A DNA stretch of 63,835 nt, filler included. It is 7 parts of 7 records of this genome, joined end to end, with 100 filler letters (N's around TTAATTAATTAA, not from the genome) between each part and the next. Parts side by side here need not be neighbours in the genome. Positions count along the whole stretch, not along the records: positions 32,108 to 41,150 come from SRR20825019_797; 6 more parts are not named here. The stretch is one strand, 5' to 3'. This document shows, piece by piece, positions 1-63,835 of the stretch (position 1 is the first letter of the stretch; every line of letters begins with the position of its first letter). The notes under the pieces are model-generated. The model made no database searches. It saw only the letters and a list, made by a program, of their open reading frames with translations, and had not been told where the DNA came from. The translations under genes and the position numbers were made by a program.

Positions 1-492
1 GTCGGTTTCCAGACGAAACTGAAATACGGTGCGCAGGCCGACGTCTTCCGCATGATCCCGGGGCTTGAAAATGCCGAATTCGCCCGTCTAGGCGGTATTC
101 ATCGCAACACCTTCCTGAATTCCCCACGTCTTCTGGATGCCACGCTTCGTCTGAAAGCCCGGACCGATATCCGATTTGCCGGGCAGATCACCGGCTGTGA
201 GGGATATGTGGAAAGTGCCGCTGTAGGCCTGATGGTTGGGCGTTTTGCTGCGGCTGAAAAGCAAGGCAAAACAATCCCGACACCGCCGCTTGCAACCGCC
301 ATGGGAGCCCTTTTAAACCACATCACTGGCGGCGCTGACGAAAGCACCTTCCAGCCGATGAATGTCAATTTCGGGCTTTTCCCGGAACTTGACCTGACCA
401 AACGGGTAAAAGGCCGCGACCGCAAGAAGCTTTATAGCGACCGCGCTATTCCCTTGTTTGACACATGGCTTTCAGACATCAACGCCGCATGA
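1..492 (+). CDS. trmFO: tRNA (uracil-5-)-methyltransferase TrmFO/Gid, 5'-truncated
   Basis: Frame open from base 1 ([58 protein letters not shown] motifs). Confidence 0.95.
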
Positions 493-495
493 AAC

Positions 496-524
496 AAAGG
501 CCGCATCATCCGATGTGGCCTTTT
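496..524. terminator. Bidirectional intrinsic terminator
   Basis: AAAGGCCGCATC-ATCC-GATGTGGCCTTTT hairpin between convergent stops at 492 and 530. Confidence 0.75.
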
Positions 525-529
525 AAATT

Positions 530-1096
530 TCAATATTTGTTTTGGCGTTTGAGCTTTCCGGTGACATCGCGGATAGGTTCGCCATTTCGGAACCGTTTGA
601 ACACGAGATCCATATTGCCATCTGCATCCAGGCTGCGTTCATAGACCTGCATTTCGTAACCACCGTCATCCGTGATGTAAAGCGCATGAACGGTCAGGGT
701 TTTTCCGACGATACGCGCCCAGACAAACGGTTCACCCTGTAACGGGTCATTGGGAACACGTTTGCCAAACAGGCCTGTGCGCATCGCACTTCCATAAATG
801 TCGGGCCGATCCGTGGCATAGAACTCGATACTCAGCGATACGTTTTTTTCGCGACCATCAGCCTTGTGAATTACCGTTGACCAATCAATGGTAAAGCCAC
901 GACCGGTTTCCGTGATCTTCACGTCAAGATCGCGCGCTTTAAGTTCTTCCTCGGCGTTATAGATCGATGTCCCGTGATACTCGCCAACAAACGTGCCGAT
1001 ATTTCCCGCATGACAAGGCGCTGGCACAACAAGCCACATGATCAAAAGCATGCCAAACAGCCCCAAAGCTTTGATCGGCGCATGCAAATTCATCAT
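530..1096 (-). CDS. Secreted beta-rich hypothetical protein
   Basis: ATG 1096 preceded by GAGG; signal peptide ending PAPCHA; alternating beta-strand pattern. Confidence 0.7.
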   Translation of the reverse strand: MMNLHAPIKALGLFGMLLIMWLVVPAPCHAGNIGTFVGEYHGTSIYNAEEELKARDLDVKITETGRGFTIDWSTVIHKADGREKNVSLSIEFYATDRPDIYGSAMRTGLFGKRVPNDPLQGEPFVWARIVGKTLTVHALYITDDGGYEMQVYERSLDADGNMDLVFKRFRNGEPIRDVTGKLKRQNKY

Positions 1097-1238
1097 GTTG
1101 GACCTCGTTATGTTCATTTCGTCCGCCCCGTTTGCCATCAGGCCACCAGCGTCAAATAACGCTACCACAAGACTTTACGAAAATATTGTATCCATTACAT
1201 CTATTTAGATGAGGTTTCGCCAATATCCAGCGTAGTGC

Positions 1239-2084
1239 TCAGTATCGATTTAAAAATGCCTTTACCGTCAGCCGGAAACTGGCCGGGCGGGCAAGACCAA
1301 ACTCGGCACTGAATGGATCAAAACCGGCCTTTTCAAGCTTGCGTAAATATCCATCAGCCAGAACCACAGGCAATGCCGCGGCCAATGCATTTGACGGCAG
1401 ATATTTACGATACTTTCTGGCTTCCCTGATCCGGTTTTGCGCCAGTTCGGCGATCTCGCGCGTCAGTGCTTTGACTGTGTCTGTTTTGCGGAATTCAAAA
1501 ATGTCGCCCTGCCCGACCCCATAATGTTCCATCCGATCATGAGGCAGGTAAAGCCGTTTTGCCCGGCCATGGAAAACCATCGCGCGCAGAATTCCCACCA
1601 AACCATATGCATTACCGGCCAGTCGGGCGACGTGTCTGGCATCAGCATCATCCACACCAAGCAGTTCGGTCGCCATCACCGCCAGATGCCCGGACGTCTG
1701 ATCGATATAGTGATCGAGTTCAGCCTGATTTGCCGGCGCCTTATCGGCAAGGTCAAATTCACGCGCAGCTATCAGGTTTTCCAGATCACGCGCATCAAGC
1801 CGCCCGGACTGGATCACGACCGAGAGAGGTTCAACAACTTCATGCTTGCGGATTTTACCCTGCTCAATCTCAGCAAGGGTGTCACGCCACCATTGCAACC
1901 GGATATGGCCCAGCATAGTGTCGCTAACCATTTCGCGCGTTTTCGATACTTCCTGATTAAAGGCATAAAGCGTGAAAAGGCTTTCACGTTTGTCCGGACT
2001 TGCGAAAAGCGAACATAAAAACCGGTCCTTGTCATTTCGACGCACGTAATCGGCACAATAGGAAAGTTTTGGCGTGTCAGTCAT
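1239..2084 (-). CDS. Phytoene/squalene synthase-family protein, NDUFAF6-like
   Basis: D.DRFLCSLFA, LYAFNQEV, IRLQWWRD, RLYLP motifs; canonical DDxxD motifs absent. Confidence 0.85.
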   Translation of the reverse strand: MTDTPKLSYCADYVRRNDKDRFLCSLFASPDKRESLFTLYAFNQEVSKTREMVSDTMLGHIRLQWWRDTLAEIEQGKIRKHEVVEPLSVVIQSGRLDARDLENLIAAREFDLADKAPANQAELDHYIDQTSGHLAVMATELLGVDDADARHVARLAGNAYGLVGILRAMVFHGRAKRLYLPHDRMEHYGVGQGDIFEFRKTDTVKALTREIAELAQNRIREARKYRKYLPSNALAAALPVVLADGYLRKLEKAGFDPFSAEFGLARPASFRLTVKAFLNRY

Positions 2085-2090
2085 CGCACG

Positions 2091-3269
2091 TTATCCGATC
2101 TTGCGCGATGTTTCAGCGCGATCATCATTGGTGTTATCGGTCATTTTTTCCGGCAGGGTTTCGACATAAAGCGACTGCGACGGGAAGGCAAACGCCGCAT
2201 CGTTATCCTCGACAATACGTTTGAATGCAATGATATGCCGGTTGCGGATATCGCGCCATGTCACCCAATCGGTAGTGGTCGTAAAGTAATACAGATCGAT
2301 GTTGATCGAACTTGCCCCGAAATCAGACAAATGCACCATCTGCGCCACATCGGTTTGCGCGACATCATCATCGTTTTTCAGGAAGGATCGGATATCGTCG
2401 ACGATCTTTTCAATCTGATCGGCTGTGGTGCGATATTCGACCCCAATCACCATCTTGATGCGGCGATGGGTCATGCGGGACCAGTTGATTACCGGGGAAT
2501 CGACGATTTGCGCATTGGGCATCGTCACCAAGGCCTTGGCAAACGTTCGAACCTTGGTCGCGCGAAGGCCGACGACCTCGACCGTTCCTTCAAACTGCGG
2601 TGTTTCGATCCAGTCGCCCCGCTTGTAAAGGTTATCTGCCAGAATGGTCAGGCCGCCGAAAACATTGGCGACAGAATCCTTTGCGGCCAATGCCACGGCC
2701 ATACCGGCAAGACCAAGACCGCCCAGAAATGCAGAAACATCAAGGCCCCAGTTTTCCAACAGAACGACAACGCCGATCACAACAATCAGCGTCTTGACAG
2801 CCCGAATAAAGAACTGTCGCAAATCATCACCAAGACCGCCCCCAAAACGCCATGCCAGATTGTTAAATGACATTGCCAGCGGTTCAATCGACCTGAATAG
2901 CGCCCAGAAGACCGAGAAGGTCGCAAAAATGCCGATCAGCTCAAAAAGAACGGCGTCAAAGTTTTCCGGAAGATCAAGGATCTCGATCGCAAAATACACG
3001 CCCCCCAGAATCACCAGAAGCTGAATCGGCGCCTCGAAGGCGTCCAGAACATGGGCGGCTGTACTATGTTTGTGCTGATGCGCCAGCTTGCGCAGGCTAC
3101 CAATGACACCAAGTGCCAGAACACGTTTCAGGACGAACACAAACAGCAGGACCGCCCCTGCGACGACATATTTGCCGATTTCTCCGCCGCCCAGCATCTC
3201 GACCCAATTGGTCATCTGATCGATGACTTCGCTATTCAGGCTATCAATTTCGGATGTAATTTCGTCCAT
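2091..3269 (-). CDS. mscS: Small-conductance mechanosensitive channel
   Basis: TM helices, GLGLAGMAVALAAKDSVANVFGG, GDWI..EGTVEVVGLRATKVRT, FAFPSQSLY. Confidence 0.9.
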   Translation of the reverse strand: MDEITSEIDSLNSEVIDQMTNWVEMLGGGEIGKYVVAGAVLLFVFVLKRVLALGVIGSLRKLAHQHKHSTAAHVLDAFEAPIQLLVILGGVYFAIEILDLPENFDAVLFELIGIFATFSVFWALFRSIEPLAMSFNNLAWRFGGGLGDDLRQFFIRAVKTLIVVIGVVVLLENWGLDVSAFLGGLGLAGMAVALAAKDSVANVFGGLTILADNLYKRGDWIETPQFEGTVEVVGLRATKVRTFAKALVTMPNAQIVDSPVINWSRMTHRRIKMVIGVEYRTTADQIEKIVDDIRSFLKNDDDVAQTDVAQMVHLSDFGASSINIDLYYFTTTTDWVTWRDIRNRHIIAFKRIVEDNDAAFAFPSQSLYVETLPEKMTDNTNDDRAETSRKIG

Positions 3270-3380
3270 GACTTCACATGTAATCTGCTGTTAAGGTTTT
3301 AAATCAAACAATGACTTAACGGTTACCGCTACGGATTGTTTCTTGCGGCCCCTGTATAACAACTAAAACAGGACAGGCAT

Positions 3381-4739
3381 ATGGCATCCTTTGCTGCACC
3401 AAGACTTCATGTCATTGGCGCCGGACTTGCTGGCTCAGCACTTGCAACTCAAATGGCGCAGGATGGTGTATCCGTAACGTTGTACGATTCCGGCGAACCT
3501 TTCGCCAGCCGCTGGACACGCGGCATGAAAACTTCCCCCAAAAACCACAAGGTTGCCGAACCCGAAATTTTCTATGATCCCGAGGATCTGGTTCGGCATT
3601 TTTTCTCGCAATGGCCGGAAATTCCGCGAAAACTGATCCGACCGGCACATGCGGTTATCGGCCTTAAACACCCCGGACGAAGCCCCGCCATCATTGATCT
3701 TGATCACGGTATTGCCGCGGCTTTGATTGCACGTCGCCCGACAATTTTCGCACGGCTGTTTACGGCATGGAATTTATGGTTCTCCCGTTACGCCAGTGAA
3801 GACCGGCGTGTCAGTCAACGAATGCGGGTCGCTGCTGATTTGGGTGAAGATATGGAAACACCGACAGCAACCTATCATCAGGGTGCACTTGCGACACTGG
3901 CCGAGGTACTGTTTTCAATGCCAGCCCACAATTGCTCGGCCGCTTTGCTGGGGCGCGTTTTAATGCCGACATTGCGTGAAATACGCCGCCATAATGCAAG
4001 CCACGCCTTCGCGGCGATTGACCCTATCATCCTAAACGATATCGCGCTGCCCACTATGCGCGATCATTTTATCGCAGCTGGCGGCGACATCATAAGCGGT
4101 ATGGAACTTGGTGATATCGACAGTACGACGGATTTCGCCACCGACCTGTTTTTCGGCGATGATCAGATCGAGGTGCGCCCGCAAGATGCCGTGGTGCTTG
4201 CACTTCATCCAAGGCCACTTTGCGATGCGGTACCTGATATCGGCATTCCGCCAGCCCCGGCGCATCGACGAACTTTTGTGTTTCAGGCCAGCAAAAGCTT
4301 TGCCGAACCATGCTGTGTCCTAGCCGATGATGATCTGGTACGTGCGATTTATTGCAACCGTCGTCACATACAGGTCAGCATGAACAGCAGTCTGATTCTG
4401 CCAAGCGACGGCACAGCGGTTCAGTTGGCCGCAACGATCTGGCAGCGCGTCACAGAGCTTTGCGATCAGCATTTGAATCTTGATCTGTCGGAAAGGACAA
4501 AAATTGAAACCGGCGATGAGCATCCGGCTTTCAGTTATGTTGACTGTGAAGCCCCTTTTCCGGAACTCAGTCCGGGGGTTGCAGCACTTCGCCACCGGAT
4601 TACGCCACCTTGGCGGAACCTGTTTTTATGCGGGGATGCCTTTCCGCCGGATTATCCGCCCGGACCGGCAGCGGTTATCGCAAGTGTGATGAAGGTCCGT
4701 GCGCAGTTGCATGAATATCTGAAACTGCGCGACTTATAA
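3381..4739 (+). CDS. FAD-dependent oxidoreductase, divergent HpnE/amine-oxidase-like
   Basis: N-terminal VIGAGLAG Rossmann motif; C-terminal WRNLFLCGD resembles the HpnE/desaturase tail. Confidence 0.6.
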   Translation: MASFAAPRLHVIGAGLAGSALATQMAQDGVSVTLYDSGEPFASRWTRGMKTSPKNHKVAEPEIFYDPEDLVRHFFSQWPEIPRKLIRPAHAVIGLKHPGRSPAIIDLDHGIAAALIARRPTIFARLFTAWNLWFSRYASEDRRVSQRMRVAADLGEDMETPTATYHQGALATLAEVLFSMPAHNCSAALLGRVLMPTLREIRRHNASHAFAAIDPIILNDIALPTMRDHFIAAGGDIISGMELGDIDSTTDFATDLFFGDDQIEVRPQDAVVLALHPRPLCDAVPDIGIPPAPAHRRTFVFQASKSFAEPCCVLADDDLVRAIYCNRRHIQVSMNSSLILPSDGTAVQLAATIWQRVTELCDQHLNLDLSERTKIETGDEHPAFSYVDCEAPFPELSPGVAALRHRITPPWRNLFLCGDAFPPDYPPGPAAVIASVMKVRAQLHEYLKLRDL

Positions 4740-4745
4740 CACGGG

Positions 4746-5126
4746 TCAAACCGAAATCAGGGCTGCGGCAACCCGACGGGCTTCCGATACCAGAACATTA
4801 TAGGTGCGACACGCAGCACCGGTATCCATCGGCTCGACGACAATGCCATGTTTGCGAAGTGCAATGCGCCATTCAGCAGGCAATGGTTTCATGCCACTTC
4901 CCATTCCCAGCAGCAGGATATCGATCTCGTCGGATGCTTCAATCACCCGACCAAAGGCATCGACATCAACCTGATCAATATTCTCATACGGCCAGGAATA
5001 GACATTCTTGGGAAACAGTAAAACCGAACCAGTGACAACTTCTTCGCCAAAACGAAACAGGCCATCCCCATAGCTGGTAACGATCTTTCGGCCTTCTGCG
5101 ATCAGCGGACTTACTTCCAAAGACAT
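4746..5126 (-). CDS. Mth938-like/NDUFAF3 family protein
   Basis: YGDGLFRF, ILLLGMG, EPMDTGAACRTYNVLVSEARRVAAAL; ATG 5126 with GAGGG RBS. Confidence 0.92.
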   Translation of the reverse strand: MSLEVSPLIAEGRKIVTSYGDGLFRFGEEVVTGSVLLFPKNVYSWPYENIDQVDVDAFGRVIEASDEIDILLLGMGSGMKPLPAEWRIALRKHGIVVEPMDTGAACRTYNVLVSEARRVAAALISV

Positions 5127-5176
5127 ATCATTCCCTCTTGACGCAACCTTGAAAAGTTCTTCCGGCGTTGTCGGCC

Positions 5177-6076
5177 TCAAAGCGCAGCTGCAGGTGCCTT
5201 TGCTTTTTTCCCGCGCCACAAAATAAACAACCCGGAAACAACAACGATACTACACCCGATCAACATGGGCATGTCGAGTTCCTCACCAAACAGGAACACG
5301 CCCAAGGCAATACCGAACAACAACCGAGTATACCTGAACGGTGTAACCGACGAAACATCACCGCTGCGCATCGCTTTCATCAGGGCGGCATAAGCAGAAA
5401 TCCCCATCAGGACCGCACCGGAAAAATAGAAAAGGCTATGGCCGTCGGGTAGCGTAAATGCTTTGCCTTCCCAAACCGAAAACACGATACCGGCAATAAT
5501 AATGGCAATAAAACCATAGAATCCCAGAATAGACGTCCCCAACGATATCGGGGCTGCCCGGCTGGCTAGATCACGACCGGCAAAACCGATTGTTCCGATC
5601 ACCGCCAGCAACGACAGGGCTGAAAAGCCATCGGCGCTCGGACGAAGAATGATCAAAACACCGATCAGACCAACAAAAATTGCCAACCATCTGCGCCATC
5701 CCACTTTTTCACCAAAAATGAGCGCCGCGCCAAGAACCACAATAAGCGGCGTTGCCTGTAAAATGGCCGTGGTCGAAGACAAAGGTGTTAAAGCAAGCGC
5801 AAGCACATAAAACAGTCGCCCGATAACCTCGAACACGATCCTTACACACATAGGACGCGACAGAACCGCCGGGTCAAGCAGTCGTTTATTCTGGGCTTTG
5901 GCAATCGCGGCAAATAAAACCGCCCCTCCGACACCAAACAGGATCAAAACCTGTCCCACTGGATGCGTCGCCGAAACGGCCTTCACAAATGCGTCTTCAA
6001 CGGCGAATGCTGCCATTGCCGCCATCATCCACAGACTACCGAGCAAGTTTGCCCGATGACCATCTCTTGCGTCCAT
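5177..6076 (-). CDS. DMT/EamA-family transporter
   Basis: About 10 TM helices; FGEKVGWRRW, GVLIILRPS, PFRYTRL; start taken at ATG 6076. Confidence 0.88.
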   Translation of the reverse strand: MDARDGHRANLLGSLWMMAAMAAFAVEDAFVKAVSATHPVGQVLILFGVGGAVLFAAIAKAQNKRLLDPAVLSRPMCVRIVFEVIGRLFYVLALALTPLSSTTAILQATPLIVVLGAALIFGEKVGWRRWLAIFVGLIGVLIILRPSADGFSALSLLAVIGTIGFAGRDLASRAAPISLGTSILGFYGFIAIIIAGIVFSVWEGKAFTLPDGHSLFYFSGAVLMGISAYAALMKAMRSGDVSSVTPFRYTRLLFGIALGVFLFGEELDMPMLIGCSIVVVSGLFILWRGKKAKAPAAAL

Positions 6077-6157
6077 ATTAAGCGCCACAGGCAAGAACCA
6101 GTTTTGAAAATGGTTTAAATCAGCTCGCAAAGGTCATACGCCACTGCGCTCTAAAGG

Positions 6158-6194
6158 AAAAGGCCGGGTTGTTTTCGCACAAACCCGGCCTTTC
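6158..6194 (-). terminator. Intrinsic terminator after secF
   Basis: AAAGGCCGGGTT..AACCCGGCCTTT inverted repeat with T-run on the minus strand. Confidence 0.75.
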
Positions 6195-6222
6195 TGTAAA
6201 TCCATGTCTTGCGGCTGAGGAA

Positions 6223-6691
6223 TCAGGCACCGGCCTTCTGGGTCTCTTCGCCTTCGGGAATCTTGCGGTTAAGCCGCAGAACCATCAGCAACGGAGACGC
6301 CACACAGATTGACGAATAAGTCCCTATGACAATGCCGAAAATCAGCGCCATCGTGAAACCACGGATCGCTTCACCACCAAATACGAACAACGCAATCAGC
6401 GCCAGTAATGTGGTAAATGATGTCATGGTCGTACGTGACAGGGTAGAATTGATCGACAGATCAAGAAGATCGGGTATTTCCATCTTGCGGAATTTGCGCA
6501 GATATTCGCGAATACGGTCAAATACAACCACCGTATCGTTGATCGAATAACCGGCAACGGTCAGAACCGCTGCCAGCGTCGCCAGATCGAACTGAACACC
6601 GGTGATCACAAAGAAACCGATGGTAATCAGAACATCATGCAGAAGTGCCACAACCGATGCCACGGCAAACTGCCATTCGAACCGGAACCAG
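6223..6691 (-). CDS. secF: Protein translocase SecF, 5'-truncated
   Basis: WFRFEWQF, ALLHDV, GYSINDTVVVFDRIRE, TLSRT, GTYSSI. Confidence 0.96.
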
Positions 6692-6791
6692 NNNNNNNNN
6701 NNNNNNNNNNNNNNNNNNNNNNNNNNNNNNNNNNNTTAATTAATTAANNNNNNNNNNNNNNNNNNNNNNNNNNNNNNNNNNNNNNNNNNNN
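6692..6791. other. Artificial contig spacer (also at 14206-14305, 25278-25377, 32008-32107, 41151-41250, 48925-49024)
   Basis: Identical N44-TTAATTAATTAA-N44 blocks with stops in all frames; genes truncated and composition changes at the junctions. Confidence 0.98.
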
Positions 6792-7651
6792 CCGGCGATC
6801 ACGATCAGCATGGCGTTGCGGAACACGTGGCCATAAAGCACGCGGCGTTCCGACAACCCCTTGGCGCGGGCGGTCATGACATAGTGTTTCTTGATCTCGT
6901 CGAGAAAGCTGTTCTTGGTCAGCAGGGTCAGCGTTGCAAAGGCACCGATGGTGCTGGCCAGAACCGGCAACGTGATGTGCCAGGCGTAGTCCTTGACCTT
7001 GCCCCATGCGCTGAGCGTGTGAAAATCGTCCGACGTCAGGCCGCGCAGCGGGAATATCTGCCAATAGGACCCACCGGCAAACAGCACCAGCAGCAGGATC
7101 GCGAACAGGAAGCCGGGGATGGCATAGGCGGCAATGATGGCGCCCGACGTCCACGTGTCGAATTTAGACCCGTCCCTGACTGCCTTTCGGATGCCGAGCG
7201 GAATCGAGATCATATAGGCGATCAGCGTCGACCAAAGCCCCAGCGTGATCGACACGGGCAGCTTTTCGATGATCAGATCGACCACGCTGACCGATCTGAA
7301 ATAGCTCTCGCCGAAATCAAAGCGCATATAGTTCCAGATCATCCGCAAGAACCGCTCTGCAGGCGGCTTGTCAAAGCCGAACTCTTTCTCAAGCTCCTTG
7401 ATGAACTCGGGCGGCAGGCCGCGGGCGCCGATGTATTTGCTGTCCGACGCGGTGTTCAGCGCGTCCATGCCACCGGCGTCGTTGTTACCACCGGCAAACC
7501 CCTCGAACACATCACCGCCGCCCTGGGCGCGGGCGATGGCCTGTTCGACCGGACCGCCGGGCACAAATTGCGTCAGCACGAAGTTGACCAAAAGGATACC
7601 CAGCAGCGTCGGTATGACCAACGCCAGCCGTCTTAGAATATAGGCACCCAT
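6792..7651 (-). CDS. yejB: Peptide/microcin C ABC permease YejB, 3'-truncated
   Basis: [51 protein letters not shown] (EAA loop). Confidence 0.93.
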
Positions 7652-7654
7652 CTG

Positions 7655-9637
7655 CTACCTCAGCGCGCCCGACGCGCGCAGGGCGTCGGCTTTGTCCTGA
7701 TTGTACCACCAGAAATCCATGTACCCCAATTCAAAGGGCGGGATGACATCGGGGTGTTCGTACTGGTCGTAATAGGCAACCCAGTGGCTGGGATTGTACC
7801 AGACCGGGATCATGAAGAATTCGTAGCGCAGCGCACGGTCCAACGCCATCAAGGCGGTCTTTTCGTTGGCGCTGTCCGGTGCGTTCAGACCCGCATCGAT
7901 GATCGCATCGACCAACGGGCTGGACAGACCGGCGGGGTTGAACAGCGAGAAGGCCGATGATTCCGAACCATAGGCCTGATCCAGCCCGGTGTGGGCAATC
8001 AGGAATGTCAGGTACTGGTCATAGACCAGATCATAATCACGGTCCCGCTCGCGGTTGGTGTATTGCGACGGATCAACTTTTTCCAAGGTGATGTCGACGC
8101 CCAGCTTTTTCACGTTCGAGACATAGTTTTCCATCACCCCCGACAGCGTGCCAGACGCCGACGAGTTGAACAGGAAGTTGAGCTTCAAAGCCTCGCCTTT
8201 GGCATTGCGGCGAATACCATCGCTCCCCACGGCCCATCCTGCGTCGTCCAGCAGCTTCATCGCGGCGCGGGTGTTGCGCCGGTCCAGCAAACGCTCGGGG
8301 CTGGAGGTGTGGGGGACAAGCGCAGGCTCGGTCAACATCTCGGGCGGGACCAGATCGCCAAGACTTTTCAACAGTTCCAGCTCGGCCCCTTCGGGCACGC
8401 CGTTTGCCATCACGTCAGTGTCCTGAGTGTATGAGGCACGCTGTTCGAACAGGCCATACTGCAGGCTTTCGTTGGTCCATTCAAAGTTGAAGGCCAAAGC
8501 CAGTGCCTGACGCACGCGACGGTCCTTCAGCGGTTCTGACCCAAGGTTGAACACGATACCCGTGGGTGTGGGAGGCGAGCCGTCTGGCAGATCCTCGACC
8601 TTGATCGCGCCGCTTTCCACCTTGGGGAAATCATAGCCGGTCGCCCATTTCTTGGAATCACTCTCGCGACGGAAGGTATAAACGCCAGCCTTGAAGGCCT
8701 CGAAGGACGCTGTGTCGTCACCGAAGTATTCTATGCGGATCTGATCAAAGTTGTTCCGGCCCACGTTGAACGGCAGATCATTGCCCCAATAGTCCGGGTT
8801 ACGTTTGTAGACGATACGGCGGTTCACATCGACGCTGTCTATGACATAGGGACCAGAACCGGGTGACACATCCATGCGGCCCTCGTTCAGGCCCGCGCCG
8901 GTCTTTTCGTACCACGCCTTTGACCATGCGGGCACCGCTCCGACCTGATCAATCAATGTGCGTCGCGAAATGCCGGGGGCGAAATAGAACTTGATGGTGT
9001 GATCGTCGATCACCTCGACCTTGGGGATACGCTTGCGGACCCCATCGGCATAGGATTTCAGCCCCTCGTCCAAGAGCAGGTTGTGCGAAAACTCGATGTC
9101 ATAGGCAGTGACCGGCGTGCCATCCGAGAACTTTGCCTCGGGGCGCATGTGAAAAATCACCCAGTTCTTGCCTTCGTCGTATTCCAGGCTTTCCGCCAGC
9201 AACCCGTAGGATTCGGCATAGACATCCGCAGGCACCGCAGCGCCGGTTGGCCCCTCGCCCAGCAGGCTTTCATACATCATCGACGAAAGCGCCCCGGCGC
9301 GTCCCTTGCGGGTGTAGGGGTTCATCGAATCAAAGGTGCCCACCACGCCCAGCGAGATTTCACCACCCTTGGGCGCATCCGGGTTCACATAGGAAAAATG
9401 TTTGTAATCCTCGGGATAGCTCAAGTCGCCGTAGAAAGAGTAACCATAGGTATCGATGATCTTTTCGTCCGTCGCGGCATTGGCATCCGTGGCCGCCGCA
9501 TCGTCGGCCCAGACAGGCAAGGCCAGCAGCAACGCCAACATCAATGCCAAACCTGCGGCCCAAACACTTTTGTCCGTCGTGGTGCGACAGGCCCTGGCGA
9601 TAGCGCGGGCCTTGGGGCTGCGGTGGCGTAACATCAT
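7655..9637 (-). CDS. yejA: ABC peptide-binding protein (SBP family 5), YejA-like
   Basis: HFSYVNPDAPKGG, GTFDSMNPY, YGLLAE, AKFSDGTPVTA; signal peptide; upstream of yejB. Confidence 0.9.
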   Translation of the reverse strand: MMLRHRSPKARAIARACRTTTDKSVWAAGLALMLALLLALPVWADDAAATDANAATDEKIIDTYGYSFYGDLSYPEDYKHFSYVNPDAPKGGEISLGVVGTFDSMNPYTRKGRAGALSSMMYESLLGEGPTGAAVPADVYAESYGLLAESLEYDEGKNWVIFHMRPEAKFSDGTPVTAYDIEFSHNLLLDEGLKSYADGVRKRIPKVEVIDDHTIKFYFAPGISRRTLIDQVGAVPAWSKAWYEKTGAGLNEGRMDVSPGSGPYVIDSVDVNRRIVYKRNPDYWGNDLPFNVGRNNFDQIRIEYFGDDTASFEAFKAGVYTFRRESDSKKWATGYDFPKVESGAIKVEDLPDGSPPTPTGIVFNLGSEPLKDRRVRQALALAFNFEWTNESLQYGLFEQRASYTQDTDVMANGVPEGAELELLKSLGDLVPPEMLTEPALVPHTSSPERLLDRRNTRAAMKLLDDAGWAVGSDGIRRNAKGEALKLNFLFNSSASGTLSGVMENYVSNVKKLGVDITLEKVDPSQYTNRERDRDYDLVYDQYLTFLIAHTGLDQAYGSESSAFSLFNPAGLSSPLVDAIIDAGLNAPDSANEKTALMALDRALRYEFFMIPVWYNPSHWVAYYDQYEHPDVIPPFELGYMDFWWYNQDKADALRASGALR

Positions 9638-9783
9638 GATACCTGTCCTCCTTGGTGGGGGTCGTTTTTGGCGTTGGTTTCAACGCAATATGGCACATCT
9701 ACGCTAAAGGGCCAGCCGCACCGGATACAAGTTGCGTTTCCGTGAACGGCGGTGAAACGTCAATTAAAAACCAGAGCGCACGA

Positions 9784-9815
9784 AAAAGGCCGCCTGCGGG
9801 ATGCAAGCGGCCTTT
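9784..9815 (-). terminator. Intrinsic terminator after cytochrome c gene
   Basis: AAAGGCCGC..GCGGCCTTT inverted repeat just downstream of the stop at 9840. Confidence 0.65.
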
Positions 9816-9839
9816 GACACTCTACAAATAACGGTTCGA

Positions 9840-10343
9840 TCAGTTCGAAACGCTTTGAATATAGGCGATCACGTCCGCACGATCCTGCGGCTTTTTCAGA
9901 CCGGCAAAGCCCATCGCTGTGCCCGAGATATAACCACGCGGGTTTTCGATGAAGTGGCTGATTTCCTCGGGTGTCCACACACCGCCGTGGCCTGCCATCG
10001 CTGCCGAGTAGCTGAAGCCCGGAACCGAACCGACATCACGACCGACAAGACCGTCAAGGTGCGGACCCGTGCCATTCGTGTCGTCAAGCTTGTGGCACGC
10101 CGAACATTTGCGGAAAACCTTGGCGCCGCTTTCGACGTCGGCATTGGCCATCAGCTCGTCAAAGTTCACCTCTTCGGCAGGGGCGGCATCGCCACCTGCG
10201 TCAGCCACTTCGATGACATAGGCCGCCTCGCCATGGCTTGCAGGGTGATACAGCCCTTCGGCTGCCCACTTGCCCAGCAGGAAAATAAGAAGCGCGCCAC
10301 ACAGCGCCCCGGCCACCTTTGTCGTCGTCATAGTGTCGAACAT
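9840..10343 (-). CDS. Membrane-anchored cytochrome c (CycM/c552/cy type)
   Basis: True start MFDTMTTTK at 10343; N-terminal TM helix, CSACH heme motif, GPHL, GTAMGFAGLKK. Confidence 0.92.
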   Translation of the reverse strand: MFDTMTTTKVAGALCGALLIFLLGKWAAEGLYHPASHGEAAYVIEVADAGGDAAPAEEVNFDELMANADVESGAKVFRKCSACHKLDDTNGTGPHLDGLVGRDVGSVPGFSYSAAMAGHGGVWTPEEISHFIENPRGYISGTAMGFAGLKKPQDRADVIAYIQSVSN

Positions 10344-10475
10344 TTGTCTCGCATCCACGTCTATGGGTTTGGCGCGGTTTCTACGGCTTCCCCTTGGCTG
10401 TGGCAAGGTGTAGTTACCGCGACCAATCGCCCTGCCCCCGCAAATCATCGCGGGGCCTACGACAAAGGACCAATC

Positions 10476-11306
10476 ATGCCGGAACGTATCGCCTTTCAGG
10501 GAGATCTGGGCGCCTACAGTCACGAAGCCTGCCTGAATGCACGGCCCGGGGCGATTCCCGTGCCCTGCACCACCTTTGACGACGTGATTGATGCCGTGAA
10601 CAGCGGTGCCGCCGATCTGGCCATGTTGCCGGTTGAGAACACCACCTATGGCCGCGTGGCCGACATTCACCGGCTGTTGCCTCAATCGGGGCTGCGTATC
10701 GTCGGCGAAGCCTTTGTCCGCGTGCGCATTGCCGTGATGGCAAACCCCGGCCAGACACTGGACGACATCAAGCATGTGCGTGCGCATATGGTACTGATTC
10801 CGCAAGCACGTGCCTTTTTGAATGCCCATGGAATCACAGCCGAAACCGCAGCCGACAGCGCCGGCGCCGCGGCCGACATCGCGGCCTCTGGAGAAATGGG
10901 CGTTGGCGCGTTGGCCTCGAAGGTCGCGGCAGAGATTCACGGGCTGACCGTTCTGGCCAACGACATCGAGGACCAAGGCCACAACACGACGCGATTCCTG
11001 CTGATGGCGCCGCAGGCCGACTACAGCCGCCGTGCCGATCGCATGATTACCACCTTTGTCTTTGAGGTGCGCAACATTCCCGCAGCCCTTTACAAGGCGA
11101 TGGGTGGCTTTGCGACCAACGGAATCAACATGACCAAGCTGGAAAGCTATATGGTGGGCGGCGCGTTCACCGCGACCCAGTTTTACGCAGACATCGAGGG
11201 TCACCCCGAAGATCCCGGCGTGGCGCGGGCTTTGGAAGAGTTGGATTATTTCACCAACATGATCGACATTCTGGGGGTCTATCCCGCCGCACCCGGGCGC
11301 GACTGA
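10476..11306 (+). CDS. pheA: Prephenate dehydratase
   Basis: IAFQGDLGAYS, LPVENTTYG, NTTRF, ACT domain NMTKLESY; AAGGA RBS before ATG 10476. Confidence 0.95.
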   Translation: MPERIAFQGDLGAYSHEACLNARPGAIPVPCTTFDDVIDAVNSGAADLAMLPVENTTYGRVADIHRLLPQSGLRIVGEAFVRVRIAVMANPGQTLDDIKHVRAHMVLIPQARAFLNAHGITAETAADSAGAAADIAASGEMGVGALASKVAAEIHGLTVLANDIEDQGHNTTRFLLMAPQADYSRRADRMITTFVFEVRNIPAALYKAMGGFATNGINMTKLESYMVGGAFTATQFYADIEGHPEDPGVARALEELDYFTNMIDILGVYPAAPGRD

Positions 11307-11450
11307 CGCGAACGCAACCTATGCGATTAACCATTTGCGTCGAATCTCGGCGCATCGTATGACCTTTGGCAGCCCTTGATTTGCATTGTTATATCAAGGG
11401 CTTTCAACTGCCGATCCGCTGTAAACTCACTTCTGAAACGAGCCTGCCAG

Positions 11451-12500
11451 ATGCCAGATTCTTTCGAAAAATACAGTCTGACCTGGCACATCACACCGGA
11501 CATATTGGGTGTGCTCAGTGCCAGCGGCAAATTCGAAAACACCAACCCTGCCTGGTACAGGGTTTTGGGCTGGCGTGCCCACGAAGTCGAGTCACAGGAA
11601 TTTTTCCAAATTGTTCACCCCGATGACATCGCCAGAACCGAAACTGCCTTTCAGATCATCCAGCGCGGCAAGCCGATCATGGGCTTTGAGAACCGCTATC
11701 GCCATCAGGACGGCAGCTATCGCTGGCTGTCATGGAACTGTGTTCCCGAAGGCGACAGGTTCTATTGTTCAGCCCGCGACGTCACCGAAGACAAGCTGAA
11801 CCGCGCAAACCTGAAGAACCGCGAGGAAGAGGCCCGTTTTCGTGAGCAATTCATCGCGATCCTGGGCCACGACCTGCGTAACCCGCTGGCCGCAATCAAC
11901 GCCGCGACCCGGATGTTGCAGCGCAAGGAAGAAGACCCCACCAAGCAGCAACTGATGGTCGGCATCCAGGATTCGGTCGCCCGTATGTCTGCCCTGATCA
12001 ACGACATGATGGATTTTGCCCGCGCACGGCTGGGCAATGGCATCAACCTTGCGACCCCGACAGACTGCGCGTTGCACAAGGTCCTGAACCAAACTCTCGA
12101 GGAAATCCGGCTGGCCCACCCGCAGACCCGGTTCGAAGCCGAATTCGACTTTGCCGATCCGGTGCGGGTCGACAGCATGAGGATCACACAGCTGGTGTCG
12201 AACCTGCTGTCAAATGCCGCGACACATGGCGACAATGCCGAACCCGTGCGGTTGCGCGTCACGGACAAACGCGATCATTTTGTCCTGTGCGTCCACAACA
12301 GCGGGACTCCGATCCCTGCCGAGCGTCAAATCGGTATTTTCGAACCGTTCTCGGGGTTCGAACCGGACGAAGATCAAAAAGGGCTGGGGTTGGGCCTGTA
12401 CATCGCTGACCAGATCGCACGTGCGCACGGCGGCGCGATGCATCTGGCCTCGGACGAGGCCGGAACGCGGTTTACATTCACGATGCCCCGCAGCGCTTAA
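11451..12500 (+). CDS. Cytoplasmic PAS sensor histidine kinase
   Basis: PAS (VHPDD..ENRYRHQDGSYRWLSW), H-box GHDLRNPL, N-box LSNA, G2 GLGLGLYI; start approximate. Confidence 0.9.
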   Translation: MPDSFEKYSLTWHITPDILGVLSASGKFENTNPAWYRVLGWRAHEVESQEFFQIVHPDDIARTETAFQIIQRGKPIMGFENRYRHQDGSYRWLSWNCVPEGDRFYCSARDVTEDKLNRANLKNREEEARFREQFIAILGHDLRNPLAAINAATRMLQRKEEDPTKQQLMVGIQDSVARMSALINDMMDFARARLGNGINLATPTDCALHKVLNQTLEEIRLAHPQTRFEAEFDFADPVRVDSMRITQLVSNLLSNAATHGDNAEPVRLRVTDKRDHFVLCVHNSGTPIPAERQIGIFEPFSGFEPDEDQKGLGLGLYIADQIARAHGGAMHLASDEAGTRFTFTMPRSA

Positions 12501-12964
12501 GCCGAGCGTTTATAGCGCTCTTCCATCGTTTTGGCATATTCGGCGACGCGCAGCTTGAACCGTTTGGTCAACGACGTCTTGGCCAGCTTCAACGATTGTA
12601 CCAACAGGCGCGCCGACAGGTTCAGCGGTACGATGTCCAGCGAGATTGCCACCCGTGTGCGGGTGCGCGACAGCGCCATCAGTTCGATCTGGAACGTGCC
12701 CTCAAGCCCGGCCGAGCGGTAGGCCAGCAGCATCTCCTGTGGCCGCTCAAACCGGGTCATCTCCAGCTGCAGCTTGCGCATCTTGCCACGCATCGAAAAC
12801 ACGACGTCCCACATCATCCCGACACCGGGCTTGGGCAGCCGGTCAACGCGCTGCACTTCGGCACCACGACGCATGGCAGAGCGTTCAAAACCCTCGAAAT
12901 CGCAGAGCATGTCAAACACGCCCTCAATAGGGGCTTCGATATCCTCTCGGGTTGAAAACTTCAT
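12497..12964 (-). CDS. SRPBCC/START-like family protein
   Basis: MKFSTREDIEAPIEGVFDML N-terminus and C-terminal helix typical of SRPBCC proteins. Confidence 0.75.
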   Translation of the reverse strand: MKFSTREDIEAPIEGVFDMLCDFEGFERSAMRRGAEVQRVDRLPKPGVGMMWDVVFSMRGKMRKLQLEMTRFERPQEMLLAYRSAGLEGTFQIELMALSRTRTRVAISLDIVPLNLSARLLVQSLKLAKTSLTKRFKLRVAEYAKTMEERYKRSA

Positions 12965-13006
12965 GGCACTGCCCGCTCTCTTTTGAGATTTTCTATCAGC
13001 TTGTTC

Positions 13007-13975
13007 TTAATCCAAAGTATCCGCAAGCCAGTTCTCCAGCAAGAAGTGCGCGATAGCCCCCTTGCGCGCAGGCAACAGGCGCGGGTGTTCTCCGGCAAAG
13101 GCCTGAACCATTTCCTCGCGACTGACCCACATGGCATCCTCGATCTCGACCGGGTCAATGTGGATCTCGTCCGTGGTCGCCACGCCGTGACACCCGAACA
13201 TCAACGACGCCGGGAATGGCCAGGGTTGGCTGGCCAGATAATCGACCTGTCCGACGCGCACACCGCTTTCCTCGAACACCTCGCGGCGCACGGCAGCCTC
13301 CAGCGTCTCGCCGGGTTCGACAAAGCCGGCCAGCAGCGAATACATGCCATCGGGCCAGCCGGGCGAGCGCCCCATCAGAACAGAATTTCCATGTGTGATC
13401 AGCATGATAACCACGGGATCAGTACGCGGAAAGTGGCTGGTGTGGCAGGCCGGACAAGCCCGCCGCCATCCGGCATCTGCGATTTCGCTGGCCGCGCCGC
13501 ATTTGGCACAGAATCCGTGGCTGTCGTGCCAGCCGATGATCGCCTTGGCCGTCGCCGCCAGTTCGGCGTCGCGCGGGCTGAGCCATGTCATGATCCGGCG
13601 CAATTCGGCAAAAACTTCGAGATCGTCCAATGTCGGGTGATGCTGTTCGCTGGGGTCCAGAAATCCACCAAGGGCGGCCATGTCGGTCTGGTCCGGCTCC
13701 CATTTCGACAGGTCATAGGCAAAGCGCGGCGCGCCATCCTCGCGGCCCAGAAAAACCGGCTCTTCCACTGCCTCCTGCAGGATCGGATGGTCCATCGGCA
13801 ACCGCATCAGGATTGTGGGGCGGATGCGCACGATCAACGGCTTGCCGCGCCACAGCGCGATTGCACGGGCATCGGGATGGGCACGCGCCTCGGCTATTGC
13901 CTGCGGGTTTGCGCGTATCTCGCCTGCGCGGTCCAGCGCCGAACCTCCGAATGTCACCGTTTCCGCGTGTCGCAT
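13007..13975 (-). CDS. nudC: NADH pyrophosphatase
   Basis: FCAKCG/CPAC zinc ribbon, FPRTDPVVI, Nudix box AGFVEPGETLEAAVRREVFEESGV, SQPWPFPAS. Confidence 0.96.
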   Translation of the reverse strand: MRHAETVTFGGSALDRAGEIRANPQAIAEARAHPDARAIALWRGKPLIVRIRPTILMRLPMDHPILQEAVEEPVFLGREDGAPRFAYDLSKWEPDQTDMAALGGFLDPSEQHHPTLDDLEVFAELRRIMTWLSPRDAELAATAKAIIGWHDSHGFCAKCGAASEIADAGWRRACPACHTSHFPRTDPVVIMLITHGNSVLMGRSPGWPDGMYSLLAGFVEPGETLEAAVRREVFEESGVRVGQVDYLASQPWPFPASLMFGCHGVATTDEIHIDPVEIEDAMWVSREEMVQAFAGEHPRLLPARKGAIAHFLLENWLADTLD

Positions 13976-14306
13976 CTGCATAGTCTCCCTCGCACCGGAG
14001 TAACCTGTGCCACGGGGGCGAAAATGGTTCAATCCCACGAAACCCCTGCCCGTCAGGCGGTTGCGCAACCTAAAGGCAAGGCACCAAGCAGGATTTTCGT
14101 CTGGGGATTGCCCGAGCGCCCCGCGACACGCACCGCAAACCCGAAAAATCGGTGCAGGCAAACGGTTGCCATGCCGCCCCACGCCCCCTATATGGGGCAT
14201 CGAGANNNNNNNNNNNNNNNNNNNNNNNNNNNNNNNNNNNNNNNNNNNNTTAATTAATTAANNNNNNNNNNNNNNNNNNNNNNNNNNNNNNNNNNNNNNN
14301 NNNNNG

Positions 14307-15146
14307 ATGTTCGGCGATATCGTCAAGGTGACGCCCTCGTCCAAGGTAGTGGGCGACATGGCGCTGGCCATGGTCTCGGCCGGCATCACGCGGTCCGATG
14401 TTGAGAACCCGGACAAGGACATCGCCTTCCCCGATAGTGTCGTGGGCTTCTTTGCCGGCGATCTGGGCCAGCCGCCGGGCGGCTTCCCGGAAAAGCTGCA
14501 AAAGAAGGTCCTGAAGGGCAAGACGGCGCTGACCGAGCGCCCCGGCTCCTATTTGAAGGATGTCGACCTTGAAGCCGAGCGCGCAAAGATCGCCGAGGAG
14601 GTCGGGCATCCGGTCGATGATTTTCGGCTGGCCTCATACCTGATGTACCCGAAAGTCTACTCGGATTTCGAAAAGACCCAGGACATGTATGGCCCCACCG
14701 AGGTGCTGCCTACGCCGGTCTATTTCTATGGGCTGCAGGAAGGCGACGAACTGCTGGTCGACATTGAAAAGGGCAAGACGCTGGTCGTCACCTATCAGGG
14801 TCGCGCCCCGACCAATGAAAAGGGCGAAGTGCGCTGCTTTTTCGATCTCAACGGCCAGCCCCGCACCATCACCGTGCCCGATCGCCTCAAGGCCGGTGAC
14901 GTGGTCGTGCGGGCCAAGGCCGTGGCGGGCGATCCCAAGCAGGTCGGCGCGCCCATGCCCGGCGTCATCTCGACCCTGGCAGTGAAACAGGGCCAGGCGG
15001 TCAAGGCCGGCGACGTGCTCTGCTCGATCGAGGCCATGAAGATGGAAACCGCCATCCACGCGGAAACCGATGGCACCGTGGCCGAACTCTTGATCAAGCC
15101 CGGTGACCAGATCGACGCCAAGGATTTGTTGGTGCGGCTGGACTGA
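14307..15146 (+). CDS. pyc: Pyruvate carboxylase C-terminus, 5'-truncated
   Basis: FGDIVKVTPSSKVVGDMAL, YLMYPKV, biotinyl motif EAMKME. Confidence 0.96.
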   Translation: MFGDIVKVTPSSKVVGDMALAMVSAGITRSDVENPDKDIAFPDSVVGFFAGDLGQPPGGFPEKLQKKVLKGKTALTERPGSYLKDVDLEAERAKIAEEVGHPVDDFRLASYLMYPKVYSDFEKTQDMYGPTEVLPTPVYFYGLQEGDELLVDIEKGKTLVVTYQGRAPTNEKGEVRCFFDLNGQPRTITVPDRLKAGDVVVRAKAVAGDPKQVGAPMPGVISTLAVKQGQAVKAGDVLCSIEAMKMETAIHAETDGTVAELLIKPGDQIDAKDLLVRLD

Positions 15147-15149
15147 GCT

Positions 15150-15455
15150 GTGCACATTCTAGCGCTACGGACGTTGAAAGCGTTCTGGGAAAAGCATCCC
15201 CAGGCCGAACGTCCGTTGCGAGAATGGTACGCCAGAACTTCAAAGGCGCGTTGGCTCACGCCGCAGGATATCAAAAACGAGTTCGGCGGGAACGTCGACT
15301 TTTTGGCCGACAATCGCTGCGTCTTTGATATTGGCAGCAACAAATACCGCCTGATAACCTACAACGCTTATGCTTTCGGGCTTATATATGTGAAGTTCGT
15401 CGGCACACACGCCGAGTACGACAAGATCGATGCAGGCACTGTAAATGAACATTAG
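15150..15455 (+). CDS. higB: HigB-family mRNase toxin
   Basis: L..FWEKHPQAE.PL..W, NRCVFDIG.NKYRL, KFVGTHAEYDKI; GTG start. Confidence 0.9.
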   Translation: MHILALRTLKAFWEKHPQAERPLREWYARTSKARWLTPQDIKNEFGGNVDFLADNRCVFDIGSNKYRLITYNAYAFGLIYVKFVGTHAEYDKIDAGTVNEH

Positions 15456-15816
15456 ACCCATCCGGACAGAAGAGGATTTGACCTGGGCGCTCGCCGAGGT
15501 CGAAACCTATTTCTTGAACGAGCCCGAGAAGGGTTCGGCCGATGCCGTTCGGTTCGAAGTTCTGGCCGATCTCATCCGGGCATACGAGTCCCTGCATTGG
15601 GCACTAGAAGAAACTGTGCCGGATGCTGAAAGGCAGCTGCCAATTCGTGCCTTCATGAACAGCAACTATGGCTCGCTTAAATCTGCCATCAAGAATGAGA
15701 AAATTGCCAAGCTGATCAAGCAGCGAAAAGGCCAGATGTCTGCTTCATCTAGCCGCGAACCGGTCCGAACCCGCCATTTGCAAAAGCACGCAGCGCGCCT
15801 GCCAAAGGCAGGTTAG
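15445..15816 (+). CDS. higA: HigA-like antitoxin with degenerate C-terminal HTH
   Basis: MNIRPIRTEED..AL..F..P..RFEVL.DLI.AYE..HW N-terminus; overlaps toxin stop. Confidence 0.75.
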   Translation: MNIRPIRTEEDLTWALAEVETYFLNEPEKGSADAVRFEVLADLIRAYESLHWALEETVPDAERQLPIRAFMNSNYGSLKSAIKNEKIAKLIKQRKGQMSASSSREPVRTRHLQKHAARLPKAG

Positions 15817-16115
15817 TCGCTCCGGCGCGCCGTGCCATCCACGGTCGGGCCATACTTGCCCGAATAGACCTTGGCCGGCACGGGCAGGCGGGAGACGATC
15901 CAGCTCACCATCAGCGGCACCAGGATAACGTCATCCACCCAGCCGAGCAGGGGGATGAAATCGGGCAGGATGTCGAACGGGTTCACCAGGTAAAAGGCGA
16001 CGAACAGCGTCGCGGCCTTGAGGTGAATTGGCGTCTCGGGCGCCCAGAAGGCTTTCCAGAGCTGCACGACTTCCTTGCGGAACAGAACGAGACGGGTGAG
16101 GAACATGGTCATCAT
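15813..16115 (-). CDS. YkvA/DUF1232 membrane protein
   Basis: YLVNPFDILPDFIPLLGWVDD signature. Confidence 0.9.
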   Translation of the reverse strand: MMTMFLTRLVLFRKEVVQLWKAFWAPETPIHLKAATLFVAFYLVNPFDILPDFIPLLGWVDDVILVPLMVSWIVSRLPVPAKVYSGKYGPTVDGTARRSD

Positions 16116-16160
16116 GCCTGATAGATGGGGTGGTGTAGACCGCGTTCAAGATCGTCGCGA

Positions 16161-17147
16161 TCACAACTGAGGCAGCGCGATCACCGGCCAGCCCTCCTCG
16201 TCAAACCCGATCGGCGTCAGCGCCAATTGCGGCATGCCGCCCTGGTTCCGGTCATACCAGTGATAGGCCAGCCAGGGCGCGCCATCGCGCAGGAAGACTT
16301 CCTGTCCGCCGGGGCCGCGGACACGCCCGTCCGAGGCGAGCAGTTCGCTGCCGCCGCCTTCGAGCATGGGCGTGCCGTTCCGGTCGCGATAGGGCCCGGT
16401 GATCGTGTCGGCCCGGCCCACCAAGATGCGATAGGTCGATGCCGTGCCGGCGCAGCATTTGTCGAAGGAAACAAAGAGATAGAATTGTCCGTCATGCTCA
16501 AGAATGGCCGGGGCCTCGATGGCGCCGCCGCCGCGCGAGGCCAATGGCTGTCGTTCCGCGCCGGGCAAGGCCAGGCCGGTCGCCGGATCGAGTTCGACCA
16601 TGCCGATGCCGTCCCAGAACGAGCCGAAGGCGAGCCAGGCCCTGCCCTGGCTATCGATACGGAACGGGTCGATGGCGTTGAAATTGTCGCTGCGATGGGA
16701 TCGGAGCACCATGCCCTGGTCTGCCCAGCCGACGGTGGGATCGGCGGCTTCAAGCTCGCTATTGGTCATCAGGCCGATGGCGCTGTCATTCCGGCCAAAG
16801 CTTGAGGCGGCATAATAGAGATAATGTGTGCCATCCTTTTCGAAGACGGACGGAGCCCAGAGATTGGGCGGGGTCAGCCCCAGCTCTGCGCTGACCCAGT
16901 TGGGCATGCCGCCGGGCAGGGCGCCGGTCTCCTGCCAGTCAAGGCCATCGGGCGAGGTCTTGGTGCGGATCTGCCCGCCATCGGGCGCCCGCTCGACCCC
17001 TGTGGCGAAGGAGACCAGCCCGTCCTCAAGCACGGCGATTGTCGGATCATGAATGGCGATATTGCCGGTCAGCGGCGCGGCTGACGCGGATTGGGCCATG
17101 GCGGAGAGCAAGATGAGCGTGATGCGCAGTGTCATCGGCTTTGGCAT
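16161..17147 (-). CDS. Secreted GH43 endo-1,5-alpha-L-arabinanase
   Basis: Signal peptide; HDPT, WAPSV, NAIDP, FGSFWDGI, IEAP, SFDKCC motifs; GGAGG RBS. Confidence 0.88.
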   Translation of the reverse strand: MPKPMTLRITLILLSAMAQSASAAPLTGNIAIHDPTIAVLEDGLVSFATGVERAPDGGQIRTKTSPDGLDWQETGALPGGMPNWVSAELGLTPPNLWAPSVFEKDGTHYLYYAASSFGRNDSAIGLMTNSELEAADPTVGWADQGMVLRSHRSDNFNAIDPFRIDSQGRAWLAFGSFWDGIGMVELDPATGLALPGAERQPLASRGGGAIEAPAILEHDGQFYLFVSFDKCCAGTASTYRILVGRADTITGPYRDRNGTPMLEGGGSELLASDGRVRGPGGQEVFLRDGAPWLAYHWYDRNQGGMPQLALTPIGFDEEGWPVIALPQL

Positions 17148-17228
17148 CGATCCTCCCTGATCACGCAAGCGTAACATTGCGTCTCTAGCCTTGCGGGCTT
17201 ATCTGTGGCGCAAACACGAGGTGATACT

Positions 17229-18470
17229 ATGGCCGGACCGGCAGCGCGCAGGCAATCGGTGGGCGTCAATGTGGGTGGCGTCATGGTGGGCGGTGGCGCC
17301 CCCGTGGTCGTGCAATCGATGACCAATACCGATACCGCCGATATCGATGCGACGGTGCGCCAGGTCATGCAACTGGCCCGCGCCGGCTCGGAAATCGTGC
17401 GCATCACCGTTGATCGCGACGAGAGCGCGGCCGCCGTGCCGGTCATCCGCGACCGGCTGATGAGCATGGGTTATGACGTGCCGCTTGTGGGCGACTTTCA
17501 TTACATCGGCCACAAACTTCTTACAGACCACCCGGCCTGTGCCGAGGCGCTAGCGAAATATCGCATCAATCCGGGCAATGTGGGCTTCAAGGCCAAACGC
17601 GATACCCAGTTTGCCACGCTCATCGAGATCGCCAACCGCTACGACAAGCCGGTGCGTATCGGGGTCAATTGGGGCTCGCTCGACGAGGAACTGCTGACCA
17701 AGCTGATGGACGAAAACGCGGCGTCCGACACGCCGATTTCGGCCGCTGCGGTGCAGCGCGAGGCGATCATCCAGTCGGCCCTGCTCTCGGCTGCCCGCGC
17801 CGAGGACCTGGGCATGGGCCGCGACAAGATCCTGCTCTCGACCAAGGTCAGCGACGTCCAGCACCTGATTGCCGTCTATCAGGATCTGGCGGCGCGCTGC
17901 GACTATGCGCTCCATCTCGGGCTCACCGAAGCCGGCATGGGGTCCAAGGGCATCGTTGCCTCCTCGGCGGCGTTGGGCATTCTCCTGCAACAGGGTATTG
18001 GCGACACGATCCGCATTTCCCTCACCCCCGAGCCGGGCGGCGATCGCACGACGGAAGTGAAAGTCGCGCAGGAATTGCTGCAGACCATGGGGTTCCGGCA
18101 GTTCCTGCCGGTGGTCGCCGCCTGCCCGGGTTGCGGTCGCACCACCTCCACCACCTTCCAGACGCTGGCCAAGGACATCCAGGACCACCTCAACACCTCC
18201 ATGCCTGAATGGCGCGAGCGCTATCCGGGCGTCGAGACGCTGTCGGTGGCGGTGATGGGTTGCATCGTCAACGGACCGGGGGAAAGCAAGCACGCCAATA
18301 TCGGCATTTCGCTGCCCGGCACCGGCGAAACCCCGGCGGCGCCGGTGTTTGTCGATGGCGAGAAGGTCGCGACCCTCAGGGGTGCCGATGTGGCCGATCA
18401 GTTCAAGGCCATGGTGGCCGACTATATCGAGCGCAAATTCGGTTCGGGCAAGCAGGACGCGGCCGAATAG
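17229..18470 (+). CDS. ispG: HMBPP synthase (flavodoxin)
   Basis: [47 protein letters not shown]. Confidence 0.97.
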
Positions 18471-18473
18471 GGC

Positions 18474-19652
18474 TTAGCCGAGCGTTACCCGGTCGCGGCC
18501 GTCATTCTTGCTGACATAGAGCAAATTGTCGGCGCGGTCATAGATCTGGTCAAGGGTTTCCAGACCCCCCAGCGCGGTGGCGCCGATGCTGACCGACAGG
18601 CTCGCGCCGACGGGCAGGGCGATGCGCCCGATATTGTTGCGCATGGTTTCAAGGATTGAGCGGGCATGTTCAAGGCCGGTGCCATAAAGCAGCACGGCAA
18701 ACTCCTCGCCCCCCAGACGGGCCGCCATGTCCATGGGGCGGCGCGCCGTATCGCCGATGACATCGGCCACCTGCCGCAATGCCTCGTCCCCCGCTGTGTG
18801 GCCAAAACGGTCATTGAAGGCCTTGAAGTGGTCGATATCGATCACGGCCAGAACCAGGGGCTCGTCGGTTCGCCCGGCATGGGCGATGGCGGCGGCGGCG
18901 TGACGCTGGAACAGGCGGCGATTGGCCAGATCGGTCAGGGGATCGAACTGGGCCTGATGCAAGAGGATAGCGCCGAGCAGGAATTGCCGGCGATGGGCAT
19001 ATTCGCGCAGATAGGCCCCCACCGCAGCCACCGGAACGGCCATGATCATCACCGCCAGCAGCATCATCTGCGCCTGCCAGAGATCTGGCGGCAGCACGGT
19101 GATGCCGGCAATGGTGGTGAAGGCCACCATGGCGATGCTGGCGGTCAGGGCGTGGTAGAAGCGCAGGCCTATGGGCAGGAATGAAGCCATCACCACCACG
19201 ATCTGGGCGGTGTCGGCCGATGGGATGCCATTGGCCTTGTAGATCACGGCGGTCAGGGCCACAGCCAGGCACAGCAGCAGATAGACCGTAAAGGCCTTGG
19301 CCTCGAGGATTTCGGGCCGGCTCAGCCGTGGCAGCAGGCAGGTCAGCAGCAGAGCCAGCACCAGCCAGCGCGCGCCGAGCAGGACCATGATGTCGGGCGC
19401 CGGGGGCCAGGTGGCATAAAGGTCGAGGCGCACGACATCGAATATTGCAAAGCCGCCCCAGATGATCAGCGCGGCCAGGGTAATGATCAATACCGGCCGT
19501 TGGGCCTCGGCCACGACCAGCCGCTGATATTGCGCTTCCAGCGCCGGGGCAAAGCGCAGCGTGCGGAATCCCTGCCGCAACTGCGCCTCGCAGGCCTCGC
19601 CAGTGGGCGCGTCCGGTCCGGTATAGGACGATGTCGCTAGCGTGTTCGGCAC
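18474..19652 (-). CDS. Membrane-bound diguanylate cyclase
   Basis: About 6 TM helices, DPLT.LANRR, DIDHFK..ND, RPMD I-site, GGEEF. Confidence 0.92.
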   Translation of the reverse strand: MPNTLATSSYTGPDAPTGEACEAQLRQGFRTLRFAPALEAQYQRLVVAEAQRPVLIITLAALIIWGGFAIFDVVRLDLYATWPPAPDIMVLLGARWLVLALLLTCLLPRLSRPEILEAKAFTVYLLLCLAVALTAVIYKANGIPSADTAQIVVVMASFLPIGLRFYHALTASIAMVAFTTIAGITVLPPDLWQAQMMLLAVMIMAVPVAAVGAYLREYAHRRQFLLGAILLHQAQFDPLTDLANRRLFQRHAAAAIAHAGRTDEPLVLAVIDIDHFKAFNDRFGHTAGDEALRQVADVIGDTARRPMDMAARLGGEEFAVLLYGTGLEHARSILETMRNNIGRIALPVGASLSVSIGATALGGLETLDQIYDRADNLLYVSKNDGRDRVTLG

Positions 19653-19749
19653 CGAAAGGGACCTCGCAAAGGGACCGGAATGGCCCCGCTCTGTGTGGCG
19701 ACTATGCCAAGCGAGCGTTGCGAAGCTGTAAAGTTATCCGCTCAGGATG

Positions 19750-20172
19750 TCATGCCTGCCATTCGGGGAGCGGGAAGAGCCGGTCATAGGCCCAGTTAAA
19801 GATCAGCGCATAGCCCATGTAGAACAGCGCGAATGCCAGGTCCATGACCAGCGCCTGCCAGAGCGAAATGCCCAGATAAAGTGCAATGAGCGGCATCAGC
19901 ATGATCAAAAGGCCGATTTCGAACAGCACCGCATGGGCAATGCGGACCGGGCCGGACTTGAGCGTCGTGCCGGCAAGCCGGTTCAGCGCCTTGTCGAAGA
20001 AAAGATTGTAGACATAGTTCCACACCATGGCGACGGTGGCGCTGCCAACGATGATGACGGCACTGTCACCGGCATGCAGGTGGAAGGCGAAGGCTGCCAG
20101 CGGCGTCGCAATCAGGATACCGATGATTTCGAAGGAAATGGCGTGACGAATACGGTCAGCGGTGGTCCGCAT
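19750..20172 (-). CDS. PACE-family efflux transporter
   Basis: MRTTADRIRHAISFE, WNYVYNLFFD, RIAHAVLFEIG, FNWAYD duplicated halves. Confidence 0.92.
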   Translation of the reverse strand: MRTTADRIRHAISFEIIGILIATPLAAFAFHLHAGDSAVIIVGSATVAMVWNYVYNLFFDKALNRLAGTTLKSGPVRIAHAVLFEIGLLIMLMPLIALYLGISLWQALVMDLAFALFYMGYALIFNWAYDRLFPLPEWQA

Positions 20173-20300
20173 GGAAAGCTCCATGAGTTCCGGGCCGTCC
20201 CGAACGCTGATCCCGGAATGGGGGAGGTCGTCCTCGCTTGCCGGCTGGATATAGGCTCTGGCGCAAAACCGGGCAAGACCGGCACGGCATATCCGATAGT

Positions 20301-20939
20301 CTAGGGACGCAGGGCAAACACCCCGGCGCGCACTGGCGCGGTGCCGCCCATATCGTCGACCAGATAGGTGGTCAATAGCTCGAGCCGGTCGAGCGGCAGG
20401 TTGCGGCGAAACGGATCGCCGACCAGCACGCGGGCGCCACGCCTTGCGGCCGCCTCCAGCAGCGGCAGCGTATCGGCCACAATAGCGGGATCGTAGAACA
20501 CGTCGCCGGCCAGAACGATCTCGGCGTCGGGCAGGTGCGGCTGATCCCAGACGGCGATCTCGGCCTGGTTGGCCGCCGCATTGAGTTGCAGCGCCACCGG
20601 GGCCACCGGGTCGGCGTCCATGGCCCAGATTTTTGTTGCCCCCGCCTTGGCGGCGGCGATACCGATGAGACCCGATCCGGCGCCGAAATCGAGCACGGAT
20701 TGGCCTGCAACCAATTCGGGATGATCGCGCAGATAAAGCGTCAGCGCCGCGCCGCCGCCCCAGGCATAGGCCCAATAGGGCGGAATGTCGTCCAGCCCTT
20801 CGCTGGCCAGCCAGCCGATCAGCCCGCTTTGCGGGGTTGGCGTGTAAATGGCAATATCGGGCCGGAACGGCAGGGCGCGCAGCGTCAGGCGCTGCGTGAT
20901 GAAATTCCCGGCGCGCTGGGTCAGTCCGGCAATTGGCAC
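20301..20939 (-). CDS. Class I SAM methyltransferase (protein lysine MTase, Methyltransf_16-like)
   Basis: PPYWAYAWGGG, VLDFGAGSGL, AGDVFYD, GDP.R; start approximate. Confidence 0.85.
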   Translation of the reverse strand: MPIAGLTQRAGNFITQRLTLRALPFRPDIAIYTPTPQSGLIGWLASEGLDDIPPYWAYAWGGGAALTLYLRDHPELVAGQSVLDFGAGSGLIGIAAAKAGATKIWAMDADPVAPVALQLNAAANQAEIAVWDQPHLPDAEIVLAGDVFYDPAIVADTLPLLEAAARRGARVLVGDPFRRNLPLDRLELLTTYLVDDMGGTAPVRAGVFALRP

Positions 20940-21388
20940 GCATCCACCCATCTGCCGCCGCACAGTTCGGCGAGCCGGTCCACACTGAGCTTGACCGAGG
21001 AATGTGTGTCGCCTGCGGCCGGGATCACCAGATCATAAATCCTGAGCGAAATATCGAGAAAGATCTTCAGCGGCGCCGGCAGGCCGAAGGGGCACACCCC
21101 GCCGACCTGATGGCTGGTCAGGCGCAGCACATCCTCGGCGCCCAGCATGCGGGGCCGTCCACCAAAAGCGGCCTTGGATTTCTGGTTATCGAGCCGCGCA
21201 TCGCCGCGCGTCACCAGCAGGACTTCATCGCCATTGACGCGGATGCACAAGGTCTTGGCGATCTGGCCCGGTTCGACACCATGCACTTGCGCGGCCAGTT
21301 GCACCGTGGCCGTGGAATCGCTGGTAACGATGACCGAAAGATCGGGCGCGCGGGCGGCAAGATCGGTGCGGACGGTATCAAGGCTCAT
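20921..21388 (-). CDS. YbaK/EbsC aminoacyl-tRNA editing family
   Basis: TATVQLAA, QIAKTL, GGVCPFG, PAAG. Confidence 0.9.
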   Translation of the reverse strand: MSLDTVRTDLAARAPDLSVIVTSDSTATVQLAAQVHGVEPGQIAKTLCIRVNGDEVLLVTRGDARLDNQKSKAAFGGRPRMLGAEDVLRLTSHQVGGVCPFGLPAPLKIFLDISLRIYDLVIPAAGDTHSSVKLSVDRLAELCGGRWVDACQLPD

Positions 21389-21398
21389 GGACTAAAAC

Positions 21399-22040
21399 TC
21401 AGAACAGGGTGGCGAGGCGCTCTTCGAAATCGGCGCGCATCTTGTGGTGGATCGGGGTCTTGAGCACGCGCTGCATCAGTTCGGGTTCGATATCACGCTT
21501 GCCTTCAAGCGCCAGCAACTGGCTGACACTGATCCGGTCGCCCTCGAAGGGCACGTGGATCACCGGTTCCCCCGCGCTGAGCTGGCCGGGCTCAAGTACG
21601 CGGCAATAGGCGCCCGGACGCCCGGCCCGGAAGAACTGCTTGACCCAGGCGGGGCTGCCCATGCGGGCGGCAAAGACATTGCAGGGCGTACGGTGCGCGG
21701 TGACCTCAAGCACCACGTCGTCGATCTCGAAGCGGTCACCGACACAGACGCTGCGGCCCTCAACCCCGCCAATGGTGAGGTTTTCACCAAAGGTGCCGGG
21801 CGCGATCTCGCGGTCGAGCGTTTTTTCCCAAAACGCGTAATCGTCGGCGAAATAGACATAGACGGCCTGATCGACCCCGCCATGATGCTTGCGGTCAAGA
21901 ATGGCATCGCCGACAAGCCCGTCCCTGGTCACCTCGGTCTGATCTTCGGCGTCCACCGGCTCCTTGTAGATGCCGGTCATCGTCGACTTGGCGGGGATGG
22001 GCCGGGGCTGGCCGATATTGACGCTTTGCAGAATGGCCAT
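21399..22040 (-). CDS. MOSC domain protein (YiiM-like)
   Basis: TGIYKEP, KHHGG.DQAV, FGENLT, RTPC, GAYCRVLEPG. Confidence 0.9.
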   Translation of the reverse strand: MAILQSVNIGQPRPIPAKSTMTGIYKEPVDAEDQTEVTRDGLVGDAILDRKHHGGVDQAVYVYFADDYAFWEKTLDREIAPGTFGENLTIGGVEGRSVCVGDRFEIDDVVLEVTAHRTPCNVFAARMGSPAWVKQFFRAGRPGAYCRVLEPGQLSAGEPVIHVPFEGDRISVSQLLALEGKRDIEPELMQRVLKTPIHHKMRADFEERLATLF

Positions 22041-22043
22041 GGT

Positions 22044-22946
22044 CTAGTTCTCCCGGCTGGCAAAATAACGAGCGGTGGCGCGCAGGCCGTCCGCCCGAGG
22101 CCCAAACGTGCGCAGGGCCGAAATGGCTTCATTGACAATGGCCTCGAGCATGGCTCGGGCGCCATCCAGGCCCAGCCGGGCGACCACGGTCTGCTTGCCC
22201 AGGGCCGCGTCCTTGCCGGTGGCCTTGCCCATGGCTTCGGGCGTTGCCGTCACATCAAGAATGTCGTCGGCCAGCTGGAACGCGCGTCCGGCGGCTTCGG
22301 CATAGGCAGTCATTGCCGAGAGGGCGCGCGGGTCGGCGCCGCCCAGGATCGCCCCCATGCGCACGGCGGCGCGGATCAGGGCGCCGGTCTTCATCGCTTG
22401 CATGGTGGCGATGTCGGTTTCCGAAAAGCCGCCCTGCTCCCCTTCGATATCGCGCATCTGCCCGCCGACCATGCCGCCGACGCCGCTGCCGGCGGCCAGT
22501 TCGGCCACCAGCCGGATGCGCACTTCGGCATCGGAATGGCAGGCCGGGTCGGCCAGAATGGCGAAGGCATGGGTCAGCAGGGCATCGCCGGCCAGAATGG
22601 CGCTGGCTTCATCAAACGCCTTGTGGACCGTCGGACGGCCGCGCCGCAAATCATCATCGTCCATGGCCGGCAGATCGTCATGGATCAGCGAATAGCAATG
22701 CACCATTTCGACCGCCATGCCGGCCAGAAGGCTGGTTTCGCGCGGTACCGAAAAAATCGCCGCGGCCTGGCGCAGCAATAAGGGGCGCAAGCGCTTGCCG
22801 CCTTCCAGGCTCCCATGCCGCATGGCCGCCACCACGCGATCAGCCGCCGGACCGGGGCCGGAAAGCCGCGCGCCGGAGAGATAATCTGACAGCCCGGCCT
22901 CGATGGCCCGGGCACAATCGGCGCTGTCGGCGGAAAAGTCGTACAT
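22044..22946 (-). CDS. ispA: Farnesyl diphosphate synthase
   Basis: GGKRLRP, LIHDDLPAMDDDDLRRG, KTGAL, FQLADDILD. Confidence 0.95.
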   Translation of the reverse strand: MYDFSADSADCARAIEAGLSDYLSGARLSGPGPAADRVVAAMRHGSLEGGKRLRPLLLRQAAAIFSVPRETSLLAGMAVEMVHCYSLIHDDLPAMDDDDLRRGRPTVHKAFDEASAILAGDALLTHAFAILADPACHSDAEVRIRLVAELAAGSGVGGMVGGQMRDIEGEQGGFSETDIATMQAMKTGALIRAAVRMGAILGGADPRALSAMTAYAEAAGRAFQLADDILDVTATPEAMGKATGKDAALGKQTVVARLGLDGARAMLEAIVNEAISALRTFGPRADGLRATARYFASREN

Positions 22947-22983
22947 GGGCACGTTGCTAGCCCGGCGCGGGGAGCGGAGCAAT

Positions 22984-23093
22984 ACCCCTCACCCGTCTCC
23001 CACAAAGGGCCGAGGGATGAGCTGGTGGCTGTTCGGGCGCGGTGCCTCCCTCTCCCCTTGTGGGAGAAGCTGCCCGAAGGGCGGATGAGGGGT
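22984..23093. repeat. REP/RIME-like intergenic element, two inverted units
   Basis: ACCCCTCACCCGTCTCCCACAAAGGGCCGAGGGA faces the inverted copy CCCTCTCCCCTTGTGGGAGAAGCTGCCCGAAGGGCGGATGAGGGGT. Confidence 0.75.
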
Positions 23094-23130
23094 CTTGGTC
23101 CAAATCCTATTCATCGCTACACAGGCCGTC

Positions 23131-23841
23131 ATGGCCCGGCGCAAGAAAACCATCTGGCGGTATCTCCGCATTCCCCTCGGCATCCTGGCCGTGCTGGTCG
23201 CCATTCCGCTGGTGCTGACGCCGGTCTATCTGTTTGCCCAACCGGTTTCCGTGCCCATGCTGTCGCGCCTGCTCACCGGCCAGGCGGTGACGCGCGAGTG
23301 GCGCAATATCGAGGAAATTTCGGACCGGCTGAAGGCCTCGATCATTCTTTCCGAGGACGGGCAATTCTGCCGGCACTGGGGCGTGGATGTCAGCGCGCTG
23401 CGCATCGAGGTGGACAATTATCTCGCCGGTCGCGAAACCCGCGGGGCCTCGACGCTGACCATGCAGGTGGCGCGCAATCTGTTCCTGTGGAACCAGCAGA
23501 GCGTCATCCGCAAGGCGCTCGAGGTGCCGCTGGCGCTCTATATCGACCTCATCCTGCCCAAGCATCGGATTATGGAGATCTATCTCAACATTGCCGAATG
23601 GGGACCGGAGGGCGAGTTCGGGGTCGCCGCCGGGTCGCTGCTCGCCTTTGGCCGCGAGCCGCAAAATCTCGACTGGCAGACCGCGAGCCTATTGGCCGTC
23701 ACCCTGCCCAATCCCATCCTGCGCAACCCGGCCCGCCCCAGCGCAGGGCTGTTGCGCGTGGCGCGCATTGTCGAAAACCGGGCCCGCCAATATGGCGAGC
23801 GGGCAGCCTGTGTCGGACAGAACGGCCGGCTCGCGCTATGA
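23131..23841 (+). CDS. mtgA: Monofunctional peptidoglycan transglycosylase
   Basis: SEDGQFCRHWGVD, RGASTLTMQVARNLFLW, EIYLNIAEWG. Confidence 0.93.
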   Translation: MARRKKTIWRYLRIPLGILAVLVAIPLVLTPVYLFAQPVSVPMLSRLLTGQAVTREWRNIEEISDRLKASIILSEDGQFCRHWGVDVSALRIEVDNYLAGRETRGASTLTMQVARNLFLWNQQSVIRKALEVPLALYIDLILPKHRIMEIYLNIAEWGPEGEFGVAAGSLLAFGREPQNLDWQTASLLAVTLPNPILRNPARPSAGLLRVARIVENRARQYGERAACVGQNGRLAL

Positions 23842-23993
23842 TGGCGTCAACACTTGGCCAAGTTGGAATTTTGCGGTGCGAAACCCCCTAGCCAAGCCCG
23901 GTTTTCTCCTCTATAGACCCCACCAATCCTGACAGAGACACGTCTCTGGCCGCTTTTGGCGGCGCAACGATTTTGATTTTCGGAGTACCGACC

Positions 23994-24173
23994 ATGGCTG
24001 TGCCAAAACGCAAGACCTCGCCGATGAAGCGCGGTTTCCGCCGTTCGCACGACGCGATTGCCAACCCGTCCTATGTCGAAGACAAGGATTCGGGTGAGCT
24101 GCGTCGTCCGCACCACGTGGATCTCAAGACCGGCATGTATCGCGGTCGCCAGATTCTCGCGGCAAAGAAGTAA
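23994..24173 (+). CDS. rpmF: 50S ribosomal protein L32
   Basis: [36 protein letters not shown]. Confidence 0.97.
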
Positions 24174-24217
24174 GCCGAAAGGCGAGCGGGCGCTGATGCG
24201 CTTTTTCTGATATCTCG

Positions 24218-24254
24218 ACGGCCGGCCCCCAAAAGGGTCGGCCGTTTTGTTTTT
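24218..24254 (+). terminator. Intrinsic terminator after rpmF
   Basis: ACGGCCGGCCC-loop-GGGTCGGCCGT followed by TTTGTTTTT. Confidence 0.8.
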
Positions 24255-24294
24255 CCGCCGCCAGAGAAGCGGCCAAGTGGGAGCCAGGGCAAGG

Positions 24295-25277
24295 ATGAGC
24301 ACGCGCGTTGAATCGGATACCATGGGCCAGATCGAGGTTCCGAATGACAAATATTACGGCGCGCAGACCGCCCGGAGCCTCATGAATTTCGATATCGGCG
24401 GGGAGAAGATGCCCACCGAGATCATCACCGCTTTCGGCATCCTTAAAAAGGCCGCGGCGCTGGCCAATCACAAGCTCGGCCTGATGGACGAAGCAACGCG
24501 TGACCTGGTGGTCGCCGCCGCCGATGAAGTGATTGCCGGCAAGCTCGCCGACCATTTCCCGCTGGTGGTGTGGCAGACCGGCTCGGGCACCCAGTCCAAC
24601 ATGAATGTCAACGAGGTCATCTCCAACCGCGCCATCGAAATGGCCGGCGGCACCATGGGTTCGAAAAAGCCCGTGCATCCCAATGACCACGTCAATATGA
24701 GCCAGTCGTCCAACGACACCTATCCCACTGCCATGCATATCGCGGCGGTCGAGGCTGTCGAAGGCTATCTTTATGAGCGCGTCATGCTGTTGCGCGACAC
24801 GCTCAACGCCAAGTCCGAAGAGTACATGGATGTGGTCAAGATCGGCCGCACCCATCTGCAGGACGCGACCCCCTTGACCCTGGGCCAGGAAATTTCCGGC
24901 TGGGTGGCGCAGATCGACTATGCCCTGGCCGCCATCAAGGCGACCATGCCGCAACTCAAGGAGTTGGCGCTTGGCGGCACCGCCGTCGGGACGGGCCTCA
25001 ATGCCCATCCCGATTATGCCGTGACTGTGGCTGGGGAAATTGCCACCCTGACCGGCCGCGATTTCGTCACCGGCCCGAACAAGTTCGCGCTGCTGGCCGG
25101 GCATGATGCCTTTGTCGGTGCTTCGGGCGCGCTCAAGCAACTCGCCGCCGCCTTCATGAAGATCGCCAACGATGTGCGCTGGCTGGCCTCCGGCCCGCGT
25201 TCGGGCCTGGGCGAGATCACCATTCCGGAGAACGAGCCGGGTTCGTCCATCATGCCGGGCAAGGTCAACCCGACCCA
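24295..25277 (+). CDS. fumC: Class II fumarate hydratase, 3'-truncated
   Basis: [42 protein letters not shown]. Confidence 0.97.
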
Positions 25278-25377
25278 NNNNNNNNNNNNNNNNNNNNNNN
25301 NNNNNNNNNNNNNNNNNNNNNTTAATTAATTAANNNNNNNNNNNNNNNNNNNNNNNNNNNNNNNNNNNNNNNNNNNN

Positions 25378-25734
25378 GTGCATGGCATCGACGTTTTTAA
25401 AGATGAATGGCAGCGAAACAACGTTTGCTTCAGGTGCAACTTCACCCAATGGGCCGAGGTTGAAAACAGCCCAGTCCAGACCACCAAGACGAACCTGCTG
25501 GATCGCATCAGGCTGGTTGCCCAAAACGCCACCATGGTAAACCTTGGCTTCCAGATCGCCGCCGGATTTTTCATTGATGATCTTGGCGAATTCTTCCATG
25601 CCGGTCGAAACCGGATATTCTGGCGGATGAATGTTCCAACCACGCCATTCTTTGGCTTGTGCACCAGACGCCAGTGCAACCGAAACGGCCGCTGCGGCAA
25701 TTGTCAGAGTCGTGGTTTTAAGAAAGTTGTTCAT
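25378..25734 (-). CDS. dctP: TRAP transporter substrate-binding protein, 3'-truncated
   Basis: Signal peptide; IHPPEYP, YHGGVLGNQPDAIQQVRLG, SLPFIF. Confidence 0.9.
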
Positions 25735-25912
25735 TTAGAGTCCTCCCGAGACTTATCTATTTACTGCGTTAAAGCCTAGTTTTCCCTTATCGGGACTTAT
25801 TGTTGTTATTCAATCTTACAGGTTGTTAGTTGTACTTACAATTCTAAGGTAGATTAACAACTAGTCTAATAGTCATTGCGCACCGATTGTTATTATGGCG
25901 TCGCAAATAGCC

Positions 25913-25938
25913 ATCCCGGCAGAACCACCTGCCGGGAT
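25913..25938. terminator. Hairpin downstream of kdgD
   Basis: ATCCCGGCAG-AACCAC-CTGCCGGGAT perfect stem; no clear U-tract. Confidence 0.5.
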
Positions 25939-25966
25939 AAAAGGCAGGTCCGATATCGTGATCGGA

Positions 25967-26893
25967 CTAAGCCACACGTAATGCACCATCGCCATAGGCA
26001 TTGCGGATGACCTCGGCCAACATGTCGTGCTCGTGATCCGTAAGATCGATCAGCGGACTGCGCACCGGACCGGTATCGCGTCCGATAACCCGCATCCCCG
26101 CCTTGACGATGGCAACGGCGTATCCTTTGCCGCGATTACGGATATCAAGATACGGATAAAAGAATTCGGTCAGAACCCGGTTCATCACTGCATCATCGTC
26201 ACGCGTCAGCGCGTCATAAAAATCAAGCGCCTGCTGCGGCAGGAAGTTGAAAATCGCCGATGAATAGGTTGTCACGCCAGCAGCCTTATAGGCCTTGGCA
26301 AAGACTTCTGCCGTCGGCATGCCACCGATATAAGACAGGCGATCGCCCATCACGGTGCAGACCTTGGTCACCATTTCGATATTACCGTGACCATCCTTGA
26401 ACCCGACAAGGTTGGGGCAAACGTCACACAATTTCGACAGCGTTTCGGCGGTGATGATCGAATTGTCGCGATTGTAAACAATCACGCCGATCTTGACCGC
26501 ATCGCATACGGCCTTGACCCGGGCAAACAGACCTTCCTGTTCAGCACCGACAAGATATTGCGGCAACAGCAAAAGACCATCGGCACCGGCAGCTTCGCAT
26601 TCTTTGGCCAGTTCAACCGCCATTGCCGTGCCATAACCACAGCCGGCAATGATCGGTGTATCACCGGCAACTTCCTTGGCAGCACGCACGGTGGCAACGA
26701 CCTCAGCCGGGGTCAACGAGAAAAATTCACCCGTCCCGCCTGCGGCAAACAACGCCGTTGCAGGGAACTGTGCCAGCCAGCCGACATGCGCGCGGAAAGC
26801 GTTCAGATCAAGCCCGCCCTGGGCATCAAAAGGCGTCACCGGGAATGACAGCAACCCGGCACCAATGGCCTTTTTCATCTCAAGATAATGCAT
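25967..26893 (-). CDS. kdgD: 5-dehydro-4-deoxyglucarate dehydratase
   Basis: DapA-like; GLLSFPVTPF, FAAGGTGEFFSL, VYNRDN, GFKDG, GGMPTAE, YSSAIFNF. Confidence 0.93.
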   Translation of the reverse strand: MHYLEMKKAIGAGLLSFPVTPFDAQGGLDLNAFRAHVGWLAQFPATALFAAGGTGEFFSLTPAEVVATVRAAKEVAGDTPIIAGCGYGTAMAVELAKECEAAGADGLLLLPQYLVGAEQEGLFARVKAVCDAVKIGVIVYNRDNSIITAETLSKLCDVCPNLVGFKDGHGNIEMVTKVCTVMGDRLSYIGGMPTAEVFAKAYKAAGVTTYSSAIFNFLPQQALDFYDALTRDDDAVMNRVLTEFFYPYLDIRNRGKGYAVAIVKAGMRVIGRDTGPVRSPLIDLTDHEHDMLAEVIRNAYGDGALRVA

Positions 26894-27173
26894 CAAGCGT
26901 CCTTCAAATCTAGATACGTCAAAACAACTATGATGATTTTATAAATTCATCATATCACTTTGTCAAACATATTACCCAAACAGCCTCAATGGCGCAGAAA
27001 ACTGCGCAAAACAAGGGTTTTATTGACCTGATGACAGGATTGAACTTTGGTATGATGACTTGAATATGGGCGATATTCGGGCGAATCGGATCAATTGATA
27101 TGATGACTTCCGCCTTTAAGCCCGTTAGGGTCGCCCTATCAACCCTTTAAACCCATAATCGAGAAGACCGGGA

Positions 27174-27938
27174 ATGACCGACATTAACGCCGCCAGCCGC
27201 ATCCTTGCTGATGCCTTTCTCAATCACACGCTGATTGATCCCCTGCCGGAAGATATTGCGCCAACAAGCTTTGAGCAGGCCTATGACATTCAACGCGCGA
27301 CCCTTGCGCTGACCGGCGCCAAGCAGGCGGGATGGAAACTGGCCGTGGCGACACGCGCTGCGCAGGAAAAGATTGGCGCAGATGGCCCCTTGATCGGGCC
27401 GTTGCTTGACGGGCGTATTCTTGGCGATGGCGCCAAGCTGACCACAGCAGATCTGCATTACCCCAATATCGAAGCCGAAATTGCCGTGGTGATGAAAAGC
27501 ACCCCGGCCCCGGATGCGACATCAAGCGATATCCTTGATCATATCGAAAGCATCCATCTGGCCATCGAAATCGCAGATCGACGCTATGACGTAAAACAGA
27601 ACCCTGTTCAAACGCTCGCCGATCTGAATTCCACCGGTTATTTCGTGCTGGGGCAGGAAATTGAAAACTGGCGCGATCTTGGTTTCATTGGCGGCACTGT
27701 CACCACCAAAAGCGACGGCGAAATCCTTGCCACCAATGATGATCCCGATGCATGGCCTGAAATTTTCGGCGGCCTTGAATATCTGGTCGGATATCTTGGC
27801 AAGCGCGGCGAAAGCTTAAAGGCGGGCGATGTGATTACAACCGGCGCCTGCGCACTTCCGACCATCAGCCCGCATGGCAATATCGAAGCCATCTTTGACG
27901 GGTTGGGCACGGTCACGGCGGAAATCAGCAAAGTCTGA
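27174..27938 (+). CDS. 2-keto-4-pentenoate hydratase-like (FAH superfamily)
   Basis: AYDIQ, GWKL, IEAEIA, AIEIAD.R, AD.NS, LKAGDVITTG. Confidence 0.8.
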   Translation: MTDINAASRILADAFLNHTLIDPLPEDIAPTSFEQAYDIQRATLALTGAKQAGWKLAVATRAAQEKIGADGPLIGPLLDGRILGDGAKLTTADLHYPNIEAEIAVVMKSTPAPDATSSDILDHIESIHLAIEIADRRYDVKQNPVQTLADLNSTGYFVLGQEIENWRDLGFIGGTVTTKSDGEILATNDDPDAWPEIFGGLEYLVGYLGKRGESLKAGDVITTGACALPTISPHGNIEAIFDGLGTVTAEISKV

Positions 27939-27985
27939 AGAATCTAAAAAGCTGATCCCGCCCCGCCAAACCAGCACCCCATATG

Positions 27986-28019
27986 ATAAAAGCCATGCAG
28001 TTTCCTGCATGGCTTTTAT
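27986..28019. terminator. Bidirectional terminator
   Basis: Perfect ATAAAAGCCATGCAG-TTTC-CTGCATGGCTTTTAT between convergent genes. Confidence 0.85.
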
Positions 28020-28051
28020 TTTGGGCAAGTCCGCTAAATTTCGCGGTGATA

Positions 28052-28951
28052 TCACCCAGCTTCGCGGAAGCGCGAAACCGGCACACCCGGCACTTCGGCG
28101 CGCAGGGATACAAGCTTACCCGCATGCGGAAACTCGGCGCGCTTTTCTGGGCTGTAATTTTCCTGATGGCTGGTGACATACAGCGTTTTCATATCCGGCC
28201 CGCCAAAACACGGCATGGTCGGATTGGGCATCGGCATCGGGATGGATGTGATCAATGTGCCATCCGGGGCAAAACGGTTCAGGTTGCCTGCCGACACACC
28301 CGCTGACCAATAACACCCTTCCATATCAACCGCAGCACCATCCGGGCGGCCTAGCGTATCATCAAGATCAAGATAGCGCGTGCAGTTGGAAATATCGCCG
28401 GTTTGAACATCAAAGTCCCAGCGATTAACCCACGGCCCGCGTGAGTCTGAATGATACATCATCGCGCCATCTGGCGACCATGCGATGCCATTCGATATCT
28501 TAAACCCGGTGGCCTTTTGCTCGATCTTGCCATCAGCCGTGATGCGATAAAGCGATGCAATTGCCTGCTTATCGGCATTGTCATCCATGGTGCCGACCCA
28601 GAACGCGCCATCAGGTCCGATCTTGCCATCGTTGGTGCGGCTGTGAATGCCGTCTTCAATCGTGGCAAGCGGGGTGCGTTCGTCCGTTTCCGGGTCGAGA
28701 TAAACAATGTCCTTGCGCAGGGCAACGATGATGCGGCCCGCATCGGTCAGGCCAAAACAACCAAGCTCGCTTTCAAACTTCCAGACTTTGCGCACGCCGG
28801 TTTTGACATCAAGTGCATGAAGCTGCCCGTTCAGAATATCGGTCCAGTAAAGCCGGTCATTCTGCGCATCCCAATTCGGGCATTCCGCCAGTGTAAATGT
28901 CTCATCACTGAGAATTTCCGGCTGGTAAAAAGCCCCGTTCGTCCCCGACAT
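28052..28951 (-). CDS. SMP-30/gluconolactonase family lactonase
   Basis: LAECPNWD, RTNDGKIGPDGAFWVGTM, ISNGIAWSPDG, PDGAAVD, FGGPD. Confidence 0.92.
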   Translation of the reverse strand: MSGTNGAFYQPEILSDETFTLAECPNWDAQNDRLYWTDILNGQLHALDVKTGVRKVWKFESELGCFGLTDAGRIIVALRKDIVYLDPETDERTPLATIEDGIHSRTNDGKIGPDGAFWVGTMDDNADKQAIASLYRITADGKIEQKATGFKISNGIAWSPDGAMMYHSDSRGPWVNRWDFDVQTGDISNCTRYLDLDDTLGRPDGAAVDMEGCYWSAGVSAGNLNRFAPDGTLITSIPMPMPNPTMPCFGGPDMKTLYVTSHQENYSPEKRAEFPHAGKLVSLRAEVPGVPVSRFREAG

Positions 28952-29164
28952 TGCAACACCCCTTAAAGTCATATGATCAATTTTTCTATCCAACGGTTTG
29001 CCGTTCACCGGCCCCACTTGTCAATAAAATTAGCCATTTTTCTTTACAGGAATGATATCGAGTGCCGACCAAAACGGCTTCAAAACCGATGCGGCTACCC
29101 GTTATTTTCCGAACCTTCCGGTCGGAAAAGCACACGTCCAAAACCGGTCACGAAACAGTTGAAA

Positions 29165-29881
29165 TCACATATCGCGGGCGTGATCGGTCACGCGCTGCCG
29201 GGCCTGATGAAGGTGATAGTGCATCAAAAGTTCGGCACTATCGCCATCACGGCCAAGGATCGCATCATAAATCTGTCGATGTTCTTTAAGAACCTTTTGG
29301 GCACGTTCGGCCGATCCACCACGTGTGATATTCAATGCAACTTTCATTGATTTGGACATCACACCATGCAGGGAATTGAGGATGGTGACAAAAATTTCAT
29401 TCCCGCTGGCGCGGGCAATGGCCATATGGAAATCAAGATCGGCCTTATCGGCGATATCCCCCGCACCAATACCATCTTCAAGCATTTTCAGGGCATTCTC
29501 GATATCGCGGTGATGGCGCAGGCTGGCACGTTCAGCGGCCATGCGCGCCGTTGTGCATTCAATCGCAATACGTGCTTCAAAACAGCGCAAAAGCCCCGCA
29601 ACGTCATTGACCCCGCCAAACTCGATCAAGCCTTGTGGCGGACGCTTTTTGACAAACGACCCCACCCCTTGGCGGGCATAGACCAACCCATCGGATTGCA
29701 GTTTGCGCAACGCTTCTCGGACAACCGGACGCGACACGCCAAAGGATGCGCAAATCTCGTTCTCGGACGGAAGCTTGGTCCCCTCTCCCAGATTGCCTGA
29801 AACAATCTGTTCAAGAATCTGACCATAAAGCTGATCCGCAAGCTTTTCGCGTTTTTGAACCTTCAACAGCAACTCGGTCAT
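29165..29881 (-). CDS. GntR/FadR transcriptional regulator 1
   Basis: LPSENE..FGVSRPVVREAL..QGVGSFV wHTH; FCD domain DLDFH..ASGN. Confidence 0.93.
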   Translation of the reverse strand: MTELLLKVQKREKLADQLYGQILEQIVSGNLGEGTKLPSENEICASFGVSRPVVREALRKLQSDGLVYARQGVGSFVKKRPPQGLIEFGGVNDVAGLLRCFEARIAIECTTARMAAERASLRHHRDIENALKMLEDGIGAGDIADKADLDFHMAIARASGNEIFVTILNSLHGVMSKSMKVALNITRGGSAERAQKVLKEHRQIYDAILGRDGDSAELLMHYHLHQARQRVTDHARDM

Positions 29882-29905
29882 GCTCCGCCCCGAACTTGTT
29901 ATCTT

Positions 29906-29929
29906 GTAAAACTTACTTGTAAGTTTTAC
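29906..29929. promoter_or_regulatory. Perfect palindrome, putative FadR-1 operator
   Basis: GTAAAACTTAC-TT-GTAAGTTTTAC about 25 bp upstream of the ATG at 29881. Confidence 0.7.
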
Positions 29930-29974
29930 CGGGAAACGCCAACCGGGTAAAGGCCCCGCACACCCCGCCTACGA

Positions 29975-30961
29975 TCAATCGACCAAAGAATAATCCCGCT
30001 TTGCCGGAACTGCGATGTCGTCATCATCGACAAGCCCGCTATCGGGTTTTGCCAATAAAGACGGTGTCAATGTCATGCTGCCGGTCAATGTCTGGTTGTT
30101 ATCAAGCACAACAAGATCGCCAAATTCCTTGAATTCGGGATGATTATGAACATTTGGCACATGGGTAACCGGTTCAACACAGAACGTTTTACCGTCTTCA
30201 GGGATATAGAATTGCAGGTTGGCAAAACTGTCGCTGGCCGTCATATGCAGGCTATAACCCGCATCATCCCAAATCATTTCCGCTTCGCGTTCCCAGCCGG
30301 TGTAATGAACATCAAGCCCGTGATGATGGCGGATCATTTTGCCATCTGAAAAATCACGGCCAAGATCAATCACCGTGCGCCGGGTCGGCAGCATGTCTTC
30401 GTCGGTGGCAAAACAATCAGACGCGACAAAAGAAACCGACGCATCTTCCCCACCGGGGAACCACGGATGCAACCCAATGCCATACGGCATCGGTGTTCTG
30501 CCCAGATGGCGCACCCCGATTTCAAGCGTCACGTCAATTTCGGTGACCTTGAATTCCTGCCAGGCGACATAGACAAAGCCGCTTTTGGCATCGTCATGTT
30601 TGTGGTTAAAGCGCAAACTATCAGCAGTCGGGCGTTCAATTTTCCATTCAGCACCGCGGCCAAAGCCGTGAATGGCATGTGGGCTGGGCGGACGGTTCGC
30701 CGGAACTTTGACGATATGGCCATCGAAATCAAATTCGGAAAATGCCAAACGGTTGGCAAAGGGCACCATCGGGAAACATCCAAGACTGGATGGGTTTCCC
30801 GAATTTAGCGCCTGCTCGCTCACAGGGCGCAACAGGTTGATCACGCCATTGCCATCCGGGCGCACCCAGTCAATCCGCGATATCGCACCACCTTGCGGTA
30901 CGATCCCGATTTGAAAAGGTCCACTGTTCCAACGATATTCCGGTTCGCCCTTTTTGGACAT
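29975..30961 (-). CDS. Aldose 1-epimerase family protein
   Basis: FPMVPFANR, HAIHG, GLHPWF, FCVEPVTH. Confidence 0.9.
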   Translation of the reverse strand: MSKKGEPEYRWNSGPFQIGIVPQGGAISRIDWVRPDGNGVINLLRPVSEQALNSGNPSSLGCFPMVPFANRLAFSEFDFDGHIVKVPANRPPSPHAIHGFGRGAEWKIERPTADSLRFNHKHDDAKSGFVYVAWQEFKVTEIDVTLEIGVRHLGRTPMPYGIGLHPWFPGGEDASVSFVASDCFATDEDMLPTRRTVIDLGRDFSDGKMIRHHHGLDVHYTGWEREAEMIWDDAGYSLHMTASDSFANLQFYIPEDGKTFCVEPVTHVPNVHNHPEFKEFGDLVVLDNNQTLTGSMTLTPSLLAKPDSGLVDDDDIAVPAKRDYSLVD

Positions 30962-31122
30962 GCAGGTGCCTCAATTCCGTTCATAAATCATATGATGACT
31001 TTACATCACCGGTCAGGTTCGACTATTTCAAGATGGTACTGCCACTTGCGCCAACCAAACCTTAACGCCTGTGGTCAATTTTATATCCGATTGTTTTATA
31101 CCGGATTTATCGGACACGCAAA

Positions 31123-31854
31123 ATGAACAAGACGACCGCATCAAACACACCGCGCAAAGTTTCACTGACGGAAAAAGTCATTGCCAGTTTGCGACAGGAA
31201 ATTGAAAGCGGTCAACGCGAACCGGGCAGCAAACTTCCAACTGAACCGGTCCTGACCGAAAGGTTTGGGGTGAGCCGCACAGTCATCCGCGAAGCCATTG
31301 CCGCCTTAAAGGCCGACGGTCTTCTTGAACCGCGCCAAGGCGCTGGTGTGTTTGTTTTGACCCCCGAAACCCGCAGCAACGACAAATCGATTTTTGCGGT
31401 TGATTACGCCCAAGTGTCCGACGTTCTGGAAATCCTTGAACTGCGTATGGCGGTCGAGATCGAGGCAGCAGGCCTTGCCTGCACGCGAAGCTCCGTCGCC
31501 CAGCAGGCCAAAATCTATGAGGCGATGGCAAAAATGGAAGCCGCTCTGGAAAAAGGCGATCCAACCGAACAGGCTGACTTTGAATTCCATAGCGCGATTT
31601 CTGCGGCCACCAACAATCGCCGCTTTGCCGAATTTTTGGAACATCTCGGCGATAAAACCATCCCGCGTGCGCAACTGCGCCGCCGCCCGCCAGAAGCCGA
31701 AGATCAAAAGGCCTATATGCACATGATCATGGGCGAACATCGCAAGATTTTTGATGCCATAGCCGCCCGCGAAGATGATGTCGCGCGCAAAGCCATGCGC
31801 GACCATCTCAGCCAAAGCCAGACCCGCTATCAAAAACTCCTGACCCAACGATAA
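31123..31854 (+). CDS. GntR/FadR transcriptional regulator 2
   Basis: LPTEP.L..RFGVSRTVIREA..RQGAGVFV; ADFEFH; FCD domain. Confidence 0.93.
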   Translation: MNKTTASNTPRKVSLTEKVIASLRQEIESGQREPGSKLPTEPVLTERFGVSRTVIREAIAALKADGLLEPRQGAGVFVLTPETRSNDKSIFAVDYAQVSDVLEILELRMAVEIEAAGLACTRSSVAQQAKIYEAMAKMEAALEKGDPTEQADFEFHSAISAATNNRRFAEFLEHLGDKTIPRAQLRRRPPEAEDQKAYMHMIMGEHRKIFDAIAAREDDVARKAMRDHLSQSQTRYQKLLTQR

Positions 31855-31926
31855 TCATCGGGCTTACCGTTTAAACACAGCCACCCTGCCGGGCTTATTC
31901 ACCAAGCGCAGGGTTTCAGCTTTTGA

Positions 31927-32007
31927 TCAGGACGAAATGGCCTTGGCCAAAACACTCATATCGGCAAGAACAATATCCGCCCCTGCGTCATAAAGCCGGT
32001 TTGCCGC
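31927..32007 (-). CDS. C-terminal fragment, probably HAD-family hydrolase
   Basis: ..RLYDAGADIVLADMS..* resembles a HAD C-terminus; cut at the contig edge. Confidence 0.45.
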   Translation of the reverse strand, partial: AANRLYDAGADIVLADMSVLAKAISS

Positions 32008-32107
32008 NNNNNNNNNNNNNNNNNNNNNNNNNNNNNNNNNNNNNNNNNNNNTTAATTAATTAANNNNNNNNNNNNNNNNNNNNNNNNNNNNNNNNNNNNN
32101 NNNNNNN

Positions 32108-35100
32108 CCACGTCCAGGTGCTCATCATCAGATCATCGATCTGCATGTTCAGACGGTACCGTCGAATCCCAGTCCAGATACCCTTCGACGCCCAGTGTAC
32201 CGCACCAGAAAACAATACATTCGCTGCCTCATTGACGCTAGCAAAGTCAAAGAAAAACACCATCATTTCGCCACGGTCACTGGGCGTGTATAGGACACCG
32301 TATACTCCCCCCAACTCGTCGGTTCCGAGGGCCTGAGTCGTAGCAGGGGCGACGACTGCAGCACTGGTGTACCATGAGTTTGTTTGTGCCAACGTACCGC
32401 CAGGAAGGATGTGGGGAAACAAGGACTGTCCAAGCGGTGTCAAGCTGAACGTTCGCGCGTCGCCAGTACCGGCCGCATTCACTGTTGTTCCCGAATCGGC
32501 TAGCGGATACGCGGACACCACTATGCGACGAGTCTTGAACTTCATTTCATAGTCGATCATCGCCAACTCAATGCGCCCACCTGGGCTCAGGCCAGACGGG
32601 AAGCAGGTACAACCAGCATCATAGTACGCCACAGACATATTGCTTAGGACCGCGAAGAGGTAGCGACCGGAACCGTCCGAGTTGACAAAGTGGAGCACGA
32701 GGCCCTTGGCCGTCAAAGCCTTCAGATTCACAAGGTGAACAGAGTGGAAGCCCATCCGGTTCAGGTGGGTGGCAAAATAGAACAGCGCTGGCTCGTTCGT
32801 ATTCATCTTCATGTCGCCCGCGACAAGCACCAGCACCGTCATATCTATCTTCTGTGTCTCGACGGTTGGTCGTGCACCCTCGGCCCGCCGCCTGACCAGA
32901 ATCGGCGCGCTTACATGGTGCGGAGCCACAACAGTTCGGTTGTGAGCCATTCCATTGCCACCGTACATGCGAGGCGAATCGAAGCCCGTGCAAGGAGTCA
33001 TAAGGAGGTTGTCGTTGTAGATGCTGTGAGAGGCACCGCTCAACACATCAGGCGCCACCTCTCCACTGGCAAACCACACTGTACCGGAGTATCCTTCCAT
33101 CCTCAATCGTATTGTCATTCCCACAACTTGGTAATACTTCACAAAGTTGAACGCCTGCCAATCAGTCGATCCTTCCGCATGCGAGTTCACCTCGGCCGCG
33201 GTCACACAGACGCGTCCCAGTTCCCATCCGTGTGTGCCCAATGAGTAAGAGTGGTCGAGTCCCCACGCAGTGAACATGAGGCCCTGTGCCACGTGCTTGT
33301 AGTGTACATCCACCGAGAGCGAATAAGCGGGGGGGTCCGTGTAGCCTGGGATGGCCGCGACACTGTCGGAGCGGCTATACATGTTAACGCAAATGTCATT
33401 GAAGCCGCCCCACTCCAATGCTTGCAGCGGGGTGGTGAATTTGAGATCGAGCTTGGCCCCGCCCCATCTGGAGGGGTCGTTCGAAGAGATCACCTTGATA
33501 GCATTCAAACCCACCCCCGCCCCGAGGGGGCCACCATCCACTTCAAGTGTATATCCATCCTCTCCCTCTGCGTCCCAGTGTGCAGCCCGGTTGCTGGCGG
33601 ACGGGTCTTGCACGAAGCGGCCATTAGGGCAGAAGTCAGTTGTATAGTTACTTCTGCCAAGCAATACCTCCATGTACCCCGGGCTGGGCCCGCATGTGCC
33701 GCCCTCCCGCGGCTGGCTCCCCCCATGGTGAACAACACACCCTGCGGCCCTCATCGACGGAAGGGCACGCACAGCCTCGGTGCGGGCCTCTGCGGGGGCA
33801 ACAGACCATCCATACGGCAGGGCGCCGGCCCGGACATCGGAGATGAGTCCATATTCGTAATCGCCAACCACGACGAGATTGTTGGGAGTCAGCTCCAAGG
33901 GCCGTGAAGGAGCAGTGTCCGGGGCCGCGGTGCGAGCCAGAAGGATGCGAGCGGGGCATGACGACACCCCGTAATAGTTTTCCTGAGGGTACATCCCCCC
34001 GCCCATCCCAAGTGTGTCGTTGTTCAAGACGGTGCGCATCGTAGTGCCGCACGGGGCGCCCATGTAATCAATGCCACTTCCATCATGGAGAACGAGGCAG
34101 CGCGTTCCAAACAGTGGCGTCGTTCCTGCCACCATGGCGATGGTGACGTTATCCCTCGGGGCAAACTGCCATCCGGCAGGCAGCCTGAGATAGCCGTGTT
34201 GACATCCCATCGATGCAGCCATGGGCGGAGTGTTATCCATGGTTGCATATTCCCGGCCGCCAAACACGTAAGTGTTGGTCACCTCCGCGGAGCGGTCCGC
34301 CGGCTGCCAGCCACTTTCACGCTTGCGAATAAGGATGCGGCTGGAACAGTGAGCAGGTCGGAACGGGTTGTTGAGGAGGTGACTCGCAGCAGTGTGGGGG
34401 CACGCGAAGGACGTGCTTGCGTACGCGTGCCGTGGGGGGCCGTGGGGGCGGTGGGTGAACTTGCTGGGGCCTATTACACGCCCCGCCGCCCAGCGGGATC
34501 CGCCCTTGACGGTATAGTCCACCTCGCCTTCCGTCACTTGACCACCAAGCTTGACTCCAAACGACAGTGAGGTCCCAGGAGAGCAGGACACCCCTTCCCA
34601 GAGATAGCCGCCTTGCATATGGGTTGTGGTATCAACATCATCCTCGGCAAGGGCGCGGCCAGTCCCGATTCCAATAGGGAACCAAAGGAGAGACCACAGC
34701 GACGCCTCACCACCAATTGCAACAGCATGCAATGCCTCAGGACCTGCGGGGCGTGATGCGGGGTTCATGCCGGTGCAGTTGAGGACGTAATTGAATGTCG
34801 TTCCGGCCCCGTCGTATGACTTGCCGGTGTAGACAAGACGCCATTCCACATCATCCAATGGATGCTCCGTGAATCCGGACGGAGTGACAGTGGCTCCACC
34901 TCCCGTGCCACCCCCGCCCCCACTGCGATCAGTAGCGACAGCACTTCCGTCCGCCAAAACTAAGCAGTCTGCTCCAAAGCGGTATCCGGACACTAGAGCA
35001 CGCACGTCTGCAGAGTCGCTAGCAATCTCGAAGCCGGGGGGCACAACGCCCACTCCCACCTCGTGATGCGTGCAGTCATCCTTCCAGTTACTGTGCGCAT

Positions 35101-38100
35101 CGACAAGGTGGTCGTCCAGGGTGGCATACACGTATTCTCCGAAACCGACCAGGTTCACAGGCGCACCAACCCCAATAGCTGTCACGTACGACCCAGTCAT
35201 TGGTGTAAAACCGCCACCAGCTTGGTCCTCCCAATACAACGAAACCCCGGTGCCACGCTCCGACCACGTGAAGAACCGCAACTCGACACGGTACTCCTGT
35301 CCGGGCTGGAACGTGTGCCAGTCAGACGTGGTGCTCATGGCTGCGGCGTATGTGTATGGGCTTCCGTCACTGCTAGTCGAAGGTGCAACCTGCGCGCCAT
35401 TGATGAACAGGGCGGCGGCCGAGAGCGAATTCTCCACGCGGAAGCGGAATGTCTTTGGGACGGGGACCTCCAGGATCGAGTTCCACCTGTGCAAACCGTT
35501 AGTATTCTGGCAGCAATGTCACGGGTGCCCTCGCCTACCGTGCACCAAAGTATGTTGACGGCACGCTAGCGTCCATCACGAAGGTGGAGTAGAAGGTCGT
35601 GTCGTCGGAGTTCCAATTACTGACATCAATAATGATTTCAGAGGTCTCATGAACTTCTTCCGCAAAACGCGTCGCCTCGGCGCGGCCATCGCTGCGGAAA
35701 GACCGATAGTACTTGGCCTGCCAGTTACCATAATCCCTGTAATTCAACAGGTTGACAGTGTCACCAATGGCACCATTTACCGTGACACGAATGCCGAGGC
35801 CGGTGCCAGTGCTCGGAGGGGAAGAGCACTCCACAAGGGTGGGCGACACCCATCCCACCTCCGAGCACGCCTCTGACGAGAGCAAGCCAGCGCTCGGTCC
35901 AAAATGGAATCCCATCAGGGTGATAACTGATGGCCTGTGCTGGGAGGGGTCCGGGACAACAGCGGTGATCGTAGGCTTTGTGTACGAAAAGATGACTGCC
36001 GTGCGCCCCACCATTCCATCCACGGTGACCTTGACCGATGAAGGCAGTCCTACCGCTACTGACATCAGGGTAATGGTGCAGTCCACACGGCTGTCATCCA
36101 CCCAGGCCGCAGTGTCGCACGGATTCCCGGCAATAGACGCTGAAACAGCGGCAGGCGGAGTGGCACCAAAGTATTGCCCCGATATTGTGATGGTAGAAGA
36201 CACCATGAGGTTAGGTACGGTGGCATGCTGCACCACCGGTTCGATTCGATTCATCGTAAACATATCAGTCATTCCATACGAAGGCCCCGCTAGGTCACCC
36301 GCAGTGTGGCCCACTGATCGCACTGCAGTGGAGTTGGACAGCAAGATCACCCCTTCAGCCACATCGTCCATTACTGTTCCATCCTGCACAATGTATTCAG
36401 GAGTCGTCTCCCCAACATATACCTTTGCCAGAAAAAGATCATCGAGGCCCATTCCAGCACCCCCCAGGGCCCCCTTGGTCTTGCCAGACACATAGACCAC
36501 GCCGGCCGAGGTGACATACCCTCCCATTGGCTCATCGTGCGCCGAAGTACCAAATTGAAGCCCGTTCAACCTCGCACCAGTGGCTGGGTCGAATTCCAAC
36601 ACCACCACGTCCTTTCCGCCATTCCACGACCCTGCCATTGCCCCCTCGGTATAGCCTATGACAACAATCCCGCCGGACGACACTCCGGAGGCACATGGAG
36701 CGTCTACGCGAGAGGCGTACCCATCTGTGATTCCCCAAAGGCGGGCGCCCGTGGCCGCATCGTATTTTACCAAGACCCAGTCCTGTTCCGCTCCCGTTGA
36801 GTAACCACTAGCGTACACTTCACCGCCACCCGTGGGCACGGCCACGGTTGTTCCGGAGGCTGCTGCTTCCTGCATCGTCCACGTCACGGCCCCCGTCCCA
36901 GCATGGATGCGCTGGGTTACCATACCCCCAGGTACCGCTCCCGCCATAATCCCACCGGTCGCCCCGACGACAAAGGCAGCAGAAGACAAACGGTGATATG
37001 CCACTCCAAAATATCCATCGTCCGCCGCTGTCCCTTCTTGAACCATCCACATGCGGACACCTGTGGTGCCGTTGATCCCGTATGCCACGCCGTCCCACAT
37101 GCCCGCGGACGTCCCTCCCAATGCTCCCAAGCTCCGCCCCGCCACGCATATCATGTCGCTGCTGGGGTCGCCGGAGTCTGTCGACACATCGCGCAGCTCA
37201 TCGCTCCACATACTGCCAAACTCCGCATGCCACACGTTGGAGCCGTCGTCATTCATGACAGCGATCATAAATTGATTCCCCATCAACGACATCCCCAGTC
37301 CCATGGTGGAGTTGAGTCCACATTCGGGGCCGGCGAACGCGGGTGGGCACATGCACATGCACTCATCAGCATCCAGAATGCCGCCGTTTTGGCAGCTGGG
37401 AATGGAGCAAACATCACAACTGTATCCCGCCCACATTCCCTTGCAAACGCAATTACACCCTACGGGGTCCAGATGCCCGTGCGGCTCGCACTCGGAAGCC
37501 ACGCGGATACAAGTTTTGCAGTCAAGCCCTCCCCAGGGATGTTCGCATGAGCAACTGCACGAGGCCAGATCGAACACTCCGCCCTTATCGCAAACCCGAT
37601 TACACGTGTCACAGAGCGCCCCCTTCCAACCGAGGTCACAGTCGCATGAGCACCGGTTATTTGGAGTGCCGTGAGCTCCACATGACGGGAGGGGGTCGCA
37701 CTGAGGTACGTAGATGTAATTCATCCCAAGATAGTCCAACTGCGTCACAGCATTGAACGGCGAGAGGGTGCTGACATAGCGAATGTGGATACTGTTGTGT
37801 TCATCTGTATACTCAAGGATACTGGAGACGGGATAATTCACGAGCCAGTCATGCCATGTCCATGCCAGAGCAGTCACGTAATCATCCACAAACCCCAGAG
37901 ACTCCCATTGGGTTGACGCGTGGTTGTAAATGTCAAACCCGTACGACTGGGCAAAGATATCATCTCCTCGGACCTTGGCATGGAAGACCAAGCTGGACTG
38001 CCGTGACAACAATACCTCCGAGGTTACATTGAATACAAACGTACCCGTATATGGCGAACCAAGCTCCAGGTAACTGGCATAAACATCCTGGGTCCCGGTG

Positions 38101-39212
38101 AGATCGCTGGTTTGTACTTTGTCCACTGCCTGAAAGCCATCGATTGGCCCGTATATCACCGGGGTCTGCTCTGCCGGAGTGGTGCAGTTACACCGCACAG
38201 AATCCAAGACGCCGCCATTGGGGCACGATGCCAGGCTGCATGTGGCGCAGCCAGTCCCTTGCCACGGGGCCTCGCACTGGCATGAACACGTCACCGGGTC
38301 CACTATCTCCCGATTGCCAGGGCAGGTTGTCAAGCTGCACATCTCACACCGAGGACCACCCCAGTTGCCCGAGCACGCGCAGGAGCACAAGCCTGGGTCT
38401 GCCACGCCGTCGTGTACGCACGATATCACGCACTCATCACAGATGTCCCCAATCCACCCAGGCATGCACTCGCATCCACACGACAAGAAGCTGAAGTTGC
38501 CGTGGAGCCCGCACTCAAACTCCACCGGACACCGCGCCCTCCATGCCATCGACACCAGTAGACTGTCTATCTGCGTCACCGGGTTGAACGCAGAGAGAGT
38601 CGTCCGATATCGAATGATAATCTCCCCACTCGACGGTTCAATTATTCCCTCCAGCCCCGCCTCTCTTTCCATCTTCACATCCCAGTCATGCCACTCCCAT
38701 GCAGTGGTATACCCACTTAGATCGCCGAGCGCATGGAACACCCCAGCGGAGTGGTTGTATACATCCAGTCCATAAGACTGCGCAAATATGTCATCACCAC
38801 GGGTCCGTGCGTGGACACCAATCTCTGTCACGGTAGTGTGGTTGATACTGTCCCGCGGCGCAACGAATACAAAGCTCCCCGTGTACGGCGACGACAGCTC
38901 AATGTAGTCCGCATACACGTCCTGTGTGCCTGTGAGGTCGCTAGTCTTGACCTTGTCCACCAGTTGCGAGTTGTCGACCGGGCTGTAGCTCACGGGCGCC
39001 ACAGGAGCTTGGGTGTAGTGCCGCAGGAAGTCCTCTCGGGCACTCGACCGTCCCACTGCCACGGTGGTCCGCCGGGCACCTTCAGCCACAGCCAGCGCCA
39101 TATCATATCCGGTCGAACCCGACTGTTTCTTCCACGGCGTATTGTCGCCACATATCGTATTTGTGGTCAACGCCACCAGTACCACCAACCAGGCCGCATG
39201 TATGCGTGGCAT
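32108..39212 (-). CDS. Giant secreted mosaic protein (exons 39212-35539 and 35486-<32108; >=2351 aa, 3'-truncated) ending in an Agd3-like region
   Basis: Signal peptide; propeller repeats (QFGTSAHDE..VYVSGKTKG), EGF arrays, IPT/TIG (ITISGQYFG, ITLMGFHFG), PA14 restored by splicing, C-terminal WASKGIWTGIRRYRLNMQIDD. Confidence 0.85.
35487..35538 (-). other. 52-nt spliceosomal intron
   Basis: GTAGGC...TACTAAC...GCACAG; removal restores the frame (FGAR|WNSILEVP). Confidence 0.9.
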
Positions 39213-39544
39213 GTCGCAACGGGCGCTGCGCTTTCTATATGTTCTACTGAGGTCGCTCCACGCGTTATATCAAACTGAACGTGTCGAGGTGGCTCGATTC
39301 GCAACTAGTTTGCAAGCAAGGGGGGCTAAAGGGATCGTCTCCATCCCCTGTTCAGCACACAGGCACTCGGCACTCTGCCTTGACTCGGAGGAGGAGCGTG
39401 TGATACGGGAGGAATGGATCTGTTGTGATAATAAGGGGAAGCTGGTATCGACCTGTTGGAGTCGTGAACTCATCAGGCGCTCCCACCAACAACGATGGTT
39501 TGTCTTGGGCGGGCGCTTGAGTTCCGGGCCTGCTGTAGACGCTC

Positions 39545-39775
39545 GTCACGGCGAGCGGCCGCGCGTCTCGTCGGTTTCAGGCCGGGCCCGGCCCCGGCCG
39601 GCCGGGGCATCCGAGTCACCCGGCGCGGCCAGGCACCGCGCGGCGGCCGGGCGCTGGCGCGGCGGCCTCGGCCCGGCGCCCACCGCTGGCGGCCGGGGCC
39701 CCCGGCCCGCCGCCGCCCGGCCCCGGCACCGGGCTGGCCACGCGGGCCGGCGAACCCGCCCGGGCGTGTGCCGGT
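39545..39775. other. Extremely GC-rich intergenic island
   Basis: Dense GGCC/CCGG/CGCG runs with very few A/T, followed abruptly by a T-rich stretch. Confidence 0.7.
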
Positions 39776-39991
39776 CAACGCTCCGAAATGGGAGTCAATC
39801 AAACTTTGTTTTTTGTAGTCATGTTTTAAGGTCATTGTTTTTTCCGGGAGCCTGCCCAGCGGATGAGTGGCTCCGGTCGCAGTAGCCAGGCTGAAGCCGC
39901 TGTCGTTCGCTGGCGTGGGGGACAAAACGAGGGACTGCTATTTGCCAGAGTACTCCTTCCACAATCATATTTATCAAACAATCAACAAGAC

Positions 39992-40849
39992 TCATTCGTC
40001 TTGACGATAATAGCGCAACTTGTTCTTAGCCACATCATTGATACGTGCACTCAGTCCACCGTCCTTGGACAATGGGTCGTCCTTCCATCCGTCAGCATAC
40101 ACCAAATGGGCATGCTTCCGGTCCCTGTGGGCATAGAACTTAGACCTGTTCCAAAACGGCTTGCAGTGACGATCAACATTGTTGGGGTCGCAAAGCATGC
40201 AGAAGCTGTAGTGGTTGCAAGCAACATACTTCATAGAACCATCGATGCCAACAACGCGCTTGCACAGAGTATGCGACCAGTCTCCAGTAGTACGTGACTT
40301 CATGAAGTACAACTGACCACACCCTTGTGAGTTCTCGGCTCCAGGTTCGCACACCATCGCCTCTCCTCTCGGAATGAGATCGTTCACTGTATGGCTCGTG
40401 CGCATGGCAACGTTTCCGCGAATACCGCCTTGCTGGCGGGGCGGTGCAGATCGCTTCTTAGGGGGGCTATCGTCCTCCTCTTCAGTTTTCATTTTCTTCG
40501 GGACACAGACCTCAATCTGGACTGGGGGGAACACTGCCTTCCTTTTCCTCTTCGGAGGGGCAGGGGCAGCGAATGTAGGGGTTGGGGTTGAGCCAATGCT
40601 GGCAAGTAGCTCGTCACACAAAGGCACAGAATTCTCGTGAAGATCAGAGGATATCGCAGTGAACAGGTTCTTTGTCTGCACACATCCCTCCGCAATATCC
40701 GCGATGGCCGAGACCGACGGCGCCGGATTCACCGGCGCGGCATCGCGAAGAACGGACGATCCAAAGTCAATCTGAGGCAAGTCAATCTCAGCGAGGGTTG
40801 CCAAAAAGTCGTCCTCGTCAAAGGTAGAGTCTAATGATAGAGAATTCAT
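39992..40849 (-). CDS. Hypothetical nuclear protein with Cys/His-rich C-terminus
   Basis: Acidic N-terminus, PKRKRK NLS-like motif, CMLC..HRDRKH. Confidence 0.6.
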   Translation of the reverse strand: MNSLSLDSTFDEDDFLATLAEIDLPQIDFGSSVLRDAAPVNPAPSVSAIADIAEGCVQTKNLFTAISSDLHENSVPLCDELLASIGSTPTPTFAAPAPPKRKRKAVFPPVQIEVCVPKKMKTEEEDDSPPKKRSAPPRQQGGIRGNVAMRTSHTVNDLIPRGEAMVCEPGAENSQGCGQLYFMKSRTTGDWSHTLCKRVVGIDGSMKYVACNHYSFCMLCDPNNVDRHCKPFWNRSKFYAHRDRKHAHLVYADGWKDDPLSKDGGLSARINDVAKNKLRYYRQDE

Positions 40850-41250
40850 TTTGTCCTTGTGTGTTATTTCACCGCACTCCCGAAGTCCTGATGAAAATCC
40901 GACTGACGAATAGTAGTGTTGTACATTGTAAAGTTCTTCTTGACCTAGTGAAAATTTCCAGCTGTATTAAAAGGTAGAATCTTTAAGAATATATGAGGCT
41001 GCTCAGTAGATGTTATGGGCACAAAAAAAAAACAGTGCCTTAGTGTTGAAAAGAAAGCCTTCTTGTATGACAAATTTATGCCAAGACTTGGAGCATATTT
41101 ATATTAGGAGGGGGAAGGATGGGAAGTGGGGGGGGGGGGGGGGGGGGGGGNNNNNNNNNNNNNNNNNNNNNNNNNNNNNNNNNNNNNNNNNNNNTTAATT
41201 AATTAANNNNNNNNNNNNNNNNNNNNNNNNNNNNNNNNNNNNNNNNNNNN

Positions 41251-41759
41251 ATGTGCTTCTCGCCCCTGAACTTCTCACTGACGGCCCGATCGAGGACCGT
41301 CTGTAGAGGTACCTTGGGGGTCTTAGCTCCGCACATCTTGGTGAGGTGGGTCTCCCTAAAGGGGAAGGCCCCGTCGGAGGTGGCCTTGGTACGTTGGGAC
41401 CTACGCAGCTCCTCCACGGCGGTACGACCACGGTGGTCAAACTCGTCGAATGGACGGAAGCGGTACGCCTTGGCAGGGGCGCTTGCGGTCCAGGGGGTCA
41501 TCTCGTCGCCCATGGGGGTACGGGTACCTACGTACCACATCTGCTGGAAGTCGTCGAGTGGGACATCGGGGTGGATGAGGCGGCCACGGATGGAAGTGGG
41601 GAAGGAGTCCTCGATGGGGTCCAGCTTATCCACCGCCTTGGTGTCGTTGAAATTCTGGGGGGCTCCAGTGGGGGGAGGACCCTCCTGGCGGGGGGCTCCA
41701 CCGATAAGGCGATACCGAGCCCAATGTCCGGAGTGGACGGGGGCAGTACGGCGAAGCAT
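41251..41759 (-). CDS. Hypothetical mitochondrion-targeted protein, 3'-truncated
   Basis: MLRR N-terminus; coding-like codon bias; pyrimidine tract and AG upstream. Confidence 0.65.
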
Positions 41760-42317
41760 ATATCCTTGGCTTCCTATCTATCAAATAGAAAATAAATATA
41801 AAGATGGGGTATTTAACGAAAATAAGGCACACTTTTGAAAGGCATTACAATCAATTGGGGTAGCAGAGAAAGGGCCCATACACCCCATCTCTCTTTCAAC
41901 GCCCCCCACAAGACACCACGTAAAATCAGTTTGGTAGGGTGTTGAACAGTTAACCAGTAAAGGACAAACCATGTGGTGATGGACGTAAGGGATGGTTGTG
42001 TTTGGGTTCCGTCGGAGGTTGGGAGTAGATATGTATCTCCCTCAGTGGGGGTACTCCCCACACCACCAACTCCTTCCTACTATCCCTCAAATATCTCACA
42101 CCACTACACTATGGCCGCCATAATAAATAAAATCCAAGTCGCAAACAATATAGTGCGCTAAACACCGCTTTATTAATAATTTGTTGTTTTTAGTCGGGGG
42201 GCCATCTATTTCCTCACCGCACCACTCCACGCCAAAACGGGCGCAGAGGGGGCAGTAAGCAAGTTAAGAGGCGATCGGGGCGTGTGTCGTTGTTTGAAAC
42301 GGATGATACCTAGTTGT

Positions 42318-45197
42318 TTAGTTTGGGACGTCGAACACCTCCTCGACCATCTTGATACCCTCCTTCTCCATGACGGCCAGGACGGGGCGGTACAGATCAG
42401 GGTCGGTGGGATCGATGAGGCCACGCTTGCTGCTGAGACCACCATCAAGGATGAGCTGGGCGGTCACTCCGACGGGGAGGCCAACTGTGACGGCGGTGGC
42501 GGTGTTGTGGTTATCCTTGCCGCGGTAGGTCAGGGTAGACTGGAAGACGCGAGTCTTGTTCTTGGAGGGGAAGTGGGCGGTAACACGATGGGTCATGATG
42601 TTGAAGTCACGCTCGTGGGCACGGATGGACATCTTGTCGGTGAGCACGGAGCACAGGGAGTCGATGATGAATCCACCGTTGGTCTTGGGGACCTGACGAT
42701 CAGAGAAGAGACCAAGACGGTCGAAGGCGAAGCGCACCTCGGCCATCTCGTCCTCGAAGGTGGGAGGGCGACGCTCAAGGGGTCCACGAGCCAGGGGGAT
42801 GGCGGCGAGGGCCTTGTAGGCGGCTCCGGCACGAACCTCATCACGCTGCTTGCCGACGCGATCGCACACGATCTTCATGACGGCGGCCTCCAGGTCGGTG
42901 GCGTTGTCACCAATCAGGCGACGCATAACATCATTCCAGGTGAAGCTAGCGTTAGAGCCAGTCTTGAGCTCATCCCAGCACTGGTTGTCGTTGAGGAGAC
43001 CAAGGGCGCTGTAGGCGAGGGCCACGGGGGCGTAGCCAGAGTAGCGGATGGTACCACGGACGAGATCCTCGACATCCTTGAGGCCGTAGCTCTCGACGTA
43101 ACGCTCAGAGTTACCGTTGGGGATCCAGTTGAGGTCCATACCCTTGTAGCCGGAGAGGGGCTGCATGAGGTAGTAGAGATCCTTACCCTCGACGGAATGC
43201 CACTCACCTCCGGCAAGGAAGCGGGTGGGGCGGGTGATGGCGGTGAGGACACCACGGGGGGACCAGGAGAACTTGTATCCCATGACACCGTCGGAGTTCT
43301 CAGGCTGGCAGAGAGCTCCGCAGAGGCTGACGTAGCGCTTAATAACACCACCCTGGCTACGGATGGACTGGAGGAGGTCGGCGGAGGTCATGATATCGAT
43401 TCCGGGGTCAAGACCAATCTCGTTGACAACAATGGACTCCTTGGCCTTCTCGCGGAGGGCCTCCATGCCGGGGCTCACGTAGGAGGCGGTCACGAGGGGA
43501 ACCTTGTGCTTGATGGTGCTCTCGGCGATCAGGGGGTGCATGTGGGCGGGGAGGAGGGAGATGACGCAATCGGCGGACTTGATGAGCTTCTCCACGTAGG
43601 TGTCCATAGTGGTGAGGTTGGCCTTCGCGGTGCGGAGGGGGCTGCTGTCGCTAAGGCTGGGAGCACCGAACTGCTTGATGACGGCCTCGAGGGAGGTGGA
43701 GTTGCCATCGACAACAGTTACGGAATTCTTAGGGTTCTTGAGAAGATGACGGACGCAGGGTCCGCTGGTCATACCGGCACCGAAGATGACGATACGGTCA
43801 CGGCTGTGCTCCTCCTTGGACTCGTGCTTGGCGCGGAGCTTCTCGATGTACTTGTAGTGGGGGGTGAGGGTACCGCTGTTGGTAACCTGGGAATTGTAGA
43901 GGTAGGGGCCCAGGGACTCCTTCTGGCTCTCGAGGTCGGCGGTACCGTCGCTGAGGGCAACACGCTCGATGAGGGGGACAAGTCCGACACCGAAGTCGGT
44001 GGAGGCCTCCTTGGGGAACTCGGCGGGGATGTGGTCAACACCCATGATGATGACTCCCTCGCCGTTGAAGTCGTTGATCTCCTGAACATCGTCGCTCTTG
44101 AGGTTGTAGACGTAGAAGGGGTTCTGGATAGTGGTGGCCTTGACGAAGAACTCGACGGATCCTCCAGGGTCGCAGGTGATGTCTCCGAGGCACAGCAGGG
44201 GCAAGCGGTCCTGCTCCTTGAGCTCGCGGGCCTGGCTGGTGGTCAAGAGACGGGGGAAGCGGGGCTCCCAGTACATGCCGTTGATAAGGACGTGGACGTA
44301 GGGGGCAACGCGATCCTGGAAGGTGGACTCGTAGTCCTGGGGGTTCTTGTAGTAGTCGGTGGTGGAGAAGCGCTTGGAGCTGTCCTTGTGCTGAACCATA
44401 TCCTTGCTACGGACGACAACGACGTTGATAATGTGGTTGTCCTGGGTGGCCTTGTCACGGGCCCAGATCTTGGGGAGGTCCTCGACCTCGACGTACCTGC
44501 AGGGGAGGAGATGGAGGATCTGCTGGGCGGCGTTGGACACGCTACCAGCACCGGTGATGGCAATGGTCAGGGGGCAGATGTCCTTGGGGAGGCCACGCTT
44601 CCTAATCTGCTCACCGATCTCGCGGAGGTCAGCACGGGCGACGTCCAGGCTAGAGTACTCCTTGGAGAGGGAGAGGTGCAGGAAGGGGGTGGCGAAGCCA
44701 CGGGTGAGGAGGGCAAGTCCTAGGGCGTGGAGGGTATCGATCATACCTCCGAAACCGGCGTAGGGGCCAAACTTGACCATACGGCCCTCCTCGTTGACGA
44801 TACGCTCGTAGTCCATCAGGCGGATGTTCTTCTCCATTATGGTGTCAAGCAGGGGCATGTTGTAGGGCTGGGCCTTGATGGTGTGGGAGAAGAAGAGGTA
44901 GGTACGATCGGGGATGAGCAGCTGGGGAGGGACCTCCTTTACGGCGCAGATGGTGCTGGCACCGGAGATGTCCTCGTTGATCTCGGCTCCGGCCTCCTCG
45001 TAGGCACGGTCGTCGTAGCAACGGATGGTGGAGGGCTGCACGATAATCTTCTTTACCTTACCGCGGTTAAGCAGCTCGGCGACCTGGGAGGGCACAAGGG
45101 GGACACGACGCTCCCAAACGTTCTTATCCTCGCGACGGATACCAATCACACCGTTGGCAGCAAGCCCGGTGTAGGTACAGGTAGTACGACGCAGCAT
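42318..45197 (-). CDS. AASS: Bifunctional lysine-ketoglutarate reductase/saccharopine dehydrogenase
   Basis: IRREDKNVWERRVPL, FFSHTIKAQ, DYERI, DITCDPGGS, VTASY, NEIGLDPGID, YKFSWSPRG, TVGLP; MLRR presequence. Confidence 0.95.
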   Translation of the reverse strand: MLRRTTCTYTGLAANGVIGIRREDKNVWERRVPLVPSQVAELLNRGKVKKIIVQPSTIRCYDDRAYEEAGAEINEDISGASTICAVKEVPPQLLIPDRTYLFFSHTIKAQPYNMPLLDTIMEKNIRLMDYERIVNEEGRMVKFGPYAGFGGMIDTLHALGLALLTRGFATPFLHLSLSKEYSSLDVARADLREIGEQIRKRGLPKDICPLTIAITGAGSVSNAAQQILHLLPCRYVEVEDLPKIWARDKATQDNHIINVVVVRSKDMVQHKDSSKRFSTTDYYKNPQDYESTFQDRVAPYVHVLINGMYWEPRFPRLLTTSQARELKEQDRLPLLCLGDITCDPGGSVEFFVKATTIQNPFYVYNLKSDDVQEINDFNGEGVIIMGVDHIPAEFPKEASTDFGVGLVPLIERVALSDGTADLESQKESLGPYLYNSQVTNSGTLTPHYKYIEKLRAKHESKEEHSRDRIVIFGAGMTSGPCVRHLLKNPKNSVTVVDGNSTSLEAVIKQFGAPSLSDSSPLRTAKANLTTMDTYVEKLIKSADCVISLLPAHMHPLIAESTIKHKVPLVTASYVSPGMEALREKAKESIVVNEIGLDPGIDIMTSADLLQSIRSQGGVIKRYVSLCGALCQPENSDGVMGYKFSWSPRGVLTAITRPTRFLAGGEWHSVEGKDLYYLMQPLSGYKGMDLNWIPNGNSERYVESYGLKDVEDLVRGTIRYSGYAPVALAYSALGLLNDNQCWDELKTGSNASFTWNDVMRRLIGDNATDLEAAVMKIVCDRVGKQRDEVRAGAAYKALAAIPLARGPLERRPPTFEDEMAEVRFAFDRLGLFSDRQVPKTNGGFIIDSLCSVLTDKMSIRAHERDFNIMTHRVTAHFPSKNKTRVFQSTLTYRGKDNHNTATAVTVGLPVGVTAQLILDGGLSSKRGLIDPTDPDLYRPVLAVMEKEGIKMVEEVFDVPN

Positions 45198-45491
45198 TGG
45201 TGGTTAAACACTACTAGAGTTCTATAAATATGAAAAGAAGGGCGAAATTGTTTGTAATACACAGAACATGAGGGTAGCAAATATATGTGTGTCGCCGCCT
45301 ACGAGGAGCGACACGTTCAATGAAGATACCAACCCACATCCCTAAAAAAGGACGATGTTTCAGAGTTAGGCACTCCACAGAAAACAACAATAACAAAAGG
45401 GATGGAATTGATATTTCAGTACACATGTTGAACGTAGTCTAGTACACAAGGGGGTCAACTATGCATCACTACTCCTATATGTATATGCATA

Positions 45492-47258
45492 CTAGTGCTT
45501 ATAGGGGATGCAGTTGGTCTCGAGGGTCTTCTTGAGGTACCCATTCTCGGACTCAAGCAGCTTGATCTCCTCCTCACTCTCGGTCTTAACCTTTGAGAGT
45601 TCGGCTTGGAGGGAGTCGATGATTAGGCCCTGGTTGGAGAGCTGCCCCTTGAGGCGCACCTCCACCTCGTTGGAGGCCTTGGCCCTGTGCTCGAGGTCCC
45701 TAGACAGCTTGGCGACCTTCTCCCCCAATACGGTCTCGAGGGGTTGGCTAGAGTCGGTGATGGTGGTGAGGGCAACATCATTGCGATGGGGAATGAAGTT
45801 CTCGTCCAGCTTGCGGCGCAGGCGGCGGATCTCCTCGTCCTTCTGGGCCTCGACGGTATCGAGCTCCTTCTCACGCTCAACGAGAGCGGCCTGGAGCTGG
45901 TACACAGTGGACTTAAGGATAGAGTTGTCGGAGCTAAGCTTCATCTCGACATCACCAGCGGCACTCTTCTTTTTATCCATCTCGGCAGACATGATCTGGA
46001 GGGCAGAGCTCTTAGTCTCGACCTCAGCCATGATGGACTTGGACTCGTGATCGCGGTCTTCCCTCTCAGCCTTCAGTTTTTGCTGTAGCTGGGAGATGAT
46101 GGTGCGATTGTTCGCTATCTGGGCGTTAAGGAAGGTGGCCTTGTCGAAGTGCTCGCGGTCCTTGCGACGGAGAAGGCTCTCGAGCTCCTCAACACGCTTG
46201 TGGAGAGTTTCGAGCTCGAGCCTGGCGCTGGAGGTCTCAGCGGTGGCGGATGCCTTGACGCGAGTGACCTCACCCTGCTGCTTGTTGCACTGGTTCTTGA
46301 AGCTGTGAAGCTCTGAGTGGAGGTACTTCATATCGAACTTAAGCTGCTCAACCTTGCTCTGGTAGTCGTGAAGGTCGGCCTCTGCCTGGCGCTGGATCTG
46401 CTCCTTCTCCCGCTTTACGAGATCGCTCTCCTCCTTGAGGTGCTGGTACTTGGCGTCGAGGGTAATGTTCTCCTGCTTAAGCTTATTGGCGATGGCACGC
46501 TCCTCGTCGACAATCTCTTGAGACTTGCGCTTAGTCTCGTCGAGTTGGTTGTTTAGCAGCTGCATGAGGGTTACGTTCTTCCTGTCGTCGGCCTCCCTGC
46601 TTTCAATCACCTCCTGGAGGGTGTTATTGAGGGTGTTCACCTTCTCTAGCTCACGCTCGAGGGACTTGATCCGGCTGGACATCTCTCGGTCGTTCTTCTC
46701 CTTCTCATTGGTGAGAGCATCTAGATTCTTGGTCACTGCCACTAACTGCTCCTCAAGGCGCTGCTTGTGCTTGCCGCTTTCATCGCGACTACGGCCATGT
46801 GCGGCACGCTCATCGGCGAGGGCCGAGGTGAGATCGCCATTGTCGGCTACAACCTGCGCCCTATCCTCCAACAGGTGCCTCTGGGTCTCCTCTCCCTCCG
46901 ACCGCAGAGAGCTAATTTCGTTTAGGAGGGACTCCTTGAGGTGCACCATACGCTCGAGCTCGGTTTCCAGCTCGGTACGCTCGGCGGTGTAGAGGGCCTT
47001 CTGGGACTCGAGTTCGTTAGCGAGGGCTACGATCTTAGAGTCCTTCTGGGACATAATGCGGATCTGCTCCTCCTTCTTGGCACGCTTCCTCTCCTCCTCC
47101 TCCTCAAAGTCCCTCTTTTCATTCTCCATTTGTTGGCGCTCCTCGGCGGTACGCTCCTTACGGAGGGTCTCTTCTAGGCGAAGCTTGGCCTCCTGCTCCC
47201 TAGCTATCCGCTCGAGCTCCTCCTTCGACTTCTGAGGCTTGCGGCGGGCAACACGCAT
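45492..47258 (-). CDS. Long coiled-coil protein
   Basis: 588 aa, E/K/L/Q-rich heptads; intronless. Confidence 0.8.
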   Translation of the reverse strand: MRVARRKPQKSKEELERIAREQEAKLRLEETLRKERTAEERQQMENEKRDFEEEEERKRAKKEEQIRIMSQKDSKIVALANELESQKALYTAERTELETELERMVHLKESLLNEISSLRSEGEETQRHLLEDRAQVVADNGDLTSALADERAAHGRSRDESGKHKQRLEEQLVAVTKNLDALTNEKEKNDREMSSRIKSLERELEKVNTLNNTLQEVIESREADDRKNVTLMQLLNNQLDETKRKSQEIVDEERAIANKLKQENITLDAKYQHLKEESDLVKREKEQIQRQAEADLHDYQSKVEQLKFDMKYLHSELHSFKNQCNKQQGEVTRVKASATAETSSARLELETLHKRVEELESLLRRKDREHFDKATFLNAQIANNRTIISQLQQKLKAEREDRDHESKSIMAEVETKSSALQIMSAEMDKKKSAAGDVEMKLSSDNSILKSTVYQLQAALVEREKELDTVEAQKDEEIRRLRRKLDENFIPHRNDVALTTITDSSQPLETVLGEKVAKLSRDLEHRAKASNEVEVRLKGQLSNQGLIIDSLQAELSKVKTESEEEIKLLESENGYLKKTLETNCIPYKH

Positions 47259-47414
47259 TCTAATTTTAAAAGAGAAGGGAAAGGAAATTTAATATTTAAA
47301 ATATGGAATTTAAAATAACAGTTTCCAAGATACCGAAAACTCCTACTTTGATAAAACATAATAAGTTTATTAGATGTTACTATAATTGGTGTGTCTACTT
47401 CTTGTCTGATGATC

Positions 47415-47852
47415 CTACTTACTCCTTCGGAAGTTGGACCGTCCCTTAGGTCTACCCATATGAGAGTTGCTAAGGGGTGCATTCTTTTCAAAGTCCCACT
47501 GTCGTGTGGCCCTCCTAGCCGCCTCTGGCCTCTCCCTGGCATTCTTAAGGGACCCTATGAGCACCATATCGTCCACCCCACAACATCTGTGGAAGTGGTG
47601 CTTCTGTGCGATGGGAACCGCCTTGGCCCTACCACACGCCTTACACTGTTTGAAGAGGGTATGGGATAGGGGGGTCGATTTGGAGGGGTCGCTGGGGTCC
47701 TGAGATCGTCTGTATGGACTTTGGTAGTCTGGGGATGGTTGGGAGTGTAGACCCGTGGGACGGGGCTTGAAGGGCTGCATGCCAATGATAAACTGCTTAG
47801 CCCCAAGGAGGATGCGGGTAGCGGTCAATATACCCCCTCCTCTATTCATCAT
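47415..47852 (-). CDS. Small basic Cys-containing protein, probably mitochondrial
   Basis: CKACG..KHHFHRCC; co-oriented with neighbours; pyrimidine tract and AG upstream. Confidence 0.6.
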   Translation of the reverse strand: MMNRGGGILTATRILLGAKQFIIGMQPFKPRPTGLHSQPSPDYQSPYRRSQDPSDPSKSTPLSHTLFKQCKACGRAKAVPIAQKHHFHRCCGVDDMVLIGSLKNARERPEAARRATRQWDFEKNAPLSNSHMGRPKGRSNFRRSK

Positions 47853-48106
47853 GTTGTTGTGTTGAAAACTGGACTGGACTATATAATGTAGATTGATGGA
47901 AAGGGGGAAATATTGTTACAAGATAGCACACGAGGGACACACGAGGGCAATCACAAACAAATACGAAATTAAATATAGAAGTAGATTCAATTCTACTTGA
48001 TGATCTCTTCGTAACAGGGGCGTTTGTTGTTTGTGGGATATGCATGTGTTTGTGTGTATGTGTGTACATGAGGCAGGTGTGCCCGTCTCGTCGTCTGGGG
48101 TGGTGA

Positions 48107-48784
48107 CTACAGGGGCTGGGGTACCACAATGGCACCATCCTCGGCCTGGATGTCAGTAAGGCCCTTAGTAATCGGGGTAGTAGCCTCGCCATCCTTGGGG
48201 GCAATCTGCAGCCGTCTGAAGGCGCTTACATTCCGGCCCTTGTATGCCGATATCTGGTCGATAAGCTGCTCATCGGCGGCAGAGAGGTGCCCCTTGTTTG
48301 AGGTGTGCCTCTCCAACACCGCCACGCACAGCTCCAAGGCCTCGGTGACGTGTCTAGGTAGGAACACCTTAGGGGAGTAGTGGTCTTGGGGAAGGTTGTT
48401 CATATAGGCCACCTCCCTTGGGGGATAACCCGTAGCTGGGTGGGTATCCACGTTAGCCAGCTCGCCGCCCTTCTTAACGGCAGTGGGAGAGGAGCATTCC
48501 ACCAAGGCGGTCTTATAGGCCTCGTTTACCTTGTAGGTACCACGGGTGGGGGAGGCCTGGGAGCTAGCAGGGGATGGGGACACGACGAGGGCACCACTGT
48601 TGACATTGGCGATGTTGTTGTTGTTGTTGTTGTTGGAGAGGCTACTCACGGGCCTGCTGTTGGGGTTGCTGGATTGTAGGTTGGGGTTAACGCTAGATAG
48701 GTACTCCTTCGCACCTTGGGAGGATTGGCCAGACTTGGACATTGCCTCCTCCTGCTCCTTGAGTCGGTCGAGTATTGACGACAT
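48107..48784 (-). CDS. Hypothetical protein with poly-Asn tract
   Basis: 225-aa ORF, acceptor-like upstream sequence, co-oriented. Confidence 0.7.
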   Translation of the reverse strand: MSSILDRLKEQEEAMSKSGQSSQGAKEYLSSVNPNLQSSNPNSRPVSSLSNNNNNNNIANVNSGALVVSPSPASSQASPTRGTYKVNEAYKTALVECSSPTAVKKGGELANVDTHPATGYPPREVAYMNNLPQDHYSPKVFLPRHVTEALELCVAVLERHTSNKGHLSAADEQLIDQISAYKGRNVSAFRRLQIAPKDGEATTPITKGLTDIQAEDGAIVVPQPL

Positions 48785-49028
48785 TTTTAATAAAATATAC
48801 CTAAAATATAAAAAGAGAGGAGAGGTAGGGATATGTGATCATTCATTTTAAAATCGAAGATCAAATATGGAGTTGGCACCACACTTCGGTATATATTTGT
48901 ACAAAATAAAACACGGTTAATATANNNNNNNNNNNNNNNNNNNNNNNNNNNNNNNNNNNNNNNNNNNNTTAATTAATTAANNNNNNNNNNNNNNNNNNNN
49001 NNNNNNNNNNNNNNNNNNNNNNNNACCC

Positions 49029-49053
49029 AACACACACACACACACACACACAC
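49029..49053. repeat. (CA)n microsatellite at contig start
   Basis: Directly visible. Confidence 0.9.
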
Positions 49054-52000
49054 ATGAACCCCTCCTCACATTCGCCATCCACACCAGATGATGGGGGAAA
49101 TCAGCAACCCAAATCCTCCTACCGAAACTACTTCCAATCGTCTCCAAGCAACACCCCCAACAACAACAACAATAGTGGTGGTGGTAATGATGTAACATCA
49201 TTCCTGTCAGGGCGGAGTGGAGGTGGTGGGGGAGGAGGACGTGGTGCCTCCGAGTCTCCTCCTCCAAGGGACCGTGATTTCTACCGTATGTACTCTGCTC
49301 CTGCTGCAGTAAGTGCCGCCGCTGACCAACAGCAGCCCCCTCTCAGTGCGGGGGGGTCATTCCAGCCGTTAGATCATGCCCGTGGTGTCTCCACCGAGGA
49401 GGCCCTACTATACGGCCGAGCAGCGAAGGCCAATGCAACCCAAAACTACAACCACAGTGAGGCCGATACCAGCCCACCTCACTCATCTGTCCCCCCTGAG
49501 GAGGACGACTTTACCTCCGCCCTCATACGCCACGCAGCTAGATCTCTTGGAGTAGACTACGTACCAAGCACCGGTGTCTTACCCACTAGAAACCTCAATG
49601 TGACTTTAGCCGAGGAGGAGGATGATATTGCTTTGGGGCAGTACCGAGGTAATCGATCCGGCAACAACAACAGTACCATCCACACCGGATATCGTACCCG
49701 TACCGTTGGGTTACATGGAGGACTAGATGGACGTGGTGGGGGTGGTGAGCTACCCAACACTTCCCCCCAACGCCGCCTTCGTAGGATGGCAGGTGCCCAC
49801 CGACTACTAAAGCAGGAAACCAGCGTGGGGTTCACTAATCAGGAGTTGGACGATGAGGAGCCCTTCGAGGACGATCCATGGAACGGTGAGCACAGTAATA
49901 TAATGATGCCGGATGCAAAGTACCATCGACGCCTTGGTGGTGGGGGTGGTAACCTCTCCATGGATCTCCTCTACGCTACATCCCCAAAGCGTTCCCGCCA
50001 AATGTTCACCGCCCCAACCGAGCCCCCGTCTGAGCTCCTAAAGCAAATCAAGCTTCGTGAGAAGGCCCTAGGGGACGACCATCTCTCTGTAGCGGCTTTA
50101 CGCTTGCAGCTCGCCGAGCACTACGTCGTGGCTGAGCAGTCTGGGAATGCCGAGGAGGAGTTCCTTAAGGTGCTAGATATATTTAAGAAGAGGTACGGTG
50201 GGGAGCGGGCGCGGGAGGTGCTGCCCCTATTGGCCAAGATAGCCACCTTCTATGCCTCCATCGAACAGTACTCGAAATCTGAGCTATATTTTGGGAAGGC
50301 CAAGGTAGCTGCAGAGGCTGAGGAGGAGATTAAGCAGAGCAAGTATCTCTATGCACTCCTAGATGAGGAGAGGAAAATATTCGAATCCCTCGGCGGGACC
50401 GATCCAGCTAAGCTAGCCCCCCAGTATGTACAAGAGCTCTCCGAGGCAGGTATTTCCCAGGAGGAGAGGGATAGCAGGAAAGAGGCCCAGTTTAATCGAA
50501 GGGAGCAGGCTAGGAGGACTATGATGGTAATCAGGGGGGAGCTATCTAGTGATGCCGCCAATCTTGGGGATACCGTCGCCATGAGCAACATTCTGAGGGA
50601 ACACCGCCACGTAAATCTTACTCCTAAGCAGGCCGCTTCGATTAAGCTAAAGGGACTCCTGCAGTCCCTCCGCGAAGGGCAATCGGCCGATACACACATC
50701 CGGGTCGACGATGACAATATTTTCCGACACAGAGGAGATGATAGTCCTACAGTGCGACGAAGTGTTGGTCGTGCTGCCTCAGGAAGCGATGTTGGTAGCG
50801 ATGAGGAGGTCGACTACGAGCCCCCCCTCCGCGAGGACCAATTCTCTAGCGTCGTTGAGTTCTACGATGCCCTCCAGGCTCAAGAAAAGCGTCGCAGCGC
50901 AAACGCAGCACTCCGAGCGGAGAGGAAGAGGGGTGGTAGTCAACATCATCGTGGTGGTGGTGGTAAGTCCGAGATCAACCCTGCTACATCACTCCCCCGC
51001 CCCGGTACCAAGATAGCCAAGGATGATAGACGAGCAGTAGCGCATGCCCTCGCCGCCTCCGTCCTCAACGGCACCATGGAGTCCACTAGGGGGGATGATG
51101 TCTTTGCGGTGGCAATGCTACGAGAGCAAGAGTCCCTAAAGCGAAAGATCGAGCTGCAAAACCAATACAATGCCCAAATTGAAGAGGGATCCTATGAAAA
51201 CAAGCACCGGCGCCAACTTCAGGAGCTCATGAGCAAGAGTGGGCTCTTTGGCGGTGGTGCATCATCATCTCCCACTAATGGGGATGTGTATGGTGGCCAG
51301 GCCCTTACCAAGCTTCCCATAGGTGCCTCCAGGCAGATCGTTATGAAGTGCGGTGGGGTGCTTGGATCGCTGGGCTGGAATGTATCCGTGGACGCACCAT
51401 GGGCCTCCTCCCAGACGGGCGGCAAGAAGCTAACCCCAGCCGAGGTGGTTGCTAGTGTCAGGGCTACAGCTGCGGCCAATGCTGGAGGCACCAAACCAAA
51501 GGAGAACGACATGGCCAAGAAGAGCAGGTTGATGAATGACGATGAGCGTGCTATGCTGAAGCTGGACTTCACTACCGACGCCGCTGCTGCTGCCGCGGGA
51601 AGGAGGCAGCACCACGACAATACCCGCCAAAAGCAGCAACAGTCCTCTCGTCGCGGAGTAGATTCTGACGATGATGATACCAGGCCTCCGAGCGAAGTGG
51701 ATGAGTCTGAGATCATCCAGAACAGGGAATGGTTTGAATCAAATTTATCATCATCCCACGCAGATGGTGCAAATAACAAAGACCACCATGCTGCTACCAC
51801 TAGCTCTTCTGCTGGTTCAGGTCCCAGCCTAAACCTTGCTGCTGATACCTTGAAGTTGGTGCAAGAGGCGCTGTTCCGTGCAGGGGAGTTGAGGAGGGAC
51901 AGACAGGCTACAGAGCTATTGATGCGTGGTGGTGATGCTTCAAACCATAACAACTCCCACTCATTGGCTACGACCTCCCCACTTCTAAATTTCTCTAATG

Positions 52001-52959
52001 CTCGTGCGATCACATCATCAAACAACAACTACAACCCCAACCACAACACCAGCGGTCGCCCCTCTAATAACAATGATGGTCGGTCCTCATCATCGGTAAC
52101 ACGTCGTCGTCATGAGCCCCACCCCGATAGCAGCGAATCACCCCGATCAAAGTCTCGAGAGTGGAACTACAGCAACATCAATGGTGGTGGTGGTGTTGTC
52201 GATGAGGATGGTTTGGTGATGGATGAGCGATCCCCGATTCTACCAACCCGTGGCGGCTCCTCCGACCCCTCCCCTACATTCCCCACATCCGTACACCCCC
52301 TCACCTACAACACACAGGCTTCCCTCCGAAGTGTCTCCCCACCCCAGCGTCGCAACAACAACGTCACTCCCACCACTGCTACCGCAGCTCCTTCCAACAA
52401 CAACAACAACAACAATAATAGTGGTGCTGGCCAATTTAGTTATGATTTTGACAATCACTACGCCCCCGATGATGATGCTGATACCATGAACAACCAGGCT
52501 AGCCCCAAACCTCTGAGCTCCTCTCCCATGATGGGCACATCATCGACAAACTACGCTGTTGGGGGTGCAGGCAATCACAGTGATGATGAGGATGATGCGC
52601 AATCTGAGCTATCAAGGCTGGTACAACAACAACGTCGCGAGCGCAATGTTATGCGTGGCGGCGGCGGAGGGGGCCAACAACAACACCAACCCCAGTACCA
52701 AACCATCACCCCATCACATCAATACGATCATCATAATCCCTCTGCGGTTGAGAATGAGCTAGCAGGGGTACTAATGGGTCTTGCATCAGCGGCAGAGACC
52801 CCCCGCCCCTCCCCCAGGGATGACATGGGTAACAACCACAACAACAATGATGTTTCTCCAGTTGAGCGGGAGCTAGCTGACGTGATTCTACGCTCAGCTC
52901 GTGGGGGCAATGCCAACAATGCCGTTGATGTGGATTTGTCCTCCTACACTTCATACTAA
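49054..52959 (+). CDS. Large low-complexity protein with KLC-type TPR segment (possibly 5'-truncated)
   Basis: REKALGDDHLSVA..LAEHY..AEEEFLKVLDI..LAKIATFY..SELYF; poly-N/G/Q tracts; frame open to the contig edge. Confidence 0.75.
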   Translation: MNPSSHSPSTPDDGGNQQPKSSYRNYFQSSPSNTPNNNNNSGGGNDVTSFLSGRSGGGGGGGRGASESPPPRDRDFYRMYSAPAAVSAAADQQQPPLSAGGSFQPLDHARGVSTEEALLYGRAAKANATQNYNHSEADTSPPHSSVPPEEDDFTSALIRHAARSLGVDYVPSTGVLPTRNLNVTLAEEEDDIALGQYRGNRSGNNNSTIHTGYRTRTVGLHGGLDGRGGGGELPNTSPQRRLRRMAGAHRLLKQETSVGFTNQELDDEEPFEDDPWNGEHSNIMMPDAKYHRRLGGGGGNLSMDLLYATSPKRSRQMFTAPTEPPSELLKQIKLREKALGDDHLSVAALRLQLAEHYVVAEQSGNAEEEFLKVLDIFKKRYGGERAREVLPLLAKIATFYASIEQYSKSELYFGKAKVAAEAEEEIKQSKYLYALLDEERKIFESLGGTDPAKLAPQYVQELSEAGISQEERDSRKEAQFNRREQARRTMMVIRGELSSDAANLGDTVAMSNILREHRHVNLTPKQAASIKLKGLLQSLREGQSADTHIRVDDDNIFRHRGDDSPTVRRSVGRAASGSDVGSDEEVDYEPPLREDQFSSVVEFYDALQAQEKRRSANAALRAERKRGGSQHHRGGGGKSEINPATSLPRPGTKIAKDDRRAVAHALAASVLNGTMESTRGDDVFAVAMLREQESLKRKIELQNQYNAQIEEGSYENKHRRQLQELMSKSGLFGGGASSSPTNGDVYGGQALTKLPIGASRQIVMKCGGVLGSLGWNVSVDAPWASSQTGGKKLTPAEVVASVRATAAANAGGTKPKENDMAKKSRLMNDDERAMLKLDFTTDAAAAAAGRRQHHDNTRQKQQQSSRRGVDSDDDDTRPPSEVDESEIIQNREWFESNLSSSHADGANNKDHHAATTSSSAGSGPSLNLAADTLKLVQEALFRAGELRRDRQATELLMRGGDASNHNNSHSLATTSPLLNFSNARAITSSNNNYNPNHNTSGRPSNNNDGRSSSSVTRRRHEPHPDSSESPRSKSREWNYSNINGGGGVVDEDGLVMDERSPILPTRGGSSDPSPTFPTSVHPLTYNTQASLRSVSPPQRRNNNVTPTTATAAPSNNNNNNNNSGAGQFSYDFDNHYAPDDDADTMNNQASPKPLSSSPMMGTSSTNYAVGGAGNHSDDEDDAQSELSRLVQQQRRERNVMRGGGGGGQQQHQPQYQTITPSHQYDHHNPSAVENELAGVLMGLASAAETPRPSPRDDMGNNHNNNDVSPVERELADVILRSARGGNANNAVDVDLSSYTSY

Positions 52960-53265
52960 TTGACTGCCCCCCACCCTCGCCGCGTTACCTCCCCACCATC
53001 ACCATCACACACACCTGTACTTTCAAATCTATTTATTTATGAGAGAAGGCAAACTCTTTGTACCACTACCAACATTGCCCTTCCCCTCCAACACCACAAC
53101 CCCCTTGTATTATTGTGCCTATCACTTTTAGACACATACATTTTTTAAAATACACACCTACCCTTGCTTTGATTCGTCACATGTTGTCTTTAGCATTTAT
53201 CATTTCCCAAAACACTCCCATTTCAACATGTCCAAGTTTTAATTTAAAGTTCAGTTTTCGCAGCC

Positions 53266-54534
53266 ATGATGTCTGTTATGTCTGGTACCGGTGGTGGGAC
53301 CATCGGTGGGGAGCAGAGCCCCAAGGGATTCCTTGATCTCGTCCTTGAGGCTGTCACGGTTGGTGATGTAATCAAGTTGGAGGGTCTGCGCGACGAGTTC
53401 CTTTCCATCCCCGATAACCTCGATAAATGCCGCGATGCCCAAGGTAATACCATCGTACACTTGGCCCTCAGAAGGGAGACGTCCGTACTAGCATTCGTAG
53501 TGAATGACTTTGGAGCCGATGTGGATGCGGTCAACAACCAGGGCCGTACCCCCCTCCACGAGGCCACCCGCAGTAACTACGTAGCCTGTGTGCGATTCCT
53601 ACTAGAGCGTGGTGCTCGGGACGACATTGCCTGCAACACTCTCTCCACCCCCTTCCACACCGCCGCCGCATGTGGATCCGTAGAGTGCCTCGATGTGCTC
53701 CTCGAGTTCGCCTCCGACCCCAAGGCCCGCGTAAACGAGCCCGATCGTAACAAATCCACAGCCCTCGTTAAGTGTGCTTATGATGGCGATGTTCGTGTCT
53801 TTGAGTGGTTGGTGAATCACGGGGCTGATGTTGATGTGAAGGACTTCAATGAGCTCACCCCCCTTCTAGTGGCCGTTCAGCGCGGTAGGAAGGATCTAGT
53901 GAGCAGGTTGTTGGAGAAGGGCGTCGATCTCAATCAGAGAGATATCCAGGGCAACACTGCCCTACACCACGCCGCCTCAAGGTGCTTCCTCGAGATTGCA
54001 CAACTACTGATTGACAATGGTGCTCAGACTGTTGTCCTCAATACCGATCGTAGTAATCCCCTGCACCTCTGCGCACAGAACCCTCGCCCCGATAGGAAGG
54101 AGTGGCATGCTCTGACCCTCATGCTCATCCGCCACAGCCCCGATCAGACGCTTTTAAATCAAGAGAACCATCTTAAAAAGAAGCCAGTGGATTGTGTGCC
54201 ACGCACCCTCAGGTACCTTTTCAGCACCAAGGAGGCCGAGTTGCAAAAGGTCCAACAGGACCGCGATATCGAAACAGAGAAGCATCGCGTGTCGGAGCAA
54301 CTTGACGAGAGGAGTAAGATCATCGCACAGCGCCGTGCGGAGGCTGCTGCCAAGGTCATGGCCGAGAAGGAGGAGGCAGAGAGAGTAGCCCGTGAGGCTG
54401 CCGAGAGACTAAGGGGTGAGTTCGAGGCCAAGAGCCGTATCGAGGATGCCCTGGAGCAACAGAAGATTGAGGAGGAGGAGGCAGCCAGAGCCAAGAAGGA
54501 GGCCGCCGATAAGAAGAAGAGGGCAAAGAAGTAA
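53266..54534 (+). CDS. Ankyrin-repeat protein with C-terminal coiled coil
   Basis: GNTIVHLA, GRTPLHEA, TPFHTAA, TPLLVAV, GNTALHHAA, NPLHLCA. Confidence 0.93.
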   Translation: MMSVMSGTGGGTIGGEQSPKGFLDLVLEAVTVGDVIKLEGLRDEFLSIPDNLDKCRDAQGNTIVHLALRRETSVLAFVVNDFGADVDAVNNQGRTPLHEATRSNYVACVRFLLERGARDDIACNTLSTPFHTAAACGSVECLDVLLEFASDPKARVNEPDRNKSTALVKCAYDGDVRVFEWLVNHGADVDVKDFNELTPLLVAVQRGRKDLVSRLLEKGVDLNQRDIQGNTALHHAASRCFLEIAQLLIDNGAQTVVLNTDRSNPLHLCAQNPRPDRKEWHALTLMLIRHSPDQTLLNQENHLKKKPVDCVPRTLRYLFSTKEAELQKVQQDRDIETEKHRVSEQLDERSKIIAQRRAEAAAKVMAEKEEAERVAREAAERLRGEFEAKSRIEDALEQQKIEEEEAARAKKEAADKKKRAKK

Positions 54535-54880
54535 GGAGCTACTTTGCAGCTCCCCCTTTTATTTTTACTCTCCCCTCTCATCTTATTCAATTGTACACCA
54601 ACACCACACGCACAAACCACATCACCACCACTCCCCACATCACCAGCAACGGTATCTGGTGGTATATATTACCCATGTATTAGTATTTCACTCCAAAATC
54701 GGCTTTATTGTTTACTGATTTATTTGAACGGATGCACCTTTCAATTTTAACTTCCCCCTCGCTAATTTAAAGAACACTTATCAGAGAGAACACCAACATT
54801 AAAGAACACACAGTAATTGTACACAGGCAATTACACAACCACCCACCAATACAACATTAGACATCCTAAACACACAGCGG

Positions 54881-57800
54881 ATGAAAGTTTCTACTCCACA
54901 ACGTGGAGGTCGAAACAATAACAACAACAACAATGGTGGCGGTGCTATACCTGGTCTGTTGGCACGGAGGGGAATCGACGCCCTCAGCACACCTCCAACT
55001 ACACCCCCACATTACAACACCTCTCCAATACACCAACAACAGCAACAACGCCCCCGGACCCATTTTCTCAGCCTATTGGATCTCTTATCAGAGATACCAG
55101 ATCTATCTGTGCTCCATCGGGCGTTTGTATCAGAAGCAAGGGGGTTCCACTCCAAGAGGGCAGTGGTACCACTACCCCCCAACAATGCGTCCACCAACAA
55201 TCGTAGGTCATCCTTAAATAACAACAACACGTCCCCCTCTGATACCCCTCGACCCATTGTACCACAGCCACCACCTACATCGTCCCACCGACGCAAACAT
55301 CACCATACTGCAAGGTCAACCCCACAACATCAGCAGCAGCAAAATGATAATGACAGCATGTCGGGTTCATTCCGCTCTTCTGCGTCCTTCAGGCGCCCCC
55401 CACCACGATCACCATCATCCAACAGCAACAAGAATGCCACCGGTGGTGCTGACCTGCTAGAGAGAGAGGATGCTGTTGTGGGTATCGTGCCGACCCACCA
55501 AGAGAGCGAGCTAGGCATCCCTATGTCCGTTTTCACCACCCTCCTACTTACCTACTGTAAGAGCCTACATACTACCACCCTATCGGCATCCCATGGAGGA
55601 GGTAGTATTGACGGTGTTAAGTCGTTGGGTGGAACTGGTGGCGCTTTGTATGCCGCATTTGCTAACAGTGAGCATGATGATCCCCTCCTCCCTCGGATTC
55701 ACCACTCCAACCATCACCAGGCAGCGACAACTACCCCAACTACTACTTCTACATTCCCCGCCCCCTCTACCCACGACGACCCCTCCGTAGAGTCGGCCCT
55801 CCATGCCCTCTTCTCCGAGGTGGATCGTAATGGTGATGGGCTTGTTTCATGGAATGATGTCTATACTTACTCCTTCGACTCTGGCCAGGCTGCCCTCGAT
55901 CTTGAGTCGGCTACATTAGATTCCCATGGCTCGTCAAAGTTTTCACTTTCCAAGCAGCTGTGGCGGTCGGATAATATATACTTGTGTAAGTACCTCCCCT
56001 GCACCGACATCAAGCTCTACCAGCTAAAGCACGGCCATGCTTCATCTGCAGGAGGATCTGGAAACCAACCAAAACTCACAAAGTCGGCTGCTGCAGCAAA
56101 ACTTGCCATGGAGGCGGCAGCGAATGCAAAACACAACCTCGACCAGCTTATTTTTGCTGATAGTAGCCCCACAAGGGGTGCATCATCAGGCCGTAGCAGG
56201 GCTGGTAGTGTCGGTGGTAGCAGGCCAAGGGGTGCCAGTGTAACGGATTACTATAATGATGGTATCCGATCCAGGGCCGGTAGTGTTACCTCCATATCTG
56301 GTAACAAAGATGCCCCCTCTATGACCTTTAGTGGAAGTAGTGCGTACTTTCCTCCCCACCGTCGTGGAAGCAGTAACTACCTCGACACGGAGGATGAGGA
56401 TGGTGGTGCGGCCGTGGTATCGGCAACTGCAGCGGCCCAGAAGAGGAGGGCCACTAGATCGATTTTAGCTAGTTTACACCGGAGGAGGTTACGGCTGTAT
56501 CAACGTGCCGTCGTCCGTATTCCCACAAGTGCAGAAGCAGTTCTTCGAAATGAGTCTACTGGTGCGGATAAGAACACTCAGTCGGGCACAGTAGGCAATG
56601 TAAGTGGGCTGTTCGAGGGGGCTGGATATAGTCGTATTTACGGTGATCCAAGCAGCGAAGACTCACCTATCCTCGACGAGGAAAAGGAGGAGGATCACAA
56701 TGACGAGGACCCCCAACTTGAAGAGACTAGCAGCGAAGATGACATGTCGAGTTTCAGCCACAGTATTTCCATGAGTGGAAGTATGACAACGTCCCCACGG
56801 AATAACAAAGCTATGGGTGGTGGAGGTTCGATGATGATGAACTCTGCGGCCGATTTCACTCGCACATCCTCCTCCCATGCACTGTTCCCTGCCAGGCACC
56901 TGAAGGGCATCAAACTCTCTGGATCCCTCTCTCGGCAAAACTCTACCCTAGAGGCCAATGCCAAGGCTAAGGCCGCAGCAGCCACCTCGTCCAACAACCT
57001 CATGAAGTCTATGATGTCCTCCTCTTTCCACGTCACAACATTGAAGGTTGGCCCGATTGTTAGCAATCCCAATAATAAAAAGAAGAGGAAGGGTGGGGGT
57101 GGTGGTGCCTCACAGGAGTTGCTATTCTCAGGAGATGTACCGACCACGGGTGATGGTGCACCCGCCCCAATGGCCAAGCCCTACCTAAAGCAGAGCTGCT
57201 TCAGTCATTCCACAATACTGTCTAAGCGTACTCGGGTAGAGAAGATAGCCCGCGTCTATGCCCGTAGCCGTCGACAGGAGATCGCCCTCCTCGCTAACCA
57301 CAACAAGGAGAAGCAGCATAAAAACTCCAGTGGAAGGGGGGATCGGATTATTGTGTGTAGCCGCCACTCCCCCCTCCAGCTACTGGATGCCAAGACGTTG
57401 CGGCCTGTTGCCTCCTTCGACGAGTTCCTCCAACCGTTACGATCCACCGCTGTCTCGGCCCATGGATCGGAGGGTAACACCCGCAATGCCTACTTCCATA
57501 CATACGACGCTATTTACGGCGGTAACACGGACGACAAAATGTCTCTTGGGGCAGGCTACGACCCCAATGCCAAGTCTACTGCCACCACATCATCGTCAAC
57601 TTCAACTTCAGCTAAAACAACAGCAACACCATCCTCTTCCAAGATGGGTGGCGGGGCGGCGGGGGTGATGAGCACATCGGCCGCTAATTATAGCAGCACG
57701 TCTGAGTACTTTAGATTCCCTGACACCAACACCAGGATCGTCTGTGCGGACTACCTCCCCTCCATCAGTACCCTCGTTGCATTTGCGAGCGATATGAAGC

Positions 57801-60800
57801 TGAGGGCGTGGTTGTACAATGACAGCCGGCCTGACATCCCCGTCCTACGACCATTGCTATGTGACTTCTACGTTACCTGTATGCGTGCAGCACCATACTC
57901 CTCCTTCCTGATGGCTGGCGGCAGTGATCAGTACGCAGACGAGGATAATGATAATGATGGTGAGGAGGATGGGGCATCATTACCGTCATCCAACTCCTCC
58001 AATCAAATATCACTGCTATATACTGGAGATCGCGGTGGTCGCATCACACTCTACGAAATTAACCGACAGACATTGAATGAGCCCCGTGTAGTGGATGGCT
58101 TCTACTTGCACCGGGCAAATGTAGGGGGTGTCTCCTGCTTCTGCTTCGTCGGGGATGGTGCTGGTGGTGTGGCAGAGAAGGGGGTGGTGCGTCGGATCGT
58201 ATCTGCGGGTATGGACAATGACCTCCTCCTCACGGATATCGTCACAAGGAAGTCTACCGTCATCGCCAACACCCCCTGTGCCATCAAATTGATGGAGTTT
58301 GTGGCCCCCATACACAGTGTCGCAGCGGTCGGCATTGACAACAGTATTGGGTTGTGGGTTACGCATCAATCACGGAGGCCATGTACGCCCCTTGTGGACC
58401 ACAGCGACCCCCACATGTCGCCTATTGTAGGTCTTGAGGTGCCGTCGTGTACTACCCCCTACTTCACCAGAAACGGCTCAACACTGGGGGCCACTGAGGC
58501 GTCCAACTCTGCCCTCTCCACCGACCACCATATCATCACTACCGATCGGTCTGGTATGGTGAAGGTGTGGGATGTACGTACATTCAAATGTGTTCAGACC
58601 TGGAGGGTTGGCCGAGGTGGTACGGAGGACGCCATGGGGGCGGCTGGAGGCAAGGCCCACAATTCCCGATCTGCCGCCACTGCCGCTGCTAAAAGTGCCG
58701 GAGGGGCTGCGGCTGCGGGGGCGGGTTCCCACGATGGTGGTGGTGGTGAGATGGCTGAGGCTGATGAGGAGAGGATTGTGTGGGATGGTAGTACGTCGGA
58801 TGATGATGATACGGCCTCTAACCACTCCCATGGAAGCAACAACTCCAGTGTCGAAGACATCTCTGGCCTTAGTGATCATAAACACCGTAATAATAATAAA
58901 GGGGATGTGGATTCGACCACGACGTCACCCCGTCGAACATTGGCAGGTGCGAAGCGTGCGCAGCAGTCCGACGGTGCCAACCAACAACACCACCAACGCC
59001 CCTCCCTCCTGAGTAAGAGGAACAATAGAAAGAAGACCACCCCAAGTCATGGGGAGGGAATCGTAATTCGCAATTCGAGCTCAGGGGGTGGTAGTAACCT
59101 ACCAAACCAGCTCGATACAGTAGTCGCGGGTGGTAGTACCGCCCCCGCTGGTGTGAATGCCACAGCCTTCTGTGGGGCGAGTAGGGAGTTGATTTGTGCG
59201 ACGCCTAAGGGGTTGGTATGCTACAGGGCAGGCCGAGGTCGTAACAAGGACGTGGCTGACGATACAGCTCAGACCTTGGCGGTTGTAACTGTCCCCCGAC
59301 CCGCTCCTCCCACTCCCACCACCTTATCACTGACGGCGGCAACATCCACACCTATCCAGCTAGACGAAGCAGGAATGCCCGATGTGGTTACTATCAGTGC
59401 TCGAAGTCTCCGATTCTGGAAAGTAGGTAGGCAGCAGGAGGGAGGTAATACTGGCAGTGATGCCTCCTCCATCAACTTCCAAGTAGCTGGTGCTGCTGCA
59501 GACACGACGGGGCCAAGAGGCGACCAAAACAAGGGTCGGCTCTTCCTGCTCCAGGACCGTCCCAAGCAGCAGATATCCATGTCCTCCCTCCAGACCCGCT
59601 ACGAGAACTTAACTACTTTCGTATCCGTTCTCCGGCCCCATCACCAACAACAATCCTCCTCCAGGACGACTTCCACCAACACTAACACAACCAACTCCTG
59701 TCCTTTCACCGAAAGGGAGTACATCCAATTCAACTCTCGACAAAATGAGATTAGTTGCTGCTGTCTCGATGCTAGTGGTAGGAGAGTGTTTTTGGGGTAT
59801 GCTAGTGGGGACATAGAGGAGGTGGGTGTACGGGGTGGATCCAAATTAAATGTAAGACATCTGGGCGACGATCAGATTGTTCGAGCGATGGCTGGAATCG
59901 ACACAGCAGGCATGATGCTCGCTCGTAACAAGAAGTCCACCGACCTGCCATCCTCCACCACCACCACCGCTACCCCTAAGGTCTCCCTGTCATCACTGCA
60001 TCTGGATATCGTATTCCTGGCGCATTCTGATGTGTTTAAGGTGTTGGTGGCAGCAACAGGAAATGGGTACTTGGTATTGGATAGTCTACCCGGCGACAAG
60101 CCCCTACCCCCTGGTCACAGGAAGCGAGCTGCACTCGCCTCCGCCGCCCTCAATGATGCTGCAGCTGCCGCAATTGGTGGTGGTGTAGACTCGAAGTCTA
60201 GTAGCAGAGTCTGGCTAAAGGTGTTGGCACAGAAAAGGGGTGATGGTCAGAGGGGTGATAGACACAATGGTCCTAATACTACCCGCAATGTTGTGGATCG
60301 CGACCATCCCGAATCTATCACGGCATTAGCTATATCTAGCAAGACGACGGGGTATGTAGTAGCGGGTACCAATACTGGCCGTATCGTGCTCGTCGACGTC
60401 TACTCCCCACGAGTAGTCAACACCGAGTTCAATGCCAGCCTCGTACTGGATGTGTTGTTAAAGGAGAGAGAGGCTGCTGAGCAGGCCAAGAAGAAGAATA
60501 CGATACGAATGCCGTTGGATTCAGGGTTGGTAACTGTAACGGCTCCTGATGCACCCACACCACCTAGTCTTAATAGCATGCCTCCTGGGGGGATGTTGCT
60601 TGGAGGAGGAGGAGAAGGGAGTACCACTAACATCTCCCTCCTACCCCAACACTACAACACAATGGGGAACATGAACAGCTTCACATCCCTTCGATCTGCC
60701 ACTACCATCAACAGCGGCAACTATTTCCCAACATCATCATCGTCATCTACCCCAAAGTTGATCTTAGAAGCGTTGCACCACAACCTCGCCTCCTTTACTA

Positions 60801-63800
60801 CCCCCACACTTCCTACTGCCCTTTCCACCTCCAACTATAATGATGACCAGCCATCCTCTCAGCTTGGCGCCTCTGCCACATCAAAGAAAAACAATGGTAT
60901 GAATGATCTTACACCCTACACACTCGCCGGTACGGATCCTCCCTCTTCTGTTCGGGATGTGTGTTTTATTCACCTCCTAGGAGGGGGTCTTGGTGATGAT
61001 GCAACACCACCAAATTCTACTACAGCGACTGCTGTGGCCCCAACTGCTGACGATGACGAGATTATAGCCACTTTACACAAGAACGGGTACGTTATGTTCT
61101 GGACGCTGAGCGATACACTCTTAAGGGCTGCTGCTGGGGTGGGATGTCTAGACGGGTTTGGGGGAAAAGGAGGAGGCGCTAAGAATGTCAGCGACCATAA
61201 TCTTCCCACACCTGTTGCACCCACCAACACCAACGACAACAATCCCCCACCCCGTCCCCCAACGAATAACAACTCGATGCGGGGCTCGAGAGTGGGCATT
61301 GTCAAGCAGCAGCAGCATCAACAACCACCACCACAGCTACGCACCTCCTCTACCATTGATACCACCATCCCCACCCCCACCAACAACAATAACACCACCT
61401 CCATCCCCGCCGATCGTCCCAAGGGTGGCCTGTTGTATGTAGCACACCTCTCTTCCCTCATACTGGCAGGTAAGAGGTACCACTCTAATAAAAAGGAGGA
61501 GGTGGCCGAGATAGCGGATGCTGCTTATGAAGCCGCATCGCTGTCCCCCCGCCGACTCCTCCTTGCTGCTGGGAGGGGTGACAGTGCATCCCCCCGACGC
61601 CGCATTCAAATGAAGAAGAAGAACCCCAAGGTGATGTTCCACGTTGTCGGAGGGTCTGATGACACAATCGCCGACACGGATTCCAAAAACAACAAAGACA
61701 AGGACATCCCTAGGAATGAGGACGGTGAGGAGGAGGTGGATATCAAACCCAACAATATGCGGTATGCCGAGGAGCTCTCATCCCTCATTGTCACCGATGT
61801 GTCAGGGTATGTGTCCATAGTACGCATTGATAACCTACTGGCGGTACTGAGAGGGCTTCGGGCGGGATTAGAGATTGCCACAGCAACCAACACCACAACA
61901 ACAACATCGTCGTCCCCGAAGAAGAAGGGTCATAATACCGCTGCATCAGTAGTTCCAACTGATCAGTATAATGGTGCTCCCCTCTTCCCCTCATCCACTT
62001 TCAATAACAACAACAATCAGTCACATCATAATCATCAGAATCACAATCATAACAACAATCTTCATACCATCCCTACCGACATGACATCCTTCGAGCAGCC
62101 CCCACCAAGTATCTCCCCCACTTCCCAACGGCTATCGATCGGATCGTTGGGTAACACATTCGGTATGTCTTCCTTCTGGGGTGCCGGAGCTAGCACCAAG
62201 TTTGATGAGGCCAATGCTGCTGCGGCGGCGTGGCCGGCACTACCCCGCCATCTGGCTGGGAAGCAACCCCCTCGCATCTCCACTGCCGCTCTCCTAAAAC
62301 GACCAGGTAATGCCAACCACCATCAACCAACCACCACATCAGATGGATTGAACGTTGTGATCGGGCATGATGAAATGGATGCTACATCCCCACCACTGCC
62401 TCCGAATATGAGCGATCATAATTTCGGTGATAGTAACGATAATTCCCCTCTCAACCCCCCACCTTCGCAACAACAGCATCGTGGTGGTGTAGTTGTGGTG
62501 GAGGAGCCACTTTCACACACAGCGGCTCTTAGGGGTATCTACGACCAATATTGTGATATGCGACGGAAAAGGAGCCTTTCCATTCTGGACACCTGGCTGA
62601 GTCACATCATCACCACCACGGACCCCACCCCCGAAGGTGATACAGGTAGTGGTGTTGTTGTAGCCTCCAACCCAGTAGAGGTTCTGAGGGGGCTACACTA
62701 TGCTTTGGAGCACAGCATCAAACACCAACTACCCTCCTTATTACTGCCGAGTACTGGTGGTGCTGGTGATGACGGAGTACAATGGGGACGGGATGCTGAT
62801 CCGCTGTCGTATGATCATCTAATGGGCCTCGTCGAGTTGCTGTGGGGTAGGCTGCCTAACGTAGTGGTCCCCCCCACGTCTCATCCACAAGCGGCATCCC
62901 TAGTGGTGTCTTCTCGCCCCTTATTACCGCGTCCCCCCCTTCCACCACCACATCAACATCACGGCCCACACCCCTCCACATCTACTCATAATATTAGCAT
63001 TGGGTCCGAGCACCACTCAACAACATCAGTGGGGAATGGTTGTGGTGGTCAGGCCACCTTTAATTCCCAGGAGGCTGCAGAGCTACTACTAGACTCCAAA
63101 GAGACTTATGAGATCCTACGACATTCCCCTGCCTTGTGGTTTGGGGGACTATCTGATCCATCGTTGTCGTTGTCATCGTCGACGGCACCGTCCCAGATGA
63201 TGATAGAGGCATCCCTTGTTACCGTCTCGGAGTCCTTCAGGGCCCACGCAGGTGATATCCTTGCCCTCGACGTGACGCCCAACCTTCAAGACAAGACCCT
63301 CATCCACAGAGCAGAGGCACCACTTGTGGCTGCTGCTCATGATCAGCTCGCACGACTGCCAATAAGTGGTTGTAGCGGGGATGATGATATAGGTGGTAGT
63401 GGAATGTGGGGGTTATCATCACCGTCTCGAGACTACAGTAACCCAATAACCACCGACGACATTGACAACAACAATGGAGTCAGTATTGGTGACGATGATG
63501 ATGATGATACCCTTCGACAGGTGTATCGAAGCGTATTTGTGTATAGTGTGGGAAACGATCACAAGGCTAGACAGTGGTGTGTTAGGGCTGTAGATACCAG
63601 TACCCAATCGGCTGTCGAGGCGCTCCACCAAATGCTTCCACCACGCAAAACACCACCACTACCAACAACAACAACCTCATCACATACCTATGGTTGTTAT
63701 CATCACGCCGACAAGAAGAAGGATAGTGATGATCATAATGATGAGGTCAGCAAGACGATCTTTTTGTCGCGTCTTCGGAGCACCGCTGCCGGGTTGTTGT

Positions 63801-63835
63801 TGACGAGTGGAACAGGTAAGGCGATCCCATCATCC
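54881..63835 (+). CDS. Giant EF-hand + WD40 protein (WDR49/WDR64-like architecture), >=2985 aa, 3'-truncated
   Basis: ATG 54881; same frame gives an EF-hand LFSEVDRNGDGLVSWND (~55810) and WD repeats (YTGDRGGRITLYE, IITTDRSGMVKVWDVRTFKCVQTW ~58540); open at the window end; absence from the ORF track implies no in-frame stop. Confidence 0.82.
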   Translation, partial: MKVSTPQRGGRNNNNNNNGGGAIPGLLARRGIDALSTPPTTPPHYNTSPIHQQQQQRPRTHFLSLLDLLSEIPDLSVLHRAFVSEARGFHSKRAVVPLPPNNASTNNRRSSLNNNNTSPSDTPRPIVPQPPPTSSHRRKHHHTARSTPQHQQQQNDNDSMSGSFRSSASFRRPPPRSPSSNSNKNATGGADLLEREDAVVGIVPTHQESELGIPMSVFTTLLLTYCKSLHTTTLSASHGGGSIDGVKSLGGTGGALYAAFANSEHDDPLLPRIHHSNHHQAATTTPTTTSTFPAPSTHDDPSVESALHALFSEVDRNGDGLVSWNDVYTYSFDSGQAALDLESATLDSHGSSKFSLSKQLWRSDNIYLCKYLPCTDIKLYQLKHGHASSAGGSGNQPKLTKSAAAAKLAMEAAANAKHNLDQLIFADSSPTRGASSGRSRAGSVGGSRPRGASVTDYYNDGIRSRAGSVTSISGNKDAPSMTFSGSSAYFPPHRRGSSNYLDTEDEDGGAAVVSATAAAQKRRATRSILASLHRRRLRLYQRAVVRIPTSAEAVLRNESTGADKNTQSGTVGNVSGLFEGAGYSRIYGDPSSEDSPILDEEKEEDHNDEDPQLEETSSEDDMSSFSHSISMSGSMTTSPRNNKAMGGGGSMMMNSAADFTRTSSSHALFPARHLKGIKLSGSLSRQNSTLEANAKAKAAAATSSNNLMKSMMSSSFHVTTLKVGPIVSNPNNKKKRKGGGGGASQELLFSGDVPTTGDGAPAPMAKPYLKQSCFSHSTILSKRTRVEKIARVYARSRRQEIALLANHNKEKQHKNSSGRGDRIIVCSRHSPLQLLDAKTLRPVASFDEFLQPLRSTAVSAHGSEGNTRNAYFHTYDAIYGGNTDDKMSLGAGYDPNAKSTATTSSSTSTSAKTTATPSSSKMGGGAAGVMSTSAANYSSTSEYFRFPDTNTRIVCADYLPSISTLVAFASDMKLRAWLYNDSRPDIPVLRPLLCDFYVTCMRAAPYSSFLMAGGSDQYADEDNDNDGEEDGASLPSSNSSNQISLLYTGDRGGRITLYEINRQTLNEPRVVDGFYLHRANVGGVSCFCFVGDGAGGVAEKGVVRRIVSAGMDNDLLLTDIVTRKSTVIANTPCAIKLMEFVAPIHSVAAVGIDNSIGLWVTHQSRRPCTPLVDHSDPHMSPIVGLEVPSCTTPYFTRNGSTLGATEASNSALSTDHHIITTDRSGMVKVWDVRTFKCVQTWRVGRGGTEDAMGAAGGKAHNSRSAATAAAKSAGGAAAAGAGSHDGGGGEMAEADEERIVWDGSTSDDDDTASNHSHGSNNSSVEDISGLSDHKHRNNNKGDVDSTTTSPRRTLAGAKRAQQSDGANQQHHQRPSLLSKRNNRKKTTPSHGEGIVIRNSSSGGGSNLPNQLDTVVAGGSTAPAGVNATAFCGASRELICATPKGLVCYRAGRGRNKDVADDTAQTLAVVTVPRPAPPTPTTLSLTAATSTPIQLDEAGMPDVVTISARSLRFWKVGRQQEGGNTGSDASSINFQVAGAAADTTGPRGDQNKGRLFLLQDRPKQQISMSSLQTRYENLTTFVSVLRPHHQQQSSSRTTSTNTNTTNSCPFTEREYIQFNSRQNEISCCCLDASGRRVFLGYASGDIEEVGVRGGSKLNVRHLGDDQIVRAMAGIDTAGMMLARNKKSTDLPSSTTTTATPKVSLSSLHLDIVFLAHSDVFKVLVAATGNGYLVLDSLPGDKPLPPGHRKRAALASAALNDAAAAAIGGGVDSKSSSRVWLKVLAQKRGDGQRGDRHNGPNTTRNVVDRDHPESITALAISSKTTGYVVAGTNTGRIVLVDVYSPRVVNTEFNASLVLDVLLKEREAAEQAKKKNTIRMPLDSGLVTVTAPDAPTPPSLNSMPPGGMLLGGGGEGSTTNISLLPQHYNTMGNMNSFTSLRSATTINSGNYFPTSSSSSTPKLILEALHHNLASFTTPTLPTALSTSNYNDDQPSSQLGASATSKKNNGMNDLTPYTLAGTDPPSSVRDVCFIHLLGGGLGDDATPPNSTTATAVAPTADDDEIIATLHKNGYVMFWTLSDTLLRAAAGVGCLDGFGGKGGGAKNVSDHNLPTPVAPTNTNDNNPPPRPPTNNNSMRGSRVGIVKQQQHQQPPPQLRTSSTIDTTIPTPTNNNNTTSIPADRPKGGLLYVAHLSSLILAGKRYHSNKKEEVAEIADAAYEAASLSPRRLLLAAGRGDSASPRRRIQMKKKNPKVMFHVVGGSDDTIADTDSKNNKDKDIPRNEDGEEEVDIKPNNMRYAEELSSLIVTDVSGYVSIVRIDNLLAVLRGLRAGLEIATATNTTTTTSSSPKKKGHNTAASVVPTDQYNGAPLFPSSTFNNNNNQSHHNHQNHNHNNNLHTIPTDMTSFEQPPPSISPTSQRLSIGSLGNTFGMSSFWGAGASTKFDEANAAAAAWPALPRHLAGKQPPRISTAALLKRPGNANHHQPTTTSDGLNVVIGHDEMDATSPPLPPNMSDHNFGDSNDNSPLNPPPSQQQHRGGVVVVEEPLSHTAALRGIYDQYCDMRRKRSLSILDTWLSHIITTTDPTPEGDTGSGVVVASNPVEVLRGLHYALEHSIKHQLPSLLLPSTGGAGDDGVQWGRDADPLSYDHLMGLVELLWGRLPNVVVPPTSHPQAASLVVSSRPLLPRPPLPPPHQHHGPHPSTSTHNISIGSEHHSTTSVGNGCGGQATFNSQEAAELLLDSKETYEILRHSPALWFGGLSDPSLSLSSSTAPSQMMIEASLVTVSESFRAHAGDILALDVTPNLQDKTLIHRAEAPLVAAAHDQLARLPISGCSGDDDIGGSGMWGLSSPSRDYSNPITTDDIDNNNGVSIGDDDDDDTLRQVYRSVFVYSVGNDHKARQWCVRAVDTSTQSAVEALHQMLPPRKTPPLPTTTTSSHTYGCYHHADKKKDSDDHNDEVSKTIFLSRLRSTAAGLLLTSGTGKAIPSS

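What the first reader, a model, noticed from the sequence alone, without database searches (positions are those of the whole stretch)
32108..32842. Agd3-like (CBM87 + CE18) polysaccharide deacetylase module in a giant eukaryotic surface protein
Seen: the C-terminal ~245 aa read MTVLVLVAG..GRYLFAVLSNMSVAYY..SGLS..IDYEMKFKTRRIVVSAYP..GVYGVLY..GEMMVFFFDF..VHWASKGIWTGIRRYRLNMQIDDLMMST. Known: Aspergillus Agd3 deacetylates galactosaminogalactan, with an N-terminal CBM87 followed by a CE18 domain whose catalytic Asp-Asp lies in a Q-[VI]-D-D motif. By eye the motif order matches. Inference: a probably non-fungal eukaryote carries this enzyme at the end of a >2300-aa adhesin-like scaffold. That would point to an undescribed system for making, remodelling or attacking GalNAc-type exopolysaccharide. 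The metal-binding His residues would lie beyond the contig end, so activity is unproven.
Basis: partly seen in the sequence, partly recalled or inferred. Interest (0 to 1): 0.8.

Follow-up and report, generated by a model that had tools for sequence, protein, structure and literature searches.

The report
Agd3-like deacetylase module, giant eukaryotic protein
A very large secreted protein of an unidentified eukaryote ends, where its contig breaks off, in a true but distant relative of the fungal biofilm enzyme Agd3, which removes acetyl groups from a sticky sugar polymer.

Summary
The window is seven contigs joined by N spacers. The finding lies at the low end of contig 32108-41150, on the minus strand.

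The gene starts at ATG 39212, has one 52-nt GT-AG intron (35487-35538), and stays open to the contig end: 2351 codons with no stop.

Evidence that the last 262 residues are an Agd3-type module:
- Pfam CBM87_Agd3: 28.3 bits against a cut-off of 27.6.
- Agd3 itself in the PDB: E 4.5e-8.
- 197 hits among 1.84 billion representatives, best 31% identity. Of 46 scanned, 44 carry the Agd3 deacetylase domain.
- The AlphaFold model (pLDDT 85) has Agd3 (6NWZ) as top Foldseek match, E 1.3e-14.
- QIDD aligns with the catalytic Asp-Asp of Agd3.

Only about 22 residues of the CE18 barrel are present. The His ligands lie off the contig, so activity is unproven.

New here: two GH114-associated domains, EGF-like repeats, an SBBP propeller and two TIG domains lie upstream. 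None of the 46 scanned relatives has a GH114-associated domain. Whether the host is non-fungal, and whether the protein stays on the cell surface, cannot be told.

The parts
39147..39212 (-). Start codon and signal-peptide-like hydrophobic N-terminus (residues 1-22)
   Evidence: This is the first ATG of the ORF. It is one of two 19-residue Kyte-Doolittle windows above 1.6 in the 2351 aa; the other is at residue 742, at the threshold of 1.62. The signal-peptide call is by eye; no predictor was run.
38589..38948 (-). GH114-associated domain, copy 1 (PF14741)
   Evidence: Pfam E 8.7e-14, 52.2 bits against a cut-off of 22.
38184..38531 (-). EGF-like cysteine-rich repeats, cluster 1 (22 Cys, residues 228-343)
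   Evidence: The region is 36-48% identical to cluster 2 in internal-repeat blastp. There are weak EGF matches in the PDB.
37731..38114 (-). GH114-associated domain, copy 2
   Evidence: Pfam E 4.6e-13, 49.9 bits. It is 52-54% identical to copy 1.
37320..37700 (-). EGF-like cysteine-rich repeats, cluster 2 (24 Cys, residues 505-631)
   Evidence: Pfam EGF_TEN E 1.2e-8, below that model's own cut-off.
36270..37265 (-). SBBP-type beta-propeller (residues about 650-981)
   Evidence: phmmer against the PDB finds CylK at E 6.8e-13 in 4 stretches. NCBIfam SBBP repeat propeller scores E 3.4e-6, far below its cut-off. Internal blade repeats are seen.
35760..36197 (-). Two IPT/TIG domains (36006-36197 and 35760-35924)
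   Evidence: Pfam TIG scores 27.4 and 23.4 bits against a cut-off of 20.9. The two are 33% identical to each other.
35487..35538 (-). 52-nt spliceosomal-type intron: GTAGGC ... TACTAAC ... CAG
   Evidence: Read. Removing it joins the 1225-aa and 1126-aa frames as ...YFGAR|WNSILEV.... It is the only candidate with this branch motif in the gene. No RNA evidence could be obtained.
32849..35486 (-). About 880 residues with no family match. They include an internal repeat (exon-2 residues 113-186 and 406-475) and a Pro/His/Arg-rich linker at about 34341-34479.
   Evidence: No Pfam, NCBIfam, PDB or Atlas match. GC3 stays coding-like throughout.
32174..32848 (-). CBM87-type alpha/beta/alpha domain (P0003 residues 16-240)
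   Evidence: Pfam CBM87_Agd3 28.3 bits; Agd3 alignment; AF2 pLDDT 85; Foldseek top hit 6nwz_A with TM 0.71. Trp174 aligns with Agd3 W292.
32108..32173 (-). First about 22 residues of the CE18 deacetylase barrel, with catalytic motif CM1 (QIDD; Asp-Asp codons at 32132-32137). The contig end cuts it off.
   Evidence: It aligns with Agd3 ...RRVNLNTQIDDMF. D253 and D254 are invariant in 31 of 31 aligned sequences. Ten relatives align up to the contig end and nowhere else in the window.

Best explanation
Contig 32108-41150 carries one intron-containing eukaryotic gene on the minus strand. At least 2351 codons of it are present.

Domain order, from the N-terminus:
- a signal-peptide-like start;
- a tandem duplication of [GH114-associated domain + EGF-like cysteine repeats];
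- an SBBP beta-propeller;
- two TIG domains;
- about 880 residues with no family match;
- an Agd3-type CBM87 domain that runs straight into a CE18 deacetylase barrel.

Only the first strand of the barrel and its first catalytic motif (QIDD: catalytic-base Asp and metal-binding Asp) lie on the contig.

Inferred mechanism, by homology with Agd3. The CBM87 cleft holds a long hexosamine polysaccharide chain and feeds it into the adjoining active site. There a divalent metal, held by Asp254 and two unseen His residues, removes N-acetyl groups. The polymer becomes cationic and adhesive. The large N-terminal scaffold would place this activity in the extracellular matrix or on a target surface.

Shown here: homology, fold, CM1, the intron, and the upstream domains.

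Inferred only: that the remaining roughly 360-390 residues exist and are intact, that the enzyme is active, that the substrate is alpha-1,4-GalNAc-rich, and where the protein sits.
For: Sequence:
- phmmer against the PDB finds only Agd3 (6nwz_A), E 4.5e-8, over query residues 62-259.
- Pfam CBM87_Agd3: E 1.8e-6, 28.3 bits against a cut-off of 27.6.
- HMMER against 1.84 billion representatives: 197 hits at E<=1e-3 and 12 at E<=1e-10, best E 1.4e-17 at 31% identity.
- Of 46 hits scanned, 44 have Pfam Agd3_CE and 39 have CBM87.

Catalytic motif and ligand residue:
- D253, D254, W234 and G242 are invariant in the 31-row alignment.
- QIDD sits on Agd3 D377/D378 (with numbering from PMC7229062 passages).
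- The ligand-binding Trp W292 of Agd3 is kept as W174.

Fold: AF2 model pLDDT 85, pTM 0.84. Foldseek rank 1 is 6nwz_A, E 1.3e-14, TMq 0.71. The next match is at E 8.6e-7.

One gene, not a chimera:
- the frame is unbroken;
- GC3 is 0.65-0.66 in the module, the rest of exon 2 and exon 1;
- RSCU correlation of the module with the rest of the gene is 0.53-0.66.

Eukaryotic: a 52-nt GT..TACTAAC..AG intron restores the frame.

Second link to polygalactosamine biology: two GH114-associated domains at 52.2 and 49.9 bits. GH114 genes co-occur with agd3 homologues, according to passages of PMC7229062.
Against: - Only about 22 residues of the CE18 domain are present. Motifs CM2-CM4 and the C-terminal beta domain cannot be seen, so the enzyme could be truncated, degenerate or absent.
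- Two of the three Agd3 CBM residues whose mutation weakened GAG binding are not kept. D242 aligns with Ser. W344 aligns with a gap and with Val. Ligand specificity may therefore differ.
- The Pfam CBM87 score is marginal: 28.3 bits for the 262-aa piece and 23.9 bits, under the cut-off, for the 1129-aa product. Agd3 was not listed when the 1129-aa product was the PDB query.
- No GAG- or Pel-type partner genes (glycosyltransferase, GH114, GH135, epimerase) were found among the window's ORFs. The contig is only 9 kb and the genome is not held.
- The intron has no RNA support.
- The signal peptide is judged by eye and hydrophobicity only.
Confidence: 0.72

Rival explanations
1. The family and fold are the same, but the substrate is different. 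The module would de-N-acetylate another N-acetylated polysaccharide, for example a chitin-like, PNAG-like or heparosan-like polymer, or a prey or host glycan. It would not act on an alpha-1,4-GalNAc (GAG/Pel-type) polymer.
For: - Agd3 D242 and W344, two of the three residues shown to matter for GAG binding, are Ser and Val/gap here.
- The module sits on a long branch (1.43 changes per column), with no more than 31% identity to any relative.
- Human NDST1 also appears among the fold matches, at TMq 0.58.
- Pfam HSNSD-CE hits one close relative.
Against: - Every characterised relative named in the passages read (Agd3, and more distantly PelA and PelADA) acts on alpha-1,4-GalNAc chains.
- The same protein carries two GH114-associated domains.
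- W292 is kept.
Confidence: 0.2
2. The module is a binding-only or degenerate remnant. The CBM87 would serve as one more lectin-like module of a large adhesin, and the CE18 barrel downstream would be missing, truncated or catalytically dead.
For: - Nothing after CM1 can be seen.
- The rest of the protein is built of binding and scaffold modules only.
- One scanned relative (P0142) shows CBM87 without a CE hit at the threshold used.
Against: - The Asp-Asp pair and the flanking RRxxLNxQ[IV]DD...W pattern are kept exactly as in active-type relatives. That is not expected after loss of catalysis.
- 44 of 46 scanned relatives carry the CE domain.
Confidence: 0.06
3. The finding is an artefact. Either a bacterial Agd3-like fragment was joined to a eukaryotic gene by chimeric assembly, or the whole contig is bacterial and the 'intron' is a frameshift error.
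For: - The window mixes bacterial-looking and eukaryotic-looking contigs.
- The nearest named relatives of one top hit are bacterial MAGs.
- Codon usage of the gene correlates about as well with some bacterial ORFs in the window (r up to 0.63) as within itself.
Against: - The open frame, GC3 and codon usage show no break anywhere between the scaffold and the module.
- The frame change is bridged exactly by a canonical GT..TACTAAC..AG element of 52 nt.
- No relative is closer than 31% identity, so there is no obvious bacterial donor.
Confidence: 0.02

Closest known systems
Aspergillus fumigatus Agd3 (PDB 6NWZ), founding member of CE18 and CBM87
   Same: - Same order: an alpha/beta/alpha CBM87 domain followed directly by the CE barrel.
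- The CM1 Asp-Asp (D377/D378) and the CBM Trp W292 are conserved.
- It is the best sequence and fold match in the PDB.
   Different: - Identity is only about 23%.
- D242 and W344 equivalents are not kept.
- Agd3 is an 806-residue three-domain protein, by the residue ranges given in PMC7229062 passages. Here the module follows about 2090 residues of other domains.
- The remaining motifs and the C-terminal domain are unseen.
- No GAG gene cluster is visible.
Bacterial Agd3 homologues (Bamford et al. 2020, PMC7229062), and the unnamed 650-710-aa proteins that are the best database hits
   Same: They give the highest scores (up to 80.6 bits, 31% identity) and share the CBM87 + Agd3_CE architecture. 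Relatives of hit P0007 lie in Bdellovibrionota-type and Pseudomonadota MAGs.
   Different: - The window protein branches alone on a long branch. It sits at the base of a 37-row clade that holds both the fungal-type rows and these bacterial rows.
- It has an intron.
- It has a giant N-terminal scaffold. Extra domains in the 46 relatives scanned are mostly C-terminal Ig-like, InlB-repeat, SLH or PASTA modules, and none is a GH114-associated domain.
PelA (CE21) and Bacillus cereus PelADA, deacetylases of the Pel alpha-1,4-GalNAc polymer
   Same: These are metal-dependent de-N-acetylases of a GalNAc polymer. PelADA has a three-domain layout reminiscent of Agd3 (passages of PMC13254593).
   Different: They are classed in other CE families according to that paper. 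Neither appeared among the sequence matches here.
Proteins carrying Pfam PF14741 (N-terminal GH114-associated domain)
   Same: There are two clear copies of this domain.
   Different: No GH114 catalytic domain was detected in the 2351 residues. Here the domain is paired with a CE18-type deacetylase instead. That the domain normally precedes GH114 rests on the Pfam name alone. No paper mentioning it was found.

Membership tests
CBM87 (Agd3 N-terminal carbohydrate-binding module) | Sequence match to the family profile above the curated cut-off | tested here: met
   28.3 bits against a cut-off of 27.6 for the 262-aa piece. The margin is small: the 1129-aa product scores 23.9 bits. Backed by 197 HMMER hits to CBM87-bearing proteins.
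CBM87 (Agd3 N-terminal carbohydrate-binding module) | Mixed alpha/beta/alpha fold with a central sheet, as in Agd3 residues 141-364 | tested here: met
   AF2 pLDDT 85. Foldseek rank 1 is 6nwz_A, E 1.3e-14, TMq 0.71. GATase-like folds follow, as the Agd3 paper describes for this domain.
CBM87 (Agd3 N-terminal carbohydrate-binding module) | Cleft residues that bind GAG in Agd3 (D242, W292, W344) | tested here: inconclusive
   W292 is kept as W174. D242 aligns with Ser. W344 aligns with a gap or Val. In the printed alignment block this column also holds non-aromatic residues in several relatives. No count was made.
CE18 (Agd3-type deacetylase) | CM1: catalytic-base Asp followed by metal-binding Asp | tested here: met
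   QIDD aligns with Agd3 QIDD (D377/D378). D253 and D254 are invariant in 31 of 31 rows.
CE18 (Agd3-type deacetylase) | CM2 HxxxH metal ligands (H510/H514 in Agd3) | not testable with these tools
   These lie about 130 residues past the contig end. No other part of the window matches ten relatives. No genome is held. No overlapping metagenome contig was found.
CE18 (Agd3-type deacetylase) | CM3 Arg, CM4 Met/His acid motif, and the C-terminal beta domain | not testable with these tools
   Beyond the contig end.
CE18 (Agd3-type deacetylase) | Metal-dependent de-N-acetylation of alpha-1,4-GalNAc chains | not testable with these tools
   Needs an enzyme assay.
GAG/Pel-type exopolysaccharide system | Neighbouring or co-encoded synthase, GH114, GH135 or epimerase genes | tested here: not met
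   The only other gene on the contig (39995-40849) has no family match. No such families were found among the other ORFs of the window that were scanned. This is weak evidence: the contig is 9 kb and eukaryotic genes need not cluster.
PF14741 GH114-associated domain | Profile match above the curated cut-off | tested here: met
   52.2 and 49.9 bits against a cut-off of 22.

The most novel reading that the evidence does not exclude
An uncultured, non-fungal eukaryote may use a giant extracellular protein to bind and de-N-acetylate a GAG/Pel-like alpha-1,4-GalNAc polymer. The protein couples two GH114-associated modules, lectin- or adhesin-type scaffolding and a deep-branching CE18 deacetylase. 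The polymer could be the organism's own matrix, or the biofilm or cell-wall polymer of fungal or bacterial prey or hosts. This would be the first cationic-exopolysaccharide remodelling system outside fungi and bacteria. The lineage of the module is as old as the fungal-bacterial split within this family.
Probability: 0.25. Interest if true: 0.65.

Novelty: new variant of a known kind. Interest (0 to 1): 0.45.

Why it matters
In the passages read, CE18/CBM87 enzymes are described from fungi and bacteria (PMC7229062). There they turn a neutral GalNAc polymer into a cationic glue needed for biofilm and virulence.

An intron-bearing gene whose copy has no relative above 31% identity among 1.84 billion representatives widens the family's host range. 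Its fusion to a 2000-residue scaffold with GH114-associated domains widens the known architecture.

If the rest of the gene is intact, it points to polygalactosamine-type matrix chemistry in an unsampled eukaryotic lineage, whether for making the polymer or attacking it. It would also give a functional hint for the uncharacterised GH114-associated domain.

As it stands this is a solid homology call on a truncated gene, not a demonstrated system.

Tried and rejected
- **Word-indexed homologue searches:** none scored at E<=1e-3. Queries were the module within a 1129-aa frame, the whole exon-2 product against longer proteins, and the GH114_assoc+EGF unit. The tool itself warns that this is weak evidence.
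- **Metagenome-contig scan with the module:** 97 pattern matches, none confirmed. No contig was found to extend the gene.
- **ESM Atlas** on residues 60-640 of exon 1 and 100-870 of exon 2: no usable hit.
- **AF2 single-sequence fold** of exon-2 residues about 630-870: pLDDT 35, unusable, so not searched.
- **PA14 domain across the intron:** suspected by eye from ...FGAR|WNSILEVPVPKTFRF.... Pfam found nothing in either half at E<=10. The spliced protein could not be handed to the tools, so this stays unconfirmed.
- **Second intron candidate** (34341-34479, 139 nt): rejected. Its length is not a multiple of three, yet the same frame continues on both sides. It is read as a Pro/His/Arg-rich linker.
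- **Sequencing runs:** no RNA holder is listed. Two coded runs of one sample hold about a tenth of the words. Their contigs cover only 32876-33032 (depth 4.2) and 39953-41068. None crosses the intron or the contig end.
- **Genome-contig scan with alignment A1:** It was replaced by a single-protein scan with hit P0007.
- **Literature:** no paper was found for PF14741 or GH114_assoc. Listings for Agd3+protist (4 listed of 5 papers) and Agd3+alga (10 listed of 13) show no title on an Agd3 homologue in such organisms. Searches were too unspecific to use.
- **Rfam and tRNA scans of the window:** nothing on this contig.
- **Taxonomic placement of the host:** not achievable with the tools at hand.
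Full report
**What the window is.** The 63,835-base window is seven contigs joined by N44-TTAATTAATTAA-N44 spacers.
- Contigs 1-4 carry compact bacterial-type genes: MscS, an SBP_bac_5 solute-binding protein, GcpE, DHDPS and others.
- Contigs 5-7 look eukaryotic: a 959-aa LKR/saccharopine dehydrogenase fusion, ankyrin repeats and very long ORFs.
- Codon usage differs between contig 5 and contigs 6-7, so they need not come from one organism.
- No whole genome is held.

The finding lies at the low end of contig 5 (32108-41150), on the minus strand.

**Observation.** The frame is open to base 32108, the first base after the spacer.

The gene model is as follows.
- Start: ATG at 39212.
- Exon 1 runs to 35539.
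- A 52-nt intron spans 35487-35538, with GTAGGC at the 5' end, TACTAAC 12 nt before the 3' CAG (read).
- Exon 2 runs from 35486 to the contig end.

Removing the intron joins the two long ORFs in frame as ...YFGAR|WNSILEV.... The total is 7053 coding bases, or 2351 codons, with no stop. This is the only GT..TACTAAC..AG candidate in the gene. A second candidate of 139 nt was rejected, because its removal would break a frame that in fact continues.

**Is the end of the protein Agd3-like?** Yes, by four independent routes.

1. *Sequence against solved structures.* Agd3 (6nwz_A) is the only real match, at E 4.5e-8. It covers query residues 62-259, and ...RRYRLNMQIDDLMMST lies on ...RRVNLNTQIDDMFLVT.
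2. *Pfam.* CBM87_Agd3 scores E 1.8e-6 and 28.3 bits, just over the 27.6 cut-off.
3. *HMMER over 1.84 billion representatives.* There are 197 hits at E<=1e-3 and 12 at E<=1e-10. The best is E 1.4e-17 at 31% identity.
   - I scanned 46 of the 150 listed hits with Pfam: the top ten, P0017, and all 35 listed hits of 800 residues or more.
   - 44 carry Agd3_CE and 39 carry CBM87. The two without Agd3_CE are a Big_12 repeat protein and a protein with CBM87 only.
4. *Fold.* An AlphaFold2 model built on a 31-row alignment has pLDDT 85 and pTM 0.84. Foldseek ranks 6nwz_A first, at E 1.3e-14 and TMq 0.71. That is seven orders of magnitude ahead of the next hit. GATase-like folds follow, as the Agd3 paper reports for this domain (passages of PMC7229062).

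Contrary points: with the 1129-aa exon-2 product as query, Pfam gives 23.9 bits, under the cut-off, and the PDB search does not list Agd3.

**Residue-level reading.** The PDB chain index plus 122 gives Agd3 numbering. I inferred this from the 141-806 construct and the 684-residue chain. It is consistent: D242, W292, W344 and D377/D378 all fall on D, W, W and DD in the printed alignment.
- The window's D253/D254 (codons 32132-32137) align with the catalytic base D377 and the metal ligand D378. They are invariant in all 31 aligned sequences, as are W234 and G242.
- The three CBM residues whose mutation weakened GAG binding in Agd3 are D242, W292 and W344. Of these, W292 is kept as W174. D242 is Ser. 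W344 is a gap or Val.
- By Agd3 domain limits (CE domain from residue 365), only about 22 residues of the CE18 barrel (32108-32173) are on the contig.
- tblastn of ten relatives finds no further piece anywhere in the window. A metagenome scan found no overlapping contig.

**Placement in the family.** I built a FastTree of 146 rows over the homologous region. The rows were the query, 142 hits that cover query residues 115 or earlier through 255 or later, and 3 ORFs from bacterial MAG loci. The remaining 8 hits and the short L003 ORF were left out.
- The query has a long end branch (1.43).
- It attaches at the base of a 37-row clade with SH-like support 98.
- That clade holds the fungal-type proteins (P0084, P0017 and P0146, which match the Pfam Agd3 models full-length). 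It also holds the group of top hits whose named relatives are Bdellovibrionota-type and Pseudomonadota MAGs.

The module is therefore not a typical ascomycete Agd3 orthologue, nor a recent copy of any sampled bacterial gene. This is a quick tree on about 270 columns and should not be pushed further.

**The rest of the protein.** From the N-terminus:
- a hydrophobic, signal-peptide-like start (judged by eye);
- a tandem duplication of about 278 residues at 40-55% identity. Each unit consists of a GH114-associated domain (52.2 and 49.9 bits against a cut-off of 22) and an EGF-like cluster of 22-24 cysteines;
- an SBBP-type beta-propeller (CylK, E 6.8e-13);
- two TIG domains;
- about 880 residues with no match in Pfam, NCBIfam, the PDB or the Atlas, containing one internal repeat.

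No transmembrane-like segment follows the N-terminus in the available part.

None of the 46 scanned relatives has a GH114-associated, GH114 or EGF domain. Their extra modules are mostly C-terminal Ig-like, InlB-repeat, SLH, PASTA, CBM96 or TIG domains. Only three (P0084, P0103, P0106) have long N-terminal extensions.

The GH114-associated domains are a second, independent pointer toward polygalactosamine biology. Passages of PMC7229062 state that a GH114 gene homologous to ega3 co-occurs consistently with bacterial agd3 homologues. The function of the associated domain itself is unknown, and I found no paper on it.

**One gene or a chimera?** The frame is continuous. GC3 is 0.65-0.66 in the module, the rest of exon 2 and exon 1. 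RSCU of the module correlates at 0.53-0.66 with the rest of the gene. This fits a single gene but is not decisive, since some bacterial ORFs in the window correlate similarly.

**How it most likely works.** This is inferred by homology. The protein is secreted. Its scaffold domains hold it in a matrix or on a surface. The CBM87 cleft aligns a long N-acetylhexosamine chain with the adjoining CE18 active site. There a divalent metal, held by Asp254 and two downstream His residues, supports de-N-acetylation, with Asp253 as the base. The resulting amino groups make the polymer cationic and adhesive.

A GalNAc-rich alpha-1,4 polymer is the most likely substrate, given the family precedent and the GH114-associated domains. 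The changed CBM residues leave a different substrate as a serious rival.

**Known or new.** Agd3 homologues are described from fungi and bacteria (abstract and passages of PMC7229062).
- Searches of the paper library for Agd3 with 'protist' or 'alga' listed no title on such a homologue.
- The paper's supplementary organism lists could not be opened.
- PelA is filed under CE21. PelADA is reported as falling into no existing CE family (passages of PMC13254593).

I file this as a new variant of a known kind. It is a deep-branching CBM87-CE18 module in an intron-bearing gene, fused behind a scaffold not seen in any scanned relative. Catalytic membership is tested only through CM1.

**Limits.**
- The host's identity, and whether it is non-fungal, could not be addressed.
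- Expression and splicing have no RNA support: no RNA holder is listed, and laid contigs cover only 32876-33032 and the upstream gene.
- The C-terminal roughly 360-390 residues are missing.

Noticed in passing
window 1-63835: The window is seven separate contigs joined by N44-TTAATTAATTAA-N44 spacers. GC content ranges from 0.52 to 0.63. Contigs 1-4 look bacterial and contigs 5-7 look eukaryotic. Codon usage of contig 5 differs from that of contigs 6-7, so more than one organism may be present.
   Followed up: partly
window 20190-20239 (-): There is a Guanidine-II (mini-ykkC) riboswitch, at 38.2 bits against a gathering score of 32. It lies on bacterial-looking contig 3, just upstream of the part of ORF 19750-20985 that matches the BTP 'chlorhexidine efflux transporter' family. 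This looks like a riboswitch-controlled transporter.
   Followed up: no
window 39995-40849 (-), with cover over 39953-41068: The only neighbouring gene on the contig encodes a 285-aa protein with a KRKRK-type basic patch and no family match. Contigs from two coded public runs cover it at several-hundred-fold word depth. Their loose ends look like library adaptor or template-switch oligo letters (identity recalled, not tested).
   Followed up: partly
window 34341-34479 (-): There is a Pro/His/Arg-rich stretch of about 65 residues inside exon 2. It is flanked by GT and AG and looks like an intron, but its 139-nt length would break the frame. It is read as a disordered linker.
   Followed up: yes
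window 35487-35822 (-): The residues on either side of the intron resemble a PA14-type domain by eye (...FGAR|WNSILEVPVPKTFRFRV...). Pfam finds nothing in either half alone. The spliced sequence could not be tested.
   Followed up: partly
window 42318-45197 (-): An uninterrupted 959-aa ORF encodes a fused lysine-ketoglutarate reductase / saccharopine dehydrogenase (AlaDh_PNT plus Sacchrp_dh domains). This fusion is typical of eukaryotes (recalled).
   Followed up: no
window 54881-63835 (+) and 49054-52959 (+): A 2985-aa ORF runs off the end of the window, and there is a second ORF of 1301 aa. Neither has more than weak, sub-threshold Pfam matches (a single WD40-like blade; TPR).
   Followed up: no
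model meec44f9c8adf (window 32108-32893): Human heparan-sulfate N-deacetylase/N-sulfotransferase 1 (9f6z_A) appears among the fold matches of the CBM87 module, at TMq 0.58. Pfam HSNSD-CE weakly hits the close relative P0007. This hints at a shared N-terminal-domain-plus-deacetylase layout.
   Followed up: no
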